Positions 1-64,000 of a DNA stretch of 64,000 nucleotides are shown piece after piece. A program made the position numbers and the translations under genes. The first letter of the stretch is position 1. Each line of letters begins with the position of its first letter. The notes beneath the pieces were generated by a model. It was not told the DNA's origin. It saw only the letters and a list, made by a program, of their open reading frames with translations, and made no database searches. The stretch lies in IMG/VR virus record IMGVR_UViG_3300020576_007358, one strand, 5' to 3'. Source of the stretch: a virus.

Positions 1-1225
1 GAAGCTTAAGCTTATGATCGATCATGCTGCAGACGATGTCACGCTTGTTTTTCCATTCATCTTCGAAGATGTGAAGAAGGTTAACTTGATTCTCTTGAGC
101 CTTGATTGACTTGTTGTTGTGATAGATAGAAGACTTGTTTATGACGCTGTGCCAGTACAACCCATTGTACTCGATCCCAAAGCGATGTTCCGGAACGTAG
201 ATGTCAATTTCCAGACCTTGCAGAACGTCTCTCCTACAAGAATCAACAGCAACATTCTTGCTCTTTACGTACTGATATATTTCAGATTGCGCAACTGAAC
301 CAGTCGAATCGCAAGACCAGCATCTTCCAGATTGAAGGCGCCGCAGCGAGCTGTTCCATTCTTTTGAGCACCGCGTGCACTTCACGCTTATGTTAGGAAC
401 GTTGTCATTGATGTAGCAAGATGCATCAGGCATGTTCAACGCAAGCGTTCCATGAGATTCAACTCGCTCTTTTATCTCTTCGTACATCAATCTCTTTGAT
501 GCATCAAGCTTCTCTCTCAAGTTTTTATTTGAGTGCGTTATAGCAACTTTTGCTGCCATCGCAGCGATCTTTTCGCTGCTTGCTTTGTTGAGACCTTTTG
601 CCCAAGGAACCAACTGTCCTTCTTGAAACATCCTAGAAAGATTATCGCTAGTTGCTTTAAGCCTATCGTCTGTTTCTTTAGTGAGACCCTTCGACCAGAT
701 CTTTATCTTACCTTCTTCAAATGCTGCTTTTCTTCCGGCGCTTGTTGATGCTGCTCTTGATGCGACCCTTGGGTCTGTTTCTTTAGTGAGACCTTTCGCC
801 CAACCTGTCTTGCCTCTAAGCTTGTTCTTTCTGCTTTCTGAGATTTGAGCAGCTTTTTCTGGGGAGTATACTGCGTATATGTTCGAACTGTGTCCCTTCA
901 ACGTTCCGTTATAACCGCTGTGCCAAGATATCCAAGTTGTTTCTGCTCCGCAACCGCACTTACACTTGATCGGTCCGTTGTTGACCTTATCCCAAGCATC
1001 TTTTGTCGTCATAGAGTGCAATGACTTCATGTGTTCATCGAACGCAGTTAGCTTCTTTGTGGTGAATTCGCAGAACGGACAGTTAGCCGCAGCTGGATTC
1101 TTTCTAATAGCGTACATGCAAGCTCTGCATGGTTTGTTCTTCTTGGCTGCGCCTCGGGCTGCAGCATCATTTGCATGTTCTATGATTTGTGAACATGACG
1201 GACATGTTCGTTCATTAGGTTTCAT
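1..1225 (-). CDS. Homing endonuclease-like protein; 3' end runs off the window (partial). Architecture is N-terminal C2H2/CxxC zinc fingers, repeated WAKGLTKETD motifs, and a C-terminal Vsr/DUF559-like PD-(D/E)xK nuclease (GIEYNGLYWHS...HIFEDEW).
   Basis: Own reverse-complement translation. ATG at 1225 is preceded by an in-frame TAG, and the frame stays open to position 1. It is clearly paralogous to ORF 1891..3552. It is absent from the ORF track only because it is truncated by the window edge. Confidence 0.6.
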   Translation of the reverse strand, partial: MKPNERTCPSCSQIIEHANDAAARGAAKKNKPCRACMYAIRKNPAAANCPFCEFTTKKLTAFDEHMKSLHSMTTKDAWDKVNNGPIKCKCGCGAETTWISWHSGYNGTLKGHSSNIYAVYSPEKAAQISESRKNKLRGKTGWAKGLTKETDPRVASRAASTSAGRKAAFEEGKIKIWSKGLTKETDDRLKATSDNLSRMFQEGQLVPWAKGLNKASSEKIAAMAAKVAITHSNKNLREKLDASKRLMYEEIKERVESHGTLALNMPDASCYINDNVPNISVKCTRCSKEWNSSLRRLQSGRCWSCDSTGSVAQSEIYQYVKSKNVAVDSCRRDVLQGLEIDIYVPEHRFGIEYNGLYWHSVINKSSIYHNNKSIKAQENQVNLLHIFEDEWKNKRDIVCSMIDHKLKL

Positions 1226-1332
1226 CTATTCTATAGTATCCATTGCTCAACAGAAAGTAATTTTTAGTTTGTTCTAAAGTTATCCATGCTGATATTTGTT
1301 TAACACCAACAGTGGTTTAGAAGGAAAGTACC

Positions 1333-1824
1333 ATGCCAGCAGAGACACTAGACGTTTCGTCAATGATTCCGAACAAATTCGAGCCAAAGCGTAAAAATCG
1401 TTTCGTCTTGATGATCGAAGGTATCGATGCATACCTGATTAAAACAGCAGCTCGTCCGACGGTGACGACGGAAGAAGTTGAGATTCCATTCATCAACTCT
1501 CACCGTTACCTCGCCGGCAAGACGAAGTTTAACACGATCGCTGTGACTCTCTATGATCCGATCGCACCATCCGGCGCGCAGCAGGTCATGGAGTGGATCA
1601 GAACGTGCTACGAGAGCGTGTCCGGCCGTGCTGGTTACGCTGACTTCTACAAGAGAGATATCCAGCTTAAGATGTTGGATCCTGTCGGTACAGTAGTCGA
1701 ACTATGGGATGTCAAAGGTGCATTCTGCACTGAAGTCAACTTCGGTGAATTGACATATGAAGACGGTGGACCAGGAGAAATTTCTCTAACGATCAGAGCT
1801 GATAACTTCGTTCTACAGTTCTGA
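1333..1824 (+). CDS. Tail tube protein, T4 gp19-like.
   Basis: 163 aa, the same length as T4 gp19. Blocks align: FVLMIEGI vs FQVEISY, AARPTVTTEEVEIPFINS vs ATALPAGIVEKIPVGFMN, and a C-terminal W.V.G...E..L....E block. Confidence 0.55.
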   Translation: MPAETLDVSSMIPNKFEPKRKNRFVLMIEGIDAYLIKTAARPTVTTEEVEIPFINSHRYLAGKTKFNTIAVTLYDPIAPSGAQQVMEWIRTCYESVSGRAGYADFYKRDIQLKMLDPVGTVVELWDVKGAFCTEVNFGELTYEDGGPGEISLTIRADNFVLQF

Positions 1825-1890
1825 AGCACAGATTGCAACATCAGTTGCAACTGGAATATACAACTTTGTAGGCTGTGGTATAGTTATGCC

Positions 1891-3552
1891 ATGGCCTACG
1901 ATCGTATCAAGTGTCCGAACTGTTCTCTTGATTTTGGGCAAGAGCTTCGTTTCCTAGATCATCTAACAGATGTGCATGGGATCACTGACCATGAACAACA
2001 TTACGTTGATGTTATTTTGAGTGGGATCAAACCGACATGTGGTTGTGGTTGCAACGAACACGTTAACTGGTCTAGTTGGAAGAAGGGTTACACGTCAAAG
2101 TTCAAACGTGGACACAATGCCGTTGTCGATTCCGTGTATCTAAATCCAGAGAAGCAAGTGGAATTTGCAAGGAAAAGACATGATGGTTATGCTAGTGGCC
2201 AGTACAGCACTTGGAACAAAGGCCTGACGAAAGAAACGTCTGAGAAAGTTGCGATAACTTCTCAGAAGATATCAACTTCCTTGAAAGAAGGATATAAGTC
2301 AGGAACGATCATTGATTGGCACAAAAAAGATCCTGCAGCGGCCGTCGCCGCAGCCACGAAAATCTCAAGCACAAAAAAGAAGAAATTTCAAACTGGTGAA
2401 CTGAACGTCTGGAACAAAGGTATGACTAAAGAATCAGATGAAAGAGTTGCATCAGTTTCAAACACAATAAAGCATCAAATTGAAGCGGGTCATGTTATTC
2501 CTTCAAAAAGATTGTCATCTGATGAATTTTTGTCATTGATTTCGAAACAAAAGACTTTTTCTTTGGTGTCTGATCCTTCAACATATAAAAACAAATATGT
2601 AAAATTTGACTTTAAGTGCAATACCTGCGGAAAAATATCAAAAAAGAACTTGATGATGATAAAGAGCGTTCCTGTTTGCTTTAACTGTCATCCTAAGGAA
2701 TCCAAAGCACAGATCGAAATATACGATTACGTTCGATCCTTGGCGCCTGATGCAGTGCTTTCTGATAGAACTGTAATCTCACCAAAAGAGATTGATGTGT
2801 TTGTTCCTTCGAAGAAGTTCGGAATTGAGTATGATGGTCTTTATTGGCACAGTGAAATTATCGATAGCGACAAGAAAAGAAGCCAAAAGAAGCATGATGC
2901 TGCATTGAATGTTGGAGTAAAGCTTCTTCACATATTTGAAGATGAATGGCGAGACAAGCAAGAACTTGTGAAATCAATGATAGCTTACAGGCTTGGAACA
3001 TCTTCAAAAGTAATTGGTGCACGTAAGTGTGAAGTGAAAGCACTTACAGTTCAACAAAGAAAGCAATTCATGAATGCTAATCACCTTGAAAATGATTGCA
3101 ATTCTTCTGCTTCGTGGGGATTGTTTTACAATGGTGAGCTTGTTTCCGCGCTATCACTTCGTCGACCTTTTCATGCACGTTATAGAGATGCATACGAAGT
3201 TGGCAGGTTCTGCAACCTGATGAACATAACCGTTCCAGGAGCTCTTTCTAAGTTGCTTAAAGTTGCTATAACGTGGGCGAAAAGCAAAGGTGCTGCTCGC
3301 CTGCTGTCTTACGTTGATCTTCGCATAGGGGATGGTTCTGGATACGAAAAAGCCGGCTTTAAGCTCATCTCCAGTTCAAGTCCAAGATTTTGGTGGACAG
3401 ACTACAAGAATCGCTTGAATCGTTTTGCTGTAAAAGCTGATGCATCTTCGGGTTTGACACAAATAGATGCAGCGAAGAACGCTGGCGTTGTAGCGATTTG
3501 GGGATGTGGTAATCAAATACTAGAGCTGAAAATTGAGGAGAAGAATGAATGA
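1891..3552 (+). CDS. Homing endonuclease-like protein of the Vsr-like family: zinc finger, WNKGLTKET repeats, a GIEYDGLYWHSE...HIFEDEW nuclease core, plus an unassigned C-terminal domain of about 190 aa.
   Basis: ORF track translation. Paralog of the minus-strand ORF at 1..1225. Confidence 0.6.
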   Translation: MAYDRIKCPNCSLDFGQELRFLDHLTDVHGITDHEQHYVDVILSGIKPTCGCGCNEHVNWSSWKKGYTSKFKRGHNAVVDSVYLNPEKQVEFARKRHDGYASGQYSTWNKGLTKETSEKVAITSQKISTSLKEGYKSGTIIDWHKKDPAAAVAAATKISSTKKKKFQTGELNVWNKGMTKESDERVASVSNTIKHQIEAGHVIPSKRLSSDEFLSLISKQKTFSLVSDPSTYKNKYVKFDFKCNTCGKISKKNLMMIKSVPVCFNCHPKESKAQIEIYDYVRSLAPDAVLSDRTVISPKEIDVFVPSKKFGIEYDGLYWHSEIIDSDKKRSQKKHDAALNVGVKLLHIFEDEWRDKQELVKSMIAYRLGTSSKVIGARKCEVKALTVQQRKQFMNANHLENDCNSSASWGLFYNGELVSALSLRRPFHARYRDAYEVGRFCNLMNITVPGALSKLLKVAITWAKSKGAARLLSYVDLRIGDGSGYEKAGFKLISSSSPRFWWTDYKNRLNRFAVKADASSGLTQIDAAKNAGVVAIWGCGNQILELKIEEKNE

Positions 3553-3842
3553 GTGATGTTGTGCTGCCGGGTTGGGCTAAGTGTTACAGTGATTCTCAAG
3601 CGTTGATTGATCGCATCATGCGTTACTTTCACCGTAAGTCAAGGCCAGTGTACCTCGGCGAGATCTCGATAGAGACCGGTCTGTCGTTGAAGAAGACAGA
3701 AGAGTTGCTGCAATGCTTCGTTGAAGCTCAGCTCATCAAACCAGCACCAAAAGAGACGCTGAAAAAGTTGGGATCAGATGAATCGTCCGTGGTCTTTGTG
3801 CTGTCTGGAAGTTCAGATTTGAAGTTCGCGTACCTAGAATAG
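3549..3842 (+). CDS. Hypothetical protein.
   Basis: ORF overlaps the preceding stop (ATGA). No recognisable motif. Confidence 0.3.
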   Translation: MSDVVLPGWAKCYSDSQALIDRIMRYFHRKSRPVYLGEISIETGLSLKKTEELLQCFVEAQLIKPAPKETLKKLGSDESSVVFVLSGSSDLKFAYLE

Positions 3843-3865
3843 GTTGAACGTGTGCCACGTCTTTA

Positions 3866-3894
3866 TTTACGCTGCAAGTATTGCAAAGTAGAAT
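3866..3894 (+). promoter_or_regulatory. Weak sigma70-like promoter candidate (tttacg-17 bp-tagaat) upstream of ORF 3913.
   Basis: Hexamer match only; 4/6 and 5/6. Confidence 0.15.
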
Positions 3895-3912
3895 AAGACG
3901 AAGGAATAACAC

Positions 3913-4776
3913 ATGTCAGAAGATCGCGAAGTAAAGAACGAAATTTTTAGAGGCGCCGCTGTAGATCCACGAATTCCTACGACGACTGCTGCCGAAAAGG
4001 TGAAGGCGGATTTCGGTCTAGACATTCCAGTTGAAACAGTGCCCCTGCCCAGCGCCGGCCTGACGTACCCAACGTCATCACCTTTGCACGGCAAAGAGAC
4101 TGTTGATATCAAGTCGATGACGGCTCGGGAAGAGGATATTCTCACTAGCAAAGCTCTCTTGAAGAAGGGAACTGTGATCACTGAACTGATCAAGTCATGC
4201 CTTGTTGACAAGTCTGTCGATCCACGTGACATGTTGTCTGGTGACCGCAATGCGTTGATGGTCGCGATCAGAATCACTGGTTATGGCGCTGAGTACGATG
4301 CAGAGCTAGAGTGTCCGGAATGCGGCACGAAGGCTTCTCGCCAGTTTGATCTTTCTCGTCTTCCGATCAAGAGGTTGACGATCGAACCAGTCGTTCAAGG
4401 AACGAACTTGTTTGCATGCCTCCTACCAGTCAGCAGGAAGATGGTTCACTTCAAGTTCATCACCGGTAAGGATGAAGAAGACATGTCAGCAACTGCTGAG
4501 AAGCAGAAGAAGCTTGGTCTTGCGTCTGATGCAACTGTCACCAGCAACTTGCTGTACTCTATCGTCTCGATTGATGGCATCGATGATCGTTCCAAGATCG
4601 CAGGGTTTGTCAGGTCAATGCCAGCACGAGATTCCTTGACGCTTCGTAATTACATCAAGGATCACGAGCCAGGCATTGAGATGAGGCAAGAAACTTCTTG
4701 CCCTTCATGCGATCACGAAGAGGAGGTACAGATGCCGCTAGGCGTCAACTTTCTTTGGCCTTCGGCCGGAAGATAA
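3913..4776 (+). CDS. Hypothetical tail-module protein with two CxxC motifs (CPECG, CPSCD).
   Basis: ORF track. Lies between the tail tube and tape-measure genes. Confidence 0.4.
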   Translation: MSEDREVKNEIFRGAAVDPRIPTTTAAEKVKADFGLDIPVETVPLPSAGLTYPTSSPLHGKETVDIKSMTAREEDILTSKALLKKGTVITELIKSCLVDKSVDPRDMLSGDRNALMVAIRITGYGAEYDAELECPECGTKASRQFDLSRLPIKRLTIEPVVQGTNLFACLLPVSRKMVHFKFITGKDEEDMSATAEKQKKLGLASDATVTSNLLYSIVSIDGIDDRSKIAGFVRSMPARDSLTLRNYIKDHEPGIEMRQETSCPSCDHEEEVQMPLGVNFLWPSAGR

Positions 4777-5036
4777 AGAACAGCTCATACTTGAGCCTGC
4801 GTTCTTGTGTCTTTACTACGGCGGCTGCACGTGGACGGAAACGTACAACATGCCAGTCGCCTACAAGAGATGGCTGATCGAGAGGATCGTTAAAGAGATC
4901 AATAAGGGCGGTGACGATGAACCACCACCCACAAAAGCTTTGCACCAGAACACGCCAGAAGTAAGGGCGATGCAAGGTCGTCAGCGTGCGCAGGTACCTT
5001 CAAGGCTCAGACGTTTCACTTGATGATACTTACATC

Positions 5037-5858
5037 ATGCCGAACGAGAAGTGGACGTCTGCAGGCGGTGTTGTTCTAGATTCGCTTGAAGAACCGTATC
5101 GAGTGTACGTTTGCAAGCCGTCTAACAATTACGGTCCGTGGACTTTTCCAAAAGGAAGAGTTGATGCTGGCGAAGGTCTAGAAGAAACTGCGCTCCGCGA
5201 AGTTCAAGAAGAGGCAGGCGTTCCAGCCAAGATGCTTCCGAACGGTTCGCTTGGAACTGGTGTTGGGTCGTACAGCATCACGCACTACTTCATGATGGTC
5301 AGAACCGGTCCGGTCGGTGCTCATGATTATGAGATGGAAGAAGTGAGATGCTGCACTCTTGATGAAGCGCAAGAACTGTTTGTATCAGACGGTAACAGCA
5401 GAGATGTTGGTATCCTTAATCGAGCAGCTGCATACATAGAGAAGAACGTTAAAGGAAAAGAGAAGATGTCTGAGTCAAAAGTTATCAACGAATTGAAGAC
5501 AAATTTGCTCGGTAAGATCTTCTTTGCTACGGTTGGAGCGTGGTTGGTGGGTAAAGCTGTCAACGTCAAACTTCGCGGTACTAATGAGCAAGTCCAAACC
5601 GTGGCCAACGCGTTGCTAGCGTCAAAGAAGTTTCAGGATGAGCTGAAGCACCCAGGTGCAACGGTTGAATCTGTCATGAACAAACTTAGCGTGAAACACA
5701 TGACTGCTCAAGAGTTCGAGAAGCAATTTAACATTCCGTTCCCGTTGTTATTTTATGCTACTTTTATCACTTTTGAAACTTCGCGTCGCAAATCACTTCC
5801 GAAACAACTGGTAAAGAACATGACTGATAACGAAATAAGAAACCTACTTGTAGGTTGA
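5037..5858 (+). CDS. Nudix hydrolase fused to an unknown C-terminal region of about 130 aa.
   Basis: Nudix box GRVDAGEGLEETALREVQEEAGV. ORF track start 4986 is GTG; ATG at 5037 (MPNEKW) is the likelier start. Confidence 0.55.
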   Translation: MPNEKWTSAGGVVLDSLEEPYRVYVCKPSNNYGPWTFPKGRVDAGEGLEETALREVQEEAGVPAKMLPNGSLGTGVGSYSITHYFMMVRTGPVGAHDYEMEEVRCCTLDEAQELFVSDGNSRDVGILNRAAAYIEKNVKGKEKMSESKVINELKTNLLGKIFFATVGAWLVGKAVNVKLRGTNEQVQTVANALLASKKFQDELKHPGATVESVMNKLSVKHMTAQEFEKQFNIPFPLLFYATFITFETSRRKSLPKQLVKNMTDNEIRNLLVG

Positions 5859-5865
5859 GGTCTAA

Positions 5866-8800
5866 GTGGCGGGCCCAGTAGATAAAGACCAGGTTGATAT
5901 TGCGACAAAGCTAGCTGCTTTGATGGATCGCATGGCGGTGTCGTCTGCGAAGATTGACGCGGCTTACGCTACGCAAGTAGAGTCAATGAAGCAGTTGGCT
6001 ACTACGATGGGCCAAGTTGATGTTAAGAACGTCATCGGCGAGATAGGAAAGATCAACAAAGATCTGAAGCAGATGGCTGAAAGCCTATCCAAGGCCAAGA
6101 ACATCAACCAACAAACGTTTGAAGAGATGGCGAAGAAGGCTGGTGATGCTGGAACGTCAGTGACGTCGCTTAGCGGTCGAATCAAAGAGTCGACGAAGCT
6201 CATAGAAGGAATGAATAAGACACCCCTTGATAAGCTTCATGAGGCATTGTCAGAACCGGGTGGCGCCGCAGGTGTCTTGAACAAGCAACTTGGCAAGCTT
6301 GGCATAACTGTGTCAAAGAAGTTTCCTGAAGGCATGCTGGTTGCATCAGCGGCTGCGTCGGGTTTTGCACAAGGCATTGAAAATGTCATCGCTGTCGGTA
6401 AAGCTTCACTTGGAATGCTTGAAGGTTTGACGTCTGCGTTGTTTAACATTGGTGGTGCGATCCTTGCAATCCCGTTCAAGATGTTCAAGGGATTGATCGA
6501 TATCGCAAATAATGCTGGCGCTGGATCAACTGAGCTAGCACAAGCTATCGAAAACCTCAGAAAAGAATTTGGAGCTTTGGGAACTGGATCACCAAAGGTG
6601 ATCATGGACATGTCCATCCAGTTGAAGGGATTCTCAGATACTGGCCTATCTGCATACAGGATCTTTGGTAACCTGGCACATCGACTAGAAGAATTTTTGA
6701 AGTTGGCTCAGGAGATGGGACCAAACTTCCAGAACTTTGCTGATGAATTCAAGGAGAATGGTGGTGCTCTGCTCGCCTGGCAGAAGGGTCTTGGTCTATC
6801 TGGTGAGATGATGAGGACCATGAGCGAGAGAGCAAAATCTCTCGGAACCAACATGGCGAAGCAGCTGTACGAGGTTCAGAAGCAAGCTCAGGGTCTTGGC
6901 AAAGCATTCCAGATTGATTCAAAGTTGATCTCTAGGGACATGGCAAAAGCCTTCGCTGACGTGAAGCACTTTGCTGGCGCAACTGTCAAAGAGATCGCGA
7001 CGGCGTCTGTATACGCTAGGAAGTTGGGCCTAGAGCTTGACAAGATCACTGGCACGCTAGATGCGTTTGATACTTTTGACTCAGCTGCTGAGAACGCAGC
7101 AAAGCTGTCGCAATCGTTCGGTTTGAACGTCGATGCTTTTAAGCTGATGGAAGCTCAAGATCCAGCAACGCAGATTGACATGCTGCGCAAGCAGTTTGCT
7201 GCCGCTGGTCAGGATGCATCTTCTTTCAATCGTCAGCAGATGAAGCTTCTTGCTTCAACGACCGGTCTTGATGAAGCAACTGCACGTCAAGTTTTTTCTT
7301 TGAAGAACCAAGGCGCTTCTCTTGATGACATCAAGAAGAAGAGCGAAGGCGCTGAGAAGAAGCAGATGAGCCAGGCAGAAGCCATGAAGGCTCTTGCTGA
7401 CTCGATTGAGAGACTAGTTCAGGCAGGTGGTCAGGGTTCTGGTGGTTACTTTGAGCGTTTCTTCAGAGGGTTCTTGGGAGGAATCCAAGCCTCGAAGGAG
7501 TTCAGAGATACTATTATGAATATCCGACGAGGTTTGCAACTTGTCGAGATGGCAGGTGTGAAAGCTGGTAAATTGTTCGCCCAGCTTACGCCGATCCAAG
7601 AGTTCTTGGGCGGTCTTGCTGAATTTTTCAAACCAGGAAAATTTTCTAAGCTGTTTAATGCTTTTGGCGAAGAAATCGTTGCATTCTTTGAAGATGCAAC
7701 GCACGGTGAACATTCATTCCCAAAACTGATGGAGAACATCCAGAAGCATTTCTTTGATTTCTTCAATGATCAGACACCCGCTGGACAGAAAACCATCAAG
7801 GGATTTCGAAAGATCTTTAAGATCATCATCAATGTGATTGCGGATGGCATAAGATGGGCTTCAACAAAAATTGCTGAAGTTTTGAAAAGCATCACAAAAT
7901 TGATTCTTGATCCAAAATCTGCAAAAGATGCAGTCAAGGAAGCAGGTGGAGACGGTGCTGCTGCTGCGTTCGAGATGATTCAACCTCTGATTGATTCTCT
8001 TAGAGATTCGTGGAATATTCTAAAACCAGCAATTTTTGACTTGGTTAAGGTAGTTGGTGAAAAACTGTTTGAGTACTTCACGTCTGACGACTTTATCAAT
8101 CTTGTGAAGCCGGCATTGCCATACGTGTTTGGAATCTTGTTTGGTCCTGCCATAGTCAGATCACTGTTGGGAATTATGACTTCTAGCGTTGGTTCATTGA
8201 TAGCTAACGCAATTAAAGGAGCATTCTTGGGACCTGCAGCTGGTGCTGCAGAAAGAGCTGGAACTCGAGGGTTTGGAGGTCTATTTAGGAAAATTTTTGG
8301 CGGACTTGGCAAATTCTTGGGACCTGCAGCAATCGCAGTTGCTATCGGTGATCTTGCTGTCAATGTTAACGATGCAATGAAGAAGTTTGAAGACAAGCTT
8401 GCACCAACGTTCGGTAGAACTGAAGCAAAGATGGGTGCAGCTGCGGCTGGTATTATTAATGCTTTTACGTTCGGATTGCTGCCAGACTCAATTCAAGAAA
8501 TTGTTGCTGAACAATTTGCGTCAATGTCAGAGATGATATTTGGTGCAATTCAAGATGTTTTTGGTGCTTCTTTCACTGGAAGGTTGAAGGCATATATTGG
8601 TTCTGCGCTTGATGTCTTTGGCAGCTTCGGTAACTTGATCTCTGAGATCTTCAAAGGAAAAGAGGGCGATATATCCGGCGCGCTTCAAGATCTTGGTGGC
8701 AAATTGTTGAGTTTCGTTGGCAACTGGTTCTTGTGGATGGTTGAGCAGATTCCAACGTTGTATGTGATGGCATTTCAATTCGGAACAAAGCTGCTTTCTA

Positions 8801-10536
8801 TGTTCTGGGGTGTTCTAGCTGATTTGTTTAAGAAAGGCGAAGATATTCCAATCGTAGGCCCGGTATTTTGGTTGATATCTGAGTATTTTACGTTGTTGAG
8901 TAACGTTATGGGTAAGATATCAGACTTGTTTGGTGATATATCAGCGTACTTCAAAGAGAGTGGAGTAGTAGCTAGCATACAAGCCTGGCTAGAGGCGCTA
9001 GCTCCTTTGGGTTCTATTTTGATGTCGGTTGGTAAGGCATTGCTTTACGTTTTTGGTCGTGCGACGGCGCCACTTTGGCTACCGATTGTTGCTGTTTTGA
9101 AGACATTGCAATACTTGTTCAGAAGTCATCGTGATACAATGATGTCTATCATGAAAGTTGTATTGCACACAATCCCGGTCTTTTTGCTGCTAAAGGGTGC
9201 TGTATACTTGGTGCAGTTGGCATTTAAGAATATTGGGAAGATCGTTACTTTTGTAGTTGGCGCTATTATGGGCCAAATAGAAGAAACTAAGAATTTGATC
9301 GTTGGTGCGTACGAATTTATATTGGAAGTTTGGGATGCCTTGCCAGATTGGATGATGAATGAAGTCATCATCCCGCTCGGCAATTTGTTTTCAAAGATTG
9401 CAAATTCAATCACTACTGAATTTGCAAATACTTGGGAACTAGTAAAGATGGTTTGGAACACAGTTTCAAATTGGTTTAGTTCGAACGTAATCGATCCTGT
9501 TAAATCTGCATTTGGAACCGTTAAAGATGTCATTGGGTCTGCTTTTCAAAAGGCATGGGATATCATAGTCGATATCTTTAGTATGTCTAAAATTGGTGAG
9601 CTGTTCGGTGCGGTCGTCGAAGGAATTTCTAACGCACTGAATAAATTGCTTGATATCGGTGTTTTCAAAGATCTGATTGCCGTTGCTAAGAAAGCATTTA
9701 AGATCAGCTCACCTTCGAAAGTGTTTGAAGACATTGGCGATGATATCGTAGCTGGATTCAATAATGGCATTGACGATCTTCCAAAATCAATGGAAAAAAA
9801 GATGGGCGATGCAGCAAAAATTGCTAAAAGCAAATCTGAGTCAATTTCTGCTCAAGCAACATCATCTAAGCAAGCCGCTGCAACGTCTGCAAAATTGCCT
9901 GATGTATCCGCAGCGTCAACTTCTGTTGATCAACTAAGATCCACGGTTTCAAAGATAGAAAAACTTACTTCAGCGATTGAAAATGAAATCATCGGAAAGA
10001 TGAATTCTGCGATTCAATCAATGTCAGCTGCGCAAGCAAAATTTGTTGAATCTTCTGCTGCACAACTTTCTAGTCTTGCAACTGTTTCAAATGAAGCTGG
10101 TACTACGATGACATCTTCAGCCGAAATGATAATGAATGGTGGCATCAAGCAAGCGCTTCTTGCTATCAGCAATTTGGTTGAGAAAGCTAATTCATTGAAC
10201 GATGCAATGGGCTCGCTTCCAGACCTAAAGCTGAACGCCAAGTTGAAGACGCTTGCGTCTGGGTTGGGAATCGGCGGAAAGTTCAACTACCAAGTGAAGA
10301 GCAAGGACGTCATCATCAATGTCAATCTGCAAGTTGAGATGAACGCTGCTGACCTTGAGAAGTCTCTTGTTCTCAGAGAGAAGTCTGTCATCCGCAATCG
10401 ATTGAACTTTGCAACCGGTCCAGGAACTGCTGGTAAGGAGTCTACCGACGTCCTACCAAACAGCCCGTCTGGTGTCTACGCCTTCCCTGCTACGGCTAAA
10501 TTAGTGAAGCCACGATGGCACGAGAATATTCTTTGA
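5866..10536 (+). CDS. Tail tape measure protein, 1556 aa.
   Basis: Ala/Gly-rich with coiled-coil segments and hydrophobic stretches. Sits downstream of the tube gene and upstream of distal tail proteins. Confidence 0.55.
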   Translation: MAGPVDKDQVDIATKLAALMDRMAVSSAKIDAAYATQVESMKQLATTMGQVDVKNVIGEIGKINKDLKQMAESLSKAKNINQQTFEEMAKKAGDAGTSVTSLSGRIKESTKLIEGMNKTPLDKLHEALSEPGGAAGVLNKQLGKLGITVSKKFPEGMLVASAAASGFAQGIENVIAVGKASLGMLEGLTSALFNIGGAILAIPFKMFKGLIDIANNAGAGSTELAQAIENLRKEFGALGTGSPKVIMDMSIQLKGFSDTGLSAYRIFGNLAHRLEEFLKLAQEMGPNFQNFADEFKENGGALLAWQKGLGLSGEMMRTMSERAKSLGTNMAKQLYEVQKQAQGLGKAFQIDSKLISRDMAKAFADVKHFAGATVKEIATASVYARKLGLELDKITGTLDAFDTFDSAAENAAKLSQSFGLNVDAFKLMEAQDPATQIDMLRKQFAAAGQDASSFNRQQMKLLASTTGLDEATARQVFSLKNQGASLDDIKKKSEGAEKKQMSQAEAMKALADSIERLVQAGGQGSGGYFERFFRGFLGGIQASKEFRDTIMNIRRGLQLVEMAGVKAGKLFAQLTPIQEFLGGLAEFFKPGKFSKLFNAFGEEIVAFFEDATHGEHSFPKLMENIQKHFFDFFNDQTPAGQKTIKGFRKIFKIIINVIADGIRWASTKIAEVLKSITKLILDPKSAKDAVKEAGGDGAAAAFEMIQPLIDSLRDSWNILKPAIFDLVKVVGEKLFEYFTSDDFINLVKPALPYVFGILFGPAIVRSLLGIMTSSVGSLIANAIKGAFLGPAAGAAERAGTRGFGGLFRKIFGGLGKFLGPAAIAVAIGDLAVNVNDAMKKFEDKLAPTFGRTEAKMGAAAAGIINAFTFGLLPDSIQEIVAEQFASMSEMIFGAIQDVFGASFTGRLKAYIGSALDVFGSFGNLISEIFKGKEGDISGALQDLGGKLLSFVGNWFLWMVEQIPTLYVMAFQFGTKLLSMFWGVLADLFKKGEDIPIVGPVFWLISEYFTLLSNVMGKISDLFGDISAYFKESGVVASIQAWLEALAPLGSILMSVGKALLYVFGRATAPLWLPIVAVLKTLQYLFRSHRDTMMSIMKVVLHTIPVFLLLKGAVYLVQLAFKNIGKIVTFVVGAIMGQIEETKNLIVGAYEFILEVWDALPDWMMNEVIIPLGNLFSKIANSITTEFANTWELVKMVWNTVSNWFSSNVIDPVKSAFGTVKDVIGSAFQKAWDIIVDIFSMSKIGELFGAVVEGISNALNKLLDIGVFKDLIAVAKKAFKISSPSKVFEDIGDDIVAGFNNGIDDLPKSMEKKMGDAAKIAKSKSESISAQATSSKQAAATSAKLPDVSAASTSVDQLRSTVSKIEKLTSAIENEIIGKMNSAIQSMSAAQAKFVESSAAQLSSLATVSNEAGTTMTSSAEMIMNGGIKQALLAISNLVEKANSLNDAMGSLPDLKLNAKLKTLASGLGIGGKFNYQVKSKDVIINVNLQVEMNAADLEKSLVLREKSVIRNRLNFATGPGTAGKESTDVLPNSPSGVYAFPATAKLVKPRWHENIL

Positions 10537-10542
10537 AAAAAG

Positions 10543-10818
10543 ATGGTAGAATCCACCATGCGCACAAAAAAAGAAATTAGAGATGAGCTGGTGAACGATC
10601 CTATCTGGCAATCTGCGCTGAACAGCGTTGATGAAGAAGAAAAGAAAAAGATCGTCGGTGCAGTTGAACCGTTGCTGATAGATCTGATCTCATCGATGGA
10701 TGAATTCATGGATGCTTTGAAGGCAGATCCTGAAGCAATCGCTGAACTGTCTAGGGGTCTAACTGGTGAGAAGCAAGTAGTTAACTCAGAGCCAGTTGCA
10801 TCGGGCTCTACGGGATAA
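10543..10818 (+). CDS. Hypothetical small acidic protein.
   Basis: ORF track. Confidence 0.3.
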   Translation: MVESTMRTKKEIRDELVNDPIWQSALNSVDEEEKKKIVGAVEPLLIDLISSMDEFMDALKADPEAIAELSRGLTGEKQVVNSEPVASGSTG

Positions 10819-10819
10819 G

Positions 10820-13800
10820 ATGGGAACTAAAACAGGTACACCAGGGTTTGACATCGACGGAAAGTCGTATACGTACGACGTTGGTGATCCTAACGCACCG
10901 CCAGATCCAAACTACCCGTTGCAGACTGACAACGGTGATATGACCGTTGAGCAGAATGATCCTCCAAGAAAAGATCTTAGCAAGGTAACTAAGAAGACCC
11001 TAGCTGATTACCTTGGTAAGAAGACTGCTGTAAACTACTATCCAGTCGATGCTACTGCAAATCCTGGCAGCATCACTGTTGAAGGTGGAACGCCTGTCAT
11101 TCCTGCAGACGAGCAGACAACTGGTAATGCGAAGCACTTTCCACTTCCGAAAGTTGAGTCTGGCAAAGCGACTTACCGCGGCACGACAGATATCACGCCA
11201 GACCTAAAGGGTTGGATGAACAGTCCAGCTCACGGTGATGTCAGACCTTACTCACCACCAGATGCTAGCACCGCTAAGCTTCGCAAAGGTAAAGAAGCAA
11301 CGAAAGGTGGCACTGTCACCGGTAACGAACTTCTTCCGCAGGTGAAGAAGGGTGACCTCGGAACGTTGAAGAACTACACTTCAGCCGTGCTGAAGAACAA
11401 TCGATTCACTGACGCTAACACGTATGCACCAGTTGATCTGACAAACCCACCAGAAGATTACAACCCTACGTTTCACTCTCCAAAGTACGGTGAGATCTCA
11501 GCTGGAAGGTTGGCACAGGTCGGTGTTTCTCTGTCTATCAGAGCATCAAGAGAGCTGAATTCAGCTGCTGGCGGTTCGAACCCGAGCTCTGGCGGTCAAG
11601 AAGCGAAAGCAATTCTTCCAAGCTTCAACCAGATGGGTGCATCAAAAGTTGATGTTGTCTTGCTTCAAGCTCACGATGTTCTTGATGGATTGACCAACTC
11701 TGAGATCCCGGGTGGAAATTACATCTCTATCGGTGGTGACTCGTGGGGATCGTTGAACAACGCTCTTGACACGTACTCTGGTCTTACATCTTTGGGAATG
11801 ATTGCGTTGTCGACTGCTCTTACCGCTGGCGTCACGCTTCTGTTCAAAGGTCTTGGTTTCATCCTCTCGCTTGTGAAAGGTTCACCAGAACCGAAGAAGA
11901 ACCCTGACGGTCGATACATCCTAGGACGTTCAACTGTAACGAAGCAAGCTGATCCAAACGCATTCCCGCCAGGTCTACCTCCAGACATTGGTGCTATGCT
12001 TGGGTTGCGCTCAACTATTAAGCCGTTTAGCTCAGCGTTGAATGCTGGCATCTACGCATTCTTTGGAATTTCAGATGAAGGTGGAATCCTTGGTGTTGTT
12101 ACGTCTGGATTGAAGAGCGCTGCATCTGCGCCAGGGTACAACTCAGTCGTCGCTCGTGCTATCATCAGATCGATCACAGTAATCATCGACTCAATCAAGA
12201 AAGTTTTCAAGAGCTCAAACTTGATCTCTGGCGTGAAGAACCTGCTGTCAATGATCGAGACGTTGAGGGCTTCGAAGCTGATCTCTGCTCTCAACATATT
12301 CGCAACGTTGGGTGATGCAGTTTTGACAGAAAATCCAGATGACGTCGTCGATGGTCGCAAAGAAGAGCCGATCAGAAAATCAAAGGTTGACAAGATCGGC
12401 GATAACGTCCCAGGTGCAGCAGCCCTAAAGTCAAGGTTGGGAAATGGCACGAAGCTCAAGCTTGCGTGGGCATCTAATAGAGCACCGTCTCTTTACTTGC
12501 TACCAAACGCAATTGCCGGGTTGCAACCTGTCGCTCAATCACTGGGCGCGTTTCAAAGTGGATTGGGTTTGCAAGAATCTGACACTAGATCGTTCTACAG
12601 GCTTCTTAGCGATGATGATGCAAAGACAAACGGCAATCGAATTCCGATCGGCGATTCTGGTGATGCACCAGACGCTGTCACTCTTAAAAAGATTGAAGCT
12701 GTTCTTGATGGTTCTGAGTACATTCCATTCTACTTTCACGATGTTCGAACGAACGAAGTCATTGCTTTCCATGCATTTCTAGCTTCGCTTACTGATGATT
12801 TCACAGCAAATTACGATAGCTCTGAGGGTTTTGGCAGAGTTGAGCCTGTGAAGATCTACAAAGGAACGAACAGAAAAATTGGCTTGAGCTTTTACATTGT
12901 TTCAACGTCACCAGCTGATTTCAACGACATGTGGGTCAAGATCAACAAGTTGGTCACGCTCGTCTATCCACAGTACACTGAAGGCAGAAGGTTGACTGAT
13001 GAAAAAGCAAAGTACAGTTTCATCCAACCGTTCAGCCAGATGATGGGTGCCTCACCTTTGATTCGAATCAAGCTTGGTGATCTATTCGCCTCAAACTACA
13101 GCAGATTTGCGCTAGCAAGATTGTTCGGTGCAACTTTGAAGGGTGCACAGTTTGGTAATAAAAAGCTAAAGCTCGATGGCAGTAAGATTCTTGATCTAAA
13201 AAGCAAAGTAGAAGAAGCAATAAAAACCGCAGACAAGGGTAATACTTGGATCGTTACTGGAAATACATCTGATCAAAAGCAAGAATCAGTTGGTCTTTCA
13301 GTTAGCGTCGGGGGATCTGGCGGTAATAGTTTTGCACCTGAATGGAAAATTGACTATAACGCTGCGTACATACCTGTGAAAATTGATAAAGTTGAAGACG
13401 CTGGAATCACTACGGTTGTTTGGGTAAAACCAAACATACCAGACGCAGCATTTTTGAGCGATCAAGGAGTGATCGATCCGTCTGTGCAAAGCCATATAAT
13501 AAAACAGATCAGGTCAAAGCATGATAACAGTGATGATCCAAAAAATAGAATCATTGGCTCTTCTTATGGATTTGTAATCGATCAACTTAGACCATCTAAA
13601 GCAACTTCAAAAAAGATCTTTAATGATGTGTTTGCAGATGTGTTTGCAGATGAGAATGATGCAGTGAAAGATTTGACAGCGTTCCTTGACATCGAAAAGA
13701 ATGCAATCGTCAAATCATTCAGGTCTGCCGGCGGTAAGGGTCTTGCAGGATTCATTGAATCTATGAATTTTGATTGGTACGACAAGACGATGTGGGGAAC

Positions 13801-13963
13801 TGATCCTGGTTCTCGTGCACCGTTGATGTGCAAGGTCACGATTGCTTTTAGCCCAATCCACGATATCACACCCGGTCTGGATTCTCAGGGATTCAATCGT
13901 GCACCTATCTACCCGATCGGATTCCATGCACATGGTAATGATCTTGATAAGAAGCAAGGATGA
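10820..13963 (+). CDS. Large virion (distal tail or baseplate) protein.
   Basis: ORF 10796..13963. Likely start is ATG 10820 (MGTKTG), just after the upstream stop. Contains hydrophobic helices. Confidence 0.4.
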   Translation: MGTKTGTPGFDIDGKSYTYDVGDPNAPPDPNYPLQTDNGDMTVEQNDPPRKDLSKVTKKTLADYLGKKTAVNYYPVDATANPGSITVEGGTPVIPADEQTTGNAKHFPLPKVESGKATYRGTTDITPDLKGWMNSPAHGDVRPYSPPDASTAKLRKGKEATKGGTVTGNELLPQVKKGDLGTLKNYTSAVLKNNRFTDANTYAPVDLTNPPEDYNPTFHSPKYGEISAGRLAQVGVSLSIRASRELNSAAGGSNPSSGGQEAKAILPSFNQMGASKVDVVLLQAHDVLDGLTNSEIPGGNYISIGGDSWGSLNNALDTYSGLTSLGMIALSTALTAGVTLLFKGLGFILSLVKGSPEPKKNPDGRYILGRSTVTKQADPNAFPPGLPPDIGAMLGLRSTIKPFSSALNAGIYAFFGISDEGGILGVVTSGLKSAASAPGYNSVVARAIIRSITVIIDSIKKVFKSSNLISGVKNLLSMIETLRASKLISALNIFATLGDAVLTENPDDVVDGRKEEPIRKSKVDKIGDNVPGAAALKSRLGNGTKLKLAWASNRAPSLYLLPNAIAGLQPVAQSLGAFQSGLGLQESDTRSFYRLLSDDDAKTNGNRIPIGDSGDAPDAVTLKKIEAVLDGSEYIPFYFHDVRTNEVIAFHAFLASLTDDFTANYDSSEGFGRVEPVKIYKGTNRKIGLSFYIVSTSPADFNDMWVKINKLVTLVYPQYTEGRRLTDEKAKYSFIQPFSQMMGASPLIRIKLGDLFASNYSRFALARLFGATLKGAQFGNKKLKLDGSKILDLKSKVEEAIKTADKGNTWIVTGNTSDQKQESVGLSVSVGGSGGNSFAPEWKIDYNAAYIPVKIDKVEDAGITTVVWVKPNIPDAAFLSDQGVIDPSVQSHIIKQIRSKHDNSDDPKNRIIGSSYGFVIDQLRPSKATSKKIFNDVFADVFADENDAVKDLTAFLDIEKNAIVKSFRSAGGKGLAGFIESMNFDWYDKTMWGTDPGSRAPLMCKVTIAFSPIHDITPGLDSQGFNRAPIYPIGFHAHGNDLDKKQG

Positions 13964-13969
13964 TGTTCT

Positions 13970-14263
13970 ATGGCATTTAGCAGGTATTCTAGATCAGCAG
14001 TGATAGATTACGGTCGTCAATATGGCACTTCGTTTGCCATCAACACGATAAGAGATGGCATCAAGTCAGGCGCCATCAGCACCAAACAACTTCTTGTGAG
14101 AGGCAAAGAAAGGCTAGATACTCTGGCTGGCAGCATCTACGGCGATGGCAGGTACTGGTGGGTTCTAGCCGCGGCATCTAACATCGGTTGGGGCATGCAA
14201 ATCCCGCCTGGAACTGTCATCAACATACCTGATCTTGCAGATATTTCGGCTCTCGTTGGATGA
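13970..14263 (+). CDS. LysM-like tail protein (P2 gpX-like).
   Basis: GDGRYWWVLAAASNIGWGMQIPPGTVINIP fits the LysM consensus. Position after the tape measure matches gpX-like proteins. Confidence 0.45.
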   Translation: MAFSRYSRSAVIDYGRQYGTSFAINTIRDGIKSGAISTKQLLVRGKERLDTLAGSIYGDGRYWWVLAAASNIGWGMQIPPGTVINIPDLADISALVG

Positions 14264-14269
14264 TAAAAC

Positions 14270-17224
14270 ATGGCTGACTTTACGAAGCTAGAGAACATAT
14301 TTCGCATGGTTCAACCAGCAGACTTGCTGGTGACGCAGAGGATAGGAATAGGCGATGCATCAGCTCAAAATTCTCTCACTAGAGTGTTGCAACGTCTGCT
14401 ACTAGAGTCAGGAAACGGCGGTTCATTTTCTGCGTCTCAGATGCTAGAAAAACTAAAGTCGTACAGAAGTGGAAAAGGAGATTCTGGCGGTGAGCTGAAG
14501 GGTGATAAGAAAGATTTCGATCTGCTGCTGAACTTTTACTCTACTGCTGGCAACATACCCGAAGTGAAGTACCCGTACATGTACAGGGACAACAAGGGCA
14601 AAACTGCTACTGCGCCCGTAACGTTTGATCAGCTTGCTAACATTGATGAAAAAATAAGAGGAAACCGCGATATGAGCGTAATCCTCTCAAACACGCCCTT
14701 TGTGTCACCAGCTGTAAAGGATGCGCAAAAAGCCGAGCTGTTCTTGAACTTCTTGCCATCAACTGTGATATCGAGGTGTGTACCGTACCTAGAGCTTGAA
14801 TTTGTGTTTGACAGAGGATTCAACAAAGACGTAAAGAAACTTCAGACAGCCGGACTTCTGAAGTTCTTGATGGGCGGCGTTGACGTCGATCCTGGTTCGC
14901 CAAATGATATCATGAGAAAAGCTCGTGCCAAGAAGAACGACCAAAGCGTCCAGACTTCAGCTGGCATGGAATTGTTCACTTCTCCGCAGACGTTGATCAA
15001 TATGAACCCGGTTGAACCTGGTGCTCGATACGTTGATGTTCTTGATCCTACTCGGCCATTTGCATCTATCGAGAGTGTCAGCATCAACGTGGCGCCAACT
15101 GTTGGCATCATGTCTTACAAGCATGCGACTGTTGTGATGAAGCTTCATGATCGCTCCAGGCTAGCAGAAGTTGCTGATCTGATCCAACCAACTACGTACA
15201 CAAGAACAACTTGCTGGCTTACATACGGTTGGCGCCATCCTTATGAGCCGTCTGGCGATTCAGCATCTGAAACGTACGCTGATTTCATAAACAGAAACAT
15301 GCTGGTAAAAGAAGCATACGGCGTGAAGAACGCTTCGTATTCTTTTGATCAGACCGGTCAAGTTTCTATCACGATTGAACTTTACACCAAAGCTGTGTCA
15401 GAGCTTCGTGACATCAAAGTGAACGAAGGTCCAAACTCGTTCAAGAAGCTATCAGAGAGAATCAATGCGCTCGCAGAGCAGATTGCAGAACTTCGCAAAA
15501 GCTACAAGCTAGATCCTCCAACGGGATTGAACAAAGAGATAAGGGGATTCATGATCCTTGATGCTGCTGAGGGCGGACAATTTCCTGACATGAAACCAGA
15601 TGAGATCATCGATTCAATCAAGGGTCTCGAGAAGATGCTTCAAGATACTGGAAGGATTGCTAAGGGTGCGTCTGACCCGTTGATAGCCAAGCTGAAAGAG
15701 CTGTACAAACCAACTGGAAAGAAGAACGAGAACTTTGAATTCAAAGAGCAAGTCAAGACAATTGCTTCTAATTACGTGAAGCAAAAGTTCGATGCTCTTG
15801 TAGCTGGTCCAGATCCATTTCTGATCTTCGATGAGAAGAACAAGACGATGAAGGAGGAAACTGGCATCGAAGATGATCATCCGTTCTTGAAAGAATTGTC
15901 ATCGTACAACAAAGAAGACGACATCTCGAAAGAACTAAAGGAAGGAACAAACTTCCGCAAAGCCGTGGTGTCTTTTGGTAAGCTGTTCATGGTGTTCATG
16001 GCACCAGCTCTGTTTTCGATACAGACAGTAGATGAATTTCAAATCTTGTTCTACCAGCTCAACGACAGGGCTGGAAAGGCTTCATCAACAAACATAGCTG
16101 AGTTCCCAATCGATATACCAGTCTTCCTGAGACAGTACAAAGAAGTGATAGAGAAGAACGGCACTGAAGCTATGACAGTTGAGCAGTTTGTGAAGCTTGC
16201 TGTCGATGCGCAGATCAACGATTCAAGAGCTATCGGTTACGGCTTTCGCTCTGCTGGTGTCTTCAAACCTTGGGATCCTAAGAACAGAGATCCAGATTAC
16301 AAAGACAAGAAGAAAGGAGAGCAGTATGAATCGTTGCTATCTTCTGTCAATGGACGCCGCGGCACGTTTCAGATGCCGCAGATCGAAGTTTACGTTGAGA
16401 TGACGCACGAAAGGTACGACAGCAAGTCAGGAAAATCAGTACCGGTTGATCTACTGCAGTACTTCAACGATCCAGCTAATTCTGTGTCAGCAAAACCTGA
16501 CGAGCTGGGCAAGACTTTCAGAAAGATCTCGAAGATTCACGTTTACGACAAGACAGTCAATCCGTACAAGACTGCTGCGTCAATACTCAGGTCCGACACG
16601 CCGAACGGTACGACGTTCATGGAAGTCGACCCAGACCCATGGGTTAAGCGTCACACTGAAGATCGCACGCAGATAGTGAAGAACATCTTCAAAGATCTGT
16701 ACGAGATTGCAACGAACACTGGCGACACTGGCATCAAGCTGACTGTTGGAACGATGACGACCGATGCTAACAACCAAAAGGTGAAGCACATGGTGTCAAA
16801 GCTAGTTCCAAGCATCATCTACGGCATGAATTCGTCTGCTGTCATGGAAGCTAGCCTCTCGACGAAGCAAGATTCAAACTTGACAGCAGCACAACTATTG
16901 GGTCTAAACTCAGGTAAGAAAGTTTCAGCAACGCCCGCTGGCGGTGGCGGTGGTGGTTTGCCGCTTAAAGTCATTCCCGCTGCCTTGACCCTTCGAACGC
17001 TTGGCTGCCCAATATTGAATTATTCGCAGTTGTTCTTCATAGATTTTAACACTGGAACAACGATCGATAACATCTATGGAATCTGTGGATTGACCCATAC
17101 GCTGACGCCTGGAAAGTTTGAATCTAGCTTGACAATGGCGTTCTACGATGCATATGGCAAGTACGAAGGTGCTCCGCAGATCGTGCAGAAGATGAAAGAC
17201 GGCATTAAGACTACAGAAAAGTAA
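14270..17224 (+). CDS. Large structural protein (baseplate or hub candidate), 984 aa.
   Basis: ORF track. Gly run AGGGGGGLPLK near the C-terminus. Confidence 0.4.
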   Translation: MADFTKLENIFRMVQPADLLVTQRIGIGDASAQNSLTRVLQRLLLESGNGGSFSASQMLEKLKSYRSGKGDSGGELKGDKKDFDLLLNFYSTAGNIPEVKYPYMYRDNKGKTATAPVTFDQLANIDEKIRGNRDMSVILSNTPFVSPAVKDAQKAELFLNFLPSTVISRCVPYLELEFVFDRGFNKDVKKLQTAGLLKFLMGGVDVDPGSPNDIMRKARAKKNDQSVQTSAGMELFTSPQTLINMNPVEPGARYVDVLDPTRPFASIESVSINVAPTVGIMSYKHATVVMKLHDRSRLAEVADLIQPTTYTRTTCWLTYGWRHPYEPSGDSASETYADFINRNMLVKEAYGVKNASYSFDQTGQVSITIELYTKAVSELRDIKVNEGPNSFKKLSERINALAEQIAELRKSYKLDPPTGLNKEIRGFMILDAAEGGQFPDMKPDEIIDSIKGLEKMLQDTGRIAKGASDPLIAKLKELYKPTGKKNENFEFKEQVKTIASNYVKQKFDALVAGPDPFLIFDEKNKTMKEETGIEDDHPFLKELSSYNKEDDISKELKEGTNFRKAVVSFGKLFMVFMAPALFSIQTVDEFQILFYQLNDRAGKASSTNIAEFPIDIPVFLRQYKEVIEKNGTEAMTVEQFVKLAVDAQINDSRAIGYGFRSAGVFKPWDPKNRDPDYKDKKKGEQYESLLSSVNGRRGTFQMPQIEVYVEMTHERYDSKSGKSVPVDLLQYFNDPANSVSAKPDELGKTFRKISKIHVYDKTVNPYKTAASILRSDTPNGTTFMEVDPDPWVKRHTEDRTQIVKNIFKDLYEIATNTGDTGIKLTVGTMTTDANNQKVKHMVSKLVPSIIYGMNSSAVMEASLSTKQDSNLTAAQLLGLNSGKKVSATPAGGGGGGLPLKVIPAALTLRTLGCPILNYSQLFFIDFNTGTTIDNIYGICGLTHTLTPGKFESSLTMAFYDAYGKYEGAPQIVQKMKDGIKTTEK

Positions 17225-17254
17225 GTTGCACATCTCTCTGCCAGAGCCATAAGA

Positions 17255-18475
17255 TTGTTCAATCTTATGTCAGAGCCATTTTGTATCGATGCGAAGCTGA
17301 TGGGTACTGAGCGCCATCTGCACGTTGATGATGGTTACAAGTGGGTGGAAGAAATCCCGACAGCTGCTTGGCACTTGTCAGGCGAACTTAAACATTCGTC
17401 GAACAGGTGTCTAGACACCGTTATGAAGCTAAATTCAAAAGAAGCAGATCTTTTGCCTCATGAGAAGTACTTGAAGATGATGCAAGTCGTAGCACCAGAT
17501 CATGGACCTCAACAGCTTCCATGGGTTCACCTGATGACGAGCAAAGAACACAGGAGCTACGTCAGAAAACTGATTAATGAAGCGGTGGATACCATAGACA
17601 ACTATTCGAAAGATTATTACGTGTCAACGTGGGTCAACGAGACAGCAGTATTGGATGCTTTGAAACCAGCCATGGTGTCTAGAAAAAGGTATGCCGAGCT
17701 CAAGGCAACTGTGAAGAATAACGTTCACACCATTGAAAGCTTTGAACCAAATCTGTCTGGGTACGCAGCACCAGTGCTTTACGATCGACTTGCTACGCGC
17801 ACTGGCCGCTTGACAGTGAAATCAGGTCCACAGATCTTGACGTTGAAGAGAGAGCACAGGGACTTGGTAGTTCCTTCTACGCCCAACGGTAAGATCATGT
17901 ACGTTGATTTTGCTGCGCTGGAAGCTAGAGTTCTTCTCTACGAGGCTGGTGGTCAGTGTTCAGACGTAGATCTTTACAGGATGATAGCAAGAGACTTGTT
18001 TGGCGACACTGTGTCTAGAGATGCTGTGAAGCTAGCTGTCATCTCTGAGTTGTACGGTTCTGGGAAGCACACGCTTGGAGAGACGTTGCAGATATCTGGT
18101 GATCCTCTCGATAGATTCATAGCAAAGATCAAGGGATTCTTCAAGACGAACGATCTAAAAGCAAGGGTGAAGGATCAGTATGTGAAGCTAGGTTACATAC
18201 GAAACAGGCACGGTCGCATGGTGAAGATCGATGAGCCAATCGACAGGATCTTTGTAAATTCGTACGCGCAATCAACTGGCGTTGATGTTAGCCTCCTTGG
18301 ATTCAACGAGCTGCTGAAGGGTCTTAAGCACACGAAGTGCCGCCCGCTGTTCGTTCTTCACGATGCTCTCATCATAGATGTTCCGGAAGAATCAGTTGAC
18401 GAAGTGATGCAGATCGAATCTGTAAAAGTTCCTGGTTACGTTCAAAACTTTAAGCTAAAGGTTCAGATGATGTGA
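17255..18475 (+). CDS. Family A (Pol I-like) DNA polymerase, polymerase domain only (406 aa, no exonuclease domains).
   Basis: Motif A YVDFAALEARVL, motif B RDAVKLAVISELYGSG, motif C VLHDALIIDV. Confidence 0.55.
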   Translation: MFNLMSEPFCIDAKLMGTERHLHVDDGYKWVEEIPTAAWHLSGELKHSSNRCLDTVMKLNSKEADLLPHEKYLKMMQVVAPDHGPQQLPWVHLMTSKEHRSYVRKLINEAVDTIDNYSKDYYVSTWVNETAVLDALKPAMVSRKRYAELKATVKNNVHTIESFEPNLSGYAAPVLYDRLATRTGRLTVKSGPQILTLKREHRDLVVPSTPNGKIMYVDFAALEARVLLYEAGGQCSDVDLYRMIARDLFGDTVSRDAVKLAVISELYGSGKHTLGETLQISGDPLDRFIAKIKGFFKTNDLKARVKDQYVKLGYIRNRHGRMVKIDEPIDRIFVNSYAQSTGVDVSLLGFNELLKGLKHTKCRPLFVLHDALIIDVPEESVDEVMQIESVKVPGYVQNFKLKVQMM

Positions 18476-18514
18476 ATAAGTAATTGAACATTCAAACCAA
18501 CGTAGAGTGTAATC

Positions 18515-19144
18515 TTGATCAAGATGAAAGCTCAACTACCTAATCTTACTGCTGAAGAAATTGAACAAAATTGGCTTAGATATGTTTCGCTATTGGGAAA
18601 GATTGGTGATCGATCGACTGCAGCGGTTAATATGGCAGAAGCGCTAGGTGAACGACTGGCACTATGTCCAGCTTCTGCTAAGAAAGACTTTCATAGAGCG
18701 TGCGCTGGAGGTTTGGTAGACCATTCGCTAAGAGTCTTGACAAACGCTCTTACGTACAGCAAAGCTTTCGGTTGGAAGCTTCCTAAAGATTCGTTGATCT
18801 TGTCGTGCTTGTGCCACGATCTTGGTAAAGTAGGTGATGTGGACAACGAATACTACATTGCTGCAGAAGAGTGGCGTGCTCAGAAGCTTGGCGAGCTGTA
18901 CACGTACAACTACGACATGCAGCACATGAGCAATCCAGACAGAAGCATCTTCTTGCTTCAGCACTACGGCGTGAAGTTGACTCAGGATGAGCACCTGGCA
19001 ATCAGGCTCAACGATGGTTACGTCGTTGAAGAGAATAAGACGTACTGCTTGAAAGAACCGCTACTTGCTCACGTGGTCATGACTGCAGATTACGTGTCTA
19101 CGATGGTAGAAAAAGGTATGTTCCCAAGTGAATTACATCTCTGA
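18515..19144 (+). CDS. HD-domain phosphohydrolase.
   Basis: H...LCHDLGK motif. Confidence 0.5.
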   Translation: MIKMKAQLPNLTAEEIEQNWLRYVSLLGKIGDRSTAAVNMAEALGERLALCPASAKKDFHRACAGGLVDHSLRVLTNALTYSKAFGWKLPKDSLILSCLCHDLGKVGDVDNEYYIAAEEWRAQKLGELYTYNYDMQHMSNPDRSIFLLQHYGVKLTQDEHLAIRLNDGYVVEENKTYCLKEPLLAHVVMTADYVSTMVEKGMFPSELHL

Positions 19145-19343
19145 TCTTACGAAAGGATCGATCTGCGCTGGTAATTTTCAAGTGCACGTTGTTTCTAACA
19201 TCGAGCTGCACATGTACGCAGCAATGGCTATAGCATTTTCTGGCGACAAGAAAGCAGTGGCGTGGGCCGTGAAGAAAGGAGAACTGCACTTGTACAGCGC
19301 ACCAGAGAACACTGCTTTATGTACGCCATTATGATAACTAGTT

Positions 19344-19586
19344 TTGGACAACGCCATATTTAAGATCATGAGTAGAGAACTGCTCGTGAGGTATTTGAGG
19401 CTAGCGATAGGTGAGTCAAGGAACGCAAACGTTCCTACGCAGCTCATCGAACCTGATTCTGTGGATGATAACGACAAGAGGAACTTGGACCAAGTTGACG
19501 AATTTTCTGGTGCTGTAGCTGGTTACACAGCACCTCTAGGAATGTCACCAGATAAGCTGGGCAGGAAGAAGAACAAGAAGCGTTAA
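19344..19586 (+). CDS. Hypothetical protein with a basic C-terminal tail.
   Basis: ORF track only. Confidence 0.2.
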   Translation: MDNAIFKIMSRELLVRYLRLAIGESRNANVPTQLIEPDSVDDNDKRNLDQVDEFSGAVAGYTAPLGMSPDKLGRKKNKKR

Positions 19587-19699
19587 CTGAAGTGATCTGA
19601 GGATTTTGAACTTCCCCAGCATGGGAGTGTACTGTAACATTAATCGCATTCTGCGGTTTGAGCAGTACACAATTGCTCGTAAGGAATGAGGAAATAAAC

Positions 19700-20590
19700 A
19701 TGGCGATAAATCTAGAAGCAATTCGTAAGCGCATGGCAGAACTTAACGGGCAGAAGAAGACGTCTTCTGTTCAACTTTGGAAGCCAACGCCGGGCGAGTA
19801 TAAAATTCGTGCAGTTCCTTGGAAGAACTCGACAGATGACCTACCTTTCCTCGAGAGGTGGTTCTACTACATCGGAAATGCACAAGGAATCCTTTCGCCG
19901 AAGCAGTTCGGTAAGCCGGATCCGATCGATGACCTCATCAGGAAGCTGTATTCTTCTGGGAAACCAGAAGATCGTGCGATGGCAAAGCAGCTTCATCCGA
20001 AGATGAGAGCGTACGTTGCTGTCGTTGTCAGGGGTCAGGAAGACAAAGGCGTCCAGGTTTGGAGCATTGGCAAGGGAATCTACAATCGCTTGCTTGGATT
20101 TTTCTCTGACGAAGAGGTGGGAGATTTTCTTGATCCCCTCGTTGGTTTTGACCTGAAGGTGACTATCACTCAGACGCCCGGAAAGCAGTACCCAGATACG
20201 ACCGTTGATGCTGCTCGCAGGCCGTCGAAGTTGATGGAAGATCCTGCACAGATCGAGAAGTTGCTGGCGTCAACGCCAAACCTAGATGACATGTATCGTC
20301 AGAAATCGAAGGAAGAGATCGAGAAGGTCTTGAACGATTGGTTGAACAGCGACGTCGCTGCGTCAGAAGACGGCACCGAGAAGGGTGCTCCTGCTAATGA
20401 TGCGCTCGATGCACTTGTAAATGAAGTTGCAACTGCGGCGAAGGCACAACCTGCTTCTGCGCCGGCAGAAGAACCAAAGAAGCAGAACAAGAAAAAGGCA
20501 GCATCGTCTGACGATGATGATGATGCACCAAAGAAGAAGCAAACGCTTGACGATGCATTCAACGAGCTGATGGAGACATTACGTGGCTAA
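19700..20590 (+). CDS. ssDNA-binding protein, T4 gp32-like.
   Basis: MAELNGQKK N-terminus and an acidic C-terminal tail (SSDDDDDAP...DDAFNEL) typical of gp32. ATG 19700 lies inside ORF 19658..20590. Confidence 0.55.
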   Translation: MAINLEAIRKRMAELNGQKKTSSVQLWKPTPGEYKIRAVPWKNSTDDLPFLERWFYYIGNAQGILSPKQFGKPDPIDDLIRKLYSSGKPEDRAMAKQLHPKMRAYVAVVVRGQEDKGVQVWSIGKGIYNRLLGFFSDEEVGDFLDPLVGFDLKVTITQTPGKQYPDTTVDAARRPSKLMEDPAQIEKLLASTPNLDDMYRQKSKEEIEKVLNDWLNSDVAASEDGTEKGAPANDALDALVNEVATAAKAQPASAPAEEPKKQNKKKAASSDDDDDAPKKKQTLDDAFNELMETLRG

Positions 20591-21815
20591 ACCTGCTAAG
20601 GTTGTTGCGGGTGAAGAACCTGCAAAGAAGAAAGCTGCAAACAGTGACGTTGACGATCTTACGACTGAGATCATCAAGTCCATCAACAAAGAATTCGGTC
20701 AACGAGTAGCGTACAACCTGTCAGTAGACGAAGCGCCTACTAACGTGAAGCGCTGGTTGGACACTGGCTCTATTCAACTGAACTATGCTATCAGAAATGC
20801 TGCTGGAGGTGGTTATCCTGAAGGTCGAGTCATCGAGATTTCTGGACCGCCATCGATAGGAAAATCACACCTAGCGTACCACGCTGCTGCTATCGTCCAG
20901 GGAATGGGTGGACTAGTAGTTTACATCGATACTGAGAATGCAACGCCAGTTGAGAAGCTTAAGAACGTTGGCATCAACGTTGCAAAGAGGTTCGTGTACT
21001 GCGATGCACATTGCACTGAAGAAGTATTTTCGATCATCGAATCAACTATCTTGAAGGCAAAGCAAGTCATGGACAAGAATGTTCCAATTCTTGTCATATG
21101 GGACTCAGTAGCGGCTACGTCACCAAAGGCCGAGCTAGATGGTGATTACGATCAGAACACTGTTGGTTTGCAAGCCAGGGTCATCAGCAAAGGCATGAGA
21201 AAGATCACTGGTGTGATCGGTCAGAATAACGTGACCCTGCTGTGCCTCAACCAACTTCGAACTGCTATCGGCGTGACGCATGGAGATCCAGACATCACTC
21301 CGGGCGGAAAATCGATTCCTTACCATGCAACGCTCAGAATCAGGCTTTCTTCCGGAACGCAAGTTAAGGATAACAGCGGCAATGTCATAGGCATCCATGT
21401 TATCATGACAACAAAGAAGAACAAAGTCGCACCTCCTTTCAGGAAGTACGAATTTGATGTCATCTTTGGCAGAGGAATTTCTGAGCACACTTACATCTTT
21501 GACGAACTTCGATCACACTGTGAAAAGAACGCCGTGACGATCGATCACAAGGACAGCAAAGGAAACGTTGAAAAGCTTCAGATCTCAATTGAAGGCGTCT
21601 CCGCCTGGAGAACGTTGAAGGTTTTCAGCACCGTGACTGGAGAAGTTCTCATCGAGAAGAAGTTCCAAAAGAACAATTTTGATGAGATAATGGCAGATCC
21701 AGTGTATAAGCCATTCATTGACAAAGCTATAGAAGACGCGTACATCATCCATGGTGGTGATCCAGATTCGTCTGGTGAATCACCTTCGGAAGAAGAGGTC
21801 CTCGATGAAAGTTGA
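20583..21815 (+). CDS. UvsX/RecA-family recombinase.
   Basis: Walker A GPPSIGKSHLAYH and RecA-like core. Confidence 0.65.
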   Translation: MAKPAKVVAGEEPAKKKAANSDVDDLTTEIIKSINKEFGQRVAYNLSVDEAPTNVKRWLDTGSIQLNYAIRNAAGGGYPEGRVIEISGPPSIGKSHLAYHAAAIVQGMGGLVVYIDTENATPVEKLKNVGINVAKRFVYCDAHCTEEVFSIIESTILKAKQVMDKNVPILVIWDSVAATSPKAELDGDYDQNTVGLQARVISKGMRKITGVIGQNNVTLLCLNQLRTAIGVTHGDPDITPGGKSIPYHATLRIRLSSGTQVKDNSGNVIGIHVIMTTKKNKVAPPFRKYEFDVIFGRGISEHTYIFDELRSHCEKNAVTIDHKDSKGNVEKLQISIEGVSAWRTLKVFSTVTGEVLIEKKFQKNNFDEIMADPVYKPFIDKAIEDAYIIHGGDPDSSGESPSEEEVLDES

Positions 21816-22326
21816 AGTTCTCTACGATGGCCCAGCCGCCCCAGAGTACAAGACGCTCGGAGCGGCTGGGTGTGATCTGTACGCTGACGAACACCAGATC
21901 GTCCTCGCTGGAAAGACGACGATCATCTCTACGGGACTTCGGCTAGCGATCCCAGAAGGATACGAAGGTCAAGTCAGGTCAAGATCAGGTCTTGCAACGA
22001 AAGGCGTGTTCGTTCTGAACTCTCCTGGTTGCATTGATTGTTTTTCGGGTGATTCGAAGATTAGTACTCTTAATGGAAAAATGAGCATACATGATCTTCG
22101 AATCAATGATCATATTCATTCATTCAATGAATCAACGCATGAAATAGAAAGTGATATTGTCACTGCCATTGTTGATGTGGGCGTAAGAGATGTTATCATT
22201 TTTCGCCTAGATGATAATACTACAATGTCTTTGACACCTGGAACGCTTGTATATACTAGCGCCGGCTTGAAGAGAGCTGATCAATTGACGTCATCTGATG
22301 AAATACTGGTTGACCATGATAGTTAG
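21805..22326 (+). CDS. dut: dUTPase N-terminal piece (motifs 1-3, ...VLNSPGCID) fused to an intein N-half (starts CFSGDSKIS at 22039) and ending in a stop.
   Basis: dUTPase motifs AGCDLY, RSG and NSPG.ID. Intein block A at C+1. ATG 21805 overlaps the RecA stop. Confidence 0.6.
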   Translation: MKVEVLYDGPAAPEYKTLGAAGCDLYADEHQIVLAGKTTIISTGLRLAIPEGYEGQVRSRSGLATKGVFVLNSPGCIDCFSGDSKISTLNGKMSIHDLRINDHIHSFNESTHEIESDIVTAIVDVGVRDVIIFRLDDNTTMSLTPGTLVYTSAGLKRADQLTSSDEILVDHDS

Positions 22327-22331
22327 TTATC

Positions 22332-23267
22332 ATGGTCAAATGTTTGATATGCAACGTTGAAAAACCCTATTCTATCGTTGAACATCTACGTTGTAAGCAC
22401 AAATTGTCAGTTGAAGCTTATCGTAAACAATTTGCCAACGCAGAAGTGAAATCTGCGTTGGCAATTGAAGCCATTTCTAAGCAACATAAGCTTGTTTGGC
22501 AAGATGAATCATACAAGCAAAAGATGCGTGCGTCTCGACAACGCACGCATCGTACAGATGAATTTCGTAAAAAACAATCTGATATCATTAAAAGTACATA
22601 CGCCCATGGGCATAGAACTTGGAATGATGGTCTGACAAAAGATTCGGATGAAAGACTGTCTTTGATTGGAAAAAAGAATTCAGAACATTTGACAGGCAGA
22701 ACAAAAGATACACATGATTATCTTAAAGGAAAAAGTGTTTTCATGAAGAAATTTCATGAGGATAATCCCGGTGTCTTTGTTCATAATAGAATTAATTGGT
22801 CAGAAGAACGAATAAAAGAATGGAAGGAAAAAATAAGTTCATCAGTTTGTGAAGCTTACCATGATGGCAGATGTGGCAGTTCATATCGATATATCAAAGG
22901 TTGGTTCGAAACGAAAGATTCTAAAAGAGAACATTATGATTCATCATGGGAACTTTCTTTGATGGAATTCTTGGAATCATTGAATGTTACGTGGACAAAA
23001 GCACATCGAATTACGATTGATTATCAATTTAATGGTAATAGAAGATACATTCCTGATTTTTTGATATCTTGGCGTGGTAAAAATTTGCTGCTTGAATTGA
23101 AGGGTTATGTTTCATCACAGATTGAACTTGATGAAAAAACTCAAGCAGCTAAAATTTGGTCAGAGAAACAAAACATGTGTTTTTCACTGTGTCATAGCGT
23201 AAACGAAGCAAAAGATGTCATTTGTAAATTTATGACGGAGGCAAATGAAACTAGCAAAAATTGTTAA
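22332..23267 (+). CDS. Free-standing homing endonuclease (zinc finger, [10 protein letters not shown] repeats, Vsr-like core) lying between the two dUTPase/intein pieces.
   Basis: ORF track. Same family as the other Vsr-like HEs. Confidence 0.55.
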
Positions 23268-23700
23268 TATTGAGCGTTCTACTGATCGTTGTTATGATTT
23301 GACCGTTGAAAACAATCATAATTTTTTCTGTAATGATGTTCTGATTCATAACTGTGATTACAGAGGCGTTGTGAAAGTCATATTGCACAACGTAGGGTCA
23401 TCGACATTTACTGTCAACAAAGGAGATAGGATAGCCCAGCTTGTAATTACGCCGATTATTCGAGCGTCATTCTCGCACTCTCGTGAGCTGCCAGAAACCG
23501 CTCGTGGAGCCGGTGGGTTTGGTTCAACTGGTACGTTAACTGATCTGTACTTGGGTCTTTGCGTTGATTACAGTTCAACATCTCTACATAAGGTGTTAAA
23601 TGGACGAAAAATCAACGCAAAGACCCATTTTGATTGTGGATTCTCTCAATCTCTTCGTGCGTTCATACGTTGCGTTTCCTGCAATGAACGTCAATGGTGA
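23245..23700 (+). CDS. dut: Intein C-half (36 aa, ...[13 protein letters not shown]) fused to the dUTPase C-terminal piece (CDYRGVV...[10 protein letters not shown]).
   Basis: Intein blocks F/G end in HN followed by Cys+1. dUTPase motifs 3 (tail), 4 and 5 follow. Start overlaps the HE stop. Confidence 0.6.
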
Positions 23701-24583
23701 AGCCACTGGAGGGTGCGTTGGATTCTTGAAAACGCTTCGCAAGCTTGTCAATGAGTATTCACCATCAGCTGTATACCTTGCATGGGAAGGTGGTGGATCG
23801 CAGAGAAGAAGAGCTCTGTTCTCAGAATACAAGATGAATCGACGACCAGAGAAGTTGAATCGATTCTATGAAGATGATTTGCCTGACTCTGAAGAGAATC
23901 GCCAACACCAGTTGATAGTGCTGCTGGGTTTGATGAAGTTCATCCCAGCGTGTCAACTTTACGTCTCTGATTGTGAAGGCGATGATCTTGTAGCTTACCT
24001 TGCGCGGCAAAAGTTTAAGAACGTTGACAAGATCATCGCTTCATCTGACAAAGATATGTACCAGCTCCTTGATGAGCGGACGAAGATTTACAGTTTTCAC
24101 AAGAAGATCATAATCACTGGTGATGACATCTTGAATGAGTACAAGATCAAGCCGGGAAACTTTGGTCTAGCGAAAGCGCTGTGCGGTGATCCGTCTGACA
24201 ACATCCCTGGATTGAAGGGATTTGGGTTCAAGACAGCATCTCGCGTTCTTCCATTCTTGCAGCTTCAAGATGACATTCTTGTCAGCGATGTGATCGACTA
24301 CTGCAATTCACACTATGACGAGTCAAAGTTGTACCAACGTGTTGTCGAGAATCAGGATCTTTTGAAGAGAAATTGGCGCCTTGTTCATCTAGATGGCAGC
24401 ATGCTGTCCGCTGCTCAGGCTTCCAAAGTAGATCAATTGATCAGTACATACGTCCCACGTAGTGATAGGATCAGCTTTACTCGAGGGCTTATGAAGGAAG
24501 GCATCAATGATTTTGATGTTGCTGATTTCTTCATGACCTTCAACTGCATCGAGAACGTGGAAAATAGGACTAAAGAAAAATGA
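23600..24583 (+). CDS. RNase H / 5'-3' exonuclease (FEN family).
   Basis: [17 protein letters not shown]-terminus and acidic clusters typical of T4 RNase H and Pol I 5'-nuclease. Confidence 0.6.
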
Positions 24584-25368
24584 ACGATGACATCAAGCCG
24601 ACAACGCAAGCTTCATTCGCACAGTATGGAAAGTCCTTCCAAGAAAAGCTGTGCCAAGCGCTGCTCGTTGACAAGCAGTTTGCTGAGCAGATGCTGGAGG
24701 TCTTTAACGTAACGTACCTAGAGCCAAAATACTTGGTGTTTCTTGCTGAACGTTATTTTTCGTACGCTCAGAAGTACAAGGTGTTTCCAACGATGCAGTT
24801 GCTCATCACGATCATCAGAGACGAGCTAAAGATTGGAACTGACGTTGTCATCAGAGATCAGATAGTAGATTACTTGCAACGCATGCGCTCTAATCCTGAC
24901 GTTGGAGATCTTCAGTACGTCAAGGAAAAGGCGCTAGATTTCTGCAGGAAGCAAGCGTTGCGCAGCGCTCTTGAAGAAGCGGTTGATCAGATACAGGCAG
25001 AGAAGTATGAATCGATCGTTGAAGGCATCAAGAAAGCAGTGATGGTCGGAACTGCTCCGCAGTTGGGTCATGACTTCTTTGCCGATTACGAGAGTCGCTT
25101 CACCAAGCTGTCGAGGAATGCAATTGCTACAGGTCTTCCAGAGCTAGATAAGAAAGACATCTTGAACGGTGGGTTGGGATCAGGTGAGCTAGGTTGCGTT
25201 GTTGGTGCGACTGGAACAGGAAAGTGTGTACATCGTGATACTTACATTCAGGTAAAATATACTGGAGTGAGAATTGATGGAAAACTATACAAGCCTTGGG
25301 ATCGAATTGCAACAAGGCGTGGAATCATCTTTGCTAGAGACGTCGTCGAATCAGATGAACTTGAGTGA
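24580..25368 (+). CDS. DnaB/gp41-like replicative helicase N-terminal piece, ending in P-loop GATGTGK, followed by an intein N-half (CVHRDTYIQ..., 47 aa) and a stop.
   Basis: Walker A is interrupted exactly at the GK|S position by Cys+1, the classic DnaB P-loop intein site. Confidence 0.6.
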   Translation: MNDDIKPTTQASFAQYGKSFQEKLCQALLVDKQFAEQMLEVFNVTYLEPKYLVFLAERYFSYAQKYKVFPTMQLLITIIRDELKIGTDVVIRDQIVDYLQRMRSNPDVGDLQYVKEKALDFCRKQALRSALEEAVDQIQAEKYESIVEGIKKAVMVGTAPQLGHDFFADYESRFTKLSRNAIATGLPELDKKDILNGGLGSGELGCVVGATGTGKCVHRDTYIQVKYTGVRIDGKLYKPWDRIATRRGIIFARDVVESDELE

Positions 25369-26458
25369 TAAATTCAAGTGTCAATATTGTTGTCAGCAAT
25401 ACAACAATCAATCTGGGTTGATCACGCATATTCGACGCAAGCATTCAACAACATTCACAGATTACAAGTTGAAATTTTCTCATCTTTACAAAGTTGAAAA
25501 AAGAGAAAAAAAACTTAGTCTAAATGAACTAGCTAGACGTAAACGTGATGAAAAAGCTATTGATGATGGACTTCAAGTTTTGAAGTGTGAAATTTGCAAT
25601 TATGAATCTTACTACAGTTTGATATCGCACATCGTAAGAAAACACGGTGTGGCTATGAATGAATATCGATCAAATTTCCCTTCAGCAGTTGTACAGCAAG
25701 TTACATCAGATGTCAGAGAAAAAAATAGAAAGAATGCAACGTTGCATCTTTCAGATCCTATCAAGAAAGCGAATTTTCTAAAACGAAGATCTTTTCCTTC
25801 TGAGATGAAACACTGGATCAATAAGGGATTTTCATCAGACGAAGCAAAGAAAAAAGTTGCTGAATTTCAACAAGCGATTGCGCTTAAAGGTAATAATGAA
25901 AAAACGAAGGCAAAACAGTCAATTAGAAATTCTGGTCAAAATAACCCAATGTCATTGACATCAATTTCGAAACGTCTTAACGTTTCGAAGGATGACGCAA
26001 GCAAATTGACACCGTGTTATGGAAGATCAGGCATCAAACATCCGATGTTTGGTAAAAAACACAGTATTGAAGCTTTGAACAAAATTGGTCAACACATTAA
26101 TCACACCGGACGTTCGAAAATCGAACACGAAATGTCTGATCTGATCATTTCATTGTATGGTGGTCTAAAGAACGTAGGAGTAAATGGTTGGTGCTGTGAT
26201 TACGTTAATCACGATCGTCAGATTATAGTTGAATTTTTTGGTGATTATTGGCATCACAATCCGGAAAAATATGATAGAAATTTTGTCAACAACTTTACTA
26301 AACGTTCATCTGAAGAAGTTTGGTTGCGTGATGCACGCAAATTGAATGAACTTAGAGAGAGCGGCTTTAACGTTGTTGTGATATGGGAATCTGATTGGCG
26401 AAACAAAAAAGAAGACAGTTTGAACAGGATAAAAGATGCTTTCAATAGAACATTGTGA
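25355..26458 (+). CDS. Free-standing homing endonuclease (C2H2 zinc fingers, Vsr-like core EFFGDYWH...VVIWESDW) between the helicase pieces.
   Basis: ORF 25274..26458. ATG 25355 (MNLSDKFKCQYC) overlaps the intein-N stop. Confidence 0.55.
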   Translation: MNLSDKFKCQYCCQQYNNQSGLITHIRRKHSTTFTDYKLKFSHLYKVEKREKKLSLNELARRKRDEKAIDDGLQVLKCEICNYESYYSLISHIVRKHGVAMNEYRSNFPSAVVQQVTSDVREKNRKNATLHLSDPIKKANFLKRRSFPSEMKHWINKGFSSDEAKKKVAEFQQAIALKGNNEKTKAKQSIRNSGQNNPMSLTSISKRLNVSKDDASKLTPCYGRSGIKHPMFGKKHSIEALNKIGQHINHTGRSKIEHEMSDLIISLYGGLKNVGVNGWCCDYVNHDRQIIVEFFGDYWHHNPEKYDRNFVNNFTKRSSEEVWLRDARKLNELRESGFNVVVIWESDWRNKKEDSLNRIKDAFNRTL

Positions 26459-27677
26459 AGTTGTTGAAGTTGTTAAAGTTGGTGATCTGTTTGCTAGCAT
26501 TGGATTTAATGATGATTCAGTTGCTGATGATTCTGGTGATTCATTTATTCCGAATGAATGGTCAATAGAAGTCAGATCACTTGACACTTTCTATCCTGTA
26601 GATGGTTTTCGTTGGACAAAACCAGAGCAGCAGGTGAAATTGACATATGGCAAAGAATCTTCTTTGCAGTGTTCACCAGAACACATTGTTTTGAAGTATT
26701 CTTCTACAGAAACTCAATGGACAAAAGTTAGTGATCTATCGCCTGGTGATGACATTGTCACTGTTAATGGCATATGCATGATTGATTCGATTGATAATCT
26801 AGAGGAACTTGATCGTCTTTGCGACCTTCAAGTATCAATTGCACATTCTTACTATGCTGACGGTGTGTTGTCACATAATTCTCACTTTCTTACGTTCTTG
26901 GGTGCAATGGCGCTGAGGAACAACGTTGATGTTCTTCACTACACGTTTGAGCTATCAGAGACTCAAGTTGGTATCAGGTATGATTCTAACTTGTGTGACA
27001 TTGATTCGAATGCTGTCATTGACAGCAAGGATCGTATTCTTACTAAGTACGCAGAGCAAAAGCTGGGACGCTTGATCATCAAGTACTTTCCGACGAACAC
27101 AGCTAGCATCTACACGCTTCGAAGTCACATCGAGCGCCTCGGAACGAAGGGTTTCAGGCCAGGATTGATTATCATCGACTATGCTGACATCATGAGATCA
27201 ACTCGTCAGTTCGATTCTTTGAGACACGAGCTTAAGCTCGTTTACGAAGAACTAAGAGGAATGGCTGGTGAGCTAGGAATCCCAGTGTGGACAGCGAGCC
27301 AGAGCAACAAAGAGGGAGCGACAAGCGAGATCATCGACATGGGAAACATGTCTGAAGCTTACGGCAAAGCGATGATCGCTGACGTGATCGTCAGCATCTC
27401 TAGGCGTGCTCACGAGAAGTCAACGGGTCAAGGTCGATTGTACGTTGCAAAGAATCGCGCCGGGCGCGATGGTCTTGTTTATCCGTTGCACATTGACACC
27501 TCAAAGAGCAACTTTGAGATCTTGGGTGGACCGGGTTCTTTGGACGTCGCCATGAAGGAGAACGAATCTGACATCAAGAAAGTTCTTCGTTCAAAGTGGA
27601 ACGAGATGAGAAATGATCCAATCATCGGCGAAAATCTAAAAAGAGGAAGCGATTCTAGCGATGACACGGGTTCTTGA
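26436..27677 (+). CDS. Intein C-part (about 148 aa with blocks B, F, G; ...VLSHN) fused to the helicase C-terminal piece (SHFLTFLGAMAL...).
   Basis: HN|S junction at 26880. Helicase motifs follow downstream (IIDYADIM, SQSNKEG, RAGRDG). Confidence 0.6.
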   Translation: MLSIEHCEVVEVVKVGDLFASIGFNDDSVADDSGDSFIPNEWSIEVRSLDTFYPVDGFRWTKPEQQVKLTYGKESSLQCSPEHIVLKYSSTETQWTKVSDLSPGDDIVTVNGICMIDSIDNLEELDRLCDLQVSIAHSYYADGVLSHNSHFLTFLGAMALRNNVDVLHYTFELSETQVGIRYDSNLCDIDSNAVIDSKDRILTKYAEQKLGRLIIKYFPTNTASIYTLRSHIERLGTKGFRPGLIIIDYADIMRSTRQFDSLRHELKLVYEELRGMAGELGIPVWTASQSNKEGATSEIIDMGNMSEAYGKAMIADVIVSISRRAHEKSTGQGRLYVAKNRAGRDGLVYPLHIDTSKSNFEILGGPGSLDVAMKENESDIKKVLRSKWNEMRNDPIIGENLKRGSDSSDDTGS

Positions 27678-27737
27678 AGTGCGTATAGTTATGAAGCACC
27701 CCTTAGCGAACTGCTGTAGAGTGGAAAGAAAGCAAGA

Positions 27738-30700
27738 ATGAAGACATTTACGTACCAAGAAGCTCGTGATGCATCGGTTGACTATTTTTCTGGTGACACT
27801 CTAGCTGCTGATGTTTTTGTGTCCAAATATGCGTTGCGTGATTCAAATGATCAAGTTCTAGAGAGCACACCAGAAGCCATGCATCGTCGCTTGGCGAAGG
27901 AGTTCGCTAGGATAGAGTTGAACTACAAAAACTCTATTTCGTTCGAAGAGATCATGGAGTATTTCAGCTCTTGGAAGATCGTGCCTCAAGGATCGCCGAT
28001 GTCTGCGATTGGAAACACGAAGCAGATCCAGTCTCTGTCAAATTGCTTTGTCATTGAATCGCCGTACGATTCTTACGGCGGAATCATGAAGACCGACCAA
28101 GAGCAAGCTCAGATCATGAAGCGCCGCGGCGGTGTTGGATTCGACATCTCGTCAATCAGACCAAAGGGATTGGTCACAACTAACGCTGCTCGTACGACCG
28201 ATGGCATCGGTGTTTTCATGGAGCGCTTCAGCAACACTTGCAGGGAAGTTGCGCAAGGCGGTCGCCGTGGTGCTTTGATGATGACAATCTCTGTTCATCA
28301 CCCAGAGATTCGCACGTTCATCAACATCAAGAAGAACGTTGAAAAAGTTACAGGCGCAAACATCTCGATCAGGTTGACTGATGAGTTCATGCGAGCAGTG
28401 AAGGCTGGCGAGAAGTTCCAGCTAAGGTTCCCAGTTGAAGCAAATGCACAGCATACGATCAAAGAAGATGTCGACGCTGGTGAACTGTGGAGTGAGATCA
28501 TTGAGGCTGCTCATGCGTCAGCTGAACCCGGCTTGCTATTTTGGGACAACGTTGTTAATAATGGTCCAGCAGATGCATATCCCGGCTTCAAGTCTATCTC
28601 TACGAATCCCTGCTCTGAGATCGCTCTTTGCGCTTACGATTCGTGCAGATTGCTGCTTCTCAACGTTTCAAAGTTCGTAGAGAATCCTTTCACTGACAGA
28701 GCAAATTTCAACATCAAAGAGTTCAAGAGAGCTGCGTACGTTGCTCAACGCTTGATGGACGACTTGGTTGATCTTGAGCTCGAAGCCGTCGATAGGATCA
28801 TCGACAAGATCAACTCAGATCCAGAACCAGACGACGTAAAGAAGAACGAGCTAGATCTTTGGTTGAAGATCAGGGAAAAAGGTGCCTCGGGCCGTCGCAC
28901 TGGTTTGGGAATCACTGGTCTTGGTGATGCCATTGCGTACGTTGGGTTGAAGTACGGATCAAGGGAATCTATCGATTTTACGGAAGATCTGTATAGAATG
29001 TTGGCTCTTTCTGCGTACCGTTCGTCAGTTGACATGGCGGCAGAACGTGGAGCATTTCCTGCGTTTTCTCACAACGTTGAAGCTGGTCATCCGTTCATTG
29101 AAAAGATCTTGGCACATGATGATGAGCTCAAGGCTGCATACAAGGTTCACGGTCGTCGTAACATTGCCTTGACAACAACTGCGCCCGCTGGATCAGTTTC
29201 AATCCTGACTCAAACAACGTCTGGTTGCGAACCTGTTTTTGCAGTTAGCTACAAGCGCAAGAAGAAGATCAATTCGAACGACGTCACGACCACTGCCAAC
29301 TTTGTTGATGATCTTGGAGATCGTTGGCAAGAGTATACTGTCTACCATCATGGATTGAAGATGTGGATGGATGTGACTGGAAAGACAGAGGCTGATATTG
29401 ATGAATCGCCTTACAAGGGTTCTTCTAGCTCTGAGATCGATTGGCATGCTCGTGTTGACCTTCAAGCCGCAGCCCAAAGATGGATCTGCCATGCAATTTC
29501 CAGCACTGTCAACTTGCCATCAGATACGTCAGTTGAGACAGTTAAAAACATCTACATGCGAGGTTGGGAATCTGGGTGCAAGGGAATCACAGTGTATCGT
29601 GATGGTTGCAGAGCAGGCGTTCTATCGACAGAAGAGAAAAAGCCAAGTATTCAAGGAGCGTCGACCGATGGCTTGAAAGCCCTTCTTGACATTGTAACTA
29701 AGAACGCTGGTAGCATTCCATCAGCTGATTTGTACAAAAAATTGATTGAAGAAGAGCTCACGAGGAGAGAGCCGACTCAACCAGAAAAGGTCGTCGAAGT
29801 TCATGCACCAAAGCGTCCAAAGGAGCTAGAGTGTGATATCCATCGAGTCAACATCAAAGGTGAACAGTATCTTGTCTTCGTCGGATTGCTGAACGGTGTT
29901 CCATACGAAGTCTTTGCTGGTCTGTCAGAACACGTTGAAGTGCCAAAGAAGGTTAAGAAGGGAATCTTGATCAAGAATGGCAAGAAAGACGGTGTTGCAA
30001 CGTACAACCTGAAGATTCCTGTAGGAGATGATGATTTTGTGACGTTCAAAGACGTTGTTAACTTGTTTGACAACCCAACTTACGGTTCGTTCACCAGAAC
30101 GTTGTCTCTAACGTTGAGGCATGGCATCCCGCTTCAGTACATCGTAGAGCAGCTTCGCAAAGACAAGCACAGCGACATGATGTCATTTTCAACTGTCATT
30201 GCTAGGGTCTTGAGCAAGGGTTACATCGTCGATGGAACGAAAGCAACTCAAGAAAAGCAGTGCTCAAGTTGCGGTTCTGATCAGCTAGCGTACATGGAAG
30301 GTTGCCAGACGTGCATGAACTGTGGAAGTAGCAAGTGTTCCTTATACTTAACTCCAAGACGAAAGGTTGATGACGTGAAAATCAAGATCACACCGCAGAT
30401 GCTGAGGCAGCTTGTTAACGAAGAAGTTCTGAACGTGAAGCGCAAGGGAACTTTGAAGGAAGCCTTTGGACCATATGATGCCACTGGCGAGTATGATGAT
30501 AAGGAATACGGCATGCAACCGTGGAACTTTGAAGAGTCACACAGGGAACTGTTTGCTCAGGCGCTTGAACCAGTCATCAATGAGTTCATGGAGTCTTTGG
30601 CCGAGATCGTTGAAAGAGCTTCGCCACCAGATGCTAACATGTCTGCGCAAGATATTGGTAGCGATGAATACAACAGCTTCGGTGAAGACCTCAAAGAAGA

Positions 30701-31118
30701 TCTTTTGAAGGTCATTGCTCAACACATGAAGAATGCGTCTGAAAATTTTGGTCTTTTAGAGGTTAACGTCATGAAGATAAAGCTAAGTGATCTGCGAAAG
30801 ATCATCAGAGAAGTTGCAGTTTCACCTGCTGTCTTCAAGAGCAGCCAACCTGCAAAAGATCCGATGGAGAAGAAGAACATTGTCAAAGCGGTCTCTGATT
30901 TGAAGACAGCGTTCGAATCAGCGCTTCTAAGCAACCTTGTTCTTGCGAACCCAGAGAAGTACGATGAATCCTCGAGAGAATTTGATGATCAGATGTACGA
31001 ATCTCTTAAGACAACAGCGGCCTCAGCATCTGAACAAGTAGCATCAAAGATCAATGATGCAGTTCAGACTGCATGGGTTGCTGCACACAAAAACTCTAAG
31101 GTAAATCACTTAAAGTGA
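27738..31118 (+). CDS. Ribonucleotide reductase, probably class II monomeric NrdJ-like, with a C-terminal zinc ribbon and an additional C-terminal extension of about 250 aa.
   Basis: NPCSEIAL active-site motif. Zinc ribbon CSSCGSDQ...CQTCMNCG. The extension carries two copies of the MKIKLSDLRKII-like peptide. Confidence 0.65.
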   Translation: MKTFTYQEARDASVDYFSGDTLAADVFVSKYALRDSNDQVLESTPEAMHRRLAKEFARIELNYKNSISFEEIMEYFSSWKIVPQGSPMSAIGNTKQIQSLSNCFVIESPYDSYGGIMKTDQEQAQIMKRRGGVGFDISSIRPKGLVTTNAARTTDGIGVFMERFSNTCREVAQGGRRGALMMTISVHHPEIRTFINIKKNVEKVTGANISIRLTDEFMRAVKAGEKFQLRFPVEANAQHTIKEDVDAGELWSEIIEAAHASAEPGLLFWDNVVNNGPADAYPGFKSISTNPCSEIALCAYDSCRLLLLNVSKFVENPFTDRANFNIKEFKRAAYVAQRLMDDLVDLELEAVDRIIDKINSDPEPDDVKKNELDLWLKIREKGASGRRTGLGITGLGDAIAYVGLKYGSRESIDFTEDLYRMLALSAYRSSVDMAAERGAFPAFSHNVEAGHPFIEKILAHDDELKAAYKVHGRRNIALTTTAPAGSVSILTQTTSGCEPVFAVSYKRKKKINSNDVTTTANFVDDLGDRWQEYTVYHHGLKMWMDVTGKTEADIDESPYKGSSSSEIDWHARVDLQAAAQRWICHAISSTVNLPSDTSVETVKNIYMRGWESGCKGITVYRDGCRAGVLSTEEKKPSIQGASTDGLKALLDIVTKNAGSIPSADLYKKLIEEELTRREPTQPEKVVEVHAPKRPKELECDIHRVNIKGEQYLVFVGLLNGVPYEVFAGLSEHVEVPKKVKKGILIKNGKKDGVATYNLKIPVGDDDFVTFKDVVNLFDNPTYGSFTRTLSLTLRHGIPLQYIVEQLRKDKHSDMMSFSTVIARVLSKGYIVDGTKATQEKQCSSCGSDQLAYMEGCQTCMNCGSSKCSLYLTPRRKVDDVKIKITPQMLRQLVNEEVLNVKRKGTLKEAFGPYDATGEYDDKEYGMQPWNFEESHRELFAQALEPVINEFMESLAEIVERASPPDANMSAQDIGSDEYNSFGEDLKEDLLKVIAQHMKNASENFGLLEVNVMKIKLSDLRKIIREVAVSPAVFKSSQPAKDPMEKKNIVKAVSDLKTAFESALLSNLVLANPEKYDESSREFDDQMYESLKTTAASASEQVASKINDAVQTAWVAAHKNSKVNHLK

Positions 31119-31378
31119 AGATAACAGAAGCAGATCTCAGGAAGATCATCTCAGAAGAACTTTTGAGAGGTGTTCCTGAGTTTGTCATACGTCAGGCTTC
31201 AAGCGATTGCGTCGATCGTGTTCGACAGCACGTAACTCGGTTCATCCAGCAAAGAGCAGAGAATCAGACACACGCTCGCGAGCTAACAAAGCTAGCAAAC
31301 CAGCTGCTTGAAGAGCTTGAGGACGAGATGTACGATCTGATCGAAGACAAGCTTCTAGCTTTCGTTCAAAGAACATAG
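31115..31378 (+). CDS. Hypothetical small protein with the shared N-terminal motif MKITEADLRKIISEEL.
   Basis: ORF track. Motif recurrence (see findings). Confidence 0.4.
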   Translation: MKITEADLRKIISEELLRGVPEFVIRQASSDCVDRVRQHVTRFIQQRAENQTHARELTKLANQLLEELEDEMYDLIEDKLLAFVQRT

Positions 31379-31415
31379 CTTGAACAGCTAGCTTGGCATG
31401 CAGTAGAATGGCTGC

Positions 31416-31715
31416 ATGGATAACACGGAATACGTAGAATGCAAGTGTGGTTCATTTCCGCACTTGCTTCGTTTTTACGTGGCAGATGATGGATCAGTTG
31501 AAGTAGAGTACCTTCTGAAGGGTTACTTGCCGTGGTATAAGAGAATTTATCACGGCATTCGTTACATTTTGGGCTTTGACGTAGGACAAAATTTGTACGA
31601 TTGTAGCATTCTTGATTGGGACGCTCAGAATAAGATCATAAAGTTGTTCAACGAAGTAGCACATGAGCGCAGAAGAACGTATCTTCTAAATTACGACTAT
31701 GGTGATGGTAAATGA
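31416..31715 (+). CDS. Hypothetical protein.
   Basis: ORF track. Confidence 0.3.
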   Translation: MDNTEYVECKCGSFPHLLRFYVADDGSVEVEYLLKGYLPWYKRIYHGIRYILGFDVGQNLYDCSILDWDAQNKIIKLFNEVAHERRRTYLLNYDYGDGK

Positions 31716-32374
31716 GCGAGAATAAGAACACAGTTGAGCTTGTTGGGTTGTATGGTTCGGATGAAACGCATGCGCTAAGTGCATGGACTTCAACGTCAAG
31801 AGATCTAACGGATGATAAGCGTGGCAGGATCGGATCGTTGCTTCAAAGACTAGCGTCTGAAGAGCATGGTACGCCGTTCGAAAAGAGCTCGATTCACTTT
31901 CTTGTGACAACAGAAGTTGCATCACACATTCATCTTCTCAAGCATCGCATCGGTGTTTCTATCAACGCTGAATCTGCGCGGTACAAAGAATTGAAAGATG
32001 ACAAGTATTACGTTCCATTTGACTGGGATGTTGAAGAACGAGCTCAATACATTCAACACCTTGAATCTTCGTTGGCACAGTACCATGAAGTTCTAGAACG
32101 TCTTGTGAAGAAAGGCATGTCAAGGAAGCGAGCAAAAGAATCTGCAAGATTTTACCTGCCGTACGGCAATCAGATCACCGCAGACGTGATGTTTAACTTC
32201 AGAAGCTTCGTTCACTTCTTGGAGCTCAGAAGGTCCAAGCATGCTCAAGCAGAGATCTACAACGTTGCTGATGCAATGCTTCGTTCAGTCGTCGCGGACG
32301 GCCGCTTCAACAAGAGCTTCTTGGCATTTGGATTCATCGACGAGATGGGTAACGTTCTAGAACCGGGAGATTGA
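31712..32374 (+). CDS. thyX: Flavin-dependent thymidylate synthase ThyX.
   Basis: RHR...S signature: FRSFVHFLELRRSKHAQAE. Confidence 0.65.
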   Translation: MSENKNTVELVGLYGSDETHALSAWTSTSRDLTDDKRGRIGSLLQRLASEEHGTPFEKSSIHFLVTTEVASHIHLLKHRIGVSINAESARYKELKDDKYYVPFDWDVEERAQYIQHLESSLAQYHEVLERLVKKGMSRKRAKESARFYLPYGNQITADVMFNFRSFVHFLELRRSKHAQAEIYNVADAMLRSVVADGRFNKSFLAFGFIDEMGNVLEPGD

Positions 32375-32958
32375 AAATGGCAAAGATCATCGTCGTTGAA
32401 GGTGCAGATCAGCTTGGGAAAGAGACACAATCTAGGATGCTAGTAGCTTGGCTCATGAGCCAAGGTTACAGAGCTACACGAGTTGAAGTGCCAGTTCGAG
32501 ATCACTTCACTTACCCGCTAATCTACAAGATGTTGAAGAATGGATGGGCAAATTCTTACCCAAACCTATTCCAGGCGATCCAACATGCTAATCGACTAGC
32601 GTTCCAGACGTTCACGCTTCCGAAGCTAGAGCGTGAAAATGATTACGTAGTGTTCGATCGTTGGACGTTGTCGTCGATCATCTATGGTGATCTGACGTAC
32701 GCAGATGCTGAGAAAACAAGAGAGAGGATATCTAAGCTGCGCCGAGCCGATCTGACAATCGTGATTCACGGTAAGTCATTTGGCAAGCGCGGTGACGATG
32801 CTTATGAAGCTGATGAAGTATTCCAGAGGATCGTCAACAATCGTTACGTTGATTGGGCCGATGCTCACCTTGCTTGCGCAAAGGTTTCAAACGCAGGATC
32901 TCGTCATGAGGTCCACGAGAAGGTCATCGTTGCTGTCAGAGAATCTGGCCTAATTTGA
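32371..32958 (+). CDS. tmk: Thymidylate kinase.
   Basis: P-loop IVVEGADQLGKETQ and DRWTLSSIIYG motif. Confidence 0.55.
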   Translation: MKMAKIIVVEGADQLGKETQSRMLVAWLMSQGYRATRVEVPVRDHFTYPLIYKMLKNGWANSYPNLFQAIQHANRLAFQTFTLPKLERENDYVVFDRWTLSSIIYGDLTYADAEKTRERISKLRRADLTIVIHGKSFGKRGDDAYEADEVFQRIVNNRYVDWADAHLACAKVSNAGSRHEVHEKVIVAVRESGLI

Positions 32959-32994
32959 GTTGAACAGAACGCAAACCTGTAGTAGGATACTAAG

Positions 32995-33282
32995 ATGGAT
33001 AAAACATACAAGCTATCAGATTCAGTTATCGCACGCATTGCACAAATTCTTCAAGAGGGAATCTTGATGGGCGTTGACATCGTTGATCTTCTTCGAATGG
33101 TTGAAGTTGAAACGTTTGGCGAAGAGCTCGTCTTGACGAAGGGTTACGTTGAACGAGTGAAGGCATCTCATGATGATGCACTTGCAAAGGTTGAACAGCT
33201 TAAGTCTGAGAGAAATAAGAGCAGAGTAGTTATCGGTGACTTATGTCTGTGTTTGAAGGTGCCGTTGCAATTCTTCTGCTAA
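32995..33282 (+). CDS. Hypothetical protein; N-terminus weakly resembles the shared motif (YKLSDSVIARIAQILQEG).
   Basis: ORF track. Confidence 0.3.
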   Translation: MDKTYKLSDSVIARIAQILQEGILMGVDIVDLLRMVEVETFGEELVLTKGYVERVKASHDDALAKVEQLKSERNKSRVVIGDLCLCLKVPLQFFC

Positions 33283-33349
33283 CTCTTTGCTTTTTTATCG
33301 GTGAGCTAAAAAGGAAACATGAAAAAGAACGTTGATCGTTTAGGAAAAA

Positions 33350-34525
33350 ATGGCGCGTATACTACGAACATATCAATTTAATTGCAAGCAATGCGGTAAA
33401 AAGTGTGAAAAGTCTAACCGTAGTGGAAAACAACCAAATTTTTGCGATACTTCATGTAGTCAAATTTGGTCATATGCACATGGTCGAATTAAAACTGCTT
33501 CACGTGAATTCAAAATTCACCAACATGGCGTAGAAAGAGTTCATGAACTCGAAAAATTGCAGTATTACACATTTACATGCGAATACTGCAATGCTAACGT
33601 TACAAAGCGTAAAAGATCTCCTTTGCCAAGATTTTGCAATCGAAAGTGTTCAACGCAATTTACAGCAGTTCATGGTCGTAAACCAACGATTAACGCTGTA
33701 CATCGTAAAGCTATGAGCGAAAGAGCTACGGCTAAGTTGCTAGAGCAACCAGAGAATTTGTATTCTTGGAATACAATTAAAGGATGGTACAAAGGTAACT
33801 TCTTTAGAAGTTCGTATGAATATCACTTTCTTAAGTGGCTCGAAACAAAACAAGTCAATTTGCAGACAGATTTGAAAAAAGTACCTACTATTCAATATGA
33901 GTTTGACGGTCGTGGTCACACATATATCCCAGATTTTTACGTTGAAAAATGGAGAACGTTGTTTGAAGTTAAAAGTTCTTATGCGTGTAAAAATGATCCA
34001 AAAGTTCTTGCAAAAGCTGTTGCAGCAGAAGATTTCTGTAAAGACAAGCAATTGACTTATCAAATCATAACAGAAGATACATTGCCAGAATTGAAATCAG
34101 ACATAACTTTGATTAAGCATGATAAGTGTGTATTTTTGTTGTCAACATCTAAATCGACTGATGATCGACTTGAACACATGTTCGTTGAACAAATGAAGTT
34201 CATGAAACTCCTGCGTCAGGAAAGAAATTTCCCAGAATTTCCAGTTGATGTTTCTTCAAAACCTGGTCAGAAACTTCTTAAAGAAGTTGCACATGAATGC
34301 ATGCATGAATTGTTTGAATCTGTGCATTTGCTTCGTAATTCAAAATCACACAGAATATCTGATGTGCAAGATTTTGATAAAGAGGCCTTTTTGGAAGAGT
34401 TGTCAGATACGTTGCATTATCTGATGGAATTGTTTATCTTGAGTGGTATTACTAGCAAAGATTTGTACAAAGCATATATGAAAAAAGGAACAATCAATTT
34501 TGCTAGAATATTGAGCAATTATTGA
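33350..34525 (+). CDS. Homing endonuclease-like protein: N-terminal CxxC zinc fingers, PD-(D/E)xK core (YIPDFYV...FEVK), and a C-terminal extension whose last residues duplicate the N-terminus of the downstream Hsp20 gene.
   Basis: ORF track. Repeated AYMKKG..N..RI motif at 34480 and 34555. Confidence 0.5.
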   Translation: MARILRTYQFNCKQCGKKCEKSNRSGKQPNFCDTSCSQIWSYAHGRIKTASREFKIHQHGVERVHELEKLQYYTFTCEYCNANVTKRKRSPLPRFCNRKCSTQFTAVHGRKPTINAVHRKAMSERATAKLLEQPENLYSWNTIKGWYKGNFFRSSYEYHFLKWLETKQVNLQTDLKKVPTIQYEFDGRGHTYIPDFYVEKWRTLFEVKSSYACKNDPKVLAKAVAAEDFCKDKQLTYQIITEDTLPELKSDITLIKHDKCVFLLSTSKSTDDRLEHMFVEQMKFMKLLRQERNFPEFPVDVSSKPGQKLLKEVAHECMHELFESVHLLRNSKSHRISDVQDFDKEAFLEELSDTLHYLMELFILSGITSKDLYKAYMKKGTINFARILSNY

Positions 34526-35121
34526 TTGCATCAGGTGTAACGCTTGATGAGATGCACGAAGCGTACATGAAAAAAGGTGAAGTCAACCGAAAAAGGATCG
34601 AATCAGGGTACTTAGCCCCTGTACATTGCTTAAGGAGTGTTTTATCATGTTTTCACGAGATTGGTTCTCGTGGAAAGGAAAACACTGCTATGCTAACTCG
34701 TTACTATGATACGATGAGAAATCCAACCTACAAGTTCGGTGACTTTAACGCAATCTTTGATGACATGCTTTCAATTGATCCATTTAAGTCAGAATCTTCT
34801 ATCTGGACGAAGAAGATCATGAACAATCTACCAGAACCAACGTTTTGGCATGAGAAGACTGAAGAAGGTTCTGCTCTTCACGTTGAACTACCGGGATACA
34901 AGAAAGAAGACGTATCGATAACGCTGCAAGACAAGACTCTTGTTGTCAAGGCTGAACGTAAGATGCCCGGCGGTGCGAAGACTGTCTCGTGGAGCTGGCG
35001 CATTCAGGATACGTACGAGTCCAATCCAACGTTTGCGAAGCTAGCTGATGGCATCCTTACGATAGGATTGAAGAGTAAACAACCACCACCTGAAGAAGCA
35101 CTCAGCATAAAGATCGAGTAA
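34522..35121 (+). CDS. Small heat-shock protein, Hsp20/alpha-crystallin family.
   Basis: ACD-like core HVELPGYKKEDVSITLQDKTLVVKAERK. Confidence 0.55.
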   Translation: MIASGVTLDEMHEAYMKKGEVNRKRIESGYLAPVHCLRSVLSCFHEIGSRGKENTAMLTRYYDTMRNPTYKFGDFNAIFDDMLSIDPFKSESSIWTKKIMNNLPEPTFWHEKTEEGSALHVELPGYKKEDVSITLQDKTLVVKAERKMPGGAKTVSWSWRIQDTYESNPTFAKLADGILTIGLKSKQPPPEEALSIKIE

Positions 35122-35146
35122 GCAAGTACGGCACCTACCTGGTACT

Positions 35147-35171
35147 CAACGCGCGGTAACCCCGCGCGTTG
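35147..35171 (+). terminator. Perfect 10-bp stem-loop (caacgcgcgg-taacc-ccgcgcgttg) downstream of the Hsp20 gene.
   Basis: Read directly from the sequence. No strong U-tract follows. Confidence 0.3.
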
Positions 35172-35334
35172 CACGTTTAGGGGTTAGTGATCACGTGAGG
35201 GCCCACGAATATATCTCGGTAATTTGATGTGGTTATCCACCCTTGCATTGTTGCAATATTGGTGTGCAAAGCTGCGACTATCGAGTGTGAGAATTATTCT
35301 ATATGAGTTACTAACTTGACGAGATAATTATGAC

Positions 35335-36012
35335 ATGGGAAATAGATCTGATCAAGTTAAAAAGTTGTGGCAAACACCAGAATTTCGTGAAAAAATTATC
35401 GCAGCATCTAAAGACGGAAAAGCGTCGATTGAATCAAAACTTAAGCGTTCTAAAAGCTCAAGTAAATTGTGGTCTGATCCGGATTATTGTGAAAAACAAC
35501 GAATAAAACACAATGAACGAAAGAAAAGATTTGAACAAAAGCGAGTGACTATAACGTGTCTGACGTGTGGAAAAGAATGTAAGGTTAATGCAACAGTTGC
35601 AAAAACTAAGAAGTACTGTTCTCGTCGTTGCGTTATTAACAACCCAGCTTTTAACGTAAATCGAAATTTTTCCAACAGCACGTGTGTTGCTTGTCAGACA
35701 GAATTCAAACCAACTGGTGTTAAACAGTTGTGCTGCACTACATGCGTTCCAAATAATTCAGCAAAATCACGTTGGAATTCGTATAAATTGACTCAACCAA
35801 TGTACGAAATGTTGCTAAGTCAACAGGGAAATTGTTGCGCACTGTGCGAAATTTCATTCAGTAATTTGAATTCAAAAGAAATTCATGTAGATCATGATCA
35901 TACTACAAATAAAATTCGTGGCATATTGTGTATGCGGTGCAATCGTAGCTTGGGTGTGGTAGAGTATATTCCACACTTTTTGGAAAAAGTAGCAACTTAT
36001 GTCAACATTTGA
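35335..36012 (+). CDS. HNH endonuclease with NUMOD-like repeats (homing endonuclease candidate).
   Basis: CALC...HVDHDH...RGILCMRCN HNH core. Repeats KLWQTPEFREKI and KLWSDPDYCEKQ. Confidence 0.55.
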   Translation: MGNRSDQVKKLWQTPEFREKIIAASKDGKASIESKLKRSKSSSKLWSDPDYCEKQRIKHNERKKRFEQKRVTITCLTCGKECKVNATVAKTKKYCSRRCVINNPAFNVNRNFSNSTCVACQTEFKPTGVKQLCCTTCVPNNSAKSRWNSYKLTQPMYEMLLSQQGNCCALCEISFSNLNSKEIHVDHDHTTNKIRGILCMRCNRSLGVVEYIPHFLEKVATYVNI

Positions 36013-36952
36013 TATCGATACACGAACAATCATTCGTGTAATTCATGGTTCATATGCATATGGACTCAACATTGCAGGTTCAGATATCGATTACAAGGCT
36101 GTTTGTGTACCTACAAAAGAGCGGTATTTTGGATTTTTGAACAACTTTGAACAGGCTGAGATGATGGCATCAAAAACAGGTGGTGTTGACTCTGTGACCT
36201 TTGCACTTGATAAGTTCGTGCGGCTCGCTGCTGACTGCAACCCAAACATCATAGAGATCCTGTTCGTTGATGACAGCGACGTCCTCGACATCAATTCTTG
36301 GGGTGAAGAGCTCCGTGAGTTCAAAGACAATTTCATATCCAGGAAGGCGAAGCACACTTTCTCGGGCTACGCTCATTCTCAGCTTCATCGCATCAAGAAT
36401 CACCGTGCATGGTTGCTGAACCCTCCCGCGAGCGCCCCAGCACGATCCGATTTTGGGCTGTCCGACGTGTCTCGTGTTTCGAAGAGTGAGCTCGGCGCTT
36501 ACGATTCTGCGATCGAGAGCGGTATTGCTCTCGACGTGCCGAAGAGCGTCCTGACTCTGTTCACAAGGGAAAAGCAGTACGCCGCAGCAAAGACGCACTA
36601 TGACCAGTACGTTCACTGGAAGAAGTCTCGCAATCCTGCTCGAGCAGAGCTCGAAGCAAAGATTGGATATGATAGTAAACATGGCGCGCATCTCATGAGG
36701 TTGATGCGCATGTGCAAGGAGATCCTTGAGACTGGCAAGGTTAACGTGAAGCGTCGATTCGATAGAGAGGAACTTCTGGAGATTCGTAACGGTCATCGTC
36801 CCTACGATAGCCTCATCGAGGAAGCTGAGAGGCTTGAGAGCGATTGTGAAGAGCTGTACAAGACTTCTACAGTGCGCAAAGAGCCAGATCGGGAGAAGAT
36901 CAATGCATGGCTCGTGGATTTCACTGAGCGTTACCTTGCAATTCATGGCTGA
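35999..36952 (+). CDS. Pol-beta superfamily nucleotidyltransferase.
   Basis: GSYAYGLNIAGSDIDY matches the GS-x9-13-DhD signature, resembling class I CCA-adding enzymes and minimal NTases. Region has elevated GC. Confidence 0.5.
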   Translation: MSTFDIDTRTIIRVIHGSYAYGLNIAGSDIDYKAVCVPTKERYFGFLNNFEQAEMMASKTGGVDSVTFALDKFVRLAADCNPNIIEILFVDDSDVLDINSWGEELREFKDNFISRKAKHTFSGYAHSQLHRIKNHRAWLLNPPASAPARSDFGLSDVSRVSKSELGAYDSAIESGIALDVPKSVLTLFTREKQYAAAKTHYDQYVHWKKSRNPARAELEAKIGYDSKHGAHLMRLMRMCKEILETGKVNVKRRFDREELLEIRNGHRPYDSLIEEAERLESDCEELYKTSTVRKEPDREKINAWLVDFTERYLAIHG

Positions 36953-37019
36953 AAATTAGTTTGAACATGGGGCGCACAGAAGGTAAAGTAAGCACATCTA
37001 ACGGAGACGGAGAAAGAAA

Positions 37020-37895
37020 ATGGGAAAGCTCAATCAAGTCATTGCAGTTGAAAAGTCGGTGAAGAACAAGGCGCATGCTGCGATCACTGAGATCTACCAG
37101 AAGATGCAGAAGGCTCCCCTCCTGCAGGGAATTTCGCGGACGTACCGTCCGAAGGACGAGCTTGGTGAGGCTCTTCCGTCTGAGTCGTCCCGTGTTCAGC
37201 TGAATGCTACGGATTTCCTCAAGGAGCTCTCGTCGACCTTGACGGATCTCTTTGACGTCACTGCGACGAAGGATTTCGCGAACTGCGAGGCTCGCACTGA
37301 TCTTACGGTCGGTGATGTGGTTCTTGCGAAGAACGTGCCGGTTACGTACCTTCTCTTCCTCGAGAAGAAGCTGGTTGATCTGCACACGTTCGTCAGCAAG
37401 CTTCCCGTCCTTGATTCTTCGGAGGAATGGACTCTGGATCCGAACGTGAACTGCTACGCTACGAAGCCGTCCGAGACGACTCGTACGAAGAAGGTCTTTG
37501 TCCCGCTTGTCCTTGCTCCGGCGACTGACAAGCACGCAGCCCAAGTCAAGGAGGGCTACGAGGATCAGGTCGTGGGTTTCTGGAAGACTGTGAAGTTCTC
37601 TGGAGCTCTTCCGGCTCAGCGAGTTGCTGAGCTTCTGGCTCGAGTCGAGAAGCTGCAACGTGCAGTGAAGTTCGCTCGTGAGGAATGCAACGCTCGTGAG
37701 GCACCACCAGTCCAGGTTGGAGCCCGCGTTTTCGATTACCTGTTCGGTTTATCCGTAACAGGTTTGCGCAAGCTGAAAATCAGCCTTACGCTAACAGAGA
37801 GAGCTAGCAAAATTGTAGGTTCAAATCCTACCCCCTCCACTGACTCACAGTCAAGGAGTGATTCACCTCAAGTTATGCTTGGAACGAATCAATGA
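37020..37895 (+). CDS. Hypothetical protein in the GC-rich island. Its 3' tail reads through tRNA-like half alpha-3', and its stop abuts tRNA-like half alpha-5'.
   Basis: ORF track. The antisense ORF 36921..37658 is low-complexity. Confidence 0.4.
   Translation: MGKLNQVIAVEKSVKNKAHAAITEIYQKMQKAPLLQGISRTYRPKDELGEALPSESSRVQLNATDFLKELSSTLTDLFDVTATKDFANCEARTDLTVGDVVLAKNVPVTYLLFLEKKLVDLHTFVSKLPVLDSSEEWTLDPNVNCYATKPSETTRTKKVFVPLVLAPATDKHAAQVKEGYEDQVVGFWKTVKFSGALPAQRVAELLARVEKLQRAVKFAREECNAREAPPVQVGARVFDYLFGLSVTGLRKLKISLTLTERASKIVGSNPTPSTDSQSRSDSPQVMLGTNQ
37815..37839 (+). tRNA. tRNA-like 3' half 'alpha': T-arm gtagg-TTCAAAT-cctac, 3' acceptor cccctcc, discriminator a. CCA is not encoded.
   Basis: Read from sequence. 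Perfect 7/7 complementarity to GGAGGGG at 37896, which lies downstream. Confidence 0.4.
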
Positions 37896-37922
37896 GGAGG
37901 GGTGGCGGAACTGGCAGACGCA
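37896..37922 (+). tRNA. tRNA-like 5' half 'alpha': acceptor GGAGGGG, then TG, then a type-II-like D-arm GCGG-AACTGGCAGA-CGC. Followed by ACTGGTGA.
   Basis: D-arm is nearly identical to bacterial tRNA-Leu/Ser (GGCGGAAUUGGUAGACGC). Cognate 3' half is 57 nt upstream. Confidence 0.4.
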
Positions 37923-38026
37923 CTGGTGATCTCAACTCAACCTGAAGCTATCGCAACAGGTTCACTTAGTCGATAAAGGATGCAAGGATCAATCAATCGT
38001 TCACCGGCTGAATATTGCGAACTAGT

Positions 38027-38054
38027 GTGAGTTCAAATCTCACCCGCGCCTCCA
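38027..38054 (+). tRNA. tRNA-like 3' half 'beta': T-arm gtgag-TTCAAAT-ctcac, 3' acceptor ccgcgcc, discriminator t, encoded CCA.
   Basis: Perfect 7/7 complementarity to GGCGCGG at 38088, which lies downstream. Confidence 0.45.
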
Positions 38055-38087
38055 TGTTCCAACAGGAACAGCTGAAGCAGTAAATAA

Positions 38088-38130
38088 GGCGCGGTAGCTT
38101 AATGGCAGAGCGAGGTCGTCTAAGGACTGA
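38088..38130 (+). tRNA. tRNA-like 5' half 'beta': acceptor GGCGCGG, D-arm TAGCTTAATGGCAGAGC, anticodon arm ggtc-gTCTAAg-gact(g) with anticodon CUA (amber-reading). Followed by ACTGGTGAAC.
   Basis: Read from sequence. Trailer ctggtgaac pairs 9 bp with leader gttcaccgg at 37999..38007. Confidence 0.45.
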
Positions 38131-38203
38131 CTGGTGAACTTAAACGTGTGATCCCTTTCTGTAAAAAATCGACGTCAACACGATAAGTTGACTAACTCTA
38201 GAT

Positions 38204-38228
38204 GGCCCGGGTAGGATACACCCGGGCC
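38204..38228 (+). terminator. Stem-loop ggcccggg-taggataca-cccgggcc followed by gtcgctaatttt.
   Basis: Perfect 8-bp GC stem plus a T-run, downstream of the tRNA-like cluster. Confidence 0.4.
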
Positions 38229-38282
38229 GTCGCTAATTTTGGGACAGTGCACTTATTGCACTAACAGTGTTAGGATAAAAGA

Positions 38283-39263
38283 ATGAGAACCGTTTTCATC
38301 TTGCGTGGGTTGCCGGGGTGTGGAAAGTCGACTTTCGCAGCGAGCCTCGTTGCAAAGGAGCCAAAACGCTGGGTTCGCATCAATAGAGATGATCTAAGGT
38401 CTATGTCAGTGGGACCAGCAAACAACCCGCACACCGGTGACAAGACTCGTGAAGAGTTTGTTCGTGAGGCGAAGAACAACCTGCTGTCTGCTGCGTTGAA
38501 GTCCGGTTACGATGTCATCTTGGACGACACGCACCTTGTGCCGCAGACTGTGAAGAAGCTGCACACGTTCGTGGAATCGATCGGCAACGTGAAAGTCATC
38601 GAGAAGTCTTTCAACGTTGATGTAGAAGAGGCAATTGCCCGTGATGCGAAGCGCTCAGGTTTTGCTCACGTGGGTGAGAAGGTCATCCGTGACATGGCAC
38701 GTGGAGCCGGGTTGGAAGGTCGACGAAAGCTGCCTGATCGTGAAGTTTATTACCCGCCGATCGGCTGCGGCGATCCACTGACGATCAATCCAGATCTTCC
38801 AACGGCTATCATGGTTGACTTGGACGGTACGCTTGCTCTCATCGGCGATCGTTCGCCTTACGATGCGACTGATTGCGACGAAAAAGATTTGCCGAACTGG
38901 CCTGTCATCAAAACGGTCCTGGCGATGTATGCTCAAGGCGTGAAGATCATCTTCATGAGCGGCCGCGACGTGAAGTATCGTCCAGAAACTGTGAGGTTCA
39001 TCGAGAAGTACTGCCGTGAGATCGATCTGAAGCTCTGGGGGCCGGATGGCAGAGCAATCCCGTACGAGCTGCACATGCGCGGTGAACTGGATCTGACTAA
39101 AGTTGATCAGCGAAAGGACAGCATCATCAAGGAAGAACTCTTTGATGCTCATGTTCGTGGGAAGTACAACGTTCTGTTCGTTCTTGACGATCGGAATCAG
39201 GTTTGTAGAAAATGGCGTGAATTGGGTCTGACAGTTTTTCAAGTAGCAGAAGGTGATTTTTAG
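38283..39263 (+). CDS. pnk: Polynucleotide kinase-phosphatase (T4 Pnk-like; N-terminal P-loop kinase, C-terminal HAD/DxDGT 3'-phosphatase).
   Basis: GLPGCGKSTFA...RDDLR...DDTH kinase motifs. MVDLDGTL...MSGRD phosphatase motifs. Confidence 0.65.
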   Translation: MRTVFILRGLPGCGKSTFAASLVAKEPKRWVRINRDDLRSMSVGPANNPHTGDKTREEFVREAKNNLLSAALKSGYDVILDDTHLVPQTVKKLHTFVESIGNVKVIEKSFNVDVEEAIARDAKRSGFAHVGEKVIRDMARGAGLEGRRKLPDREVYYPPIGCGDPLTINPDLPTAIMVDLDGTLALIGDRSPYDATDCDEKDLPNWPVIKTVLAMYAQGVKIIFMSGRDVKYRPETVRFIEKYCREIDLKLWGPDGRAIPYELHMRGELDLTKVDQRKDSIIKEELFDAHVRGKYNVLFVLDDRNQVCRKWRELGLTVFQVAEGDF

Positions 39264-39299
39264 CATGTTGCTGTCTGACACGAAAAGGGTTCAGCAACG

Positions 39300-39557
39300 A
39301 TGAGTGCTGTGAAGCACATCATGTTCGGCCTCGCTGTGGTGGAAGACTTTCAAAAAGTCGCTGATCGATTGTACGAACTGGGTGCTGAGGCTGTAGATCA
39401 GCTCTACAGGGACACTAACTCTGTAGAGCTGGCATCTCGGTGCTACGTTCAAGTTAACGAAAGCTGCCATGATGCCATCTTGGATGAACTTAAGAGTTCA
39501 TCCAACGTTTGTGACATCATAATTCCAGCGCAGAGAGTGGTAAGAAAGAGAGCGTAA
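39300..39557 (+). CDS. Hypothetical protein.
   Basis: ORF track. Confidence 0.3.
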   Translation: MSAVKHIMFGLAVVEDFQKVADRLYELGAEAVDQLYRDTNSVELASRCYVQVNESCHDAILDELKSSSNVCDIIIPAQRVVRKRA

Positions 39558-39558
39558 C

Positions 39559-40344
39559 GTGAAAAAATACGATCGTACCCGACACATTCGAGGAAGTCGT
39601 TTCCAACACGGAGACGATGATCTTGAAGCTGTTCCGTGGGAAGATCTTGCTGGCAAGAATCTTGTCGTAGAAGAAAAAGTTGATGGTTCACAAATTGGTA
39701 TCAGCTTTGAAGATCAACGCTTGATGCTGCAATCACGAGGGCATTACCTTAGAGGTGGTCCTCGTGAGATTCAATTCAACCTTTTGAAGCAATGGGCAAC
39801 TTCAAAAACAGAAGATCTGTACTGCATTCTCGAAGATCGTTACGTTATGTTCGGTGAGTGGATGTATGCATGTCACACCATGTTTTACGATGCATTGCCT
39901 CACTATTTCATGGAGTTTGACGTGTACGATCGAGACACAAATCTCTACCTTGATACGCCGTCCAGAATGCAGCTTTTGGCACCGCTGAACTTGCAGTCTG
40001 TGTTGGTCTTGAAGAGTGGAAAGTTCTCGAAGTTGAAGGAGCTTCAGTCTCTCATCATCAGATCAAACTTCGTGACTGATCAACGTAATGAAAATTACGT
40101 GAAGTCTGCCAGGGCAGCGTACCCAGAAAAAACAGACGAAGAGATCCTAGCGAAACTTGACAAGAACGACACGATGGAGGGCCTCTACGTGAAATGGGAA
40201 GAAGGAGGTTATGTCCGTGGACGTTACAAGTTTGTTCGTGAATCATTCATCTCGTCTATTGCGGGTCAAGAAGAACATTGGCATGACAGACCAATTGTTC
40301 CGAATTGCCTGACGCCGCTAGCGTTGGAAAAAATGTTCGAATAA
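39559..40344 (+). CDS. ATP-dependent RNA ligase-like nucleotidyltransferase.
   Basis: Motif I EKVDGSQIGI (KxDG). N-terminal Y.RT.HI.GSRFQ.GDDD resembles the RNA_ligase (DraRnl-type) family. Confidence 0.45.
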   Translation: MKKYDRTRHIRGSRFQHGDDDLEAVPWEDLAGKNLVVEEKVDGSQIGISFEDQRLMLQSRGHYLRGGPREIQFNLLKQWATSKTEDLYCILEDRYVMFGEWMYACHTMFYDALPHYFMEFDVYDRDTNLYLDTPSRMQLLAPLNLQSVLVLKSGKFSKLKELQSLIIRSNFVTDQRNENYVKSARAAYPEKTDEEILAKLDKNDTMEGLYVKWEEGGYVRGRYKFVRESFISSIAGQEEHWHDRPIVPNCLTPLALEKMFE

Positions 40345-40361
40345 CGGAGTATTATTCACGC

Positions 40362-41213
40362 ATGCCAAAAATTGCATGGGCCACAGATATCCATCTTGAC
40401 ACTCTGGAGAAAACGCCAGAGAAGATCGTTCAGTTCGCAGAATCGTTGATCGTCGATCAACCAGATGCAATCGTTTTGACTGGTGATCTTTCAACGTACG
40501 CCGATCTAACGTACCACTTGTCTATCATCGAACGTGTTGTCCAGCGACCGGTTTACTTTGTCCTTGGAAATCATGATTTCTGGGGTGGCGGCGTCTCTGA
40601 TGTTCGTCTTGAGATGAAGAACCTCAGCAACATGTCGCAGTTCTTGCGATACTTGCCGAACACTCCGTACGTGACGTTGTCACCAACAACAGCTCTTGTT
40701 GGTCATGATTGTTGGTACGATGCTGGTTACGGATCACCGATGACAAGCACGATGATCATGAATGACTGGATCAGAGTGAAAGATTTTGCCGTAGAGCACT
40801 GCGTCACATACGGAGATACGTACGGTTCATATAAGACTAACAAACCTAAGGTCATCGAGATCTCGAAGAAGCTAGCGTCTGAAGGTACAGCGCACATCAT
40901 CAATGGCATCAAAGCAGCAGCAAAGTATCACAAAGTGATCATGATTGCCACACACTTTCCACCATTCCAAGAGACTCATCTCTACAATGGTAAAGTTGGC
41001 GATGCAGCTGCACAGCCATGGTACACGAACAAGATGCTCGGTGACGTGCTTCGTCAAGCAGCATCACAGCTTCCAAAGGTCAGGTTTGAGGTCTTTGCTG
41101 GTCACACTCATGGGAAGTGTGACATGCAGATCAGCGACAACTTGTTTGTTCACGTTGGCGAAGCCGAGTACAAGCAACCACGTTTGCAGAATGTCATCAC
41201 GGTGCCTTTATGA
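40362..41213 (+). CDS. Calcineurin-like metallophosphoesterase.
   Basis: D.H......GD...GNHD motifs (ATDIHLD, LTGDL, LGNHDFW). ORF 40305; ATG 40362 preferred. Confidence 0.5.
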   Translation: MPKIAWATDIHLDTLEKTPEKIVQFAESLIVDQPDAIVLTGDLSTYADLTYHLSIIERVVQRPVYFVLGNHDFWGGGVSDVRLEMKNLSNMSQFLRYLPNTPYVTLSPTTALVGHDCWYDAGYGSPMTSTMIMNDWIRVKDFAVEHCVTYGDTYGSYKTNKPKVIEISKKLASEGTAHIINGIKAAAKYHKVIMIATHFPPFQETHLYNGKVGDAAAQPWYTNKMLGDVLRQAASQLPKVRFEVFAGHTHGKCDMQISDNLFVHVGEAEYKQPRLQNVITVPL

Positions 41214-42037
41214 GCTCGCCATGGCACGTTGAAACATTCAACGACGGCGTTGCAATAAGAGCAGATTCAACGCAGCCGGCCTTGATGGATTACGTCAAAG
41301 AGCTAGCTGGACCAGTTCCATTGATCATCGCTGATCCACCGTACGGAAATGTCGTGAAAGACAAGTGGGATCGAGTTGATGACACAGCTGATGCTTTTGC
41401 AGGTTGGATGACTTCTTGGACGCATGCATGGAAAGATGCATGCCTCGCTCCGGGAGCAGCTTTCTACGTGTGGGGCGGAATAGGATCACCAGGTTTCAGG
41501 CCTTTCTTTGCTTACGTCATGAAAGCAGAGGTTGAGGGCAAGTTTGAGCTAGCTAACTTGATAACTTGGAAGAAGCGCCGTGCGTACGGGTTGAAGTACA
41601 ACTACCTCTTCACGCGAGAAGAGTGCGCGTACTTTGTCAACGGCACGTCAAAAGCACCTCGAAAGTTTAACATCCCGCTTCTTGACGAGAAGAGGGGCTA
41701 CAGTGGATACAACAAGAAGTACCCAGCAAAGAGCGAGTTCTACCGCAGGTCAAACGTGTGGACTGACATCAATGAGATCATGCATGGAAAGTTTCATCCC
41801 ACAGAGAAGAAGCAAAGATTGCACGAGATCATGATAGAAGTCCACACAGATCCAGATGAGTGGGTCGTCGATCCGTTCGCTGGATCGGGCGTCACAGCTT
41901 TTGCAGCTAGAAAATTGGGAAGAAAATTTGTGATCATTGAATCAGACCCGGCGTACTTTGATTCCACGGTCCGCCGCCTCCACGGACACAACGCAAAGGA
42001 AGAGAGCACAGATGAACGATCAACAGATGAACCTTGA
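41210..42037 (+). CDS. DNA methyltransferase, beta-class (N6A or N4C).
   Basis: Motif IV IIADPPYG lies upstream of motif I VVDPFAGSGVT. Confidence 0.6.
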   Translation: MSSPWHVETFNDGVAIRADSTQPALMDYVKELAGPVPLIIADPPYGNVVKDKWDRVDDTADAFAGWMTSWTHAWKDACLAPGAAFYVWGGIGSPGFRPFFAYVMKAEVEGKFELANLITWKKRRAYGLKYNYLFTREECAYFVNGTSKAPRKFNIPLLDEKRGYSGYNKKYPAKSEFYRRSNVWTDINEIMHGKFHPTEKKQRLHEIMIEVHTDPDEWVVDPFAGSGVTAFAARKLGRKFVIIESDPAYFDSTVRRLHGHNAKEESTDERSTDEP

Positions 42038-42299
42038 AGGCATAGAGATCAGCGAAGAGAATCTTCGAGCAGATCGACATGCAGTGTCACGAAGCATCTC
42101 ATTTGCCGAAGACAGGCGAAAGAGGTTGCAGAACCTCGTTTCACGGAAGTCTTCAGCAAAGTGGAAGGCAGAAAAAGCCACGAAGATGATCAGGCGCCTT
42201 GTTGCAACTGATCGCATCATCGATGCTGGAAACCAAGCGTTGATCATGATCGATGCAAAGCTTCTTGAGATGAAGAGCGAAAAGAAGTTACGTAGATAA
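42012..42299 (+). CDS. Hypothetical small basic coiled-coil protein.
   Basis: ORF 41937..42299. ATG 42012 overlaps the methyltransferase 3' end. Confidence 0.3.
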   Translation: MNDQQMNLEGIEISEENLRADRHAVSRSISFAEDRRKRLQNLVSRKSSAKWKAEKATKMIRRLVATDRIIDAGNQALIMIDAKLLEMKSEKKLRR

Positions 42300-42317
42300 A
42301 CTACAACGTAAGTTAAC

Positions 42318-42340
42318 GTGGGCCTGGGAAACTGGGCCCA
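42318..42340 (+). terminator. Stem-loop gtgggcc-tgggaaact-ggcccac.
   Basis: Read from sequence. Weak T-tract follows. Confidence 0.25.
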
Positions 42341-42462
42341 CAGTGCTTTCTAGAGAATGAATGTATGGGATCCATCAAATGATTCTTAAAGAATATTCTG
42401 TGCAGCTCCTGTGCAAACTATGGGCCTTGTAGAGGCATGCTGGGCTGGATTATGATGATTAG

Positions 42463-43422
42463 ATGAAGCTGCACGTTCTTACCAACAATAGTCGTTCGAT
42501 TCCGCCTGGTGATTTTATTCGCTGGTTTGAAATGAACGGATTCCTCACAAATGCAACATGGAACTTGCTTGACATGGCGTTCAAGCACGGCGCTTACATT
42601 GCCGGTGGGTTTGCTAACAAAGTTGCCACAGTTCTTAACTGCGGTAAGTATCGCGCCGGCGACCCTGACGAAGATACGATGAGAGAGTTTTTGATGTATA
42701 CGAACTACGAACTGAGACATCCGTATGCTTACAAAGTTTGTGGTGGAGACATTGACGTTTGGTTCCGGACGAAAGAAGGTCTAGACGCGTTTCTTCTTGA
42801 GCTGAACGGGAATTTTGAAAATTCGATGAAAGATCGGACGCCCATGACGTCAGGATTTGGTATCGAAGTGAAGTGTTGGAAGCATCCAGATCCTGCACCT
42901 GAACCTCGTAAGAATTTTCACGGGCAGGTCGTTCAGATCATGACGGCTGTGTGGGGTGAACCAGAAGAAATCATGGAGAAGTTTGACATATACAATGCAG
43001 CCGTTTGCATCACAAAAGACTGCCAAGTATTGGTTCCAGAAGGCTGGGAAGATCTCAACGCCAAGGGAATCTTGCACCTTCAACATTTCAATGAGAAGTA
43101 TACATTCCAACGAATTACCAAATGGGCGCAAAAACACGGTTACGTTGGTGGTTTCACGCCGGGTGCAATTGAGATCTTGAAAGAGGCACAACCTAAACTC
43201 ATTGAAGACATCTTGAACTCAAAGATCCCGCGCTACAAGCCCGGAGTTACATGGAACATGCCAGACTTTCTGAAGAGATGGACGATGCCAATCAGGACGC
43301 TTCTTCCGATCGAAATCATCCTCAATTTTGTCCCAGTTGGTGGTCAAAAAGACAACTACAAAGAATATTTCAACCCTTTCATCAATGAGTTGATTTATCG
43401 TAGTACAAAAGAAGTGCAATAA
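42463..43422 (+). CDS. Hypothetical protein.
   Basis: ORF track. Confidence 0.35.
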   Translation: MKLHVLTNNSRSIPPGDFIRWFEMNGFLTNATWNLLDMAFKHGAYIAGGFANKVATVLNCGKYRAGDPDEDTMREFLMYTNYELRHPYAYKVCGGDIDVWFRTKEGLDAFLLELNGNFENSMKDRTPMTSGFGIEVKCWKHPDPAPEPRKNFHGQVVQIMTAVWGEPEEIMEKFDIYNAAVCITKDCQVLVPEGWEDLNAKGILHLQHFNEKYTFQRITKWAQKHGYVGGFTPGAIEILKEAQPKLIEDILNSKIPRYKPGVTWNMPDFLKRWTMPIRTLLPIEIILNFVPVGGQKDNYKEYFNPFINELIYRSTKEVQ

Positions 43423-43461
43423 ACAATAACTATGTAGTACAATTGTCTTAGGAAGGACTCC

Positions 43462-43989
43462 ATGAACCGCGCCCTGTTGCTCAACGCAGACTATTCACCG
43501 TTGCATTTCATTAGCGATGAACGTGCAATCGTTCTCGTGTACATCGGCCATGCCGAAGTCGTCGAGATGAACGGTGCACCATCTGTGTGGTCGGGTGAGT
43601 ACTTTGTTTCGCCTTCCACGAAGATAGCGGTGCCAGCAACCGTCAGGCTGACTTCAAGAATCACCAAGAAGTGGAAGCAGCCTCGATTCAGGCGAAAGGT
43701 CTTGTTCAACCGCGACGGGTGGAAGTGTCAGTATTGCTCTGAAGAGCTTAATTGGTCTTCCGTCACGATGGACCACGTTCATCCAAGTTCACGAGGTGGA
43801 GACACTTCGTGGAAGAACTGCGTCGCGGCATGCAAGCCTTGCAATCGCAAGAAGGCGAACAGGACTCCTGATGAAGCGAACATGCGCCTCCTGAAGGCAC
43901 CAGTGAACCCAACGCCGTTGCACTTTTGGGACATCTCTAAAACCTCCGCAGACCACCCTGACTGGGAGGCATTTATCCCAAAGATGTAA
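43462..43989 (+). CDS. HNH endonuclease.
   Basis: CQYC...TMDHVHPSSRGG...N...C..CNRKKAN. Confidence 0.5.
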   Translation: MNRALLLNADYSPLHFISDERAIVLVYIGHAEVVEMNGAPSVWSGEYFVSPSTKIAVPATVRLTSRITKKWKQPRFRRKVLFNRDGWKCQYCSEELNWSSVTMDHVHPSSRGGDTSWKNCVAACKPCNRKKANRTPDEANMRLLKAPVNPTPLHFWDISKTSADHPDWEAFIPKM

Positions 43990-44001
43990 TACTTACGCTA
44001 T

Positions 44002-44229
44002 GTGAGCGGTAAGAAAAAAGCAGAAACGCTGCGGACCACGGTCGGAGAGATTCGATCTGTGGTCCGCAGCCAATTTAGGCTCTTGAATGAAGCCTACGAT
44101 CATGATTTGCTAGATGATCCAGCATTCAATGAAGAATCTATGCTTGTTCCAGATTCGACGAAGGTTCTGATAAAAAAGTACCTAGAGCTGATGGGCCTAA
44201 GTAATAGCAGATCTCACGGTTCAAGTTGA
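44002..44229 (+). CDS. Hypothetical protein.
   Basis: ORF track. Confidence 0.2.
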   Translation: MSGKKKAETLRTTVGEIRSVVRSQFRLLNEAYDHDLLDDPAFNEESMLVPDSTKVLIKKYLELMGLSNSRSHGSS

Positions 44230-44259
44230 GTACAATACTTAGAACGTAGGAGAAGCTTT

Positions 44260-45390
44260 ATGCACGTTAGGTTGAAAGATCTGCAGAACCTCGTAAGCAA
44301 GGTTCTTAATGAGGAAACTGTTCTTAAGGAACTGCGAGAAGAAGTTGCATCGAAGCTGGGTCCATCAGTCAACACTGCTGGTTCGCTCCAGCAAGTTGCT
44401 GAAGAAGCCATCTACAGGTTGGATGTGCTTGCTAGAACCGGTCGCAAGCATGAAATCTTTGATGAGCAGCTTAGCGCAAAGCTATCGACGATGAAATCAT
44501 CTGCTGCACGTGATCTTGCAGCTCGAATGTTGCCAGAACGCAAGCTTTTGAAGCTTGCTACTGATCCATCGCCAGCAGTTCGTCACAGCGTGGCACGTCG
44601 AGTTCCTTTCAAGGTTCTCGTTGAGATGAAGAAGAAGTACAGGAATGACGACGAGCTAAACGTCATCTTTGAGAGCAGGAAGCTAAACGAAGCTGGTTTG
44701 CCGAAGCCAAAGGTTGATGACGAACAGTTTGACATGTACGGCGAAGAAGCTCTTGGCGATGCTGTGAAGCAACGTGATGATATTGAACTGTCTGATCAAT
44801 GGTACGAATCTCTTGCAAGGAAGTTCATCCAAGATTATGGAACGAACCTTGAGGGGCAGTGGGAAGAGCTTCTTGTGAAGAGATACTGCTCTTCTGTTAA
44901 AGCAACGTCTGGCGTTGAAGTTGACATAGAAAAACTTCTGAAGTGTGTTAAAGACTTGCTTGAAGAAAGAGAAGAGCTTCACCTAAAGAGGAACGAGCTT
45001 AAGGAATCTGCTTCCAGGCGTGTTTCACACATGCTGCCTGAGTACGTTGAATCCAAAGATCCAGTGAAAGAACTGTTGCATACAAACTGCTCTGCATCGC
45101 AGTACGTGGCTCTAGCAAAAAGCGTGTTTAAGATCTCTGAGACAATTGCGTCGCACAGCGTTCGTAACGGCAGGCTCAACGAAGGCCTAGACATCAGCAA
45201 CGTTGTTCCTTTCTCTGGACGCTTGCCTTCAAAGGGTGAATTCCGCAACGTTGATGAACGTGCAGTTCAGCGTTACGTTGATTCTTGGAACACGATCCAA
45301 GAGAGCAAGGGTGACATTGTGAAGCTCACGTGGTCGCCGTCTGCTGCGCAGCGTGGAAGATTTACGCTAAAGATTGTGGAAAAGTTATGA
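44260..45390 (+). CDS. Hypothetical protein with the shared N-terminal motif (MHVRLKDLQNLVSKVLNEE).
   Basis: ORF track. Confidence 0.4.
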   Translation: MHVRLKDLQNLVSKVLNEETVLKELREEVASKLGPSVNTAGSLQQVAEEAIYRLDVLARTGRKHEIFDEQLSAKLSTMKSSAARDLAARMLPERKLLKLATDPSPAVRHSVARRVPFKVLVEMKKKYRNDDELNVIFESRKLNEAGLPKPKVDDEQFDMYGEEALGDAVKQRDDIELSDQWYESLARKFIQDYGTNLEGQWEELLVKRYCSSVKATSGVEVDIEKLLKCVKDLLEEREELHLKRNELKESASRRVSHMLPEYVESKDPVKELLHTNCSASQYVALAKSVFKISETIASHSVRNGRLNEGLDISNVVPFSGRLPSKGEFRNVDERAVQRYVDSWNTIQESKGDIVKLTWSPSAAQRGRFTLKIVEKL

Positions 45391-45941
45391 AGCGACGCCT
45401 AGTAGAAACTCTAGAAGTTCAGATTGTCCTTGCTGATAACAACGCAGGGTTTGTCACAGAGAACATGTGTGCTGAGTGGGGATCTGTAACGTACCCTGAA
45501 CTTTCAGTCATGCTAGTTCACTTGAGGCATCTTGCTCTGCTACACCAGACGCATCACTGGACTGCGAAGGGTGATCCATTCTACGGTGATCACTTGCTGT
45601 TTGAGCGCCTCTACAACTCAGTAACACCAGAGATTGATTCAGTAGCTGAGAAAGCTATTGGGCTGGGCACGACTGCAAATGTCGACGTTGCGCTTCAGAC
45701 GATGCAGTTGAACAAGCTAGTTCAGAATTACGGCATGTCACAGATGATTCCAACTGAATCTGACCTAGCACGAAGGTCGTTGATGGCAGAGTATAATTTT
45801 CTTGCCGTCGTCGCAAAACTTGTCGAGCTCATGAAAGAGTCTGGAACGTTGACTCGAGGTCTAGACAACTTGATCGCTGGCATAGAAGATCAGCACGAAG
45901 GAAATTGCTACTTGCTGAAGCAAAGGTGCTCTTTAGGTTGA
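45387..45941 (+). CDS. Dps/ferritin-like protein.
   Basis: HLRHLALLHQTHHWTAKGDPFYGDHLLFERLY matches the Dps H..HW...G..F...H..FE motif. ATG 45387 overlaps the upstream stop (ATGA). Confidence 0.45.
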   Translation: MKRRLVETLEVQIVLADNNAGFVTENMCAEWGSVTYPELSVMLVHLRHLALLHQTHHWTAKGDPFYGDHLLFERLYNSVTPEIDSVAEKAIGLGTTANVDVALQTMQLNKLVQNYGMSQMIPTESDLARRSLMAEYNFLAVVAKLVELMKESGTLTRGLDNLIAGIEDQHEGNCYLLKQRCSLG

Positions 45942-46474
45942 AAAAAGTTCAACGAAGCCTGTCTCCGCTTGAATTTGCAGCTGCTAAGTCTTTCCATCTA
46001 AAAGTAGTCTGTCATTCTCGACGACCGTACTTGATCACTAAGTGGAGGCGCATGCCAAAGAGCTCGGAAGCATTGACATGTTGGTGCACTAAAGATCCTC
46101 ACTTCGGCAAAGTGTATATCACGCTAAAGTATACGGTGGACGTTCCACCACAATCTATAAAGAAAGGTCGCCCTATCACGAGAAAAACATGGCTCGTGAC
46201 GTTGGGTTCTGAACCGTTCGAGTACAAACCAGATTGTGATTCTGTGGTCTTCAAACGCTACGTGATCAGCAATGAAGAAACAAGGGTTGAGCTCGTCCAG
46301 CATGCATTGTCCAACCAGATGTTTGCTATGTTTGGTATCAACGCCTACAAGACAGACGGTTTTAAGATAACAGAAACAAAGAAGAGGATCGAAGAAACGA
46401 AGCTTGTTGCATCAGTTCCTTCGAAGAATTTGAATCGTGGTAGAGATACTTACACTTGGAAGTTAAACCAATGA
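45905..46474 (+). CDS. Hypothetical protein.
   Basis: ORF track. Confidence 0.3.
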   Translation: MLLAEAKVLFRLKKVQRSLSPLEFAAAKSFHLKVVCHSRRPYLITKWRRMPKSSEALTCWCTKDPHFGKVYITLKYTVDVPPQSIKKGRPITRKTWLVTLGSEPFEYKPDCDSVVFKRYVISNEETRVELVQHALSNQMFAMFGINAYKTDGFKITETKKRIEETKLVASVPSKNLNRGRDTYTWKLNQ

Positions 46475-47166
46475 AGATGAAAATTTCGACTCTCCGGAAC
46501 GTGATCAAGGAAGTTCTTGAGACTGTTGCTGGTCAGGATGACGCCGCTGAGTTTGACGCAGCTCTCGCTGCTTACGCAAACGACTGGAAGAACTTTACTC
46601 GTGAGACACCAGAAGTTGATCCAGTCGAGGCTGCTGAAGCTGCGGCTGATGGTTTCTTTTACGACAACCCGGGCTGGCAGAAGTGGTCGATTGGAACTGG
46701 AATGTCACGTGAAGACATGGCTCAAGCAGTTGTCGATGCCGTGTACAGCGCTATGATGAATGGTCCAGTGACTGAAGCTACAGAAAAAGAAAGTGAGTAC
46801 GGTCGTACGGGCGCTGATCCTGGTCCGTACCCAACGCCAGAAAATTTTTGGGTTAACCGTCGTGACGGCAACGGTTCCTACGATGCGAAACGCCGCTGGG
46901 GTCCTAACCCACCTCCGGGTGCCAAATACGAAGAGTCGTTTGATGACGGTCATCTTAAGCCAAGGCCAGTAGTCATCAACAATCGTTTCTGGTACGATAA
47001 CATTGAAGTCATGGATGACGACGAGGCCGAGCAGAAGCAAATCATAAATCTAAAGCCTGGTGAGTCGTGGCACACTGGTGGCGGATTCCACGGTAACGGA
47101 TACACGGTAACGAGGGTTTCTTTACCACTTAAGGGCCCACCAAGGCCCACAGATTTAATCTTCTAA
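46456..47166 (+). CDS. Hypothetical protein with the shared N-terminal motif (MKMKISTLRNVIKEVLE).
   Basis: ORF track. Confidence 0.4.
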   Translation: MEVKPMKMKISTLRNVIKEVLETVAGQDDAAEFDAALAAYANDWKNFTRETPEVDPVEAAEAAADGFFYDNPGWQKWSIGTGMSREDMAQAVVDAVYSAMMNGPVTEATEKESEYGRTGADPGPYPTPENFWVNRRDGNGSYDAKRRWGPNPPPGAKYEESFDDGHLKPRPVVINNRFWYDNIEVMDDDEAEQKQIINLKPGESWHTGGGFHGNGYTVTRVSLPLKGPPRPTDLIF

Positions 47167-47170
47167 TAAA

Positions 47171-47200
47171 AGAGGTAGTTTTATGCTGCCTCTTTTGTTC
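47171..47200. terminator. Bidirectional stem-loop agaggtag-ttttatg-ctgcctct flanked by T/A runs, between convergent genes.
   Basis: Read from sequence. Confidence 0.4.
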
Positions 47201-47693
47201 ATTTAGCGCTCGGCCAGGCACCCGTTGCTTTATGAGTCATCCAAGCTGCGAATCCTTCAGGATTTTCCATGCCAGCACTCTTTGCTTTCTTCACCTTGTC
47301 TTTGAACTTCTTGGTGCCCTTGACCCACGATTTTGCAGCGGCTTTCGAAGGCCCGCGCTTCTTTGCTTCTGCAACGTTGTTTTCGACAACGTCACCCTCA
47401 TCATTGACAATCAAGTAGCTCGGCAGCGCTGCAACGACAGCTTCTTCGGTTGTTGCCAGCCAGCTCGCAAGTGCCTCGAGTGATACGATTCCTTCTTCTC
47501 TGTACAAGTCTTCCCACGTTGTGATGACTTCTTGAGGAGAGATTCGAACCCGCGTTTCTTCCATGCTCAACGGTTCACCGAAGCGCTCTGTCAAGATCTT
47601 GTTCGCTGATTCAAAGATGTTGGTCTTAAGCATGTTACTAAGTATGTGAAAATCTGAAGCAACAAGTGATATAGTATGCACCTCATGAGCCAA
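47199..47693 (-). CDS. Hypothetical protein with a lysine-rich C-terminus.
   Basis: Minus-strand ORF with a protein-like sequence. Confidence 0.4.
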   Translation of the reverse strand: MAHEVHTISLVASDFHILSNMLKTNIFESANKILTERFGEPLSMEETRVRISPQEVITTWEDLYREEGIVSLEALASWLATTEEAVVAALPSYLIVNDEGDVVENNVAEAKKRGPSKAAAKSWVKGTKKFKDKVKKAKSAGMENPEGFAAWMTHKATGAWPSAK

Positions 47694-48023
47694 CAGCAGA
47701 ATTTCTTGAGGGTAAAGCTTCTAGAAGAGTTCAACCAGATATTGTGCGAGCATAATCCGATGTGTCTGAACGAAGTTAGCGCAGACGAATACCAGTCTGA
47801 GGCTCTGTCTATCCTTGCAAGATTTTCAGAAGCTGGGTTTCACCTGGCTGAAAAAGACTCGATCGGCGAGCTGGCTAGCAGCATCGTGCTCAGCGTTCTG
47901 AACTTTTGGTTCACAGACACTGCACACCAGCACAGAGACAAAATCAACAAGTGTTCAGCAGCGCTCGTAGAAGCGTACTATAACTCTTGGATCAGAACAA
48001 GTGTAGATGAGGGCTTAGTGTAG
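47676..48023 (+). CDS. Hypothetical protein.
   Basis: ORF track. Confidence 0.3.
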   Translation: MHLMSQQQNFLRVKLLEEFNQILCEHNPMCLNEVSADEYQSEALSILARFSEAGFHLAEKDSIGELASSIVLSVLNFWFTDTAHQHRDKINKCSAALVEAYYNSWIRTSVDEGLV

Positions 48024-48036
48024 TACGATAGCAGCA

Positions 48037-49047
48037 ATGTCGAAGAAAGTTCTGATCACGGGTATCGCTGGTTTTCTTGGTTCGCATCTTGCGTTGCATC
48101 ACATCGCAGCCGGTGATGAGGTGATCGGTCTGGATGATTTCTCTTCGTCGAAGAGAGATTCTCTTCATCTTGCTACGATCAAGCGCCTCATGGCAGAGAA
48201 GAAGTTGGGGGAAGTCTATGAGTGCGACATTGCAGAGCAGAAGCAGGTTCATTACTGCTTGCAGAAGCACGCAATGAAAAAGTCACCAGCGGGAATTGAT
48301 CTGATCTATAACTTCGCTTGCCCTGCTTCACCGCCTCGATACCAACAGATTCCAACGAAGACGATGATGACATGCGTGGCCGGAACTAACAACATCATCG
48401 ACGTTGCTATGTGTAACAATTCTGTAGTTGTGCACGCCTCAACGTCTGAAGTGTACGGCGATCCGGATATCACTCCTCAAGTTGAATCTTATAGGGGTTG
48501 CGTGAACCCTTACGGTCCCCGAGCATGCTACGATGAAGGCAAGCGCGCAGCAGAAGCGTTGTGCTACGATTCTCTTTTCAAGTACGGCGTAGACGTACGT
48601 CTCGTTAGAATATTCAACACGTATGGCCCTCATCTTGATGTAACAGACGGACGTGTAGTTTCAAACTTTATAACTCAAGCCTTGTACAACAAAGATATCA
48701 CAATCTATGGTGATGGTTCTCAAACAAGGTCATTTTGTTACGTAGATGATCTGATACGTGGAATTGTTTCTTTGGGAGCCTTGAGCTACAATCCAAAAAC
48801 GCCCATTAATTTGGGAAATCCAAATGAGTTTACCATTAAAGAACTTGCAGATGTTGTTATGTCTTTGATTCCAAGTAGCAAATCAAAATTTGTATGGCAG
48901 TCCATACCTATTGATGATCCACTTCAGAGAAAACCAGATATTACTATAGCGAAAGAAATTCTTAAATGGCAACCGAGTGTGCAATTGCTGGAAGGTCTTC
49001 AGAAGACGATACACTACATTCAGAACGTGAATGTGCAATTTACGTGA
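48037..49047 (+). CDS. NAD-dependent epimerase/dehydratase (UDP-glucuronate decarboxylase / UXS-like).
   Basis: GIAGFLGSHL Rossmann motif and YDEGKRAAE catalytic YxxxK. Confidence 0.6.
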   Translation: MSKKVLITGIAGFLGSHLALHHIAAGDEVIGLDDFSSSKRDSLHLATIKRLMAEKKLGEVYECDIAEQKQVHYCLQKHAMKKSPAGIDLIYNFACPASPPRYQQIPTKTMMTCVAGTNNIIDVAMCNNSVVVHASTSEVYGDPDITPQVESYRGCVNPYGPRACYDEGKRAAEALCYDSLFKYGVDVRLVRIFNTYGPHLDVTDGRVVSNFITQALYNKDITIYGDGSQTRSFCYVDDLIRGIVSLGALSYNPKTPINLGNPNEFTIKELADVVMSLIPSSKSKFVWQSIPIDDPLQRKPDITIAKEILKWQPSVQLLEGLQKTIHYIQNVNVQFT

Positions 49048-49694
49048 TCACTAACAATGTTAATAACAAACGATATGTTGGGAAATCTGTTCAGCCAACT
49101 AGACGTTGGCTTGGGCACAAATCTTATGCCCGACGTGGTGATCTAAGAAGATTGTATTGTTCGATGCGAAAACATGGCGTTGAACAGTTCAAATTTGAAA
49201 TATTGACGTGGTGTGATAGTGAAGACGCTGCTTTTCTTGAAGAAAAAAGAATAGTAACTGAGTGGAATCTATGTGATCCACGTGTAGGTTATAACTTGAC
49301 TAGTGGTGGTCGTGGTGGATGTAGAGTGTCAGATCAAGTACGTCATAGAATGAAATTGCGTGAACCTTCAATGAAGGGTCGTAAACACACTGAAGAAACA
49401 AAGCGTCTATTGTCAATAGCTAGCTCTGGTGCTAATAATGCAAATTTTGGTAAACATAAAAGTGATGAAACTAAGCAAAAAATGAGTGATTCACAAAAAG
49501 GTCGTAAATTTACTGATGATCATCGTGAAAAGCTACGCCAGGCGAAGCTTGGAAAAAAGACAGGACGTAGTATACCACCAGAAATGGCTATAGCAAGAAG
49601 AAATATGAAAGGAACTATCGAGGCAAAAGAAGCTGCTAAATTGGGTTGGATAACACGTCGTGCCAAAATTAATGATGATACTGTAAATCAGTAA
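49044..49694 (+). CDS. GIY-YIG homing endonuclease with NUMOD3 repeats.
   Basis: VITNNVNNKRYVGKS, R..H, YNLTSGG. GTG 49044 overlaps the epimerase stop. ORF track 48966..49694. Confidence 0.55.
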   Translation: MITNNVNNKRYVGKSVQPTRRWLGHKSYARRGDLRRLYCSMRKHGVEQFKFEILTWCDSEDAAFLEEKRIVTEWNLCDPRVGYNLTSGGRGGCRVSDQVRHRMKLREPSMKGRKHTEETKRLLSIASSGANNANFGKHKSDETKQKMSDSQKGRKFTDDHREKLRQAKLGKKTGRSIPPEMAIARRNMKGTIEAKEAAKLGWITRRAKINDDTVNQ

Positions 49695-49771
49695 ATTTAT
49701 CGACATTTAACGAAAACTTAGTGTGAACTTGCGCTGTCACGAGCCTTACAATGTAAGGTAAGACGAATTAC

Positions 49772-49822
49772 ATGACACCGAAACGATTTGTTGGTCTTCA
49801 TAATCACACGTGCTTTTCTTAG
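49772..49822 (+). pseudogene. Orphan copy of the dnaE 5' end (MTPKRFVGLHNHTCFS then TAG).
   Basis: 17 codons homologous, with synonymous differences, to 50676..50720, which is the true dnaE start region. Confidence 0.4.
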
Positions 49823-49860
49823 TGGCTCCTATGGATTATTAGGTGGTCATCTAAATTAAA

Positions 49861-50622
49861 GTGAAGTATATTCATGGTGTTGAAGCCATGAAATCAAGAG
49901 AAAAAGTTTGTGACTGGTGCCATAATCCTTTTATTGATAAATCAAAAGGTAATTGGTGCCGCACATGTTCAAAAAACTGTCGTAATCAACTTCGAACGCA
50001 AAATATGAGAAAAGGTGGCGCATTTGAATGGGATGAAGAACGACGTAAGAAAATTGGTGAAATAACCAAACAGAATCTACTTTCAGGAAAAGTAGAAAAT
50101 CCGTGGTCTCGTAATGAGGTCAAAGAAAAAATTCGTCAGACGAACCTTAAAAAGTTTGGTGTTTCGAACTGGAGACAGACGAAAGAGGGTCGTGAAAGAA
50201 CTATTACGTTCAATAAGAAACGAATTCGTTCGCGAGAAGAACGTCGAAAACATAGTGATAATGCTCGAAAACAAATGAAAGGTGGTCTCAAATCACGAGG
50301 AAAGGCCGGGAAGCGAGATGATCTTCCTGGATTTTATCGCAGTTCATGGGAGGCAAATTACGCACGAATTCTTATCCACCAGGGAAAATCTTGGCTATAT
50401 GAACCGAAAACGTTCGAGCTCGCAAGTGGGATTTCTTACACGCCAGATTTCTATGTTGATGGTTGTTTCATTGAAATCAAAGGCTGGATGGATGATCGGT
50501 CGAAACGTCAACTCGACGAATTTACAATTGAGTATCCAAACGAGAGGTTGCAAATTGTTGGTCCGAAGGAATATTATAGCCTTCGACAACAATACGCGTC
50601 ATTGATTAAGGAATGGGAATGA
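49861..50622 (+). CDS. Homing endonuclease-like protein (zinc finger, basic repeats, PD-(D/E)xK core YTPDFYVDGCFIEIKG).
   Basis: ORF track. Sits between the two dnaE 5' copies. Confidence 0.5.
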   Translation: MKYIHGVEAMKSREKVCDWCHNPFIDKSKGNWCRTCSKNCRNQLRTQNMRKGGAFEWDEERRKKIGEITKQNLLSGKVENPWSRNEVKEKIRQTNLKKFGVSNWRQTKEGRERTITFNKKRIRSREERRKHSDNARKQMKGGLKSRGKAGKRDDLPGFYRSSWEANYARILIHQGKSWLYEPKTFELASGISYTPDFYVDGCFIEIKGWMDDRSKRQLDEFTIEYPNERLQIVGPKEYYSLRQQYASLIKEWE

Positions 50623-50732
50623 AAATTAACGATTCAAACAACAGAAAGGAGGTATCCCTAGAAAACTCTGTGCGCACTCCGAAGCGATTTGTTGGTTTGC
50701 ATAATCACACAGGGTTTTCGTAGGGGATTTAA

Positions 50733-51620
50733 TCACCCTTTGACGGCCTCGGATACCCGAACGAACATTTCGATTTTTGTCGTGAGAATGGTCTTGATGC
50801 TCACGCAATTACTGAGCACGGTAACATGAACAGTTACGCTCATGCTCAACTCGCAGTTGAAGATTGGAATAAAGCAAACCCAAAACTTCCTTTCAAGTAC
50901 ATTCCGGGTTGTGAAATGTACTTTCACCCAAGCTTGAAGCAGTGGGAAGTTGACAAGCTTCGTGCTGAAGAAGCCCTGGTCGATAAGAAAGCAGCAGCGA
51001 AGCTCCTGAAGGAGCAGGAAAAGCTGCAGACAAAGATCATTGCTGTCGTCGATGAAGCGGATGAAACCGAAGACATCGAGATGACCAATGCTCTGACAGT
51101 TGAAAATGAAGACGAGTCAAAGTCAACGAAGCACTTCAATCCCGTCAACCGTCGTCATCACCTTGTTGTTCTGCCAAAGAACCAGCAGGGCTTGCTGTCC
51201 ATTTTCTCTGCGTGCTCGAAAGCGTACATGCAGGGTTTTTACAGATTCCCTCGCATCGACTTGGAGATGCTGAAGGAAGCAGGAAAAGATCGTAACATCG
51301 TTGTCACTTCTGCATGCATTCATCCAGATTCAATTGTGATCACCAATTGTGGTTCAATGAAGATTGTTAATCTAGTTGAACATGTAAAAAATGGCACTGA
51401 AATTTCGGTGTTGTCATATGATCATGACACAAACCAACTTGTTTTTAAGAAAGTTACTTGGGCTGATAAAACAAGAGAACAAGCAAAAATTGTTCGAATT
51501 AAGCTTAAAAATGGTGCAACATTGCGGGTAACGCCTGATCACAAAGTCTATACTAAACGTGGTTGGGTAGAAGCACAAGAACTTCTGAAAACAGATCATA
51601 TACTGTCAATCCACCAATAG
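50733..51620 (+). CDS. dnaE: DnaE (Pol III alpha) PHP-domain N-terminal piece followed by an intein N-half (CIHPDSIVIT...TPDHKVYT, starts 51315) and a stop. The upstream in-frame start region at 50619/50670..50720 is separated from it by TAG (50721) and TAA (50730).
   Basis: SPFDGLGYPNEHF...AITEHGN...GCEMY PHP motifs. Intein blocks A and B. ORF track 50826..51620. Confidence 0.55.
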   Translation, partial: SPFDGLGYPNEHFDFCRENGLDAHAITEHGNMNSYAHAQLAVEDWNKANPKLPFKYIPGCEMYFHPSLKQWEVDKLRAEEALVDKKAAAKLLKEQEKLQTKIIAVVDEADETEDIEMTNALTVENEDESKSTKHFNPVNRRHHLVVLPKNQQGLLSIFSACSKAYMQGFYRFPRIDLEMLKEAGKDRNIVVTSACIHPDSIVITNCGSMKIVNLVEHVKNGTEISVLSYDHDTNQLVFKKVTWADKTREQAKIVRIKLKNGATLRVTPDHKVYTKRGWVEAQELLKTDHILSIHQ

Positions 51621-51636
51621 TTATTGGTGGACAACT

Positions 51637-52596
51637 ATGAGAAAATTTGATTCTAAAAAGAAAGCACTAGCTCGTCAAGAATTTCTTGACTCTCTAACTC
51701 ATGTAGGTCTGACGACGGTTGAATTGAAGCGCCTGGCATCAGACCTACATTATAGTTTGTCTATGATTTATGATCTAATTGTGAGAGATCACAATGATAT
51801 TGTTACACGTTTTCGTTTTTCAAAACGATCAATTGTAAATCTGTTTCATAAACTAGGCATAGTTCATAACAATAAACTTTACTTGAGATTGCCTCAAGAA
51901 GTTAAGTTGCAGTTCAAATATCCTAAGGGAACTTCTCTTGAAGAGATAAAAAAGATCTGTTCACAACAATCTTCAAAAGGTGCTAAGACTACTCATCGTA
52001 TTAGAAAGGCATGGGATGCATACACGCCCAAAAATAATACTGAATATTATCTCAATAAAGGATATTCTCTTGACGAAGCAAATGTTAAATCGTCAGCCTT
52101 TCGAAAAAGTAAGTCTCCATTCTCAAGATCATTTTCGAACTATCAACAGCTTGCTGCTGATGACGTTCTAGAACTAATTCGTGAACTCTCAAGAAATAGA
52201 GGGCTTAAAGGGCTTGTTAGTATGCGTGCTCGCAATTCGAAACTCGAATTGCGAGTTGTATCTGAATTGCTAAACAAAGATATTCATTGTGAAACACAGA
52301 AAATTTTGGGCAAATTTGCATATGATGTTTTTGTACCAAGATTCAATCTGATCATTGAAGTAAATGGAACGTACTGGCACGCAGATCCACGCGTTTATAA
52401 CGCTGATGATCTAATTCAATTTCCGTACGGGCAAGTTAAGGCAAGTGAAAAATGGTCAAAAGATGAGATAAAGTTGGCTTATGCCAGATCAATTGGCTAT
52501 AATGTTTGTGTGTTGTGGGAAGCGGACTTGAAAAAAGAAGGTTACCTTGACGAATTCATCAAATCAATCAATGACAGCTATGCAGATGACAACTGA
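51637..52596 (+). CDS. Free-standing homing endonuclease (Vsr-like core IIEVNGTYWH...VCVLWEADL) between the dnaE pieces.
   Basis: ORF track. Confidence 0.55.
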   Translation: MRKFDSKKKALARQEFLDSLTHVGLTTVELKRLASDLHYSLSMIYDLIVRDHNDIVTRFRFSKRSIVNLFHKLGIVHNNKLYLRLPQEVKLQFKYPKGTSLEEIKKICSQQSSKGAKTTHRIRKAWDAYTPKNNTEYYLNKGYSLDEANVKSSAFRKSKSPFSRSFSNYQQLAADDVLELIRELSRNRGLKGLVSMRARNSKLELRVVSELLNKDIHCETQKILGKFAYDVFVPRFNLIIEVNGTYWHADPRVYNADDLIQFPYGQVKASEKWSKDEIKLAYARSIGYNVCVLWEADLKKEGYLDEFIKSINDSYADDN

Positions 52597-55500
52597 ATTC
52601 GTTGAAATTGACAGCATTTCCATTGACGAAGAAACACCTGACGTATATGACATAACAGTTGAAGATACACATTGTTTTTTTGCTGATGGTTCGCTAGTCC
52701 ATAATTGCATCGGCGGGTTTCCCTCTTGGAGCGTATTCCAAGTGCTTCAGGGAATTTCGTTCGATAATCTCAACCAGTCGCTCCTTGACGACAAGGCTCT
52801 TCTTGATAAGTGCGTTGATGCTGTCGGAAATACGTACGACATGATGGTGTCTGCGGTTGGTGAAGGAAATTACTTCCTCGAGCTGCAGTTCAACCGTCTG
52901 CCGGCGCAGAACCTTGTCAACCGTGCAATCATTGAGTTTGCAACCAGAAATGGTTTGCAAAAACAACTTGTTGTCACTGGAGATGCACACTACTACAATC
53001 CAGACGTCTGGAAGGAGCGTGAGCTCTACAAGAAGTTGGGTTGGATGAACTACCAGACGATCGATCCCAATTCACTTCCAAAATCTCGAGACGAGCTGAA
53101 GTGCGAACTTTACCCAAAGAACGCGCCTCAGATGTGGGATGAGTACTTGAAGTCGAAGGTCGATACGTCTTTTTACGATGATCAGATCATCTGTGATGCA
53201 ATTGAGCGAACCCATGACATCGCGCATCACCTCATTGGTGAGGTTAAACCAGATCGATCGCAAAAGTTTCCAACTGAGCGCCTCATCCCACCAGGTGAGA
53301 AGTCATTCAACCATCTCGTGAAGTTGTGCAAGGATGGGATGGTGAAGCGTGGGCTCGATGGCAAGGATGAATATCTTGATCGTTTGAAAGAAGAGCTCGG
53401 CGTCATCAAGCAGATGAAGAATGCGGATTACTTCATCTCGTACCAAAAGATCATCGAGCTGGCGCGGAAAGTAGTTTTGGTAGGACCTGGGCGAGGCAGT
53501 GGCGCCGGATCTCTTGTTGCGTACGTGCTGTACATCACCGACCTAGATCCGATCAAGTGGGACCTACCTTTCTCTCGATTCCTCTCCGTGCATCGTCAAG
53601 GTGCGCCAGACATTGATAGCGACGTCTCTGACCGCGATAAAGTTCTTGATCAGCTGCGAAATTTCTTTGGTTACGAGAACGTCGTTCCAATCTCGAACTA
53701 CAATGCTTTCAAGGTGAAGAGTCTCTTGAAGGATGTCAGCAAGTTCTATGGCATTCCCTTCGATGAAGTCAACGCCGCGACTAGAACTGTCGAAGACTCT
53801 GTTCGCCGCGCAACGATGAAGGAAGGTGATGACAAGAACCTATTCGTGCTCACGTACGATGAGGGTTTGAAGTACGACAAAGCTTTCTCAGACTTCATTG
53901 CACGGCACCCTGAAGTTGGCGAATCTATGAACGTTCTGTTCAAGCAGAATCGTTCTCTTGGACGTCACGCAGGTGGTGTTCTAATTGCTGACGATCTTCC
54001 AAACAAGATGCCCCTGATCACCAGCAAGGGTGAACCGCAGAGTCCTTGGGTAGAAGGTGTCAACTTCAAACACCTTGAGAAGATCGGAAATTTCATCAAG
54101 TACGACATTCTTGGCCTTGAAACGTTGAGGTTGATCGAAAGAACGATCGAACTGATCCTCATCAAAGAGGGAAATGCAGCACCAACGTTCGATGACATCA
54201 AGACTTGGTATGAAAACAACATGTCACCTGATGTCATCGATCTTGACGATCAGAAGGCATACGAAACTTACTGCGAAGGGCGTTGGGCTGGCGTATTTCA
54301 ATGTACAGGAAAAGGCGCTCAGCAACTTTTCAAGAAGGCTCGGCCAAAGAGCATCATCGATATCGCAGCTTTGACGTCCATTTATCGACCGGGTCCGCTA
54401 GCGGCTCACGTTGACAAGTTGTGGTTGAAGCATGAAGTTGAACCGTACGACTGGGGTCACCCGCTCATCAACTCTACGTTGAAAGAAACACGTGGGTTGC
54501 TGGTGTTCCAAGAGGGCGTCATGGCTCTTGTCAACAAAGTCTCTGGCTTTCCGCTGTCAGAAACTGACGAGGTTCGACGTGCTATCATGAAGCGCAGCAT
54601 CTCAGGCGGTGAAGCTGCGAAGAAGAAGATGAAGGAACTTGAAGACAGCATCGTTGCTGGTGCTGTGAAGAACGGCGTTCCGGAAGCAACTGCTCGCAAG
54701 ATGTATGAAACGATCTGTTTCATGAGCGGTTACGGTTTCAACAAGAGCCATGCAGTTGCTTACGCAATCGACTCGTACTGGTGTGCCTGGTTGCTAACGC
54801 ACTACGAAGAGCAGTGGTTGTGCGCTTATCTCGAGTCCATGTCAAACACCCCAGAGCAGCGAGCAAAAGCTTTCAGCGAAGTGAAGGCTTTGGGCTACCA
54901 GATCGTCCCAATCGATATCAACCAAGCTGCGCTTGGTTGGACTGTGCTGCCCGGCAAGAAATTGATGCCATCGATGACAAGCTGCAAGGGTGTTGGTGAT
55001 TCAGCAGTTGAAGAGATCATGGAAAACAGACCTTACGAGGCAATTGAAGATCTGCTGTGGGATGATGAATTCAACTGGAGGCACAGCAAGTTCAACAAGA
55101 GGGCTCTAGAAGCTCTCATCAAGATTGGTGCTTTTGGTTCAATGAACATCGTTGGTGAAGGAAAGCTGTTCAGCAGCTACAAGCACATGCACGATGTCAT
55201 CGTTGGATCTCACGTTGAGACAGTGACGAAGAAGAGGAAAGGTGAAGTTTCAACGTTCGAAGCTGAGATAGATCATAATGCTCTGATAAAGCGACATCCC
55301 AAGAGCGATCCAACTGAAGGTTTGAAGAACTTCTTTGAGCTTGTTCGAAAGTACGCTGGGCAACCTGATTGGTCTTCTATCGAGAAGGCTCAGAACATGG
55401 TTGAAGTGTTCGGCACTTTGGATGTGACAGCGATGATTGATCCTCGGTTGCTCGATGCCCTAGACGGGAAGGGAGTAGTTCCAGTCGAAGATGTTGAGCT

Positions 55501-63962: not shown

Positions 63963-64000
63963 GCATAGAGTCAGCGATGTTCGGAGTTGGTTCCGTGAGC

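What the first reader, a model, noticed from the sequence alone, without database searches (positions are those of the whole stretch)
30340..31378. Recurrent N-terminal amphipathic peptide shared by unrelated proteins and embedded twice in the RNR C-terminal extension
Motif [MV]K[IL]K[IL]..L[RQ].[IL][IV].E[VE]L occurs as follows.
At the N-termini of:
- 31115 (MKITEADLRKIISEEL);
- 44260 (MHVRLKDLQNLVSKVLNEE);
- 46456 (MKMKISTLRNVIKEVLE);
- the minus-strand ORF at 56266 (MKLQLGALRRLISEVLEDD);
- weakly, 32995.
Internally in the RNR tail:
- at ~30370 (VKIKITPQMLRQLVNEEVL);
- at 30772 (MKIKLSDLRKIIREV), where the ~250-aa tail beyond the zinc ribbon looks like two such modules appended in frame.
A shared leader on otherwise unrelated proteins is reminiscent of phage capsid-targeting or scaffold-docking peptides such as the T4 internal-protein CTS (the ..L.E ending resembles prohead-protease sites). 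It could also be a common interaction handle for a replication factory. No function is assignable from sequence.
Basis: seen in the sequence. Interest (0 to 1): 0.7.

Follow-up and report, generated by a model that had tools for sequence, protein, structure and literature searches.

The report
Shared head-targeting leader on phage proteins
A 16-20 residue N-terminal peptide shared by unrelated proteins of this T4-like phage belongs to a very widespread, apparently undescribed leader motif of uncultured phages, and it most likely addresses proteins to the assembling head; if so, such head-packaged proteins could be read directly from sequence.

Summary
Six copies of M-K-[IL]-x-x-x-x-L-[RQ]-x-[ILV]-[IV]-x-E-[EV]-L separate cleanly from about 19,900 other positions in the window; the "weak" copy at 32995 is not one.

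The two copies inside the RNR tail are fused downstream genes. Sister strains end the RNR before the second copy and encode it as a separate 115-aa gene starting MKIKL. More distant RNRs stop at the zinc ribbon.

The motif is a diverged form of MKITKxQLKxIIKEEL. That leader heads hundreds of small, otherwise unrelated ORFs in environmental viral contigs, often in tandem arrays. No Pfam family, PHROG family or paper was found for it.

Wherever head genes are visible, these phages, including this one, have T4-type genes: portal, S77 (gp21-like) prohead protease and gp23-like capsid protein. Two conserved small genes between protease and capsid gene carry the motif. Every copy contains an [ILV]-x-E site of the kind gp21-type proteases cut. 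In this phage the motif genes share an upstream DNA element with the sheath and scaffold genes.

Best reading (about 0.5): a capsid-targeting propeptide like the T4 CTS, in a new and far more widespread form. Packaging and cleavage are inferred, not shown.

The parts
27738..30341 (+). Ribonucleotide reductase proper, ending at the C-terminal zinc ribbon (...CGSSKCS)
   Evidence: Pfam Ribonuc_red_lgC covers aa 101-620 and lgN covers aa 20-93. The homologs L002 (52% identity) and L065 stop right after the zinc ribbon.
30342..30374 (+). 33-nt former intergenic spacer, now read through as LYLTPRRKVDD. It contains the promoter-like element TTATACTTAAC (30342-30352) and the RBS-like AAAGG (30362-30366), 8 nt before the GTG.
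   Evidence: Sequence. Relatives have a stop codon at this point. ATACTTA lies 31 nt upstream of the GTG.
30375..30770 (+). tail1: a 132-aa module beginning with a GTG codon and a diverged motif (VKIKITPQMLRQLVNEEVL). It is fused to the RNR in every member of the 90% cluster.
   Evidence: A JGI gene call begins at this GTG on a short contig (P0072).
30771..31118 (+). tail2: a 115-aa module starting ATG MKIKLSDLRKIIREV, with GAGG 8 nt upstream. It is a free-standing gene in sister strains and is fused in frame here.
   Evidence: The 1008-aa RNR alleles end ...LLERTS* with TGA overlapping the ATG of a separate 115-aa gene (L005-L008). A frame-changing indel lies in the last ~25 nt of tail1.
31115..31378 (+). 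o31115: 87-aa helical protein with the N-terminal motif (V/M)KITEADLRKIISEELL
   Evidence: 22 bits with the independent HMM. The L065 ortholog directly follows a tail-less RNR and keeps the motif. The AF2 model has helices at 5-24, 30-49 and 54-86, mean pLDDT 70.
44235..45390 (+). o44260: 376-aa protein with the diverged motif MHVRLKDLQNLVSKVLNEE, preceded by AATACTTAG (44234-44242) and the RBS AGGAG
   Evidence: A 16-member cluster of near-identical proteins all keep the N-terminus.
46446..47166 (+). o46471: 231-aa protein starting at ATG 46471 with the motif MKMKISTLRNVIKEVLE, preceded by GATACTTAC (46445-46453)
55763..56280 (-). o56266: 167-aa protein (55763-56266) with the motif MKLQLGALRRLISEVLE, preceded by GATATTTAC about 13 nt upstream of the ATG. 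It is convergent with, and overlaps, the 3' end of the pol III alpha ORF.
   Evidence: It is called as a gene on more than 20 contigs, and in sister strains the pol ORF is 60 aa shorter.

Best explanation
The motif is the N-terminal address label (propeptide) of proteins that are built into the scaffolding core of the prohead. The phage belongs to a large clade of uncultured myoviruses with T4-type head genes.

Proposed structure and mechanism:
- Residues 1-4 (M-K-I/L-T/K) are extended and end in a helix N-cap. Residues about 5-20 form an amphipathic helix with its hydrophobic face at L8, I11, I12, L16 and L19/20.
- This helix docks the carrier onto the core (scaffold protein or the inner face of the capsid protein) while the shell assembles.
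- The gp21-family (S77) prohead protease then cuts after the conserved Glu of [ILV]-x-E, at position 14 of the motif.
- The cut frees either a cargo that stays in the head and is ejected with the DNA, or core fragments that leave the head.

The many unrelated, fast-evolving C-terminal parts are the cargoes. This is analogous to the T4 internal proteins, which share only their capsid targeting sequence.

The two copies inside the RNR are not part of the enzyme. They are two such cargo genes lying downstream of the RNR that became fused to it: the first by loss of the RNR stop codon, the second by a frame-changing indel. Both keep a start codon and an RBS-like sequence. The first also keeps the promoter-like element, so they can probably still be made as separate proteins.

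Shown:
- the motif is real and under peptide-level selection;
- its spread in viral contigs;
- the split/fused polymorphism;
- the T4-type head genes;
- the motif on conserved head-module genes.

Inferred:
- docking to the core;
- cleavage;
- packaging and ejection;
- late expression.
For: 1. Leader architecture. Carriers share no significant, consistent similarity beyond the motif. In 199 non-redundant IMG/VR instances, conservation extends to about residue 22 and then collapses into G/D/P/E-rich sequence. Synonymous codons vary freely, so selection acts on the peptide.

2. Spread.
- There are 207 regex instances in 1 Mb of those loci. 168 have 20 or fewer open codons upstream. The median length from motif to stop is 102 aa.
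- The same pattern finds only 18 stretches in 596 Gb of bacterial and archaeal genomes. All but one lie in MAG contigs, at least two of which carry tandem arrays of 7-10 motif genes per 8 kb.

3. T4-type head machinery.
- A contig that is 99% identical to the window in the RNR (IMGVR_UViG_3300033121_002020) encodes a portal, an intein-split S77/gp21-family protease, a scaffold-like 628-aa protein and a gp23-like capsid protein.
- The window and its upstream flank encode a sheath, a gp19-like tube and a T4_baseplate protein.
- 35-40 of the 120 motif-found loci contain a terminase and portal, and 23 contain the protease. These are 50-70% identical to those of this phage.

4. Motif on conserved head-module genes.
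- Between protease and capsid gene lie protein A (157 aa..KISRSQLKQLVKECLVEIL) and protein B (85 aa, MKLTTQLLKSIIEEEV).
- Take the 48 capsid-anchored loci that have at least 4.6 kb upstream; these were chosen without regard to the motif. 30 have a motif hit 2.0-4.5 kb upstream of the capsid gene. 40 of the 70 plus-strand hits in these loci fall between -3.5 and -2.5 kb.

5. Cleavage logic.
- Every copy has [ILV]-x-E ending at position 14. The diverged copies have it at 16 or 18, and protein A (whose motif starts 5 residues in) at 18.
- The capsid protein keeps an invariant VL[KR]E just before its mature-like region.
- S77-family proteases cut after Glu, and T4 head propeptides are 10-20 residues long (PMC5694885).
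- The T4 CTS is MKTYQEFIAE and is cut once (10.1101/2021.01.19.427310). T4 internal proteins are diverse and share only the CTS (PMC3012670).

6. Co-regulation hint in this phage. The element (G/T/A)ATA(C/T)TTA(C/A) lies 14-34 nt upstream of the scaffold gene, the sheath gene, a 158-aa gene just downstream of the capsid gene (separated by a 267-aa ORF), and the 113-aa motif gene. That is 4 of its 5 occurrences in 40 kb. It also lies 13-31 nt upstream of tail1, o44260, o46471 and o56266, but not upstream of the RNR, ThyX, gp32-like or PNK genes.

7. Fusion. The RNR has 1126-aa and 1008-aa alleles, each found in several independent assemblies. The 1008-aa allele is followed by a separate 115-aa gene.
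Against: - No experimental evidence exists for packaging or cleavage, and no cultured phage with the canonical motif was found.
- There is no detectable sequence homology to the T4 CTS, gp67, gp68 or gp22.
- Cargoes are on average acidic (net -0.05 per residue), whereas the T4 internal proteins are basic.
- Some carriers are enzymes that need not be in virions: an AAA_33 kinase by Pfam and a DEDD-exonuclease-like protein judged by eye only.
- The motif also occurs internally and near C-termini, in some cases without a preceding Met.
- Bacterial membrane proteins carry 6-8 internal repeats of a very similar peptide. The helix may therefore be a more general interaction module.
- The upstream DNA element is not enriched before motif genes in other lineages. 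Calling it a 'late promoter' rests only on its association with structural genes.
- Three of the six window copies are too diverged for the independent HMM.
Confidence: 0.5

Rival explanations
1. The motif is a generic interaction or oligomerisation helix. On this view it is a short, self-sufficient amphipathic helix (a dimerisation or partner-binding handle) that a fast-evolving family of small phage proteins inherited by duplication and fusion. It has no role in capsid targeting or proteolysis.
For: - Tandem arrays, and multi-copy proteins whose internal copies keep the Met, point to duplication and fusion.
- Very small proteins consist of little more than one or two motifs (P0090, P0092).
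- Bacterial membrane proteins carry 6-8 internal repeats of a similar peptide.
- Internal and C-terminal copies exist.
Against: - It does not explain why the free N-terminus (M-K at residues 1-2, start codon at a fixed distance) is so strongly kept.
- It does not explain why an [ILV]-x-E is kept at a fixed position.
- It does not explain why two conserved genes between the prohead protease and capsid genes carry the motif.
- It does not explain why the canonical form is almost confined to one clade with T4-type heads.
Confidence: 0.2
2. The motif is a docking tag for a hub other than the capsid. It would recruit the carriers to a replication or nucleotide-synthesis complex, or to a host factor such as a chaperone, protease or polymerase.
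For: - In the window the copies lie among nucleotide-metabolism and replication genes: next to the RNR, ThyX and pol III alpha.
- Some carriers elsewhere are nucleic-acid enzymes: an AAA_33 kinase by Pfam and an exonuclease-like protein judged by eye.
Against: - Other copies in the same phage lie between the sheath and tube genes and inside the head module.
- About a third of motif-found loci include a terminase and portal.
- The RNR association is an accident of gene fusion and is absent in relatives.
- The upstream element is shared with structural genes, not with replication genes.
Confidence: 0.12
3. The motif marks scaffold-core building blocks only. On this view it marks accessory core or scaffold proteins that are degraded and expelled at maturation, as T4 gp22, gp67 and gp68 are. 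There would be no delivered cargo and no anti-host function.
For: - Proteins A and B are conserved, lie beside the scaffold gene and are acidic. Their sizes (about 140 and 80 aa) match T4 gp68 (141 aa) and gp67 (80 aa).
- The carriers are acidic on average.
Against: - Hundreds of hypervariable carriers, arrays of up to 10 per 8 kb, and carriers with enzyme domains are hard to explain as mere scaffold filler.
- There is no homology to gp67.
Confidence: 0.13
4. The recurrence is due to chance or to a nucleic-acid-level signal, such as a translation-initiation or RNA structure element, rather than to a peptide.
For: The 5' codons are A-rich, as is typical of gene starts.
Against: - The shuffled-proteome and leave-one-out tests exclude chance.
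- All synonymous codons are used at the conserved positions, and replacements are conservative at the amino-acid level.
Confidence: 0.02

Closest known systems
[quoted passage not shown]
   Same: - A short N-terminal leader shared by otherwise unrelated, fast-evolving proteins.
- It starts M-K and ends hydrophobic-I-x-E.
- The phage encodes a gp21-family protease, a gp23-type capsid protein and a scaffold.
- Carriers are scattered in the genome and in arrays.
- Literature.
   Different: - It is 16-22 residues long rather than 10, and has no detectable sequence homology.
- It is far more conserved and widespread: hundreds of carriers across many uncultured phages.
- Cargoes are mostly acidic rather than basic.
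- Copies also occur internally.
- Targeting and cleavage are untested.
T4 prohead core proteins gp67 and gp68
   Same: - Proteins B (about 80 aa, acidic) and A (about 140 aa) are small genes in the portal-protease-scaffold-capsid block.
- Their sizes match gp67 (80 aa) and gp68 (141 aa).
   Different: - hhalign of the B family against gp67 gives a probability of 0.2%.
- The gene order differs: here they lie after the protease, in T4 before it.
- T4 gp67 and gp68 do not carry a shared leader.
N-terminal propeptides of giant-phage (phiKZ, SPN3US) head and ejection proteins, cut by S77-family proteases
   Same: - The protease family is the same, and cleavage is after Glu at a small x-X-E motif.
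- The SPN3US paralogs gp53 and gp54 keep identical 15-residue N-termini while the rest of each protein diverges (PMC5694885).
   Different: - Those propeptides are mostly more than 100 residues long and specific to each paralog.
- They are not one short consensus shared by dozens of unrelated proteins, and their cleavage motif is A/S-x-E.
Class II ribonucleotide reductase with C-terminal zinc ribbon
   Same: Residues 1-868 of the ORF are an ordinary phage RNR.
   Different: The 258-aa tail is not an RNR domain. It is absent in L002 and L065 and is partly a separate gene in sister strains.

Membership tests
T4-type capsid targeting sequence / head-protein propeptide | A short N-terminal leader shared by proteins that are otherwise unrelated | tested here: met
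   There is no significant, consistent similarity between carriers beyond the motif. The leader is at residue 1 in 4 of 6 window copies, and the other 2 retain start codons. The same architecture is seen in 168 of 207 IMG/VR instances.
T4-type capsid targeting sequence / head-protein propeptide | The leader ends in a cleavage site for the prohead protease (hydrophobic-x-Glu) | tested here: met
   An [ILV]-x-E ends at position 14 in most copies, at 16 or 18 in the diverged ones, and at 18 in protein A, whose motif starts 5 residues in. The capsid protein keeps VL[KR]E before its mature-like part. This is sequence evidence only; cutting itself was not tested.
T4-type capsid targeting sequence / head-protein propeptide | The genome encodes a gp21-family (Peptidase_S77) prohead protease, a gp23-type capsid protein and a scaffold | tested here: met
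   L137 comes from a contig that is 99% identical to the window in the RNR. It carries the protease (phrog_207; the same family scores as Pfam Peptidase_S77 in L018), a gp23-like capsid protein and a 628-aa scaffold-like protein.
T4-type capsid targeting sequence / head-protein propeptide | Sequence homology to the T4 CTS (MKTYQEFIAE) | tested here: not met
   Only the M-K start and the hydrophobic-I-x-E end are shared. The motif HMM gives no significant score on the T4 head proteins tested, with gp67 best at 4.2 bits. The T4 ip genes themselves were not scored.
T4-type capsid targeting sequence / head-protein propeptide | Carriers are present in proheads or virions, and the leader is removed | not testable with these tools
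   This needs virion proteomics with N-terminal mapping. No cultured phage with the canonical motif was found.
T4-type capsid targeting sequence / head-protein propeptide | Carriers are expressed together with the head proteins (late) | tested here: inconclusive
   In this phage an ATA(C/T)TTA element is shared by the sheath and scaffold genes and by 5 motif genes (tail1, o44260, o46471, o56266 and the 113-aa gene). It is not enriched before motif genes in other lineages. No expression data are available.
T4 gp67 / gp68 prohead core proteins | Sequence or profile homology | tested here: not met
   hhalign of the B family against gp67 gives a probability of 0.2%. There are no PHROG or Pfam hits for A or B. 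A against gp68 was not tested.
Any curated protein family (Pfam, PHROGs) or solved structure covering the motif | A significant profile match over the motif | tested here: not met
   There were no hits for the window carriers, for the 10 of 19 exhaustive-search hits that were scanned, for 50 IMG/VR carriers, or in the PDB.
Ribonucleotide reductase C-terminal domain | The tail is conserved as part of the enzyme in homologs | tested here: not met
   L002 and L065 end at the zinc ribbon. tail2 is a separate gene in the 1008-aa alleles.

The most novel reading that the evidence does not exclude
The MKITKxQLKxIIKEEL leader is a sequence-readable address label for the whole packaged and ejected protein set of a globally distributed clade of uncultured T4-like myoviruses.

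On this reading, hundreds to thousands of hypervariable ORFans found in marine and freshwater viromes, including enzymes, are proteins delivered into the host together with the DNA. They would be candidate anti-defence or takeover effectors.

The leader could also be used to load foreign cargo into such capsids. The similar repeats in bacterial membrane proteins might then be decoys or an unrelated convergence.
Probability: 0.4. Interest if true: 0.8.

Novelty: new variant of a known kind. Interest (0 to 1): 0.68.

Why it matters
Most genes of environmental phages are ORFans with no clue to their function. A short leader that marks which of them enter the capsid would sort a large class of these genes by cellular fate from sequence alone. 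It would point directly to injected anti-defence and host-takeover proteins. It would also extend the T4 capsid-targeting principle, known from one model phage group, to a widespread uncultured clade.

The finding also gives a clean natural example of gene fusion by stop-codon loss and by frameshift. This explains an odd "C-terminal extension" of an essential enzyme, and it warns against reading such tails as enzyme domains.

Tried and rejected
- Homology between carriers beyond the motif: no significant, consistent similarity.
- Pfam and PHROGs on the window carriers, on 10 of the 19 exhaustive-search hits, on 50 IMG/VR carriers and on the B family: nothing covers the motif.
- PDB profile search: only chance-level hits.
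- Literature search for 12 motif strings: no papers.
- A chimeric query of all carriers against the 5.8-billion-protein index returned only the RNR cluster. Querying o31115 alone returned only near-identical proteins. The word index is not suited to these ORFans.
- tblastn of the consensus peptide and of 28 concatenated carriers against 50,697 GenBank phage records: no match. A motif-only match could not have passed the E-value limit, and low-complexity masking may have interfered.
- RNR tail relatives in IMG/VR: none.
- RNA-level or translation signal: rejected, because synonymous sites vary.
- A seventh copy in the RNR linker insert (SADLYKKLIEEEL): not supported by the HMM.
- 32995 as a member: rejected.
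- Similarity between the capsid protein's N-terminus (MKFSLDQLTQGIRE) and the motif: suggestive by eye, not significant with a strict PSSM.
- B family as a homolog of T4 gp67: rejected.
- The ATACTTA element as a general feature upstream of motif genes in other lineages: not found.
- The closest cultured relative by capsid protein, Flavobacterium phage immuto (44% identity), has only a doubtful diverged variant (gp072, MKKSQIVKAVQEVLEE) scoring below the 8-bit reporting cut-off.

Full report
**1. The observation**

The window encodes a 1126-aa ORF (27738-31118) whose first ~868 residues are a ribonucleotide reductase. Pfam places Ribonuc_red_lgC at aa 101-620 and lgN at aa 20-93. A regex scan and a six-frame PSSM scan find exactly six copies of the motif:
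- RNR aa 880: VKIKITPQMLRQLVNEEVL, GTG at 30375.
- RNR aa 1012: MKIKLSDLRKIIREV, ATG at 30771.
- The 87-aa ORF at 31115, whose GTG overlaps the RNR stop.
- The 376-aa ORF at 44260.
- The 231-aa ORF whose real ATG is at 46471.
- The 167-aa minus-strand ORF starting at 56266.

The statistics are clear.
- In leave-one-out scans each held-out copy ranks among the top six of ~19,900 positions.
- Four copies are never reached in 50 shuffled proteomes. The two most diverged copies, tail1 and o44260, are reached 0.04-0.3 times per proteome.
- With the full matrix the six score 34-39 bits and the next best position scores 7 bits.
- The 'weak' copy at 32995 is not a member.
- The carriers share no significant, consistent similarity beyond the motif.
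- The carriers have no Pfam or PHROG family.

**2. The RNR tail is two fused genes**

The RNR lies in a 90%-identity cluster of 13 sequences from JGI, ENA and Logan assemblies. Several members are 1126 aa like the window. Four are 1008 aa and one is 969 aa. The shorter alleles end '...NNAARTYLLERTS*' at the end of the first tail module.

On four contigs with the 1008-aa allele, the RNR stop (TGA) overlaps the ATG of a separate 115-aa gene, MKIKL(K/S)DLRKIIREV.... That gene is followed by the 87-aa gene. The fused and split alleles differ by a frame-changing indel in the last ~25 nt of the first module. The second embedded copy is therefore the true N-terminus of a free-standing protein in sister strains.

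The first module is fused in all cluster members. More distant RNRs, however, stop right after the zinc ribbon: L002 at 52% identity ('...CGSSKCG*') and L065 ('...CSWSKC*').

In the window the zinc ribbon (TGT TCC) is followed by TTA and a 33-nt stretch (30342-30374). This stretch contains an RBS-like AAAGG 8 nt before the GTG, and the element TTATACTTAAC. That is what a former intergenic spacer would look like after loss of a stop codon.

Both embedded copies keep a start codon and a Shine-Dalgarno-like sequence at the right distance. Separate translation is plausible but remains an inference.

**3. The motif is a diverged form of a very widespread viral leader**

An exhaustive HMMER search used a 20-column profile of the six copies against 1.84 billion representative proteins. 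It gave 19 hits with E < 1e-3. Most hits had 2-8 matched stretches, and many started at residue 1, for example MKITQSQLRKIIREELE and MKITPNDLRRLINEELA.

A back-translated DNA pattern for M-K-I-T-x3-L-[KR]-x-I-I-x-E-E has 27 specified bases (about 43 bits).
- In the 1 Mb fetched around those stretches there are 207 instances.
- 168 of them have at most 20 open codons upstream.
- The median length from motif to stop is 102 aa.
- The remainders are highly diverse.

A 13-kb Tara Oceans contig has at least 8 copies.

The same pattern finds only 18 stretches in 596 Gb of GTDB species genomes. All but one are in MAG contigs from marine, lake, gut and other samples. At least two of these contigs carry arrays of 7-10 motif genes per 8 kb and are probably mis-binned phage DNA.

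Further properties of the family:
- Positions not imposed by the pattern are also conserved: K5, Q7, Q10, K13, L/I16, a hydrophobic residue at 19/20, and E at 21/22. Conservation then collapses into G/D/P/E-rich sequence.
- Synonymous codons vary freely, so the constraint is on the peptide.
- An AF2 model of the 87-aa carrier puts a helix at residues 5-24, right after the K-I-T cap (mean pLDDT 70, single sequence).
- An HMM built from the IMG/VR instances alone recognises o31115, tail2 and o46471. It recognises o56266 only weakly, and it misses tail1 and o44260. These last are diverged members.
- The ortholog of o31115 in L065, directly downstream of a tail-less RNR, keeps the motif (MKLKAKDLRRIIKEEF).
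- No Pfam or PHROG family, PDB entry or paper was found for the motif.

**4. What kind of phage this is**

The window and its upstream flank encode a tail sheath, a gp19-like tube, a T4_baseplate protein and a tape measure protein.

I walked upstream along a contig that is 99% identical to the window in the RNR (IMGVR_UViG_3300033121_002020). This reaches the head module:
- portal;
- a conserved 299-aa protein;
- an intein-split head maturation protease;
- a scaffold-like 628-aa acidic protein;
- a gp23-like capsid protein.

The protease family scores as Pfam Peptidase_S77, 'prohead core protein serine protease', which is the T4 gp21 family. The capsid family scores as Pfam Gp23.

The closest cultured relatives by capsid protein are distant: Flavobacterium phage immuto at 44% identity and Microcystis phage Mel-JY01 at 33%.

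Of the 120 loci found through the motif, 35-40 contain a terminase and portal, and 23 contain the protease. All of these are homologous to those of this phage at 50-70% identity. No other head type was seen.

**5. The motif sits on conserved head-module genes**

Between the protease and the scaffold and capsid genes lie two small genes:
- A: 157 aa, MNSPNKISRSQLKQLVKECLVEIL...
- B: 85 aa, MKLTTQLLKSIIEEEV..., acidic.

I then looked at 80 loci collected by capsid-protein similarity alone (64-100% identity), that is, without regard to the motif.
- The orthologs of A (MKLTKQQLKxIVKECLVEIL.EG) and B (MKLTSxLLKKIIxEEVAKFGDMED) recur at a fixed place.
- 30 of the 48 loci with enough upstream sequence have a hit 2.0-4.5 kb upstream of the capsid gene.
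- 40 of the 70 plus-strand hits in those 48 loci fall between -3.5 and -2.5 kb.

A further motif gene (113 aa, MKITESQLRKLIKEVLKEE) lies between the sheath and tube genes, just outside the window. Their sizes and location recall T4 gp67 (80 aa) and gp68 (141 aa). Homology to gp67 was tested and not found.

**6. Cleavage logic and regulation**

Every copy has [ILV]-x-E ending at motif position 14. The diverged copies have it at 16 or 18, and so does protein A, whose motif starts 5 residues in. The capsid protein of the clade keeps an invariant VL[KR]E about 30 residues before the region that aligns with the mature N-terminal part of T4 gp23.

According to the literature:
- S77-family proteases of T4, phiKZ and SPN3US all cut after Glu at a small x-X-E motif.
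- T4 head propeptides, including the CTS, are 10-20 residues long (PMC5694885).
- The T4 CTS is MKTYQEFIAE and is cut once (10.1101/2021.01.19.427310).
- T4 internal proteins are a diverse set of anti-restriction proteins that share only the CTS (PMC3012670).

In this phage a DNA element (G/T/A)ATA(C/T)TTA(C/A) precedes several genes.
- It lies 14-34 nt upstream of the scaffold gene, the sheath gene, a 158-aa gene just downstream of the capsid gene (separated by a 267-aa ORF), and the 113-aa motif gene. These are 4 of its 5 occurrences in 40 kb.
- It lies 13-31 nt upstream of tail1, o44260, o46471 and o56266.
- It does not lie upstream of the RNR, ThyX, gp32-like or PNK genes.

This suggests co-regulation with the structural genes. 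The element is not enriched before motif genes in other lineages, so this line of evidence is weak and local.

**7. Interpretation**

The best-supported reading is that the motif is a capsid-targeting propeptide. It would dock carriers onto the prohead core and then be cut off by the gp21-type protease, as in T4. It has a distinct, longer and much more widespread consensus than the T4 sequence.

The variable C-terminal parts would be cargo, or core filler. The RNR association is an accident of fusion.

I put this at about 0.5, for five reasons:
- No packaging or cleavage data exist.
- The cargoes are acidic rather than basic.
- Some copies are internal or C-terminal.
- Bacterial membrane proteins carry repeats of a similar peptide.
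- There is no sequence homology to the T4 CTS.

The rivals are:
- a generic interaction helix of a duplicating gene family (0.2);
- scaffold-core building blocks with no delivered cargo (0.13);
- a non-capsid docking tag (0.12);
- chance or an RNA signal (0.02).

**8. Novelty**

The principle, a CTS-like leader, is known from T4. The motif itself, its spread across hundreds of ORFans in an uncultured T4-like clade, and its presence on conserved head-module genes appear undescribed in the libraries and papers I could search.

I rate it a new variant of a known kind, with interest 0.68.

Noticed in passing
P0074, P0079, P0080, P0081; locus L010 6001-8928: These are bacterial multi-pass membrane proteins of 430-975 aa. 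They carry 6-8 internal repeats of LTSDDLRSIIREEI in acidic linkers, plus a conserved, unannotated C-terminal domain. The genes sit in ordinary chromosomal context (CTP synthase, DAG kinase, CNNM). The repeat has the same core as the phage leader. Whether this is homology or convergence is unknown.
   Followed up: partly
L232 (PBIO01000025.1) and L235 (NHDW01000006.1): Contigs of 101 kb and 306 kb binned into marine MAGs ('Halobacteriovorax', 'Methylococcaceae') carry tandem same-strand arrays of 7-10 genes per 8 kb. Each gene starts M[KR]ITKRQLKRIIKEE. These are probably phage contigs mis-binned into bacterial genomes.
   Followed up: partly
window 30344, 43989, 44235, 46446, 25238, ~56273-56280(-); stitched structural contig (L137+L135+L134) coordinates 7907, 12691, 33548, 37544 (= L137:7907 and 12691; L134:13696 and 17692): The element (G/T/A)ATA(C/T)TTA(C/A) lies 13-40 nt upstream of start codons of the sheath gene, the scaffold gene and several motif genes. 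GATACTTAC occurs 4 times in the window against 0.6 expected. It is a candidate late promoter of this phage and differs from the T4 TATAAATA.
   Followed up: partly
window 44002-44229: This 75-aa ORF has a degenerate motif-like stretch (TVGEIRSVVRSQF) 13 residues in. It is preceded by the same upstream element (AATACTTAC). It may be a decayed member of the family.
   Followed up: no
window 21751-23700, 24580-27677, 50826-56059: The dUTPase gene and the DnaE-type DNA polymerase III alpha (PHP + pol3_alpha) gene each appear interrupted by intein and/or homing-endonuclease-like ORFs. The DnaB-type helicase region is interrupted by an endonuclease-like ORF. In relatives, the RNR (L002) and the prohead protease (L137) also carry large intein-like inserts (suggested by extra sequence and a split protease match, not confirmed by a domain hit). 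Several further HNH and GIY-YIG ORFs are present.
   Followed up: no
window 55763-56059: The pol III alpha ORF is 1170 aa here but 1110 aa in sister strains. Its last ~100 codons are antisense to the o56266 gene and do not look protein-like. This appears to be a second case of a read-through extension in this genome.
   Followed up: partly
window ~29700-29830 (RNR aa ~655-700): A ~39-aa insert (PSIQGASTDGLKALLDIVTKNAGSIPSADLYKKLIEEELTRREPT) sits in the linker between the RNR barrel and its C-terminal domain. It is absent in allele P0008 and in L002 and L065. By eye it resembles the motif, but the HMM does not support that.
   Followed up: partly
L137 9872-9920 and capsid genes of L138-L216: The capsid-protein propeptide starts M-K-F-[ST]-L-[DE]-Q-L-x-x-G-I-[RK]-[ED]. 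This is in register with the leader's I-T-x-x-Q-L-x-x-I-I-K-E. It is not significant with a strict PSSM, but it is worth testing as a shared core-binding element.
   Followed up: partly
L218 8460-8681 (Flavobacterium phage immuto gp072): The closest cultured relative by capsid protein has a 73-aa gene near the portal that starts MKKSQIVKAVQEVLEE. This may be a truncated variant of the leader. If so, it offers a route to experiments in a cultured phage.
   Followed up: no

Follow-up and report, generated by a model that had tools for sequence, protein, structure and literature searches.

In the window (the 64,000-nucleotide stretch of IMG/VR virus record IMGVR_UViG_3300020576_007358 analysed here), a cassette at 33339-34524, running from a ribosome-binding site through an open reading frame (ORF) for a nuclease-MazG fusion, replaces the central 268 nt of a resident mazG gene. 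Left over from the resident gene are its first 20 nt (33319-33338) and its last 87 nt (34525-34611). We consider it probable that a free-standing homing-endonuclease cassette replaced the centre of mazG and brought with it a substitute for the gene it destroyed. The locus offers natural before and after alleles of a phage endonuclease gene lying inside a conserved metabolic gene, most of which is deleted, with a working-looking replacement supplied in the endonuclease's own protein. This fusion has been kept across a family of uncultured large phages. The mazG product is a nucleotide-cleaning enzyme.

Anatomy of the mazG locus

The original prediction described a homing-endonuclease ORF whose last residues repeat the first residues of a downstream Hsp20 gene. 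Both ORFs are present, at 33350..34525 (391 aa) and, from a TTG start, at 34522..35121 (199 aa), and the peptide similarity is significant, with a local BLOSUM62 score of 78 against 26.8 ± 4.1 (maximum 47) in 2000 shuffles. The final 29 residues of the first ORF, ILSGITSKDLYKAYMKKGTINFARILSNY (34436-34522), give an ungapped alignment with residues 2-30 of the second, IASGVTLDEMHEAYMKKGEVNRKRIESGY (34525-34611), and 14/29 residues are identical. The nucleotide divergence reported for the two copies was upheld, as 43 of the 87 bases match (49%), and there is one 34-nt core with 76% identity. Both copies are the C-terminal tails of MazG-like (dimeric-dUTPase-type) pyrophosphohydrolases.

A comparison with endonuclease-free relatives had been proposed as a way to define the insertion site; it was feasible, and L058 gave the exact junctions. 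Nucleotides 1-555 of L058 are 100% identical to window positions 32784-33338, nucleotides 824-3499 match 34525-37200 at 98.99%, and between these shared flanks L058 carries an intact 125-codon mazG. Identity to L058 stops at 33338/33339, and the same junction is found in L138, a filled allele that is 9% diverged. Upstream of the cassette lies the 20-nt 5′ remnant of resident mazG, overlooked in the original prediction; its ATG at 33319 is the start of the intact MazG (MKKNVDRLTEMW...) in L058, and in the window it begins an out-of-frame ORF of 20 codons that overlaps the cassette start. The sequence TTGATCG at 33333 was considered as a decayed mazG start overlapping the stop of a small hydrophobic ORF and was rejected because the empty allele puts the start at ATG 33319. 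Downstream, copy 2 is in its native position ahead of the conserved mazG-hsp20 spacer and is 100% identical to L058, as against 49% to copy 1. No terminal repeats were seen at the cassette junctions; the cassette consists of one ORF and an 11-nt leader, and its neighbours are Tmk, orf95, Hsp20 and RlaP. GATCG pentamers adjoin both breakpoints. The features of the locus are as follows.

33319..33338, + strand: 5′ remnant of resident mazG, ATG and first 20 nt (ATGAAAAAGAACGTTGATCG)
33339..33349, + strand: left cassette end, 11 nt of leader carrying an AGGA ribosome-binding site and lacking its own promoter
33350..34525, + strand: cassette ORF, predicted nuclease-MazG fusion of 391 aa (PF08722, PF08761, family alignment, AlphaFold2 model)
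33383..33649, + strand: two Cys4 Zn-ribbon-like modules (alignment A1 and model)
33740..34147, + strand: predicted PD-(D/E)XK (TnsA-like) nuclease domain, residues ~131-266 (Pfam, A1, Foldseek)
34160..34522, + strand: predicted MazG-like / dimeric-dUTPase-type domain of the cassette, residues 271-391 (phrog_12184, A1, Foldseek, tree)
34436..34522, + strand: repeat copy 1, tail of the cassette MazG domain (fusion-family consensus AYMKKGTINFARILxGY)
34525..34611, + strand: repeat copy 2, orphaned last 29 codons of resident mazG (L058 match, native position, dUTPase_2)
34612..34689, + strand: native mazG-hsp20 spacer (comparison with 15 relatives)
34690..35121, + strand: hsp20 proper, 143 aa, MLTRYYD... 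(alignment start of the relatives' Hsp20)

The resident mazG has lost its stop codon, with TTA where the 15 compared relatives have TAA or TGA, and the empty alleles share this TTA. Because a resident mazG without a stop reads into hsp20 in this lineage, a spurious 199-aa "Hsp20" ORF results, in which Pfam HSP20 is confined to residues 112-198 and dUTPase_2 matches residues 4-30. Within the spacer at 34612..34689 lie a ribosome-binding site, a hairpin and a promoter-like motif, CCCCT...TTATCAT, that is conserved. In L040, where one nucleotide is deleted from the spacer, the upstream frame is interrupted and the hsp20 call begins at the gene's own start codon (147 aa). For annotation, the lesson is that the remnant gives Hsp20 a false N-terminal extension and that the fusion ORF conceals a mazG gene.

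Three readings of the repeat other than a MazG replacement were weighed. That an endonuclease cassette beside hsp20 brought along, from its donor, a divergent duplicate of the 5′ end of hsp20, as first proposed, agrees with gene callers fusing the repeated peptide to Hsp20 in one 199-aa ORF, but the peptide matches the end of dUTPase_2/MazG profiles (copy 2 falls at the very end of Pfam dUTPase_2, positions 136-162 of 162) and not Hsp20. In addition, the relatives' Hsp20 begins at an ATG equivalent to 34690, and in the empty allele L058 the same stretch is the C-terminus of an intact MazG-like gene. This already refutes the reading, to which we give very little probability; the label "Hsp20 5′ end" is wrong, and the duplicated gene is mazG. 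The broader proposal, that the endonuclease gene arrived from outside with an in-frame diverged homologue of resident sequence, is supported, and the resident counterpart still adjoins it. The in-frame piece is not a retained scrap of donor flank, however, but a complete, conserved C-terminal MazG domain found in 21/21 aligned relatives (26 retrieved). A second reading, in which the last 87 nt of mazG were duplicated locally in tandem and then diverged in place, independently of the nuclease, would suit two directly adjacent copies with a start-to-start spacing of 89 nt, yet it is just as improbable: 49% nucleotide identity beside flanks that are 99-100% identical cannot come from in-place divergence, the base composition of the copies differs, and in the empty allele copy 2 forms part of another mazG, which is intact. 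The copies also fall in different MazG clades. In the MazG tree, the MazG domains of the fusion proteins, including that of the cassette, make up one clade, outside which lie the standalone MazG sequences and with them the resident gene; L058 and this tree together already refute duplication in place. Mean tail identities run the same way: copy 1 averages 0.64 with the fusion tails and 0.53 with the standalone ones, copy 2 averages 0.46 and 0.60, respectively. Least probable of all is an assembly chimera or sequencing artefact joining two mazG alleles; both alleles do circulate in the same kind of samples, but the junctions recur in over 15 contigs, which come from separate runs and different assemblers (Logan, JGI, ENA) and among which is the 9%-diverged version, and an artefact is thereby already refuted.

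The fusion protein and its relatives

The product of the 391-aa ORF scores 40 bits against PF08722 (TnsA-like N-terminal domain; cut-off 26.5; residues 175-242) and 25.2 bits against PF08761 (dimeric dUTPase; cut-off 22.9), and its AlphaFold2 model has a mean pLDDT of 85. Two Zn-ribbon-like Cys4 sets (C12, C15, C32, C36 and C77, C80, C96, C100) are each modelled as short beta-hairpins followed by a helix, and these modules presumably bind DNA. The nuclease domain has catalytic-type residues E165, D195 and E206-x-K208; E165 and D195 are invariant in alignment A1, and E206 and K208 nearly so. Its best Foldseek matches in the PDB are structures of TnsA (1t0f and 1f1z, probability 1.0), to which its sequence identity is ~14%, and free-standing homologues of the nuclease terminate at query residues ~264-266. 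With a profile match above cut-off and a conserved D...E-x-K (D195, E206, K208), the N-terminal half is predicted to be a PD-(D/E)XK TnsA-like nuclease.

The MazG domain of the cassette has no start codon of its own. It matches positions 28-153 of 153 of phrog_12184 (E=9e-15), and Foldseek finds DCTPP1 (7mu5, target-normalised TM-score 0.71) and DR2231. Its invariant acidic residues in A1 are E320, E323, E349, E350 and D353. The profile, the all-alpha fold of the model and these acidic metal-binding residues point to residues 271-391 being a MazG-like / dimeric dUTPase pyrophosphohydrolase.

The 26 fusion relatives retrieved are 36-58% identical, and all 21 that were aligned keep the MazG domain, the invariant acidic residues and the nuclease motif. 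Fusions in L036, L037, L122 and L124 occupy the same genomic slot, and no remnants of a resident mazG were seen beside the fusions in that slot in several lineages. The order orf95, standalone mazG (~122 aa), hsp20 is found in 35 IMG/VR relatives, with no nuclease at the site. That a 1-nt deletion (TGATGGAT to TGATGAT) had joined mazG, at this locus, to what was once a distinct endonuclease ORF was rejected, as the in-frame fusion is conserved in all relatives. Relatives have NUMOD3, one of the NUMOD motifs that are modular DNA-binding elements typical of homing endonucleases, instead of, or besides, the Cys4 modules, and this motif scores above the Pfam cut-off in the fusion member P0017 and in the paralogues at L037:1766-2551 and L026:8333-9139; Pfam detected no NUMOD3 in the window protein, where the two Cys4 modules are present instead. 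Free-standing nuclease paralogues with NUMOD3 occur dispersed among the conserved genes of related phages and of the window, and the window holds at least five further AT-rich endonuclease ORFs and one intein. A likeness between the Zn modules of the region's two endonucleases was dropped as too weak (E=0.03).

Our searches found no close donor of the cassette, the best outside relative being 58% identical. A nuclease-domain profile search of IMG/VR gave 62 loci, all of them distant free-standing nucleases (≤41% identity) and none beside mazG, hsp20 or tmk. No GenBank phage matched 32300-36100 by blastn, the MazG part retrieved by tblastn only distant Gordonia phage dUTPase/MazG genes (~32% identity), and a degenerate DNA pattern for the copy-2 peptide matched nothing in IMG/VR. 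In a scan of metagenome contigs, a 20-mer common to both alleles hit nothing but an unrelated gene (MKKNVDRRQFIAGAG...). The fusion is not covered by any NCBIfam model, and a full-text literature search found no paper describing an endonuclease-MazG fusion.

Filled and empty alleles and the case for homing

The cassette is present in the window and in L040-L049 and absent from L058 and L126-L134, with flanks that are 99-100% identical, a presence/absence polymorphism at one locus. Its composition is foreign to its surroundings: the cassette has a GC content of 34.9% and a GC3 of 0.27 and 0.31 in its two halves, as against 42-49% and 0.43-0.53 in the flanks and a GC3 of 0.50 in resident mazG. 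Across 10 filled alleles there are at most 2 variable sites in the 1186 nt of the cassette, and at 90% clustering the cassette protein has 3 distinct sequences versus 17 for the neighbouring ORF; most alleles came from identical-protein look-ups, by which nonsynonymous variation is removed, and the 90%-cluster counts correct for this only partly. The same cassette sits on different flank backgrounds, as the filled alleles have at least 4 left and at least 4 right flank haplotypes, some of them common to empty alleles, and in one left haplotype 16 of 239 adjacent bases differ. The flanks of the empty L058 exactly match the window near both junctions, while the empty L127-134 have the near-junction right haplotype of the filled L042/45/46/48. 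Substitutions in copy 2 are all synonymous and in third positions, and 5/7 of them also occur in empty alleles. By alignment A1 the catalytic motif of the nuclease is intact; one variant has an altered catalytic Asp (D195H).

Identical junctions in all filled alleles point to a single original illegitimate insertion. A very recent invasion by the cassette was considered, but this is tempered by L138, in which a 9%-diverged cassette with identical junctions adjoins an L126-type remnant, and whose left flank shares 97% identity with the empty allele L126. Only the window-type variant has spread recently; the insertion behind all these alleles is old.

In the mechanism we propose, the nuclease would cut cassette-free mazG alleles during co-infection, and the break would be repaired from the cassette-bearing genome through the homology of the surviving mazG ends and neighbouring genes, so that the cassette is copied in (intronless homing). 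The fused MazG domain would provide the function lost by the insertion, and replacing that destroyed function may be what makes the element cheap for the phage. The MazG-coding DNA of the cassette is only 52% identical to the resident gene, of which 268 nt are deleted, and we propose that a carrier would therefore not be recut. The alleles demonstrate the anatomy with its exact junctions, the foreign composition, the polymorphism and the occurrence of one cassette on several flank backgrounds; we infer that the nuclease cleaves a specific site, which site that is, and that the MazG domain complements the lost function. Later spread could also have gone by ordinary homologous recombination and selection without the nuclease.

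The main rival to homing is gene displacement, in which a genuine bifunctional phage enzyme (serving, for example, both host-DNA degradation and sanitising of the dNTP pool) entered once by illegitimate recombination and then spread by homologous recombination and selection. The fusion is old, its members being 36-58% identical with both catalytic motifs intact, it fills the same slot in several lineages without remnants, and there is a single junction set, all of which would suit such an enzyme; filled and empty alleles also coexist across two lineages and fixation was not seen. We nevertheless judge displacement without homing unlikely. The nuclease domain has scattered free-standing NUMOD3 paralogues in related phages and the window, the AT-rich cassette resembles other endonuclease islands, and a near-invariant cassette lies on flank haplotypes as diverged as that of L138, where the cassette itself is 9% diverged. 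The D195H variant is also expected of a decaying selfish nuclease.

Homing endonucleases normally spare their hosts by one of two routes, residing in self-splicing introns or inteins, or at intergenic sites. It is possible, and we put it forward tentatively as an idea that may well not hold, that the cassette is a self-complementing gene drive in which a selfish endonuclease destroys a useful resident gene and stays its sole source, the MazG domain perhaps being needed by the nuclease. If true, this would add a third way of sparing the host to these two routes. Being of an obligately dimeric type, the MazG domain could pair two nuclease domains for double-strand cleavage, or could link cutting to the dNTP pool. 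If the nuclease does target the empty allele, the locus would represent a natural self-complementing gene drive in viruses and a clear route by which selfish elements swap core phage genes for foreign homologues.

Comparison with known systems

The predicted nuclease resembles TnsA, a subunit of the Tn7 transposase and its top Pfam and structural match, in its restriction-endonuclease-like fold and D...E-x-K motif. Unlike TnsA, the cassette protein lacks the TnsA C-terminal domain and has N-terminal Zn-ribbon modules and a C-terminal MazG, and a Tn7-like transposon was rejected as there is no TnsB/TnsC partner and there are no transposon ends at the locus. The fold and the motif are likewise those of PD-(D/E)XK homing endonucleases such as I-Ssp6803I. 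MazG-like, DCTPP1 and dimeric dUTPase enzymes are common phage auxiliary genes, and the MazG half shares with these all-alpha NTP pyrophosphohydrolases its fold, an E-x2-E ... E-E-x2-D motif and a length of ~120 aa; it differs from standalone phage MazG genes in being the C-terminal domain of a nuclease, having no start codon and belonging to a separate clade.

Intronless homing is known for free-standing endonucleases of T4-like phages, such as SegF/gene 56, SegG/gene 32 and MobE/nrdB (review PMC2988022). As in those systems, a promoter-less, AT-rich endonuclease gene is lodged between conserved phage genes or within one, some close relatives carry it and others do not, flanking DNA is co-inherited, and the carrier has a diverged copy of the likely target. 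The cassette differs in that its nuclease is PD-(D/E)XK (TnsA-like) and not GIY-YIG or HNH, with cleavage here being predicted, and in that it is inserted within the target gene with 268 nt of that gene deleted. Its endonuclease is also translationally fused to a full gene substitute, a fusion conserved as a family.

Gene hybrids are likewise made by mobile endonuclease ORFs of mitochondria, as in Allomyces macrogynus atp6 and in Glomus atp6, atp9, cox2 and nad3 (PMC3630166). There, as here, an endonuclease element carries a foreign, diverged part-copy of a host gene that is used in frame, and the native C-terminal remnant stays unused downstream, near-identical to the gene of element-free relatives. 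The mitochondrial hybrids replace the C-terminus only, which is fused to the native 5′ part and followed by the endonuclease ORF, whereas in the phage cassette nearly the whole gene is replaced and the native 5′ end is reduced to 20 nt that are out of frame. In addition, the host is a phage, and the endonuclease forms the N-terminal part of the same polypeptide as the foreign MazG.

The repeated MazG tail and its native position

Two ORFs were confirmed in the window, 33350..34525 (391 aa) and 34522..35121 (199 aa, TTG start), and a gapless alignment pairs the final 29 aa of the first (ILSGITSKDLYKAYMKKGTINFARILSNY, 34436-34522, copy 1) with residues 2-30 of the second (IASGVTLDEMHEAYMKKGEVNRKRIESGY, 34525-34611, copy 2). 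The copies share 14/29 residues, and their local BLOSUM62 score of 78 is far above the 26.8±4.1 (maximum 47) of 2000 shuffles, so the similarity between the tail of the endonuclease ORF and the start of the downstream ORF is real. Their divergence at the nucleotide level was also borne out, with 43/87 bases identical and one 34-nt core at 76%. The original prediction had assigned the duplicate to the 5′ end of Hsp20, which is the wrong gene: the repeated peptide (residues 4-30 of the 199-aa ORF) matches the end of the dUTPase_2 profile, positions 136-162 of 162, and the HSP20 domain is confined to residues 112-198. The 391-aa ORF carries a TnsA-like PD-(D/E)XK nuclease at residues 175-242 (Pfam PF08722, 40 bits, cut-off 26.5) and a C-terminal MazG-like/dimeric-dUTPase pyrophosphohydrolase (PF08761, 25.2 bits, cut-off 22.9), with a PHROGs match there to positions 28-153 of 153 of phrog_12184 (E=9e-15). 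Since this C-terminus and residues 4-30 of the 199-aa ORF both match MazG/dUTPase_2 profiles, both copies are C-terminal tails of MazG-type proteins, and neither is part of Hsp20. An AlphaFold2 model of the 391-aa protein is confident (mean pLDDT 85); in the PDB its nuclease best matches TnsA and its C-domain DCTPP1/DR2231.

No close match to the locus was found in GenBank phages. In IMG/VR, 35 loci encode a MazG that shares 50-61% identity with that of the fusion, and here it is a standalone protein of ~122 aa (start M(D)KLxEMW, end ...GY-stop) within the conserved order RNR - orf87 - ThyX - Tmk - orf95 - mazG - hsp20, with no nuclease between orf95 and mazG. These relatives have in common a spacer 3′ of mazG (CCCCTTTTCA...TTATCAT motif, a hairpin and an AAGGAG ribosome-binding site) followed by an hsp20 start of ATG-TTG-ACT (MLTRYY). 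Because the native spacer and hsp20 start (ATG 34690) come after copy 2 and not copy 1 in the window, and the codon that follows copy 2 reads TTA, against TAA or TGA in relatives, copy 2 occupies the place of the native mazG 3′ end, and the 199-aa ORF results artefactually from read-through. The phage's own (resident) mazG is stopless in the window lineage (TAC TTA), so that its frame continues across a 26-codon spacer into hsp20 (contig L058:536-1420; window 34609-34692). MazG-Hsp20 read-through ORFs of 293-298 aa occur in many alleles lacking the fusion, including contig L126 (94% identity), and more distant relatives have a normal mazG stop.

Between orf95 and mazG there is also a small hydrophobic ORF (MSVFEGAVAILLLTLCFFIGELKRKHEKER, window 33245-33337). 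Several relatives inspected have a similar short ORF at that place, its stop overlapping the mazG start, whereas in the window the mazG start falls inside it.

The cassette, its junctions and its family

Comparison with relatives lacking the endonuclease, as the original prediction had proposed, gave both junctions. Exact matching of orf95, the gene just upstream, yielded 23 contigs, and in one of them, L058, the nuclease is absent (an "empty" allele). Its nt 1-555 correspond to window 32784-33338 at 100% identity and nt 824-3499 to 34525-37200 at 98.99%, and the middle 268 nt complete an intact resident mazG (MKKNVDRLTEMWEQQHDFMKLL...HYFFEIVIASGVTLDEMHEAYMKKGEVNRKRIESGY). The window counterpart of those 268 nt is 1186 nt long, and since the alignment places the replacement at 33339-34524, the window keeps the first 20 and last 87 nt of resident mazG, the former overlooked in the original prediction.

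Features of the replaced locus
33319-33338, + strand: 5′ remnant of resident mazG, first 20 nt (alignment to L058)
33339-34524, + strand: cassette, an 11-nt leader from 33339 with AGGA, then the fusion ORF through its stop codon
34525-34611, + strand: 3′ remnant of resident mazG (copy 2), last 87 nt (alignment to L058)

A GATCG pentamer lies 0-2 nt before each breakpoint of the replaced segment (L058 mazG nt 16-20 and 282-286). The 375-nt resident mazG has four on one strand, against ~1.9 per kb per strand in the window, and the cassette's single GATCG (window 34163) is exactly at the nuclease/MazG boundary, in a 9-nt identity (TGATCGACT) to the left breakpoint. Seen post hoc, this may reflect chance or mark a hotspot of cleavage or recombination.

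The cassette has a GC content of 34.9%, and its nuclease and MazG halves have GC3 values of 0.27 and 0.31, compared with 42-49% and 0.43-0.53 in flanking genes and a GC3 of 0.50 in resident mazG; because both halves are low, they arrived together from elsewhere. Between the resident and cassette MazG, identity is 49% at the protein level and 52% at the DNA level. The earlier idea of an endonuclease cassette arriving with donor sequence stands in that the cassette is foreign, in frame and endonuclease-associated, and falls on the gene assigned to the duplicate.

Querying 5.8 billion proteins with the 391-aa ORF retrieved 26 relatives, one identical (on 13-21 contigs) and the remainder 36-58% identical. 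The family alignment took in 21 of these 26, and all 21 have the C-terminal MazG domain. E165, D195 and E206-x-K208 of the nuclease motif are invariant or nearly so, as are the acidic residues E320, E323, E349, E350 and D353 of MazG; "short" members (250-284 aa) lack only the N-terminal Zn-ribbon part. Many free-standing nucleases end at query residues ~264-266 (phmmer), marking the domain boundary, and exhaustive phmmer against 1.84 billion cluster representatives found both domains combined in only ~7-10 clusters. The fusion-family C-terminal consensus, AYMKKGTINFARILxGY, is of the copy-1 type and the standalone MazG tail, ...INxxRIENGY, of the copy-2 type, and a neighbour-joining tree of MazG domains places the cassette with all fusion proteins and the resident gene with standalone genes. 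A fusion occupies this slot (Tmk ... orf~89 - fusion - hsp20) in four other lineages (L036, L037, L122, L124), none of which has a mazG remnant beside it.

A standalone MazG right after orf95 in L001 (5986-6345) is the closest IMG/VR relative of cassette MazG (61%), falls with the fusion clade rather than the standalone genes, and may be a fusion minus its nuclease part. The most distant fusion protein, P0017 (438 aa, NUMOD3-positive; L125:322-2498), has a different genomic context; directly 3′ of it is a protein whose N-terminus resembles, by eye, another all-alpha pyrophosphohydrolase domain, fused to a region resembling, also by eye, a HAD-type domain.

Spread among relatives and further endonuclease genes

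Ten alleles carrying the cassette ("filled") have 2 variable sites in its 1186 nt and 10-30 per 200 nt in their flanks, variation restarting at 33302 and 34572. The same cassette is found on at least four left and at least four right flank haplotypes, the left haplotype of L045/46 differing at 16/239 bases. Empty L058 has the window's exact flanks near both junctions, empties L127-134 have a near-junction right haplotype in common with filled L042/45/46/48, and filled and empty alleles occur side by side in at least two lineages. Alleles were fetched by exact protein identity, which excludes nonsynonymous variation by construction, but three results argue against pure ascertainment: synonymous variation is also absent, the 90% cluster holds 3 distinct cassette proteins against 17 for the neighbouring ORF, and empties differ from one another at 38 sites of the 268-nt resident segment.

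Filled allele L138, from a second lineage, has a cassette 90.8% identical with both junctions unchanged, adjoined by copy 2 of the haplotype of L126 (empty), to which the L138 left flank is 97% identical. The original illegitimate insertion was a single, old event; the move of the window-type cassette onto flanks diverged to the degree seen in L138 is recent. Substitutions in copy 2 are all synonymous and third-position, 5/7 also being found in empty alleles, as expected if recombination repeatedly renews the remnants from functional resident genes. Protein P0057, a cassette variant from one 4.3-kb contig, is two residues off the window's, one being the PD-motif catalytic Asp (D195H), and may be a decaying copy with a dead nuclease or reflect a sequencing error. 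Empty and filled natural alleles document the replacement unusually cleanly.

The window also contains an intein and at least five further AT-rich endonuclease ORFs, making this genome segment unusually rich in selfish nucleases.

AT-rich islands with endonuclease-type ORFs, and an intein region
22332-23267
25274-26458
48966-49694
61767-62555
50826-51620

The endonuclease ORFs include a TnsA-like paralogue, a NUMOD3 plus REase-like protein and two GIY-YIG proteins, one SegE-like with NUMOD3; a PHP-domain protein carries the intein/Hint domain. Another AT-rich gene, of Endonuclease VII/HNH type (ORF 35335..36012 in region 35281-36042, 225 aa, GC 36%), is carried by the window, L040, L047 and L058, with ~68 nt in its place in L041-L046 and L048. 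The 5′ end of the downstream RlaP gene in carriers is 61% identical to the insert-free allele over the first 100 nt, 85% over the next 100 and 98-99% thereafter (35999-36200), a classic co-converted, diverged flank. The ribonucleotide reductase ORF (27738-31118) is 1126 aa in the window and some relatives and split into 1008 aa + 115 aa in L040, L041, L045 and others; the region around the split, especially 30600-30800, is hypervariable (62 variable sites in 200 nt).

Proposed homing, its rival and known systems

We are close to certain of the anatomy, that is, the domains, remnants, junctions, foreign origin and mobility record. From this anatomy, foreign origin and mobility we infer that the fusion protein belongs to the PD-(D/E)XK class of free-standing homing endonucleases. 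It would cut cassette-free mazG, and a cassette-bearing genome would serve as repair template, with homology provided by the leftover mazG ends and the adjacent genes. The destroyed mazG function would pass to the fused MazG domain, whose 52% DNA identity to the resident gene would shield the carrier from recutting. Nuclease-driven homing with complementation is probably the right account. The homing-endonuclease reading gains support because NUMOD3 scores above the Pfam cut-off in fusion-family members and free-standing paralogues, such paralogues are scattered over varied intergenic positions in related phages, and the window holds other endonucleases and an intein. The main rival, which seems unlikely, is a genuine bifunctional enzyme that took the place of mazG and owes its spread to ordinary recombination and selection. 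The cassette lacks its own promoter, and a 20-codon ORF from the old mazG ATG overlaps its start out of frame and may throttle its translation.

A Tn7-like element was rejected, as neither TnsB/TnsC partners nor transposon ends are present. We found no paper describing an endonuclease-MazG fusion. On the homing reading, the cassette would resemble the seg and mob genes of T4 in intronless homing (PMC2988022), but it differs in nuclease class, in a site inside the presumed target gene and in fusion to that gene's replacement. The closest described anatomy is that of mitochondrial endonuclease ORFs in Allomyces and Glomus, which bring a foreign C-terminus of atp6, atp9, cox2 or nad3 and leave the native C-terminus as a downstream remnant (PMC3630166). 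The match is in the remnant and its identity pattern, whereas order and extent differ, with the cassette replacing nearly the whole gene and carrying the endonuclease N-terminal in the same protein.

What the first reader, a model, noticed from the sequence alone, without database searches (positions are those of the whole stretch)
35999..40344. Candidate RNA processing/repair island around the permuted tRNAs: NTase - unknown - tRNA halves - Pnkp - RNA ligase
A GC-enriched block (roughly 36.0-39.3 kb, visibly richer in G+C than its flanks) encodes:
- a Pol-beta-type nucleotidyltransferase (35999..36952) whose GS-x10-DID signature resembles class I CCA-adding enzymes;
- an unknown protein (37020..37895);
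- the two permuted tRNA-like genes (alpha lacks an encoded CCA; beta has one).
Immediately after it sit polynucleotide kinase-phosphatase (38283..39263), an RNA ligase-like protein (39559..40344) and a metallophosphoesterase (40362..41213). In T4, Pnk plus Rnl1 heal and seal nuclease-cleaved tRNA. Here the same enzyme pair sits beside tRNAs that would need an end-joining step to become one molecule. The NTase could supply CCA or act in another nucleotide-signalling role (CD-NTase-like).
Basis: inference. Interest (0 to 1): 0.75.

Follow-up and report, generated by a model that had tools for sequence, protein, structure and literature searches.

The report
Phage RNA-repair genes around tRNA-mimic RNA
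The "permuted tRNA halves" are the two tRNA-shaped domains of a conserved, unannotated non-coding RNA of about 0.5 kb that almost always follows the gene for an uncharacterised protein (DUF7873) in bacteria and phages, and in this phage the pair sits inside a set of RNA-repair enzyme genes, much like the known Ro60/Y-RNA/RtcB operon but built from unrelated proteins.

Summary
All the ORFs are where stated, and 35999-39263 is the most GC-rich stretch of the window. The enzymes are an RlaP nucleotidyltransferase (not a CCA-adding enzyme or CD-NTase), a T4-type Pnkp, a PF09414 RNA ligase and a metallophosphoesterase.

The tRNA-like elements are real, but they are not split tRNA genes awaiting ligation.
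- **Pairing with DUF7873:** the "unknown protein" is DUF7873. In 145 of 153 related loci from Streptomyces, Deinococcus, myxobacteria, Chloroflexi and many phages, its gene is followed on the same strand by the same structured RNA.
- **RNA architecture:** the RNA has two units, each ordered T-arm, 7-bp acceptor stem, D-arm. The acceptor stem is usually closed by a loop of only 6-8 nt. The "anticodon" side continues into covarying helices, and no anticodon arm is conserved.
- **Family membership:** a covariance model built without the window scores its unit B at 93 bits. The only Rfam relative is YrlA (bacterial Y RNA), below threshold.
- **Context:** most loci have no ligase or Pnkp nearby. 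Many phage copies lie inside tRNA gene arrays.

Best reading: a Ro60/Y-RNA-like protein-RNA module with a new protein partner, recruited into a phage tRNA-repair cassette. Its function is inferred, not shown.

The parts
35999..36952 (+). RlaP-family Pol-beta nucleotidyltransferase (RNA-ligase-associated NTase)
   Evidence: Pfam PF10127 RlaP, 3e-19, 70 bits against a cut-off of 23. phrog_388 nucleotidyltransferase, 2e-65. No CCA-adding or CD-NTase family matched. RlaP lies upstream of DUF7873 in related phages.
37020..37748 (+). DUF7873 protein, conserved core of 242-243 aa. The ORF as read continues to 37895, over the RNA.
   Evidence: Pfam PF25283, 1.6e-102, covering residues 1-242. More than 5200 homologues at 60-77% identity, typically 243 aa. 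AF2 model pLDDT 89 with no significant fold relative in PDB or BFVD.
37738..37814 (+). 5' domain of the non-coding RNA: local hairpins including GCGCAAGCUGA-AAA-UCAGCC. It overlaps the ORF tail.
   Evidence: Conserved GCGCAAGCUGA motif upstream of unit A in all lineages. A compensatory change GCUGA/UCAGC to CCUGA/UCAGG in L002. MFE fold. Boundaries are approximate.
37795..37944 (+). tRNA-like unit A ('alpha'): T-arm 37815-37831, acceptor 3' strand 37832-37838, 57-nt insert 37839-37895, acceptor 5' strand 37896-37902, D-arm 37905-37921
   Evidence: Sequence. Model R1 hit at 30.5 bits, E 7e-6. T, acceptor and D stems covary in 41 homologues.
37984..38159 (+). tRNA-like unit B ('beta') with its two outer helices: T-arm 38027-38043, acceptor 3' strand 38044-38050 followed by UCCA, 37-nt insert 38051-38087, acceptor 5' strand 38088-38094, D-arm 38097-38111, conserved ACUGA and CUUAAACG motifs
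   Evidence: Model R1, built without the window: 93.4 bits, E 8.6e-22, full length. Rfam YrlA 26.8 bits, E 0.0016, full length but below the gathering score of 69. Covariation: 93% of cells paired against 63% in shuffles, score 0.816 against 0.23.
38201..38231 (+). Terminal hairpin of the RNA (12-bp stem, loop AGGAUAC) followed by a weak U-tract; probable 3' end
   Evidence: Terminator-like site. Hairpin with loop NGGAYAY and covarying stem at the same relative place in at least 21 of 57 non-redundant loci.
38283..39263 (+). Polynucleotide kinase-phosphatase (Pnkp): P-loop kinase plus HAD phosphatase
   Evidence: Pfam AAA_33 3e-18 and HAD_PNKP 4.7e-46. phrog_505 polynucleotide kinase 1.4e-82. 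GLPGCGKST and DLDGT motifs in the translation.
39300..39557 (+). Small ORF (85 aa) of unknown function, ending 1 nt before the ligase start
   Evidence: No hit in Pfam, NCBIfam or PHROGs. Small unannotated ORFs occupy the same interval in relatives.
39559..40344 (+). ATP-dependent RNA ligase: stand-alone nucleotidyltransferase domain with a KVDG motif
   Evidence: Pfam PF09414 RNA_ligase 1.2e-31. PHROG RNA ligase families 5e-17 and 1.5e-12. Only insignificant matches to solved ligases, E about 0.1. Homologues share contigs with DUF7873 homologues.
40362..41213 (+). Calcineurin-like metallophosphoesterase
   Evidence: Pfam Metallophos 6e-12. phrog_1649. Same position after the ligase in relatives.

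Best explanation
The block 36.0-41.2 kb is a phage RNA-repair (most likely tRNA-repair) cassette: RlaP nucleotidyltransferase, Pnkp end-healing enzyme, ATP-dependent RNA ligase and metallophosphoesterase. Inside it lies a self-contained two-part module: the DUF7873 protein gene followed by a structured non-coding RNA of about 0.5 kb (about 37.74-38.24 kb).

The RNA has two tandem tRNA mimics. Each is ordered T-arm, 7-bp acceptor stem, D-arm, with the acceptor stem closed by a loop. The end where a tRNA would carry its anticodon arm instead runs into long helices. This is the topology of YrlA-type bacterial Y RNAs. The 'permuted halves' are therefore one continuous fold and need no ligation.

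[quoted passage not shown] Its tRNA-shaped domains would engage proteins that recognise tRNA: the neighbouring repair enzymes (scaffold or adaptor role), host anticodon nucleases (decoy role), or both.

Shown: the protein families; membership of the RNA in a covarying family; its near-obligate linkage to DUF7873; conserved synteny with repair genes in this phage clade; placement in tRNA arrays in other phages.

Inferred: that the protein binds the RNA, that the module works with the repair enzymes, and what it does.
For: Protein families.

RNA:
- YrlA is the best and only meaningful Rfam match, for the window's unit B and for both units in Streptomyces.
- Model R1, built without the window, finds the window's units at 93.4 and 30.5 bits.
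- The same model gives a strong hit just downstream of DUF7873, on the same strand, in 67 of 73 and in 78 of 80 loci.
- Covariation in all five helices of unit B includes the two outer helices that played no part in picking the sequences. T, acceptor and D stems of unit A also covary.
- Acceptor loops are most often 7 nt.

Context:
- The order HSP20-RlaP-(x)-MPE-DUF7873-RNA-Pnkp-...-RNA ligase-(x)-MPE is conserved in related phages.
- DUF7873 plus RNA is embedded in same-strand tRNA arrays in about a third of viral loci and in cultured Gordonia phage GodonK.

Precedent:
- rsr-yrlBA-rtcBA encodes an RNA-binding protein, two Y RNAs and an RNA ligase. A decoy role for the YrlA tRNA-like domain has been proposed (PMC7790460; PMC4201824).
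- RlaP is described as working alongside RNA ligases in phage RNA repair (PMC7824862).
Against: - No experiment or structure links DUF7873 to RNA binding. Its model has no recognisable RNA-binding fold and no fold relative.
- Outside this one phage clade, the module shows no repair enzymes of the window's type nearby, and a Pfam census found no recurrent partner. Linkage to repair genes therefore amounts to roughly one evolutionary event and could be inherited synteny without functional coupling.
- The window's acceptor loops are unusually long (57 and 37 nt), so this copy may behave differently from the typical one.
- The YrlA match is far below Rfam's gathering score, and no Ro60 gene was found in the window.
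Confidence: 0.6

Rival explanations
1. One reading: alpha and beta are circularly permuted or split tRNA genes. Their halves are released and then healed and sealed by the adjacent Pnkp and RNA ligase (with CCA supplied by the NTase) to give functional tRNAs.
For: The gene order 3' half then 5' half, with perfectly complementary 7-nt acceptor strands, is real. Beta carries UCCA. In the window alone, a 4/5-bp stem with a 7-nt loop (anticodon CUA) can be drawn after the beta D-arm. Pnkp and a ligase are adjacent.
Against: - The putative anticodon arm is present in only 1 of 35 homologues.
- The region instead forms covarying outer helices with sequence upstream of the T-arm.
- In most homologues the two 'halves' are joined by a 6-8-nt loop and cannot be separate genes.
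- About 140 loci carry the RNA without any detectable ligase or Pnkp of the window's type within 6 kb.
- ARAGORN and Rfam tRNA models do not call them.
- The NTase is RlaP, not a CCA-adding enzyme.
Confidence: 0.03
2. The tRNA-like domains are processed. RNase P cuts at the 5' side of each acceptor 5' strand, the loop is trimmed to (or extended with) NCCA, and the RNA becomes a multi-piece, base-paired particle with free CCA ends, as shown for Mycobacterium smegmatis YrlA. The free ends, rather than the intact RNA, would be the functional feature: substrates or primers for RlaP or CCA-adding enzymes, possibly charged, or tmRNA-like.
For: - All acceptor stems are 7 bp.
- Loops begin with a discriminator-plus-CCA-like N-C-Y-A: ACCA in 14 of 57 unit A loops and UCCA in 14 of 57 unit B loops.
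- Many loops end in U just before the acceptor 5' strand.
- M. smegmatis YrlA, the one YrlA tested that has a 7-bp acceptor stem, is cut by RNase P in vitro and is cleaved and CCA-tailed in vivo (PMC4201824).
- The window's long structured inserts (57 and 37 nt) look like removable intervening segments.
- There are weak matches to permuted or cyanobacterial tmRNA models over the T-arm/acceptor hairpin.
Against: No expression or end-mapping data exist. Only about a quarter of loops spell NCCA exactly. The window's alpha lacks CCA and has A, not U, before the 5' strand. S. Typhimurium YrlA and D. radiodurans Yrn1 are not cleaved (PMC4201824). This reading is compatible with, rather than exclusive of, the main explanation.
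Confidence: 0.2
3. The neighbourhood is coincidental. DUF7873 plus its RNA is an autonomous module (for example a translation- or tRNA-pool-related factor, or a horizontally mobile gene-RNA pair) that merely landed next to an ordinary T4-like Pnkp/ligase repair set in the ancestor of this phage clade. The two do not work together.
For: - In bacteria the module stands alone among unrelated genes, for example between sucB and sucA in Deinococcus soli.
- Neighbours in 50 viral loci share no recurrent family.
- In relatives, 1.5-4 kb of small ORFs separate Pnkp from the ligase.
- 60-77% protein identity across phyla and phages, together with the raised GC of the gene, fits frequent horizontal transfer.
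Against: RlaP, a phosphoesterase, DUF7873-RNA and Pnkp stay contiguous in phages whose DUF7873 proteins have diverged to about 70%. The independent association with tRNA arrays in other phages points to the same theme of tRNA biology. The layout parallels rsr-yrlBA-rtcBA (PMC7790460).
Confidence: 0.17

Closest known systems
rsr-yrlBA-rtcBA RNA-repair operon of Salmonella (Ro60/Rsr protein, Y RNAs YrlB and YrlA, RtcB ligase, RtcA cyclase)
   Same: A gene for an RNA-associated protein is followed by two tandem non-coding RNAs, at least one of which is a tRNA mimic with a closed acceptor stem. RNA ligase and end-modifying enzyme genes follow. The theme is tRNA damage (PMC7790460, PMC4201824). Both units here give their best Rfam match to YrlA over the full model.
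   Different: - The protein is DUF7873 (about 243 aa, no TROVE domain, no fold relative), not Ro60.
- The ligase is an ATP-dependent PF09414 enzyme, not RtcB.
- End healing is by Pnkp and a metallophosphoesterase, not RtcA.
- An RlaP NTase is present.
- The RNAs score only about 27 bits against a YrlA gathering score of 69.
- Both units are tRNA-like and have 7-bp acceptor stems.
- Most DUF7873-RNA modules have no repair genes beside them.
Mycobacterium smegmatis YrlA (Y RNA cut by RNase P and CCA-tailed)
   Same: A tRNA-like domain with a 7-bp acceptor stem closed by a loop. The loop is a demonstrated RNase P and CCA-addition site (PMC4201824). The loops here have matching features: a 7-bp stem and an N-C-Y-A start.
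   Different: Processing is untested here. The partner protein and flanking helices differ.
Bacteriophage T4 Pnkp + Rnl1 tRNA repair (countering the PrrC anticodon nuclease)
   Same: A phage-encoded kinase-phosphatase of the same family (HAD_PNKP, phrog_505) together with an ATP-dependent RNA ligase. Mechanism from established knowledge of T4.
   Different: The ligase belongs to PF09414, not the T4 Rnl1 family. There are extra RlaP and metallophosphoesterase genes. T4 has no embedded protein-RNA module.
Circularly permuted tRNA genes (Cyanidioschyzon merolae and some other algae) and split tRNAs of archaea
   Same: The 3' part (T-arm plus acceptor 3' strand) is encoded upstream of the 5' part (acceptor 5' strand plus D-arm), with an intervening stretch at the acceptor end.
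   Different: Those genes restore a normal anticodon arm and yield translating tRNAs through the splicing endonuclease and a ligase. Here no anticodon arm is conserved, and the open end is a long helix.
SPFH/Band-7-associated 'novel tRNA-like molecule' of Burroughs and Aravind 2016 (NAR 44:8525)
   Same: A scaffold-type protein with a cognate tRNA-like RNA in RNA-repair contexts, and the source of the RlaP family name. This rests on my memory of the abstract only, because the paper is not in the library.

Membership tests
Permuted / split tRNA gene | 3' half encoded upstream of 5' half, with complementary acceptor strands | tested here: met
   CCCCTCC/GGAGGGG and CCGCGCC/GGCGCGG, each 7/7, preceded by a T-arm and followed by a D-arm.
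Permuted / split tRNA gene | Joining the halves restores an anticodon stem-loop (5-bp stem, 7-nt loop with U33) | tested here: not met
   An arm at the canonical position occurs in 1 of 35 unit B homologues, the window only. The region pairs instead with sequence 5' of the T-arm to form covarying outer helices.
Permuted / split tRNA gene | A mature, re-ordered tRNA exists and is aminoacylated | not testable with these tools
   Needs RNA-seq, circular RT-PCR and acylation assays.
YrlA-type bacterial Y RNA (Rfam RF02553) | Order: outer stems, T-arm, acceptor-like stem closed by a loop, D-arm, outer stems | tested here: met
   Full-length alignments to the YrlA model for the window's unit B and for both Streptomyces units. 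Supported by covariation.
YrlA-type bacterial Y RNA (Rfam RF02553) | Score at or above Rfam's gathering threshold (69 bits) | tested here: not met
   26.8, 27.6 and 27.1 bits. No hit at gathering thresholds in the window or in 11 loci.
YrlA-type bacterial Y RNA (Rfam RF02553) | Encoded next to a Ro60/Rsr (TROVE) gene and bound by it | tested here: not met
   The adjacent gene is DUF7873. There is no TROVE domain in the island, in 10 of the other 13 window ORFs of 330 aa or more (three ORFs over 1100 aa were not scanned), or in the gene tables of loci L149, L154, L155, L158 and L160. Binding itself is not testable here.
DUF7873-associated tandem tRNA-like RNA (family defined here, model R1) | Significant full-length match to a covariance model built from other members | tested here: met
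   Window 37984-38159: 93.4 bits, E 8.6e-22, model positions 1-145 of 145. The window was excluded from the seed alignment.
DUF7873-associated tandem tRNA-like RNA (family defined here, model R1) | Lies directly downstream of a DUF7873 gene on the same strand, with two tRNA-like units about 150-210 nt apart | tested here: met
   Window units begin at 37815 and 38027, after the DUF7873 core ending at about 37748. The same layout occurs in 145 of 153 loci.
RlaP nucleotidyltransferase | Match to PF10127 above the curated cut-off; Pol-beta hG[GS]...DxD motif; neighbourhood with an RNA ligase | tested here: met
   70.1 bits against a cut-off of 23. GS-x10-DID in the translation. Ligase 2.6 kb downstream, with conserved synteny.
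Class I CCA-adding enzyme / CD-NTase (for 35999-36952) | Match to the corresponding Pfam or NCBIfam families | tested here: not met
   RlaP is the only Pfam family at E up to 0.01. No NCBIfam and no PADLOC match.
T4-type Pnkp | N-terminal P-loop kinase plus C-terminal HAD (DxDxT) phosphatase | tested here: met
   AAA_33 at residues 4-140, HAD_PNKP at residues 173-326 (4.7e-46), phrog_505 over the full length.
ATP-dependent RNA ligase | Nucleotidyltransferase domain with a KxDG lysine, matching RNA-ligase rather than DNA-ligase or capping families | tested here: met
   PF09414 at 1.2e-31 is the only Pfam family. KVDG at residues 40-43 is invariant in 32 homologues. PHROG RNA ligase families. 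Matches to solved DNA or RNA ligases are all at E of about 0.1 or worse.
ATP-dependent RNA ligase | Membership of the T4 Rnl1 family specifically (the enzyme that seals tRNA in T4) | tested here: not met
   No match to the T4 Rnl1 family. The Pfam family matched is PF09414.
SPFH/Band-7 scaffold | DUF7873 has an SPFH domain | tested here: not met

The most novel reading that the evidence does not exclude
DUF7873 and its RNA of about 0.5 kb, with two tRNA-shaped domains, form a widespread and so far uncharacterised ribonucleoprotein. It would be a functional analogue of Ro60/Y RNA built from an unrelated protein of novel fold. It is found in Actinobacteria, Deinococcus, myxobacteria, Chloroflexi and at least 75 cultured phages.

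The RNA would be cut by RNase P at its acceptor loops to expose CCA ends. The particle would then act in the conflict over tRNA integrity, either as a decoy for anticodon nucleases or as the platform on which RlaP, Pnkp and the ligase rebuild broken tRNAs.
Probability: 0.3. Interest if true: 0.85.

Novelty: new variant of a known kind. Interest (0 to 1): 0.68.

Why it matters
Bacterial tRNA-mimicking Y RNAs are known only as partners of Ro60. Here the same RNA design is tied, almost without exception, to a different and very highly conserved protein that has no known fold relative, no annotation and no literature.

The pair is common: more than 5000 protein clusters. It sits in phage tRNA arrays and, in this phage clade, inside an RNA-repair cassette. 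It has been missed by Rfam and by genome annotation. In Gordonia phage GodonK the RNA region is blank apart from a small CDS annotated on the opposite strand, and in a Klebsiella jumbo phage one unit appears to be annotated as a suppressor tRNA.

If the module does act with the repair enzymes or against tRNA nucleases, it would add a new component to phage-host conflicts over tRNA. It would also give the long-unclear function of bacterial tRNA-like Y RNAs a second, independently evolved and genetically tractable test case. Practically, it warns against calling such loci split tRNA genes.

Tried and rejected
- **tRNA and Rfam scans:** ARAGORN and Rfam at gathering thresholds find nothing in the window and no family over the RNA in 11 loci.
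- **DNA similarity:** megablast of the island against GenBank phages gave no match.
- **SPFH/Band-7 identity of DUF7873:** rejected.
- **Ro60 in the window:** not found among ORFs of 330 aa or more; three very large ORFs were not scanned.
- **Anti-phage defence families (PADLOC):** none.
- **Solved-structure relatives:** none significant for RlaP or the ligase.
- **Conserved protein partner of the module in other phages:** a Pfam census of 110 neighbours found none.
- **Outer stem of unit A:** RNAalifold and a column-pair scan resolved only a GAGCG/CGCUC helix. Single-sequence folds suggest a long interrupted rod in most lineages but local hairpins in the window's clade. I left this unresolved.
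- **Amber-suppressor reading of beta (anticodon CUA):** rejected as specific to the window.
- **Alternative pairing of the alpha 5' strand with the beta 3' strand** (GGAGG/CCUCC, normal gene order with a large insert): considered, and rejected because both permuted pairings are perfect and covary across homologues.
- **Literature:** no paper mentions DUF7873. Burroughs and Aravind 2016 could not be read.

Full report
**1. The observation**

The block 35999-39263 has GC 0.507, against 0.452 for the whole window. Sliding windows of equal length have an sd of 0.026. The block ranks 5th of 608, and the maximum lies inside it. The DUF7873 gene is the richest part, at 0.551. The sharp left edge is partly due to AT-rich endonuclease-like ORFs at 33.3-36.0 kb (0.35-0.36).

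Read by eye, the intergenic stretch holds two units:
- **Alpha:** T-arm GTAGG-TTCAAAT-CCTAC, then CCCCTCC-A, then 57 nt, then GGAGGGG-TG and a D-arm.
- **Beta:** T-arm GTGAG-TTCAAAT-CTCAC, then CCGCGCC-TCCA, then 37 nt, then GGCGCGG-TA and a D-arm.

ARAGORN and Rfam at gathering thresholds call nothing in the window.

**2. The proteins**

- **35999-36952 is an RlaP nucleotidyltransferase.** It matches PF10127 at 70 bits (cut-off 23) and phrog_388 at 2e-65. RlaP is the "RNA-ligase-associating Pol-beta" family, described as acting with RNA ligases in phage RNA repair (PMC7824862). No CCA-adding, CD-NTase or defence-system family matches.
- **38283-39263 is a T4-type kinase-phosphatase** (AAA_33 plus HAD_PNKP; phrog_505 at 1e-82).
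- **39559-40344 matches only PF09414 RNA_ligase** (1e-31). Its KVDG motif is invariant among homologues. It is not a T4 Rnl1 homologue, and its similarity to solved ligases is insignificant.
- **40362-41213 is a metallophosphoesterase.**
- **37020-37895 is DUF7873** (PF25283, 1.6e-102). Only residues 1-242 match, and the family is about 243 aa long. In this phage the ORF has lost the usual stop and reads on across the RNA.

**3. What the tRNA-like elements are**

With permissive thresholds, the best Rfam match to beta is YrlA, the bacterial Y RNA, over the full model (26.8 bits, E 0.0016). Its layout is outer stems, T-arm, acceptor stem closed by a loop, D-arm.

I collected 68 viral and 80 bacterial loci encoding DUF7873. 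Findings:

- **Two units in most loci.** A simple pattern search found one or two such units directly downstream of the gene, on the same strand, in most of them. The acceptor strands differ from locus to locus but are always complementary.
- **Short loops.** In 57 non-redundant loci there are 52 and 50 different acceptor stems. The closing loop is most often 7 nt, with a range of 6-76 nt. The loops tend to begin N-C-Y-A: ACCA in 14 of 57 unit A loops and UCCA in 14 of 57 unit B loops.
- **Covariation in unit B.** An alignment of 35 unit B sequences gives five helices. Of the cells, 93% are paired, against 63% in shuffles. The covariation score is 0.816, against 0.23 in shuffles (0 of 500 reach it) and 0.12-0.18 when partners are slid. 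The two outer helices were not used to select the sequences, and they are 85-91% paired with many double changes.
- **Covariation in unit A.** Its T, acceptor and D stems covary likewise.
- **No anticodon arm.** An arm at the canonical position after the D-arm exists in only 1 of 35 sequences, the window's own.
- **Independent model.** Covariance model R1, built from 34 unit B sequences without the window, scores the window's beta at 93.4 bits (E 8.6e-22, full length) and alpha at 30.5 bits. It finds nothing else in the 64 kb.
- **Near-obligate linkage.** The same model finds a strong full-length hit just after DUF7873 in 67 of 73 viral or additional loci and in 78 of 80 bacterial loci.
- **Same match in Streptomyces.** Both units in a Streptomyces locus also hit YrlA, at about 27 bits.
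- **Terminal hairpin.** A hairpin with a conserved NGGAYAY loop and covarying stem follows unit B in many loci. In the window it is at 38201-38231.

The elements are therefore the tRNA-mimic domains of one conserved RNA of about 0.5 kb (or two adjacent RNAs). They are not halves of a gene in pieces. The window's 57- and 37-nt "spacers" are lineage-specific, structured insertions in acceptor loops that are normally tiny.

**4. The protein partner**

DUF7873 has more than 5200 cluster representatives at 60-77% identity to the window's copy. That is unusually strong conservation across Streptomyces, Deinococcus, myxobacteria, Chloroflexi, Acidobacteria and phages.

**5. Context**

- **In bacteria the module stands alone among unrelated genes.** In Deinococcus soli it lies between sucB and sucA.
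- **No recurrent neighbour elsewhere.** tblastn finds RlaP or Pnkp beside it only in the window's closest phage relatives. A Pfam census of 110 neighbouring ORFs in other viral loci shows no recurrent partner.
- **Conserved order within the window's clade.** The order is HSP20, RlaP, an unknown gene, a metallophosphoesterase, DUF7873, the RNA, Pnkp, small ORFs, RNA ligase, an unknown gene, a metallophosphoesterase and a DNA methylase. It holds down to about 70% DUF7873 identity. Ligase homologues share contigs with DUF7873 homologues.
- **tRNA arrays in other phages.** In about a third of the viral loci scanned, the module is embedded in large same-strand tRNA arrays, often next to tRNA-Lys.
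- **Cultured phages.** Seventy-five cultured phages carry the protein, always annotated as "hypothetical protein". In Gordonia phage GodonK the RNA region carries no annotation apart from a small CDS on the opposite strand, yet R1 scores 100 and 49 bits there. In Klebsiella phage FBKp24 a weaker hit overlaps an annotated "tRNA-Sup-TTA".

**6. Mechanism**

*Shown:*
- an RNA-repair type enzyme set;
- a covarying RNA with two tRNA mimics;
- near-obligate linkage of that RNA to DUF7873;
- two independent links to tRNA biology, namely the repair cassette here and tRNA arrays elsewhere.

*Inferred:*
- DUF7873 binds the helical parts of the RNA.
- The tRNA-shaped domains engage tRNA-recognising proteins, either as a scaffold for RlaP, Pnkp and the ligase, or as a decoy for anticodon nucleases.

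The closest precedent is rsr-yrlBA-rtcBA, which combines an RNA-binding protein, two Y RNAs and a ligase. A decoy role for the YrlA tRNA-like domain has been suggested there (PMC7790460).

A sub-hypothesis concerns processing. M. smegmatis YrlA has a 7-bp acceptor stem, is cut by RNase P and receives CCA (PMC4201824). The 7-bp stems and NCCA-like loop starts here make the same processing plausible. That is the grain of truth in the "permuted tRNA" reading.

The split-tRNA-plus-ligation model itself is contradicted by section 3. Functional coupling to the repair genes remains uncertain, because the synteny is essentially one evolutionary event.

**7. Novelty and verdict**

The enzymes are ordinary members of known families. 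The RNA is Y-RNA-like in design, but it fails YrlA membership on score and on partner. It is absent from Rfam 15 and is unannotated in GenBank phages.

Burroughs and Aravind (2016) report, as I recall from the abstract, a "novel tRNA-like molecule" with SPFH/Band-7 proteins in RNA-repair systems. I could not read the paper. DUF7873 is not SPFH, and Band_7 genes neighbour the module in only 2 loci. Prior description of this RNA therefore remains possible but unconfirmed.

I rate it a new variant of a known kind: a Y-RNA-like tRNA mimic with a new protein partner. Interest is 0.68.

Noticed in passing
window 37746-37895: The DUF7873 ORF is 291 aa here, against about 243 aa in the family. The usual stop is missing, so the frame reads through the RNA's 5' domain and the unit A T-arm and stops 1 nt before the acceptor 5' strand. 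The same 291-aa product is on record from four metagenome contigs.
   Followed up: partly
L011, L014, L036, L038, L041, L043, L048, L061, L062, L067 (viral loci), within about 150-400 nt of the DUF7873-RNA module: Where the module lies in a phage tRNA array, the immediately flanking tRNA gene is often tRNA-Lys (CUU or UUU). tRNA-Lys is the classic target of the PrrC and PARIS nucleases. This is not corrected for relatedness of the phages.
   Followed up: no
L103 6775-6805, L140, L009, L073 and others (5' arm of unit A); window 37764-37795 is the equivalent region: The 5' arm of unit A in most bacteria is a run of 6-nt repeats (AAGCUG AAGCUG AAGUCG AAGCUG). Single-sequence folds pair it with CUCAGAYUCUCGCUCCAGAYUCAGC after the D-arm, giving a long rod of 3-5-bp helices broken at regular intervals. 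In the window's clade this is replaced by local hairpins. It may be a platform for several protein copies.
   Followed up: partly
L053, L020, L002, L001, window (unit A) compared with L103, L073, L009: Unit A comes in two flavours. One has a class II-like D-arm (GUGGCGGAAYUGGCAGACGC) and a hairpin just before the T-arm that looks like a long variable arm. The other has a class I-like D-arm (GUAGCCCAAYUGGYAGAGGC) and no such hairpin. The mimic seems to track real tRNA classes.
   Followed up: no
L161 3503-3631 (Gordonia phage GodonK gene 151) and L162 5018-5097 (Klebsiella phage FBKp24 'tRNA-Sup-TTA'): Two probable annotation errors in GenBank. A 43-aa reverse-strand CDS lies on top of unit B in GodonK. 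A 'suppressor tRNA' call overlaps the weaker unit B-like hit in FBKp24.
   Followed up: partly
window 33350-35121: ORF 33350-34525 joins a TnsA-like endonuclease region to the last 58 residues of a dUTPase_2 domain. The next ORF (34522-35121, HSP20-like) starts with a near-repeat of that dUTPase C-terminal peptide (…AYMKKG…). In relatives, dUTPase (about 141-159 aa) and HSP20 are separate genes. It looks like a homing-endonuclease insertion that has rearranged the dUTPase gene.
   Followed up: no
window 25274-27677: A NUMOD3/zinc-finger endonuclease-like ORF lies directly before a DnaB-type helicase gene that shows a weak intein-splicing match. Endonuclease VII (35335-36012) and HNH (43462-43989) ORFs are also present, so the region is rich in selfish endonucleases.
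   Followed up: no
L076 6336-6489 and 6901-7046: One Ktedonobacterales contig has two strong unit B hits (97 and 108 bits), both lying 1.0-1.7 kb downstream of its DUF7873 match at 4584-5303. This suggests a duplicated RNA or a second module.
   Followed up: no
L051 7218-8432; L036 7383-8222; L021 7571-8419 and L037 7762-8691: Occasional neighbours just downstream of the RNA: an IS605 OrfB/TnpB-like gene (L051), a Band_7/SPFH protein (L036), and DHHA1-domain phosphoesterases (L021, L037).
   Followed up: no
window 1-64000: This phage window has no tRNA genes at all, whereas many other DUF7873-carrying phages place the module inside arrays of 6-36 tRNA genes.
   Followed up: no

Follow-up and report, generated by a model that had tools for sequence, protein, structure and literature searches.

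Two tRNA-shaped domains in permuted order belong to one conserved non-coding RNA encoded after a DUF7873 gene

On one strand of a viral contig (IMG/VR record IMGVR_UViG_3300020576_007358; the window is the whole stretch of 64,000 nucleotides analysed here), two tRNA-like elements, here called alpha and beta, are encoded with the 3' half upstream of the 5' half. The first-pass annotation described them as two-piece, circularly permuted tRNA genes, and this raises the question of whether the halves are pieces of split genes that have to be joined, or parts of something else. Our comparative data indicate that these "back-to-front tRNAs" are not split tRNA genes but lie, as tRNA-shaped domains, within a single conserved non-coding RNA that follows a DUF7873 gene.

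Anatomy of the locus and its gene neighbourhood

The features of the locus are reported in Table 1. All the sequence strings quoted by the first-pass annotation are present at their positions, and its 7/7 acceptor pairings hold in both alpha and beta. Each domain is a single chain made of a 5' closing strand, a short linker, the T arm, a loop-capped 7-bp acceptor stem, U8-N9, the D arm and a 3' closing strand. The closing strands pair immediately beside the D and T arms, where a tRNA would have its anticodon stem. Beyond an internal loop, which is conserved, they are extended by more helices, namely P1 and P0 in beta. This gives a tRNA L-shape, with an acceptor/T coaxial stack and a D/T elbow, devoid of an anticodon loop.

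Specifically, the acceptor 5' strand of alpha is followed by TG and by the D arm GCG-GAACTGGCAGA-CGC (37905-37921), which, among 431 tRNAs compared, is nearest to authentic tRNA-Leu (0.77 versus 0.50 or less for the other types). With its type-II D arm and A73-like discriminator, alpha imitates tRNA-Leu; no CCA is encoded in the window's alpha, ACTG following the acceptor 3' strand. The motif at 37939-37962 has the family consensus UCAGAUUAUnGCUCCAG.

Beta imitates a type-I tRNA. Its inner helix 5' strand is followed by the unpaired A38024 and by two nucleotides (38025-38026), after which the T arm begins, and its junction is an 8-9-bp helix with internal loops on both flanks. Folding of beta (MFE -51.7 kcal/mol, z = -3.6) reproduced both the annotated leader-trailer helix, GTTCACCGG (37999-38007) with CTGGTGAAC (38131-38139), and the annotated spacer hairpin.

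DUF7873 relatives are 243-244 aa long; in the window, TTA (37749-37751) occurs instead of the usual stop, and the reading frame continues to TGA at 37893-37895. In the phage lineage of the window, DUF7873 and the tandem RNA pair lie between RlaP and Pnkp/RNA ligase. This RNA-repair neighbourhood is limited to part of the phage clade, and since locus L170 and the bacterial loci are devoid of it, a repair role may not be general. When INPHARED was searched for close phage relatives, nothing turned up beyond a 123-bp match of Pnk with a Streptomyces phage. The RNA, spanning about 37772-38231 (+), is most likely co-transcribed with the upstream DUF7873 gene, the hairpin at 38201-38231 being likely its 3' end.

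Table 1. Positions of the RNA features, the DUF7873 gene and the neighbouring genes in the window
Feature	Position	Strand	Basis
RlaP nucleotidyltransferase (PF10127), context	35999..36952	+	Pfam; synteny in loci L166/L167
DUF7873 (PF25283) gene, conserved 243-codon part	37020..37748	+	Pfam E 1.6e-102, profile positions 1-242 of 244; translation checked
Alpha 5' flank: periodic CUGA-type repeats and closing-helix 5' strands (GAGA 37797-37800, GCUAG 37803-37807)	37772..37808	+	R2 alignment 37772-37962; duplex prediction; alignment consensus
Alpha T arm GTAGG-TTCAAAT-CCTAC	37815..37831	+	99.6% paired in covariation count
Alpha acceptor 3' strand CCCCTCC (37832-37838) and discriminator-like A37839	37832..37839	+	String check, covariation
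Alpha acceptor loop, 56-nt lineage-specific expansion	37840..37895	+	R2 alignment: 53-nt insertion vs 4 in model
Alpha acceptor 5' strand GGAGGGG	37896..37902	+	7/7 pairing; compensatory changes at all 7 pairs, 55 sequences
Alpha U8-G9 and D arm (3-bp stem, 11-nt loop), tRNA-Leu-like	37903..37921	+	String check, covariation
Alpha closing 3' strands: CUGGU with 37803-37807, UCUC with 37797-37800; anticodon-stem equivalent	37923..37933	+	Duplex prediction
Conserved motif AACCUG-AAGCUAUCGCAA-CAGGUU, alpha 3' flank between alpha and beta	37939..37962	+	Alignments, R2
Beta outer helix P0 5' strand GGAUCA, then conserved single-stranded AUCAA	37986..37996	+	Columns 53-58/243-248, 6/6 pairs covary
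Beta helix P1 5' strand GUUCACCGG (first annotated as leader)	37999..38007	+	Columns 66-73/216-223, 8/8 pairs covary
Beta inner helix 5' strand GCGA.CU, pairs with 38113-38119; anticodon-stem equivalent	38017..38023	+	Cognate flank better than cross-locus control, 54/54 loci
Beta T arm GTGAG-TTCAAAT-CTCAC	38027..38043	+	String check, covariation, R1
Beta acceptor 3' strand CCGCGCC (38044-38050), discriminator-like T38051, encoded CCA 38052-38054	38044..38054	+	String check, covariation
Beta acceptor loop, 33-nt expansion with small hairpins	38055..38087	+	R1 alignment: 32-nt insertion vs 5 in model; fold
Beta acceptor 5' strand GGCGCGG	38088..38094	+	7/7 pairing; compensatory changes at all 7 pairs, 57 sequences
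Beta U8-A9 and D arm GCTT-AATGGCA-GAGC (4-bp stem, 7-nt loop with GG; arm 38097-38111)	38095..38111	+	String check, covariation
Beta 3' strands: inner helix AG.UCGU (38113-38119), internal loop with conserved CUGA (38127-38130), P1 3' strand CUGGUGAAC (38131-38139)	38113..38139	+	Alignments, duplex test, R1
Conserved UUAAACG (38140-38146) and P0 3' strand UGAUCC (38149-38154)	38140..38154	+	Alignments, P0 covariation, R1
Terminator-like hairpin, conserved loop UAGGAUAC	38201..38231	+	Kept in relatives; U-run after it in loci L002/L004
Polynucleotide kinase-phosphatase (AAA_33 + HAD_PNKP), context	38283..39263	+	Domain matches
RNA ligase (PF09414), context	39559..40344	+	Domain matches
Calcineurin-like metallophosphoesterase, context	40305..41213	+	Domain matches

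Conservation of the RNA and linkage to DUF7873

More than 150 related loci keep the 7-bp acceptor stems, the T arms and the D arms of both domains, and compensatory changes in these helices are numerous. In beta units 94.4% of the cells are paired, compared to 59% in shuffles (none of 500 as high) and to 37-47% when the partner is slid, and in alpha units 99.5% compared to 71.8% in shuffles; as the loci were chosen with a pairing-based scan, the T, acceptor and D percentages are partly circular. RNAalifold on 57 beta units returned the P0, P1, T, acceptor and D helices, with compensatory changes at 29 of 30 pairs. Since neither P0 nor P1 was used to select loci, these two helices provide independent evidence. 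The acceptor pairs of alpha and beta show compensatory changes at 14 of 14 positions across phyla.

With regard to the flanks, the inner helix starts 0-1 nt past the D arm in the 14 cases shown (8 nt in one) and ends 0-6 nt short of the T arm, most beta units having a gap of 2-3 nt there. On alpha, an alignment-free duplex test gave a better pairing for the cognate flanks than for the cross-locus control in 45 of 54 loci, and this test is the one line of evidence for the pairing of the outer closing helices. Their CUGA/UCAG-repeat flanks are not alignable into one register, and RNAalifold and a column-pair scan, which found no single register for these helices, gave only the T, acceptor and D helices.

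The covariance models R1 (beta) and R2 (alpha), built without the window sequence and from short-loop loci only, matched the window at 37984-38156 (89.7 bits, E 3.3e-21) and 37772-37962 (87.7 bits, E 5e-18), respectively. Such a pattern lies well outside chance expectation, and the tRNA likeness first annotated is real and under selection. The acceptor loop is usually 6-8 nt long in homologues, including all the bacterial ones (family consensus about 4-8 nt in alpha, from the loop-length distribution, and about 5 nt in beta), and the 56-nt and 33-nt spacers of the window are lineage-specific expansions.

The RNA pair is strictly linked to DUF7873. Both modules lie within 900 nt downstream of the gene in 161 of 168 related loci, in which the order of 3' half before 5' half, as annotated, is also kept on the same strand; in about 150 loci the RNAs adjoin DUF7873 within 0.3 kb. 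Strong full-length R1 matches, all on the DUF7873 strand, were obtained in 79 of 80 genome loci and 72 of 80 viral loci, 36 of the matched loci being training sequences. The order in the window (DUF7873, alpha, beta and hairpin, on one strand) is that of the family. In bacteria DUF7873 is an orphan gene with variable neighbours, followed by a 470-540-nt gene-free gap. Altogether, at least 581 bacterial species genomes and 94 viral contigs contain the module, and DUF7873 itself, with more than 5,000 homologues, shows about 60% identity between phage and Streptomyces copies. No Rfam family exists for the module, and no description of it was found in the literature on DUF7873, on YrlA (2019 on) and on b7a-tRNA/jumbo phage. 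For annotation, the module accounts both for "half-tRNA" fragments missed by tRNA finders and for the "empty" gap of about 0.5 kb after DUF7873 genes.

The predicted structure of DUF7873 (pLDDT 87) gave nothing at E < 0.001 in a Foldseek search of the PDB, the weak top matches being mostly Cas7 and ribosomal proteins with TM-scores, normalised to the query, of 0.16 or less. No match was found in PHROGs, NCBIfam and PADLOC, and the DUF7873 profile searched against PDB sequences reached a non-significant E = 0.16 with RelA/SpoT-family chains. Since the model is devoid of an informative structural or sequence relative, nothing independently marks DUF7873 as RNA-binding.

Function of the RNA and competing explanations

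We consider it likely that the region of about 37772-38231 (+) encodes a structured non-coding RNA with two tandem tRNA mimics, of YrlA-like design and with DUF7873 as partner. Its function would be that of an RNP cofactor or of a decoy for tRNA-handling enzymes. As suggested by the gene-RNA linkage, DUF7873 would bind the non-tRNA parts (the CUGA-repeat helices and the AUCRA, CUGA and UUAAACG loops) to form an RNP, and the tRNA mimics would engage tRNA-recognising enzymes. In the phage lineage, the mimics may serve, next to the adjacent RlaP, Pnkp, RNA ligase and phosphoesterase, as a cofactor, a scaffold or a decoy; Ro60/YrlA with RtcB has been proposed to act in this manner (for background on RNA repair, see PMC7824862 and bioRxiv 10.1101/312249).

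A further processing step can be envisaged for some versions. The prerequisites visible in the sequence are the 7-bp stem, UUCRA in the T-loop and GG in the D-loop. In addition, NCCA is encoded in 24 of 49 phage alpha and 24 of 49 phage beta units (chance expectation 1/64), and U is found at -1 in 26 of 49 and 34 of 49, respectively. In beta-like versions, which have an unpaired loop and encode UCCA, cleavage by RNase P on the 5' side of G38088 and exonucleolytic trimming as far as CCA38054 may leave an RNA in two pieces, associated through its acceptor and closing helices. The 7-bp stem, the presence of NCCA in about half of the phage homologues and the U at -1 make this two-piece end state plausible, and M. 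smegmatis YrlA provides an experimental precedent (PMC4201824). In several phage homologues, however, the long acceptor loop merely lengthens the acceptor helix and buries the ACCA, and this speaks against a general opening by RNase P.

It is conceivable, if unlikely, that the RNAs are decoys for tRNA-targeting enzymes rather than a repair cofactor: the acceptor/T/D mimics, capped or CCA-bearing, would sequester those toxins or defence effectors of the host that read the tRNA elbow and acceptor end (nucleotidyltransferase, pyrophosphokinase or acceptor-stem nuclease toxins), with DUF7873 stabilising the RNA. This would fit with the elbow and acceptor features being the most conserved parts, with the missing anticodon loop, with the NCCA enrichment in phage versions, with the location among counter-defence-type genes in jumbo-phage-like contigs and with the established provisioning of phage tRNAs against host attack (PMC7824862). 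A pure anti-defence role, however, leaves unexplained why the module is chromosomal and orphan in hundreds of bacterial species, and PADLOC and other checks gave no link to a specific toxin.

As for the DUF7873-partnered RNP, a more elaborate version of it is distinctly unlikely in its entirety. DUF7873 and the dual tRNA-mimic RNA would constitute a widespread new RNP class, a third counterpart to Ro60/Y RNA and Band-7/b7a-tRNA. Phage acceptor hairpins would be opened by RNase P and 3' trimming into two-piece RNAs with 5'-P/NCCA-3' ends, alpha could be leucylated by LeuRS (which needs no anticodon) and, with the adjacent RlaP/Pnkp/RNA ligase, the RNAs would detect, template or protect the ends of tRNAs when the host attacks the translation apparatus.

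We regard it as improbable that alpha and beta are bona fide YrlA/YrlB Y RNAs working with a Ro60 (Rsr/TROVE) protein encoded elsewhere in phage or host, the DUF7873 linkage being incidental. YrlA and YrlB are also tandem and also occur in phages, Ro60 is known in Deinococcus and actinobacteria (PMC4201824), and the visible 64 kb is part of a probably much larger phage genome. In addition, Rfam YrlA (RF02553) is the best Rfam match and the only recurring sub-threshold one: it shares the domain order and aligns end to end with the window's beta, with T arm, acceptor and D arm in register. Its score, however, is 26.8 bits on beta and 24.4-36.7 bits in other loci, compared to a gathering score of 69, which none of 11 loci reached. 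No TROVE was found by Pfam in 40 ORFs of the 64-kb window, which comprised all those of at least 250 aa on the strand that bears the genes and also shorter ones. Seven further loci, representing five distinct gene contexts, likewise gave no TROVE among the genes called or the ORFs scanned in them. The Ro-binding motif GNCGAAN0-1G is absent from 37600-38260 and was found upstream of 9 of 83 alpha and 5 of 83 beta units only. Finally, the 0.3-kb spacing from DUF7873 contrasts with the criterion of Chen et al. 2014 for YrlA candidates, within 4 kb of Ro60 on the same strand (PMC4201824).

It is highly improbable that the two elements are true circularly permuted or split tRNA genes, whose ends would be juxtaposed by the leader-trailer helix, cut and ligated (e.g., by Pnkp and RNA ligase), and whose acceptor end would be opened by RNase P and 3' trimming to give a decoding tRNA. 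This reading would account for the permuted order, the perfect acceptor stems, the CCA encoded in beta and the Pnkp and RNA ligase genes directly downstream. No conventional tRNA was found in the window (ARAGORN, 0 tRNA and 0 tmRNA; Rfam, no match at gathering threshold). The halves were also rejoined in silico, with 870 junction combinations for beta and 2,436 for alpha. ARAGORN did call tRNAs on these, but the anticodon shifted with the junction (Pro, Phe, Ile, Ser, SeC, Asn and others) and only the acceptor, D and T parts were tRNA-like. Since the anticodons depend on the junction, this assay says nothing on an anticodon arm.

The comparative data weigh against joining. Of the beta 5' half as annotated, the D arm covaries, whereas the anticodon arm, aggtc-gtctaag-gact, is not a conserved fold; alpha has nothing between the D arm and the closing strand that could be an anticodon arm. 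No anticodon hairpin is conserved at these positions: the flanks pair together in 54 of 54 loci, on into the covarying P1 and P0, and, as the flanks act as anticodon-stem equivalent and closing helices, no anticodon loop is left. The trailer ACTGGTGA, reported to follow both 5' halves, is indeed present in the window, but it is not a conserved motif; relatives carry other, covarying helix strands there, and a role as processing signal was rejected. In most homologues, including all the bacterial ones without ligase or Pnkp neighbours, a closed 6-8-nt loop joins the acceptor strands, which makes the acceptor stem a hairpin within one continuous RNA. A continuous RNA with no conserved anticodon stem-loop does not encode a circularised or ligated decoding tRNA; of the two-piece genes first proposed, the permuted order, the tRNA likeness and the covarying leader-trailer helix of beta remain, and the half-genes in need of joining do not.

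The last possibility, namely chance resemblance, decayed tRNA genes or attP-type tRNA 3' fragments, which are common at phage integration sites and would explain why ARAGORN finds no intact tRNA, has a negligible probability and is refuted by the comparative data: both halves are present and complementary, the acceptor pairs covary across phyla, the position relative to DUF7873 is fixed in about 150 loci, and the model E-values are those given above.

Comparison with known tRNA-like RNAs

Permuted tRNA genes occur in Cyanidioschyzon merolae, in other algae and in some archaea, where they encode a complete cloverleaf with an anticodon arm and are converted into decoding tRNAs by a splicing endonuclease/ligase pathway acting on a bulge-helix-bulge junction. 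No such pathway is known in bacteria or phages. The window elements share with them the T arm and 3' acceptor strand placed upstream of the 5' acceptor strand and D arm in one transcript, but they are devoid of an anticodon loop, and their junction is a long covarying helix.

Two-piece tmRNA (RF04321), found in alpha-proteobacteria, cyanobacteria and some beta-proteobacteria, is similar in having a permuted tRNA-like domain, an acceptor end produced by processing and pieces held by base pairing. Unlike two-piece tmRNA, the window RNAs show a full D arm, no tag reading frame and no pseudoknot series. In addition, the tmRNA_permuted model scored 13.6 bits on the window (gathering score 47; ARAGORN, 0), and in each class 0-3 of 34-49 units carry the alanine identity pair G3:U70, which the window stems GGAGGGG and GGCGCGG lack.

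The b7a-tRNA system likewise combines a predicted tRNA-like non-coding RNA with a non-enzymatic protein partner in RNA-repair neighbourhoods, and has been proposed to be functionally interchangeable with YrlA. The b7a-tRNA itself is reported to look much like authentic, linear-order tRNA, whereas the order here is permuted; its partner is a Band-7/SPFH protein next to RtcB, whereas DUF7873 gave no Band_7 Pfam match and no SPFH structural match, and the ligase here is of the PF09414 type and not RtcB.

The closest parallel in design is given by YrlA and YrlB, modular non-coding RNAs in which the 5' and 3' ends form a closing stem around a T arm, an acceptor-like stem-loop and a D arm, with conserved tRNA elbow nucleotides (structure in bioRxiv 10.1101/312249). 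They too can be two tandem RNAs beside a protein partner, often near RNA ligases, and YrlA with this same T/acceptor/D order was reported in 22 phages in 2014 (PMC4201824), so that the first-pass statement that such elements are not described in phages was overstated. YrlA is characterised by Ro60 binding, TruB/DusA modification and, in the M. smegmatis type, a 7-bp acceptor stem cleaved by RNase P, which gains CCA in vivo and results in two associated pieces (PMC4201824). In contrast, the invariant neighbour of the window family is DUF7873 and not Ro60/TROVE, and its non-tRNA motifs are CUGA repeats, AUCRA, CUGA and UUAAACG. The T, acceptor and D mimics are complete in each of the two tandem RNAs, alpha resembles tRNA-Leu in particular, and about half of the phage versions have NCCA in their genomic sequence.

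In conclusion, bacterial Y RNAs are tRNA look-alikes built into protein-bound scaffolds and tied to Ro60, while the window locus couples the same RNA design to a different, very strongly conserved protein. The phage copies lie among RNA-repair enzymes, and their sequences often specify NCCA as well as a junction of the RNase P type, U(-1)/G(+1). The spread of the DUF7873 module points to tRNA mimicry as a recurrent, modular solution, and offers, next to the Y RNAs, a second, independent system that bears on the purpose of a tRNA-like domain.

Anatomy and genomic setting of alpha and beta

The two tandem tRNA-mimic elements, alpha and beta, map downstream of the gene for the DUF7873 protein (PF25283), and their segments and neighbouring genes are reported in the table below. 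All the strings quoted in the first-pass annotation, in which the elements had been read as circularly permuted two-piece tRNA-like genes, were found at their claimed coordinates. The absence of a conventional tRNA partner or model over the same bases was also confirmed: ARAGORN called 0 tRNA or tmRNA genes in the 64-kb window, and the Rfam scan returned nothing at gathering threshold. In addition, folding of beta together with its flanks reproduced the leader/trailer helix proposed earlier (-51.7 kcal/mol, z = -3.6). The hairpin taken there for the beta anticodon arm, instead, differs from the conserved fold, in which an inner helix forms at that place. Alpha has no space for an anticodon arm, with its D arm abutting the closing strand.

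Positions of the RNA segments and flanking genes in the window
Feature	Position	Strand	Remarks
RlaP nucleotidyltransferase	35999-36952	+	
DUF7873	37020 onward	+	next after RlaP; both RNA elements follow
Alpha 5' flank	37772-37796		CUGA/CUNA repeats, 6-nt period
Alpha closing strands	37797-37807 with 37923-37933	+	duplex prediction
Alpha T arm	37815-37831	+	canonical
Alpha 3' acceptor strand	37832-37839	+	CCCCTCC, then A
Alpha interval between acceptor strands		+	56 nt
Alpha 5' acceptor strand	37896-37902	+	GGAGGGG, complementary to CCCCTCC; U8-G9 next
Alpha D arm	37905-37921	+	stem 3 bp, loop 11 nt
Alpha 3' flank	37934-37962		UCAG-type repeats around conserved UAUnGC
Beta inner helix	38017-38023 with 38113-38119	+	duplex prediction
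Beta T arm	38027-38043	+	
Beta 3' acceptor strand	38044-38054	+	CCGCGCC-U-CCA
Beta interval between acceptor strands		+	33 nt
Beta 5' acceptor strand	38088-38094	+	GGCGCGG; U8-A9 next
Beta D arm	38097-38111	+	stem 4 bp, loop 7 nt
Terminator-like hairpin	38201-38231		closes the RNA unit
Polynucleotide kinase-phosphatase (Pnkp)	38283-39263	+	next after RNA elements
ORF of 85 aa	39300-39557		between Pnkp and RNA ligase
RNA ligase PF09414	39559-40344	+	
Metallophosphoesterase	40305-41213	+	DNA methylase next

In alignments A3/A5 of alpha units, the repeats flanking alpha resemble either an extended helix with imperfect pairing or an array of repeated protein-binding sites, with no single pairing register emerging. 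The terminator-like hairpin is also found in the DUF7873 loci L001-L004 and in most loci, with the loop reading UAGGAUAC, GGAUA or GGCUA from phages to Streptomyces.

The window derives from a tailed phage with a large genome; almost all its genes lie on the plus strand, and it encodes T4-like baseplate and tail-tube proteins, RNR, ThyX, RecA, DnaB, PolA and PolIII-alpha, as well as inteins and homing endonucleases. No TROVE, Band-7 or RtcB domain was detected in the 40 scanned ORFs of the window, which took in all those of at least 250 aa on the gene-bearing strand. The 85-aa ORF had no Pfam or PHROG match, and the syntenic contigs L166 and L167 carry a small ORF at the matching position. Selfish elements, among them NUMOD3, Endonuclease VII and GIY-YIG ORFs, are dense at 25274-27677, 35335-36012, 50826-56059 and 61767-62555. 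Intein-splicing domains occur in the DnaB-like helicase and in the PolIII-alpha gene, which appears split into a PHP part (50826-51620) and a remainder (52547-56059). At 33350-35121, a TnsA-like endonuclease ORF has a dUTPase_2 piece at its C-terminus, and a peptide resembling it opens the HSP20-domain ORF that follows (…YKAYMKKG… / …HEAYMKKGE…), as if a homing endonuclease had inserted into a dUTPase gene and its end had been split or duplicated in the process.

Residue 242 is the last one covered by the DUF7873 profile, and relatives are 243-244 aa long. In the window, TTA replaces the stop codon of the relatives and the ORF continues through alpha to 37895. This extension (37749-37895) runs for 47-48 codons over the alpha 5' flank, T arm and acceptor loop, and its TGA ends one base short of the alpha 5' acceptor strand. 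Since an identical 291-aa protein was recorded from 2 contigs, the read-through is probably not a sequencing slip.

Conservation and covariation of the DUF7873-linked RNA

DUF7873 has more than 5,000 homologues and an unusual degree of conservation, the copies of this phage, of other viral contigs and of Streptomyces, Deinococcus and Myxococcota sharing 60-77% identity. We collected 80 loci from species-representative genomes (at least 581 matched) and 80 from IMG/VR (94 matched), adding a further few via exact protein look-up, and scanned up to 900 nt downstream of the gene for a module composed of a T arm, 7 nt, a gap, the complementary 7 nt, 2 nt and a D arm. At least one module was found in 161/168 loci, and two modules in 124. 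Specifically, the first (median +104 nt) shows a type-II-like D arm, its discriminator being A in most cases, and the second (median +259 nt) a type-I D arm with U or G as discriminator. Acceptor stem sequences vary between loci with complementarity kept. The gap between the acceptor strands, discriminator counted, is most commonly 6-8 nt, so that the acceptor stem is a plain hairpin in most members; the distribution has a long tail, in which the gaps of 57 nt (alpha) and 37 nt (beta) of the window fall.

Covariance models trained with the window left out recovered both elements. R1, built on 36 beta units with acceptor loops of at most 16 nt, matches 37984-38156 at full length (89.7 bits, E 3e-21), the sole notable difference being a 32-nt insertion in the acceptor loop. 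R2, built on 45 alpha units with short loops, matches 37772-37962 (87.7 bits, E 5e-18), the alignment carrying an insertion of 53 nt. Full-length R1 matches of at least 60 bits were obtained in 79/80 of the loci from genomes and 72/80 of the viral ones, the 36 training loci included, and the strong ones all lie just downstream of DUF7873, on the same strand as the gene. In 11 such loci no YrlA, the bacterial Y RNA (RF02553), was detected at the Rfam gathering threshold; it recurs as a sub-threshold match in other loci (36.7, 30.5 and 24.4 bits in a permissive scan).

RNAalifold analysis of A2, an alignment of 57 diverse beta units, returned the T arm, the acceptor stem and the D stem plus two further helices, P0 at columns 53-58/243-248 and P1, identical with the leader/trailer helix, at columns 66-73/216-223, five in all. 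Compensatory changes were observed at 29/30 pairs. A standard pair was present in 94.4% of the cells, against 59.0% after shuffling and 37-47% with the partner slid, and the covariation score was 0.92 against 0.25 and 0.13-0.20, respectively; the observed value was reached by 0/500 shuffles. In 55 alpha units, pairing within the T, acceptor and D helices amounts to 99.5%, compared with 71.8% when shuffled, and in both elements the percentages for these three helices are inflated because the locus-selecting scan demanded their pairing. P0 and P1 were absent from the selection criteria and therefore provide independent evidence.

The flanks align less well and were examined by an alignment-free test, in which the 30-nt segment preceding the T arm was paired with the 30-nt segment following the D arm, taken either from its own locus or from other loci, and the duplex energies were compared. 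The own-locus duplex was better in 54/54 loci for beta (mean -18.2 vs -10.2 kcal/mol); for alpha, where flanks of 70 and 80 nt were used, this was so in 45/54 loci. The predicted inner helix starts 0-1 nt past the D arm in 13/14 cases shown, and 8 nt past it in the other, and ends 0-6 nt ahead of the T arm, most beta units falling at 2-3 nt. It thus lies where a tRNA has its anticodon stem, followed by an internal loop and then P1.

In conclusion, the RNA of these loci is conserved and physically coupled to DUF7873 by gene adjacency; it comprises two tRNA-mimic domains, and in each of them outer helices and a helix resembling the anticodon stem provide the closure.

Proposed protein partner, possible hairpin opening and proposed function

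DUF7873 is an orphan among unrelated genes in Deinococcus soli and in two MAGs, one of them from the Myxococcales, and is followed there by a gene-free gap of 470-540 nt; at a Streptomyces locus, no RNA-related genes lie near it. Syntenic jumbo-phage-like contigs repeat the order RlaP ... DUF7873, gap, Pnkp, ligase, and one further contig carries patatin instead. As the adjacency is invariant, the strand shared and no other neighbour constant, we infer that DUF7873 binds the RNA. RelA/SpoT-family enzymes can act on tRNA 3' ends; the DUF7873 profile A1 matched chains of this family among PDB sequences over residues 12-79 (7ztb/9erv), at a non-significant E of 0.16, and this sole hint at the sequence level carries no weight here. 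Separately, in L011, a Ktedonobacterales MAG, the alpha-beta pair is duplicated in tandem at 6215-7043 (four tRNA-mimic modules), with two strong R1 matches about 0.9 kb downstream of DUF7873 and a weaker one at 636-762, and in the IMG/VR contig L124 (3200-12300) the DUF7873-RNA module lies among conventional tRNA genes, at least 12 of which form an array around it.

RNase P prefers U(-1)/G(+1), a 7-bp stem and an intact elbow. Among 83 non-redundant loci, NCCA follows the 3' acceptor strand in 24/49 phage alpha and 24/49 phage beta units (6/34 and 3/34 in bacteria; chance expectation about 1/64), and U precedes the 5' strand in 26/49 and 34/49 (8/34 for either element in bacteria). The first base of that strand is G in 80/98 phage units and 34/34 bacterial alpha units, and T in 22/34 bacterial beta units; bacterial acceptor loops are mostly N-C-U-N. 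Given these RNase P-preferred features and the precedent of Mycobacterium smegmatis YrlA, opening of the hairpin by RNase P is plausible for phage versions with unpaired loops, the beta element of the window included. It cannot be general, since at several phage loci, among them L108 (both elements), L121 (beta) and L158 (alpha), the long "loop" is just a continuation of the acceptor helix in which the ACCA is base-paired.

When the 8-26 region of alpha was compared with the 431 tRNAs that ARAGORN called in the collected loci, none of which overlaps an alpha module, authentic tRNA-Leu came closest (mean best score 0.77 vs at most 0.50 for other types). In 74/83 loci, alpha has A as its discriminator. 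Bacterial LeuRS reads A73 and the tertiary core, not the anticodon, and leucylation of an opened, predicted alpha product is conceivable.

We propose, in order of decreasing confidence, that the RNA would be a stable non-coding one forming an RNP with DUF7873; that the tRNA-shaped domains may recruit or occupy enzymes reading the tRNA elbow and acceptor end; that in this phage lineage the RNA might work with RlaP (for its biochemistry, see PMC12776372), Pnkp, RNA ligase and phosphoesterase in tRNA repair or protection; and that RNase P could open beta, and perhaps alpha, to yield two-piece RNAs. A live alternative to the scaffold is a decoy for tRNA-targeting toxins. Ligation or circularisation to a decoding tRNA, the route envisaged in the first-pass annotation, finds no support in the anatomy, with an inner helix at the anticodon-stem position and alpha without room for an anticodon arm.

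Comparison with YrlA and other known RNAs

The repair-cofactor idea parallels what has been proposed for Ro60/YrlA with RtcB and for Band-7/b7a-tRNA, a Band-7-partnered tRNA-like RNA, with RtcB (bioRxiv 10.1101/312249; PMC7824862). Literature searches returned no paper on DUF7873 or on a tRNA-like RNA linked to it, although the primary source on b7a-tRNA might hold a prior description, and no Rfam family covers the RNA.

A permissive Rfam scan of 37500-38400 gave one full-length alignment, to YrlA ("Y RNA-like"), at 38001-38140 (26.8 bits, gathering 69; E = 0.002 in a small search). The T arm, acceptor-like stem and D arm of the model fall exactly atop their beta counterparts and its terminal stem atop the leader/trailer helix, while its 2-nt acceptor loop becomes 38 nt. 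YrlA is a modular RNA (Chen et al. 2014, PMC4201824), with the ends forming a Ro60-binding region with the motif GNCGAAN0-1G and the middle a tRNA-like domain (V, T arm, acceptor stem-loop, D arm). In M. smegmatis it has a 7-bp acceptor stem, undergoes RNase P cleavage both in vivo and in vitro, carries CCA and exists as 82-nt and 65-nt pieces, both retained on Ro60 (PMC4201824). The remark in the first-pass annotation that such RNAs are not known to be described in phages is overstated, YrlA having been reported from 254 bacteria and 22 phages, always close to a Ro60 (TROVE) gene (PMC4201824). With this precedent, a tRNA-like RNA of permuted order, able to become two-piece, is of a known kind, phages included.

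No Ro60 gene was seen near the inspected DUF7873 loci, whereas YrlA has one nearby, and the Ro-binding motif of YrlA is absent from the window and rare at other DUF7873 loci. Unlike YrlA, the DUF7873-linked RNA shows a conserved single-stranded AUCRA between P0 and P1, CUGA ahead of the 3' strand of P1 and UUAAACG after it, the hexamer repeats flanking alpha (CUGA-type on the 5' side, UCAG-type around UAUnGC on the 3' side), and a terminal hairpin with a conserved GGAUAC-type loop. This conserved loop is unusual for a plain intrinsic terminator and suggests a site of protein or RNA contact. All together, we rate the DUF7873-linked RNA as sharing the design of YrlA, with a different partner and different motifs, and as a tandem pair of full mimics.
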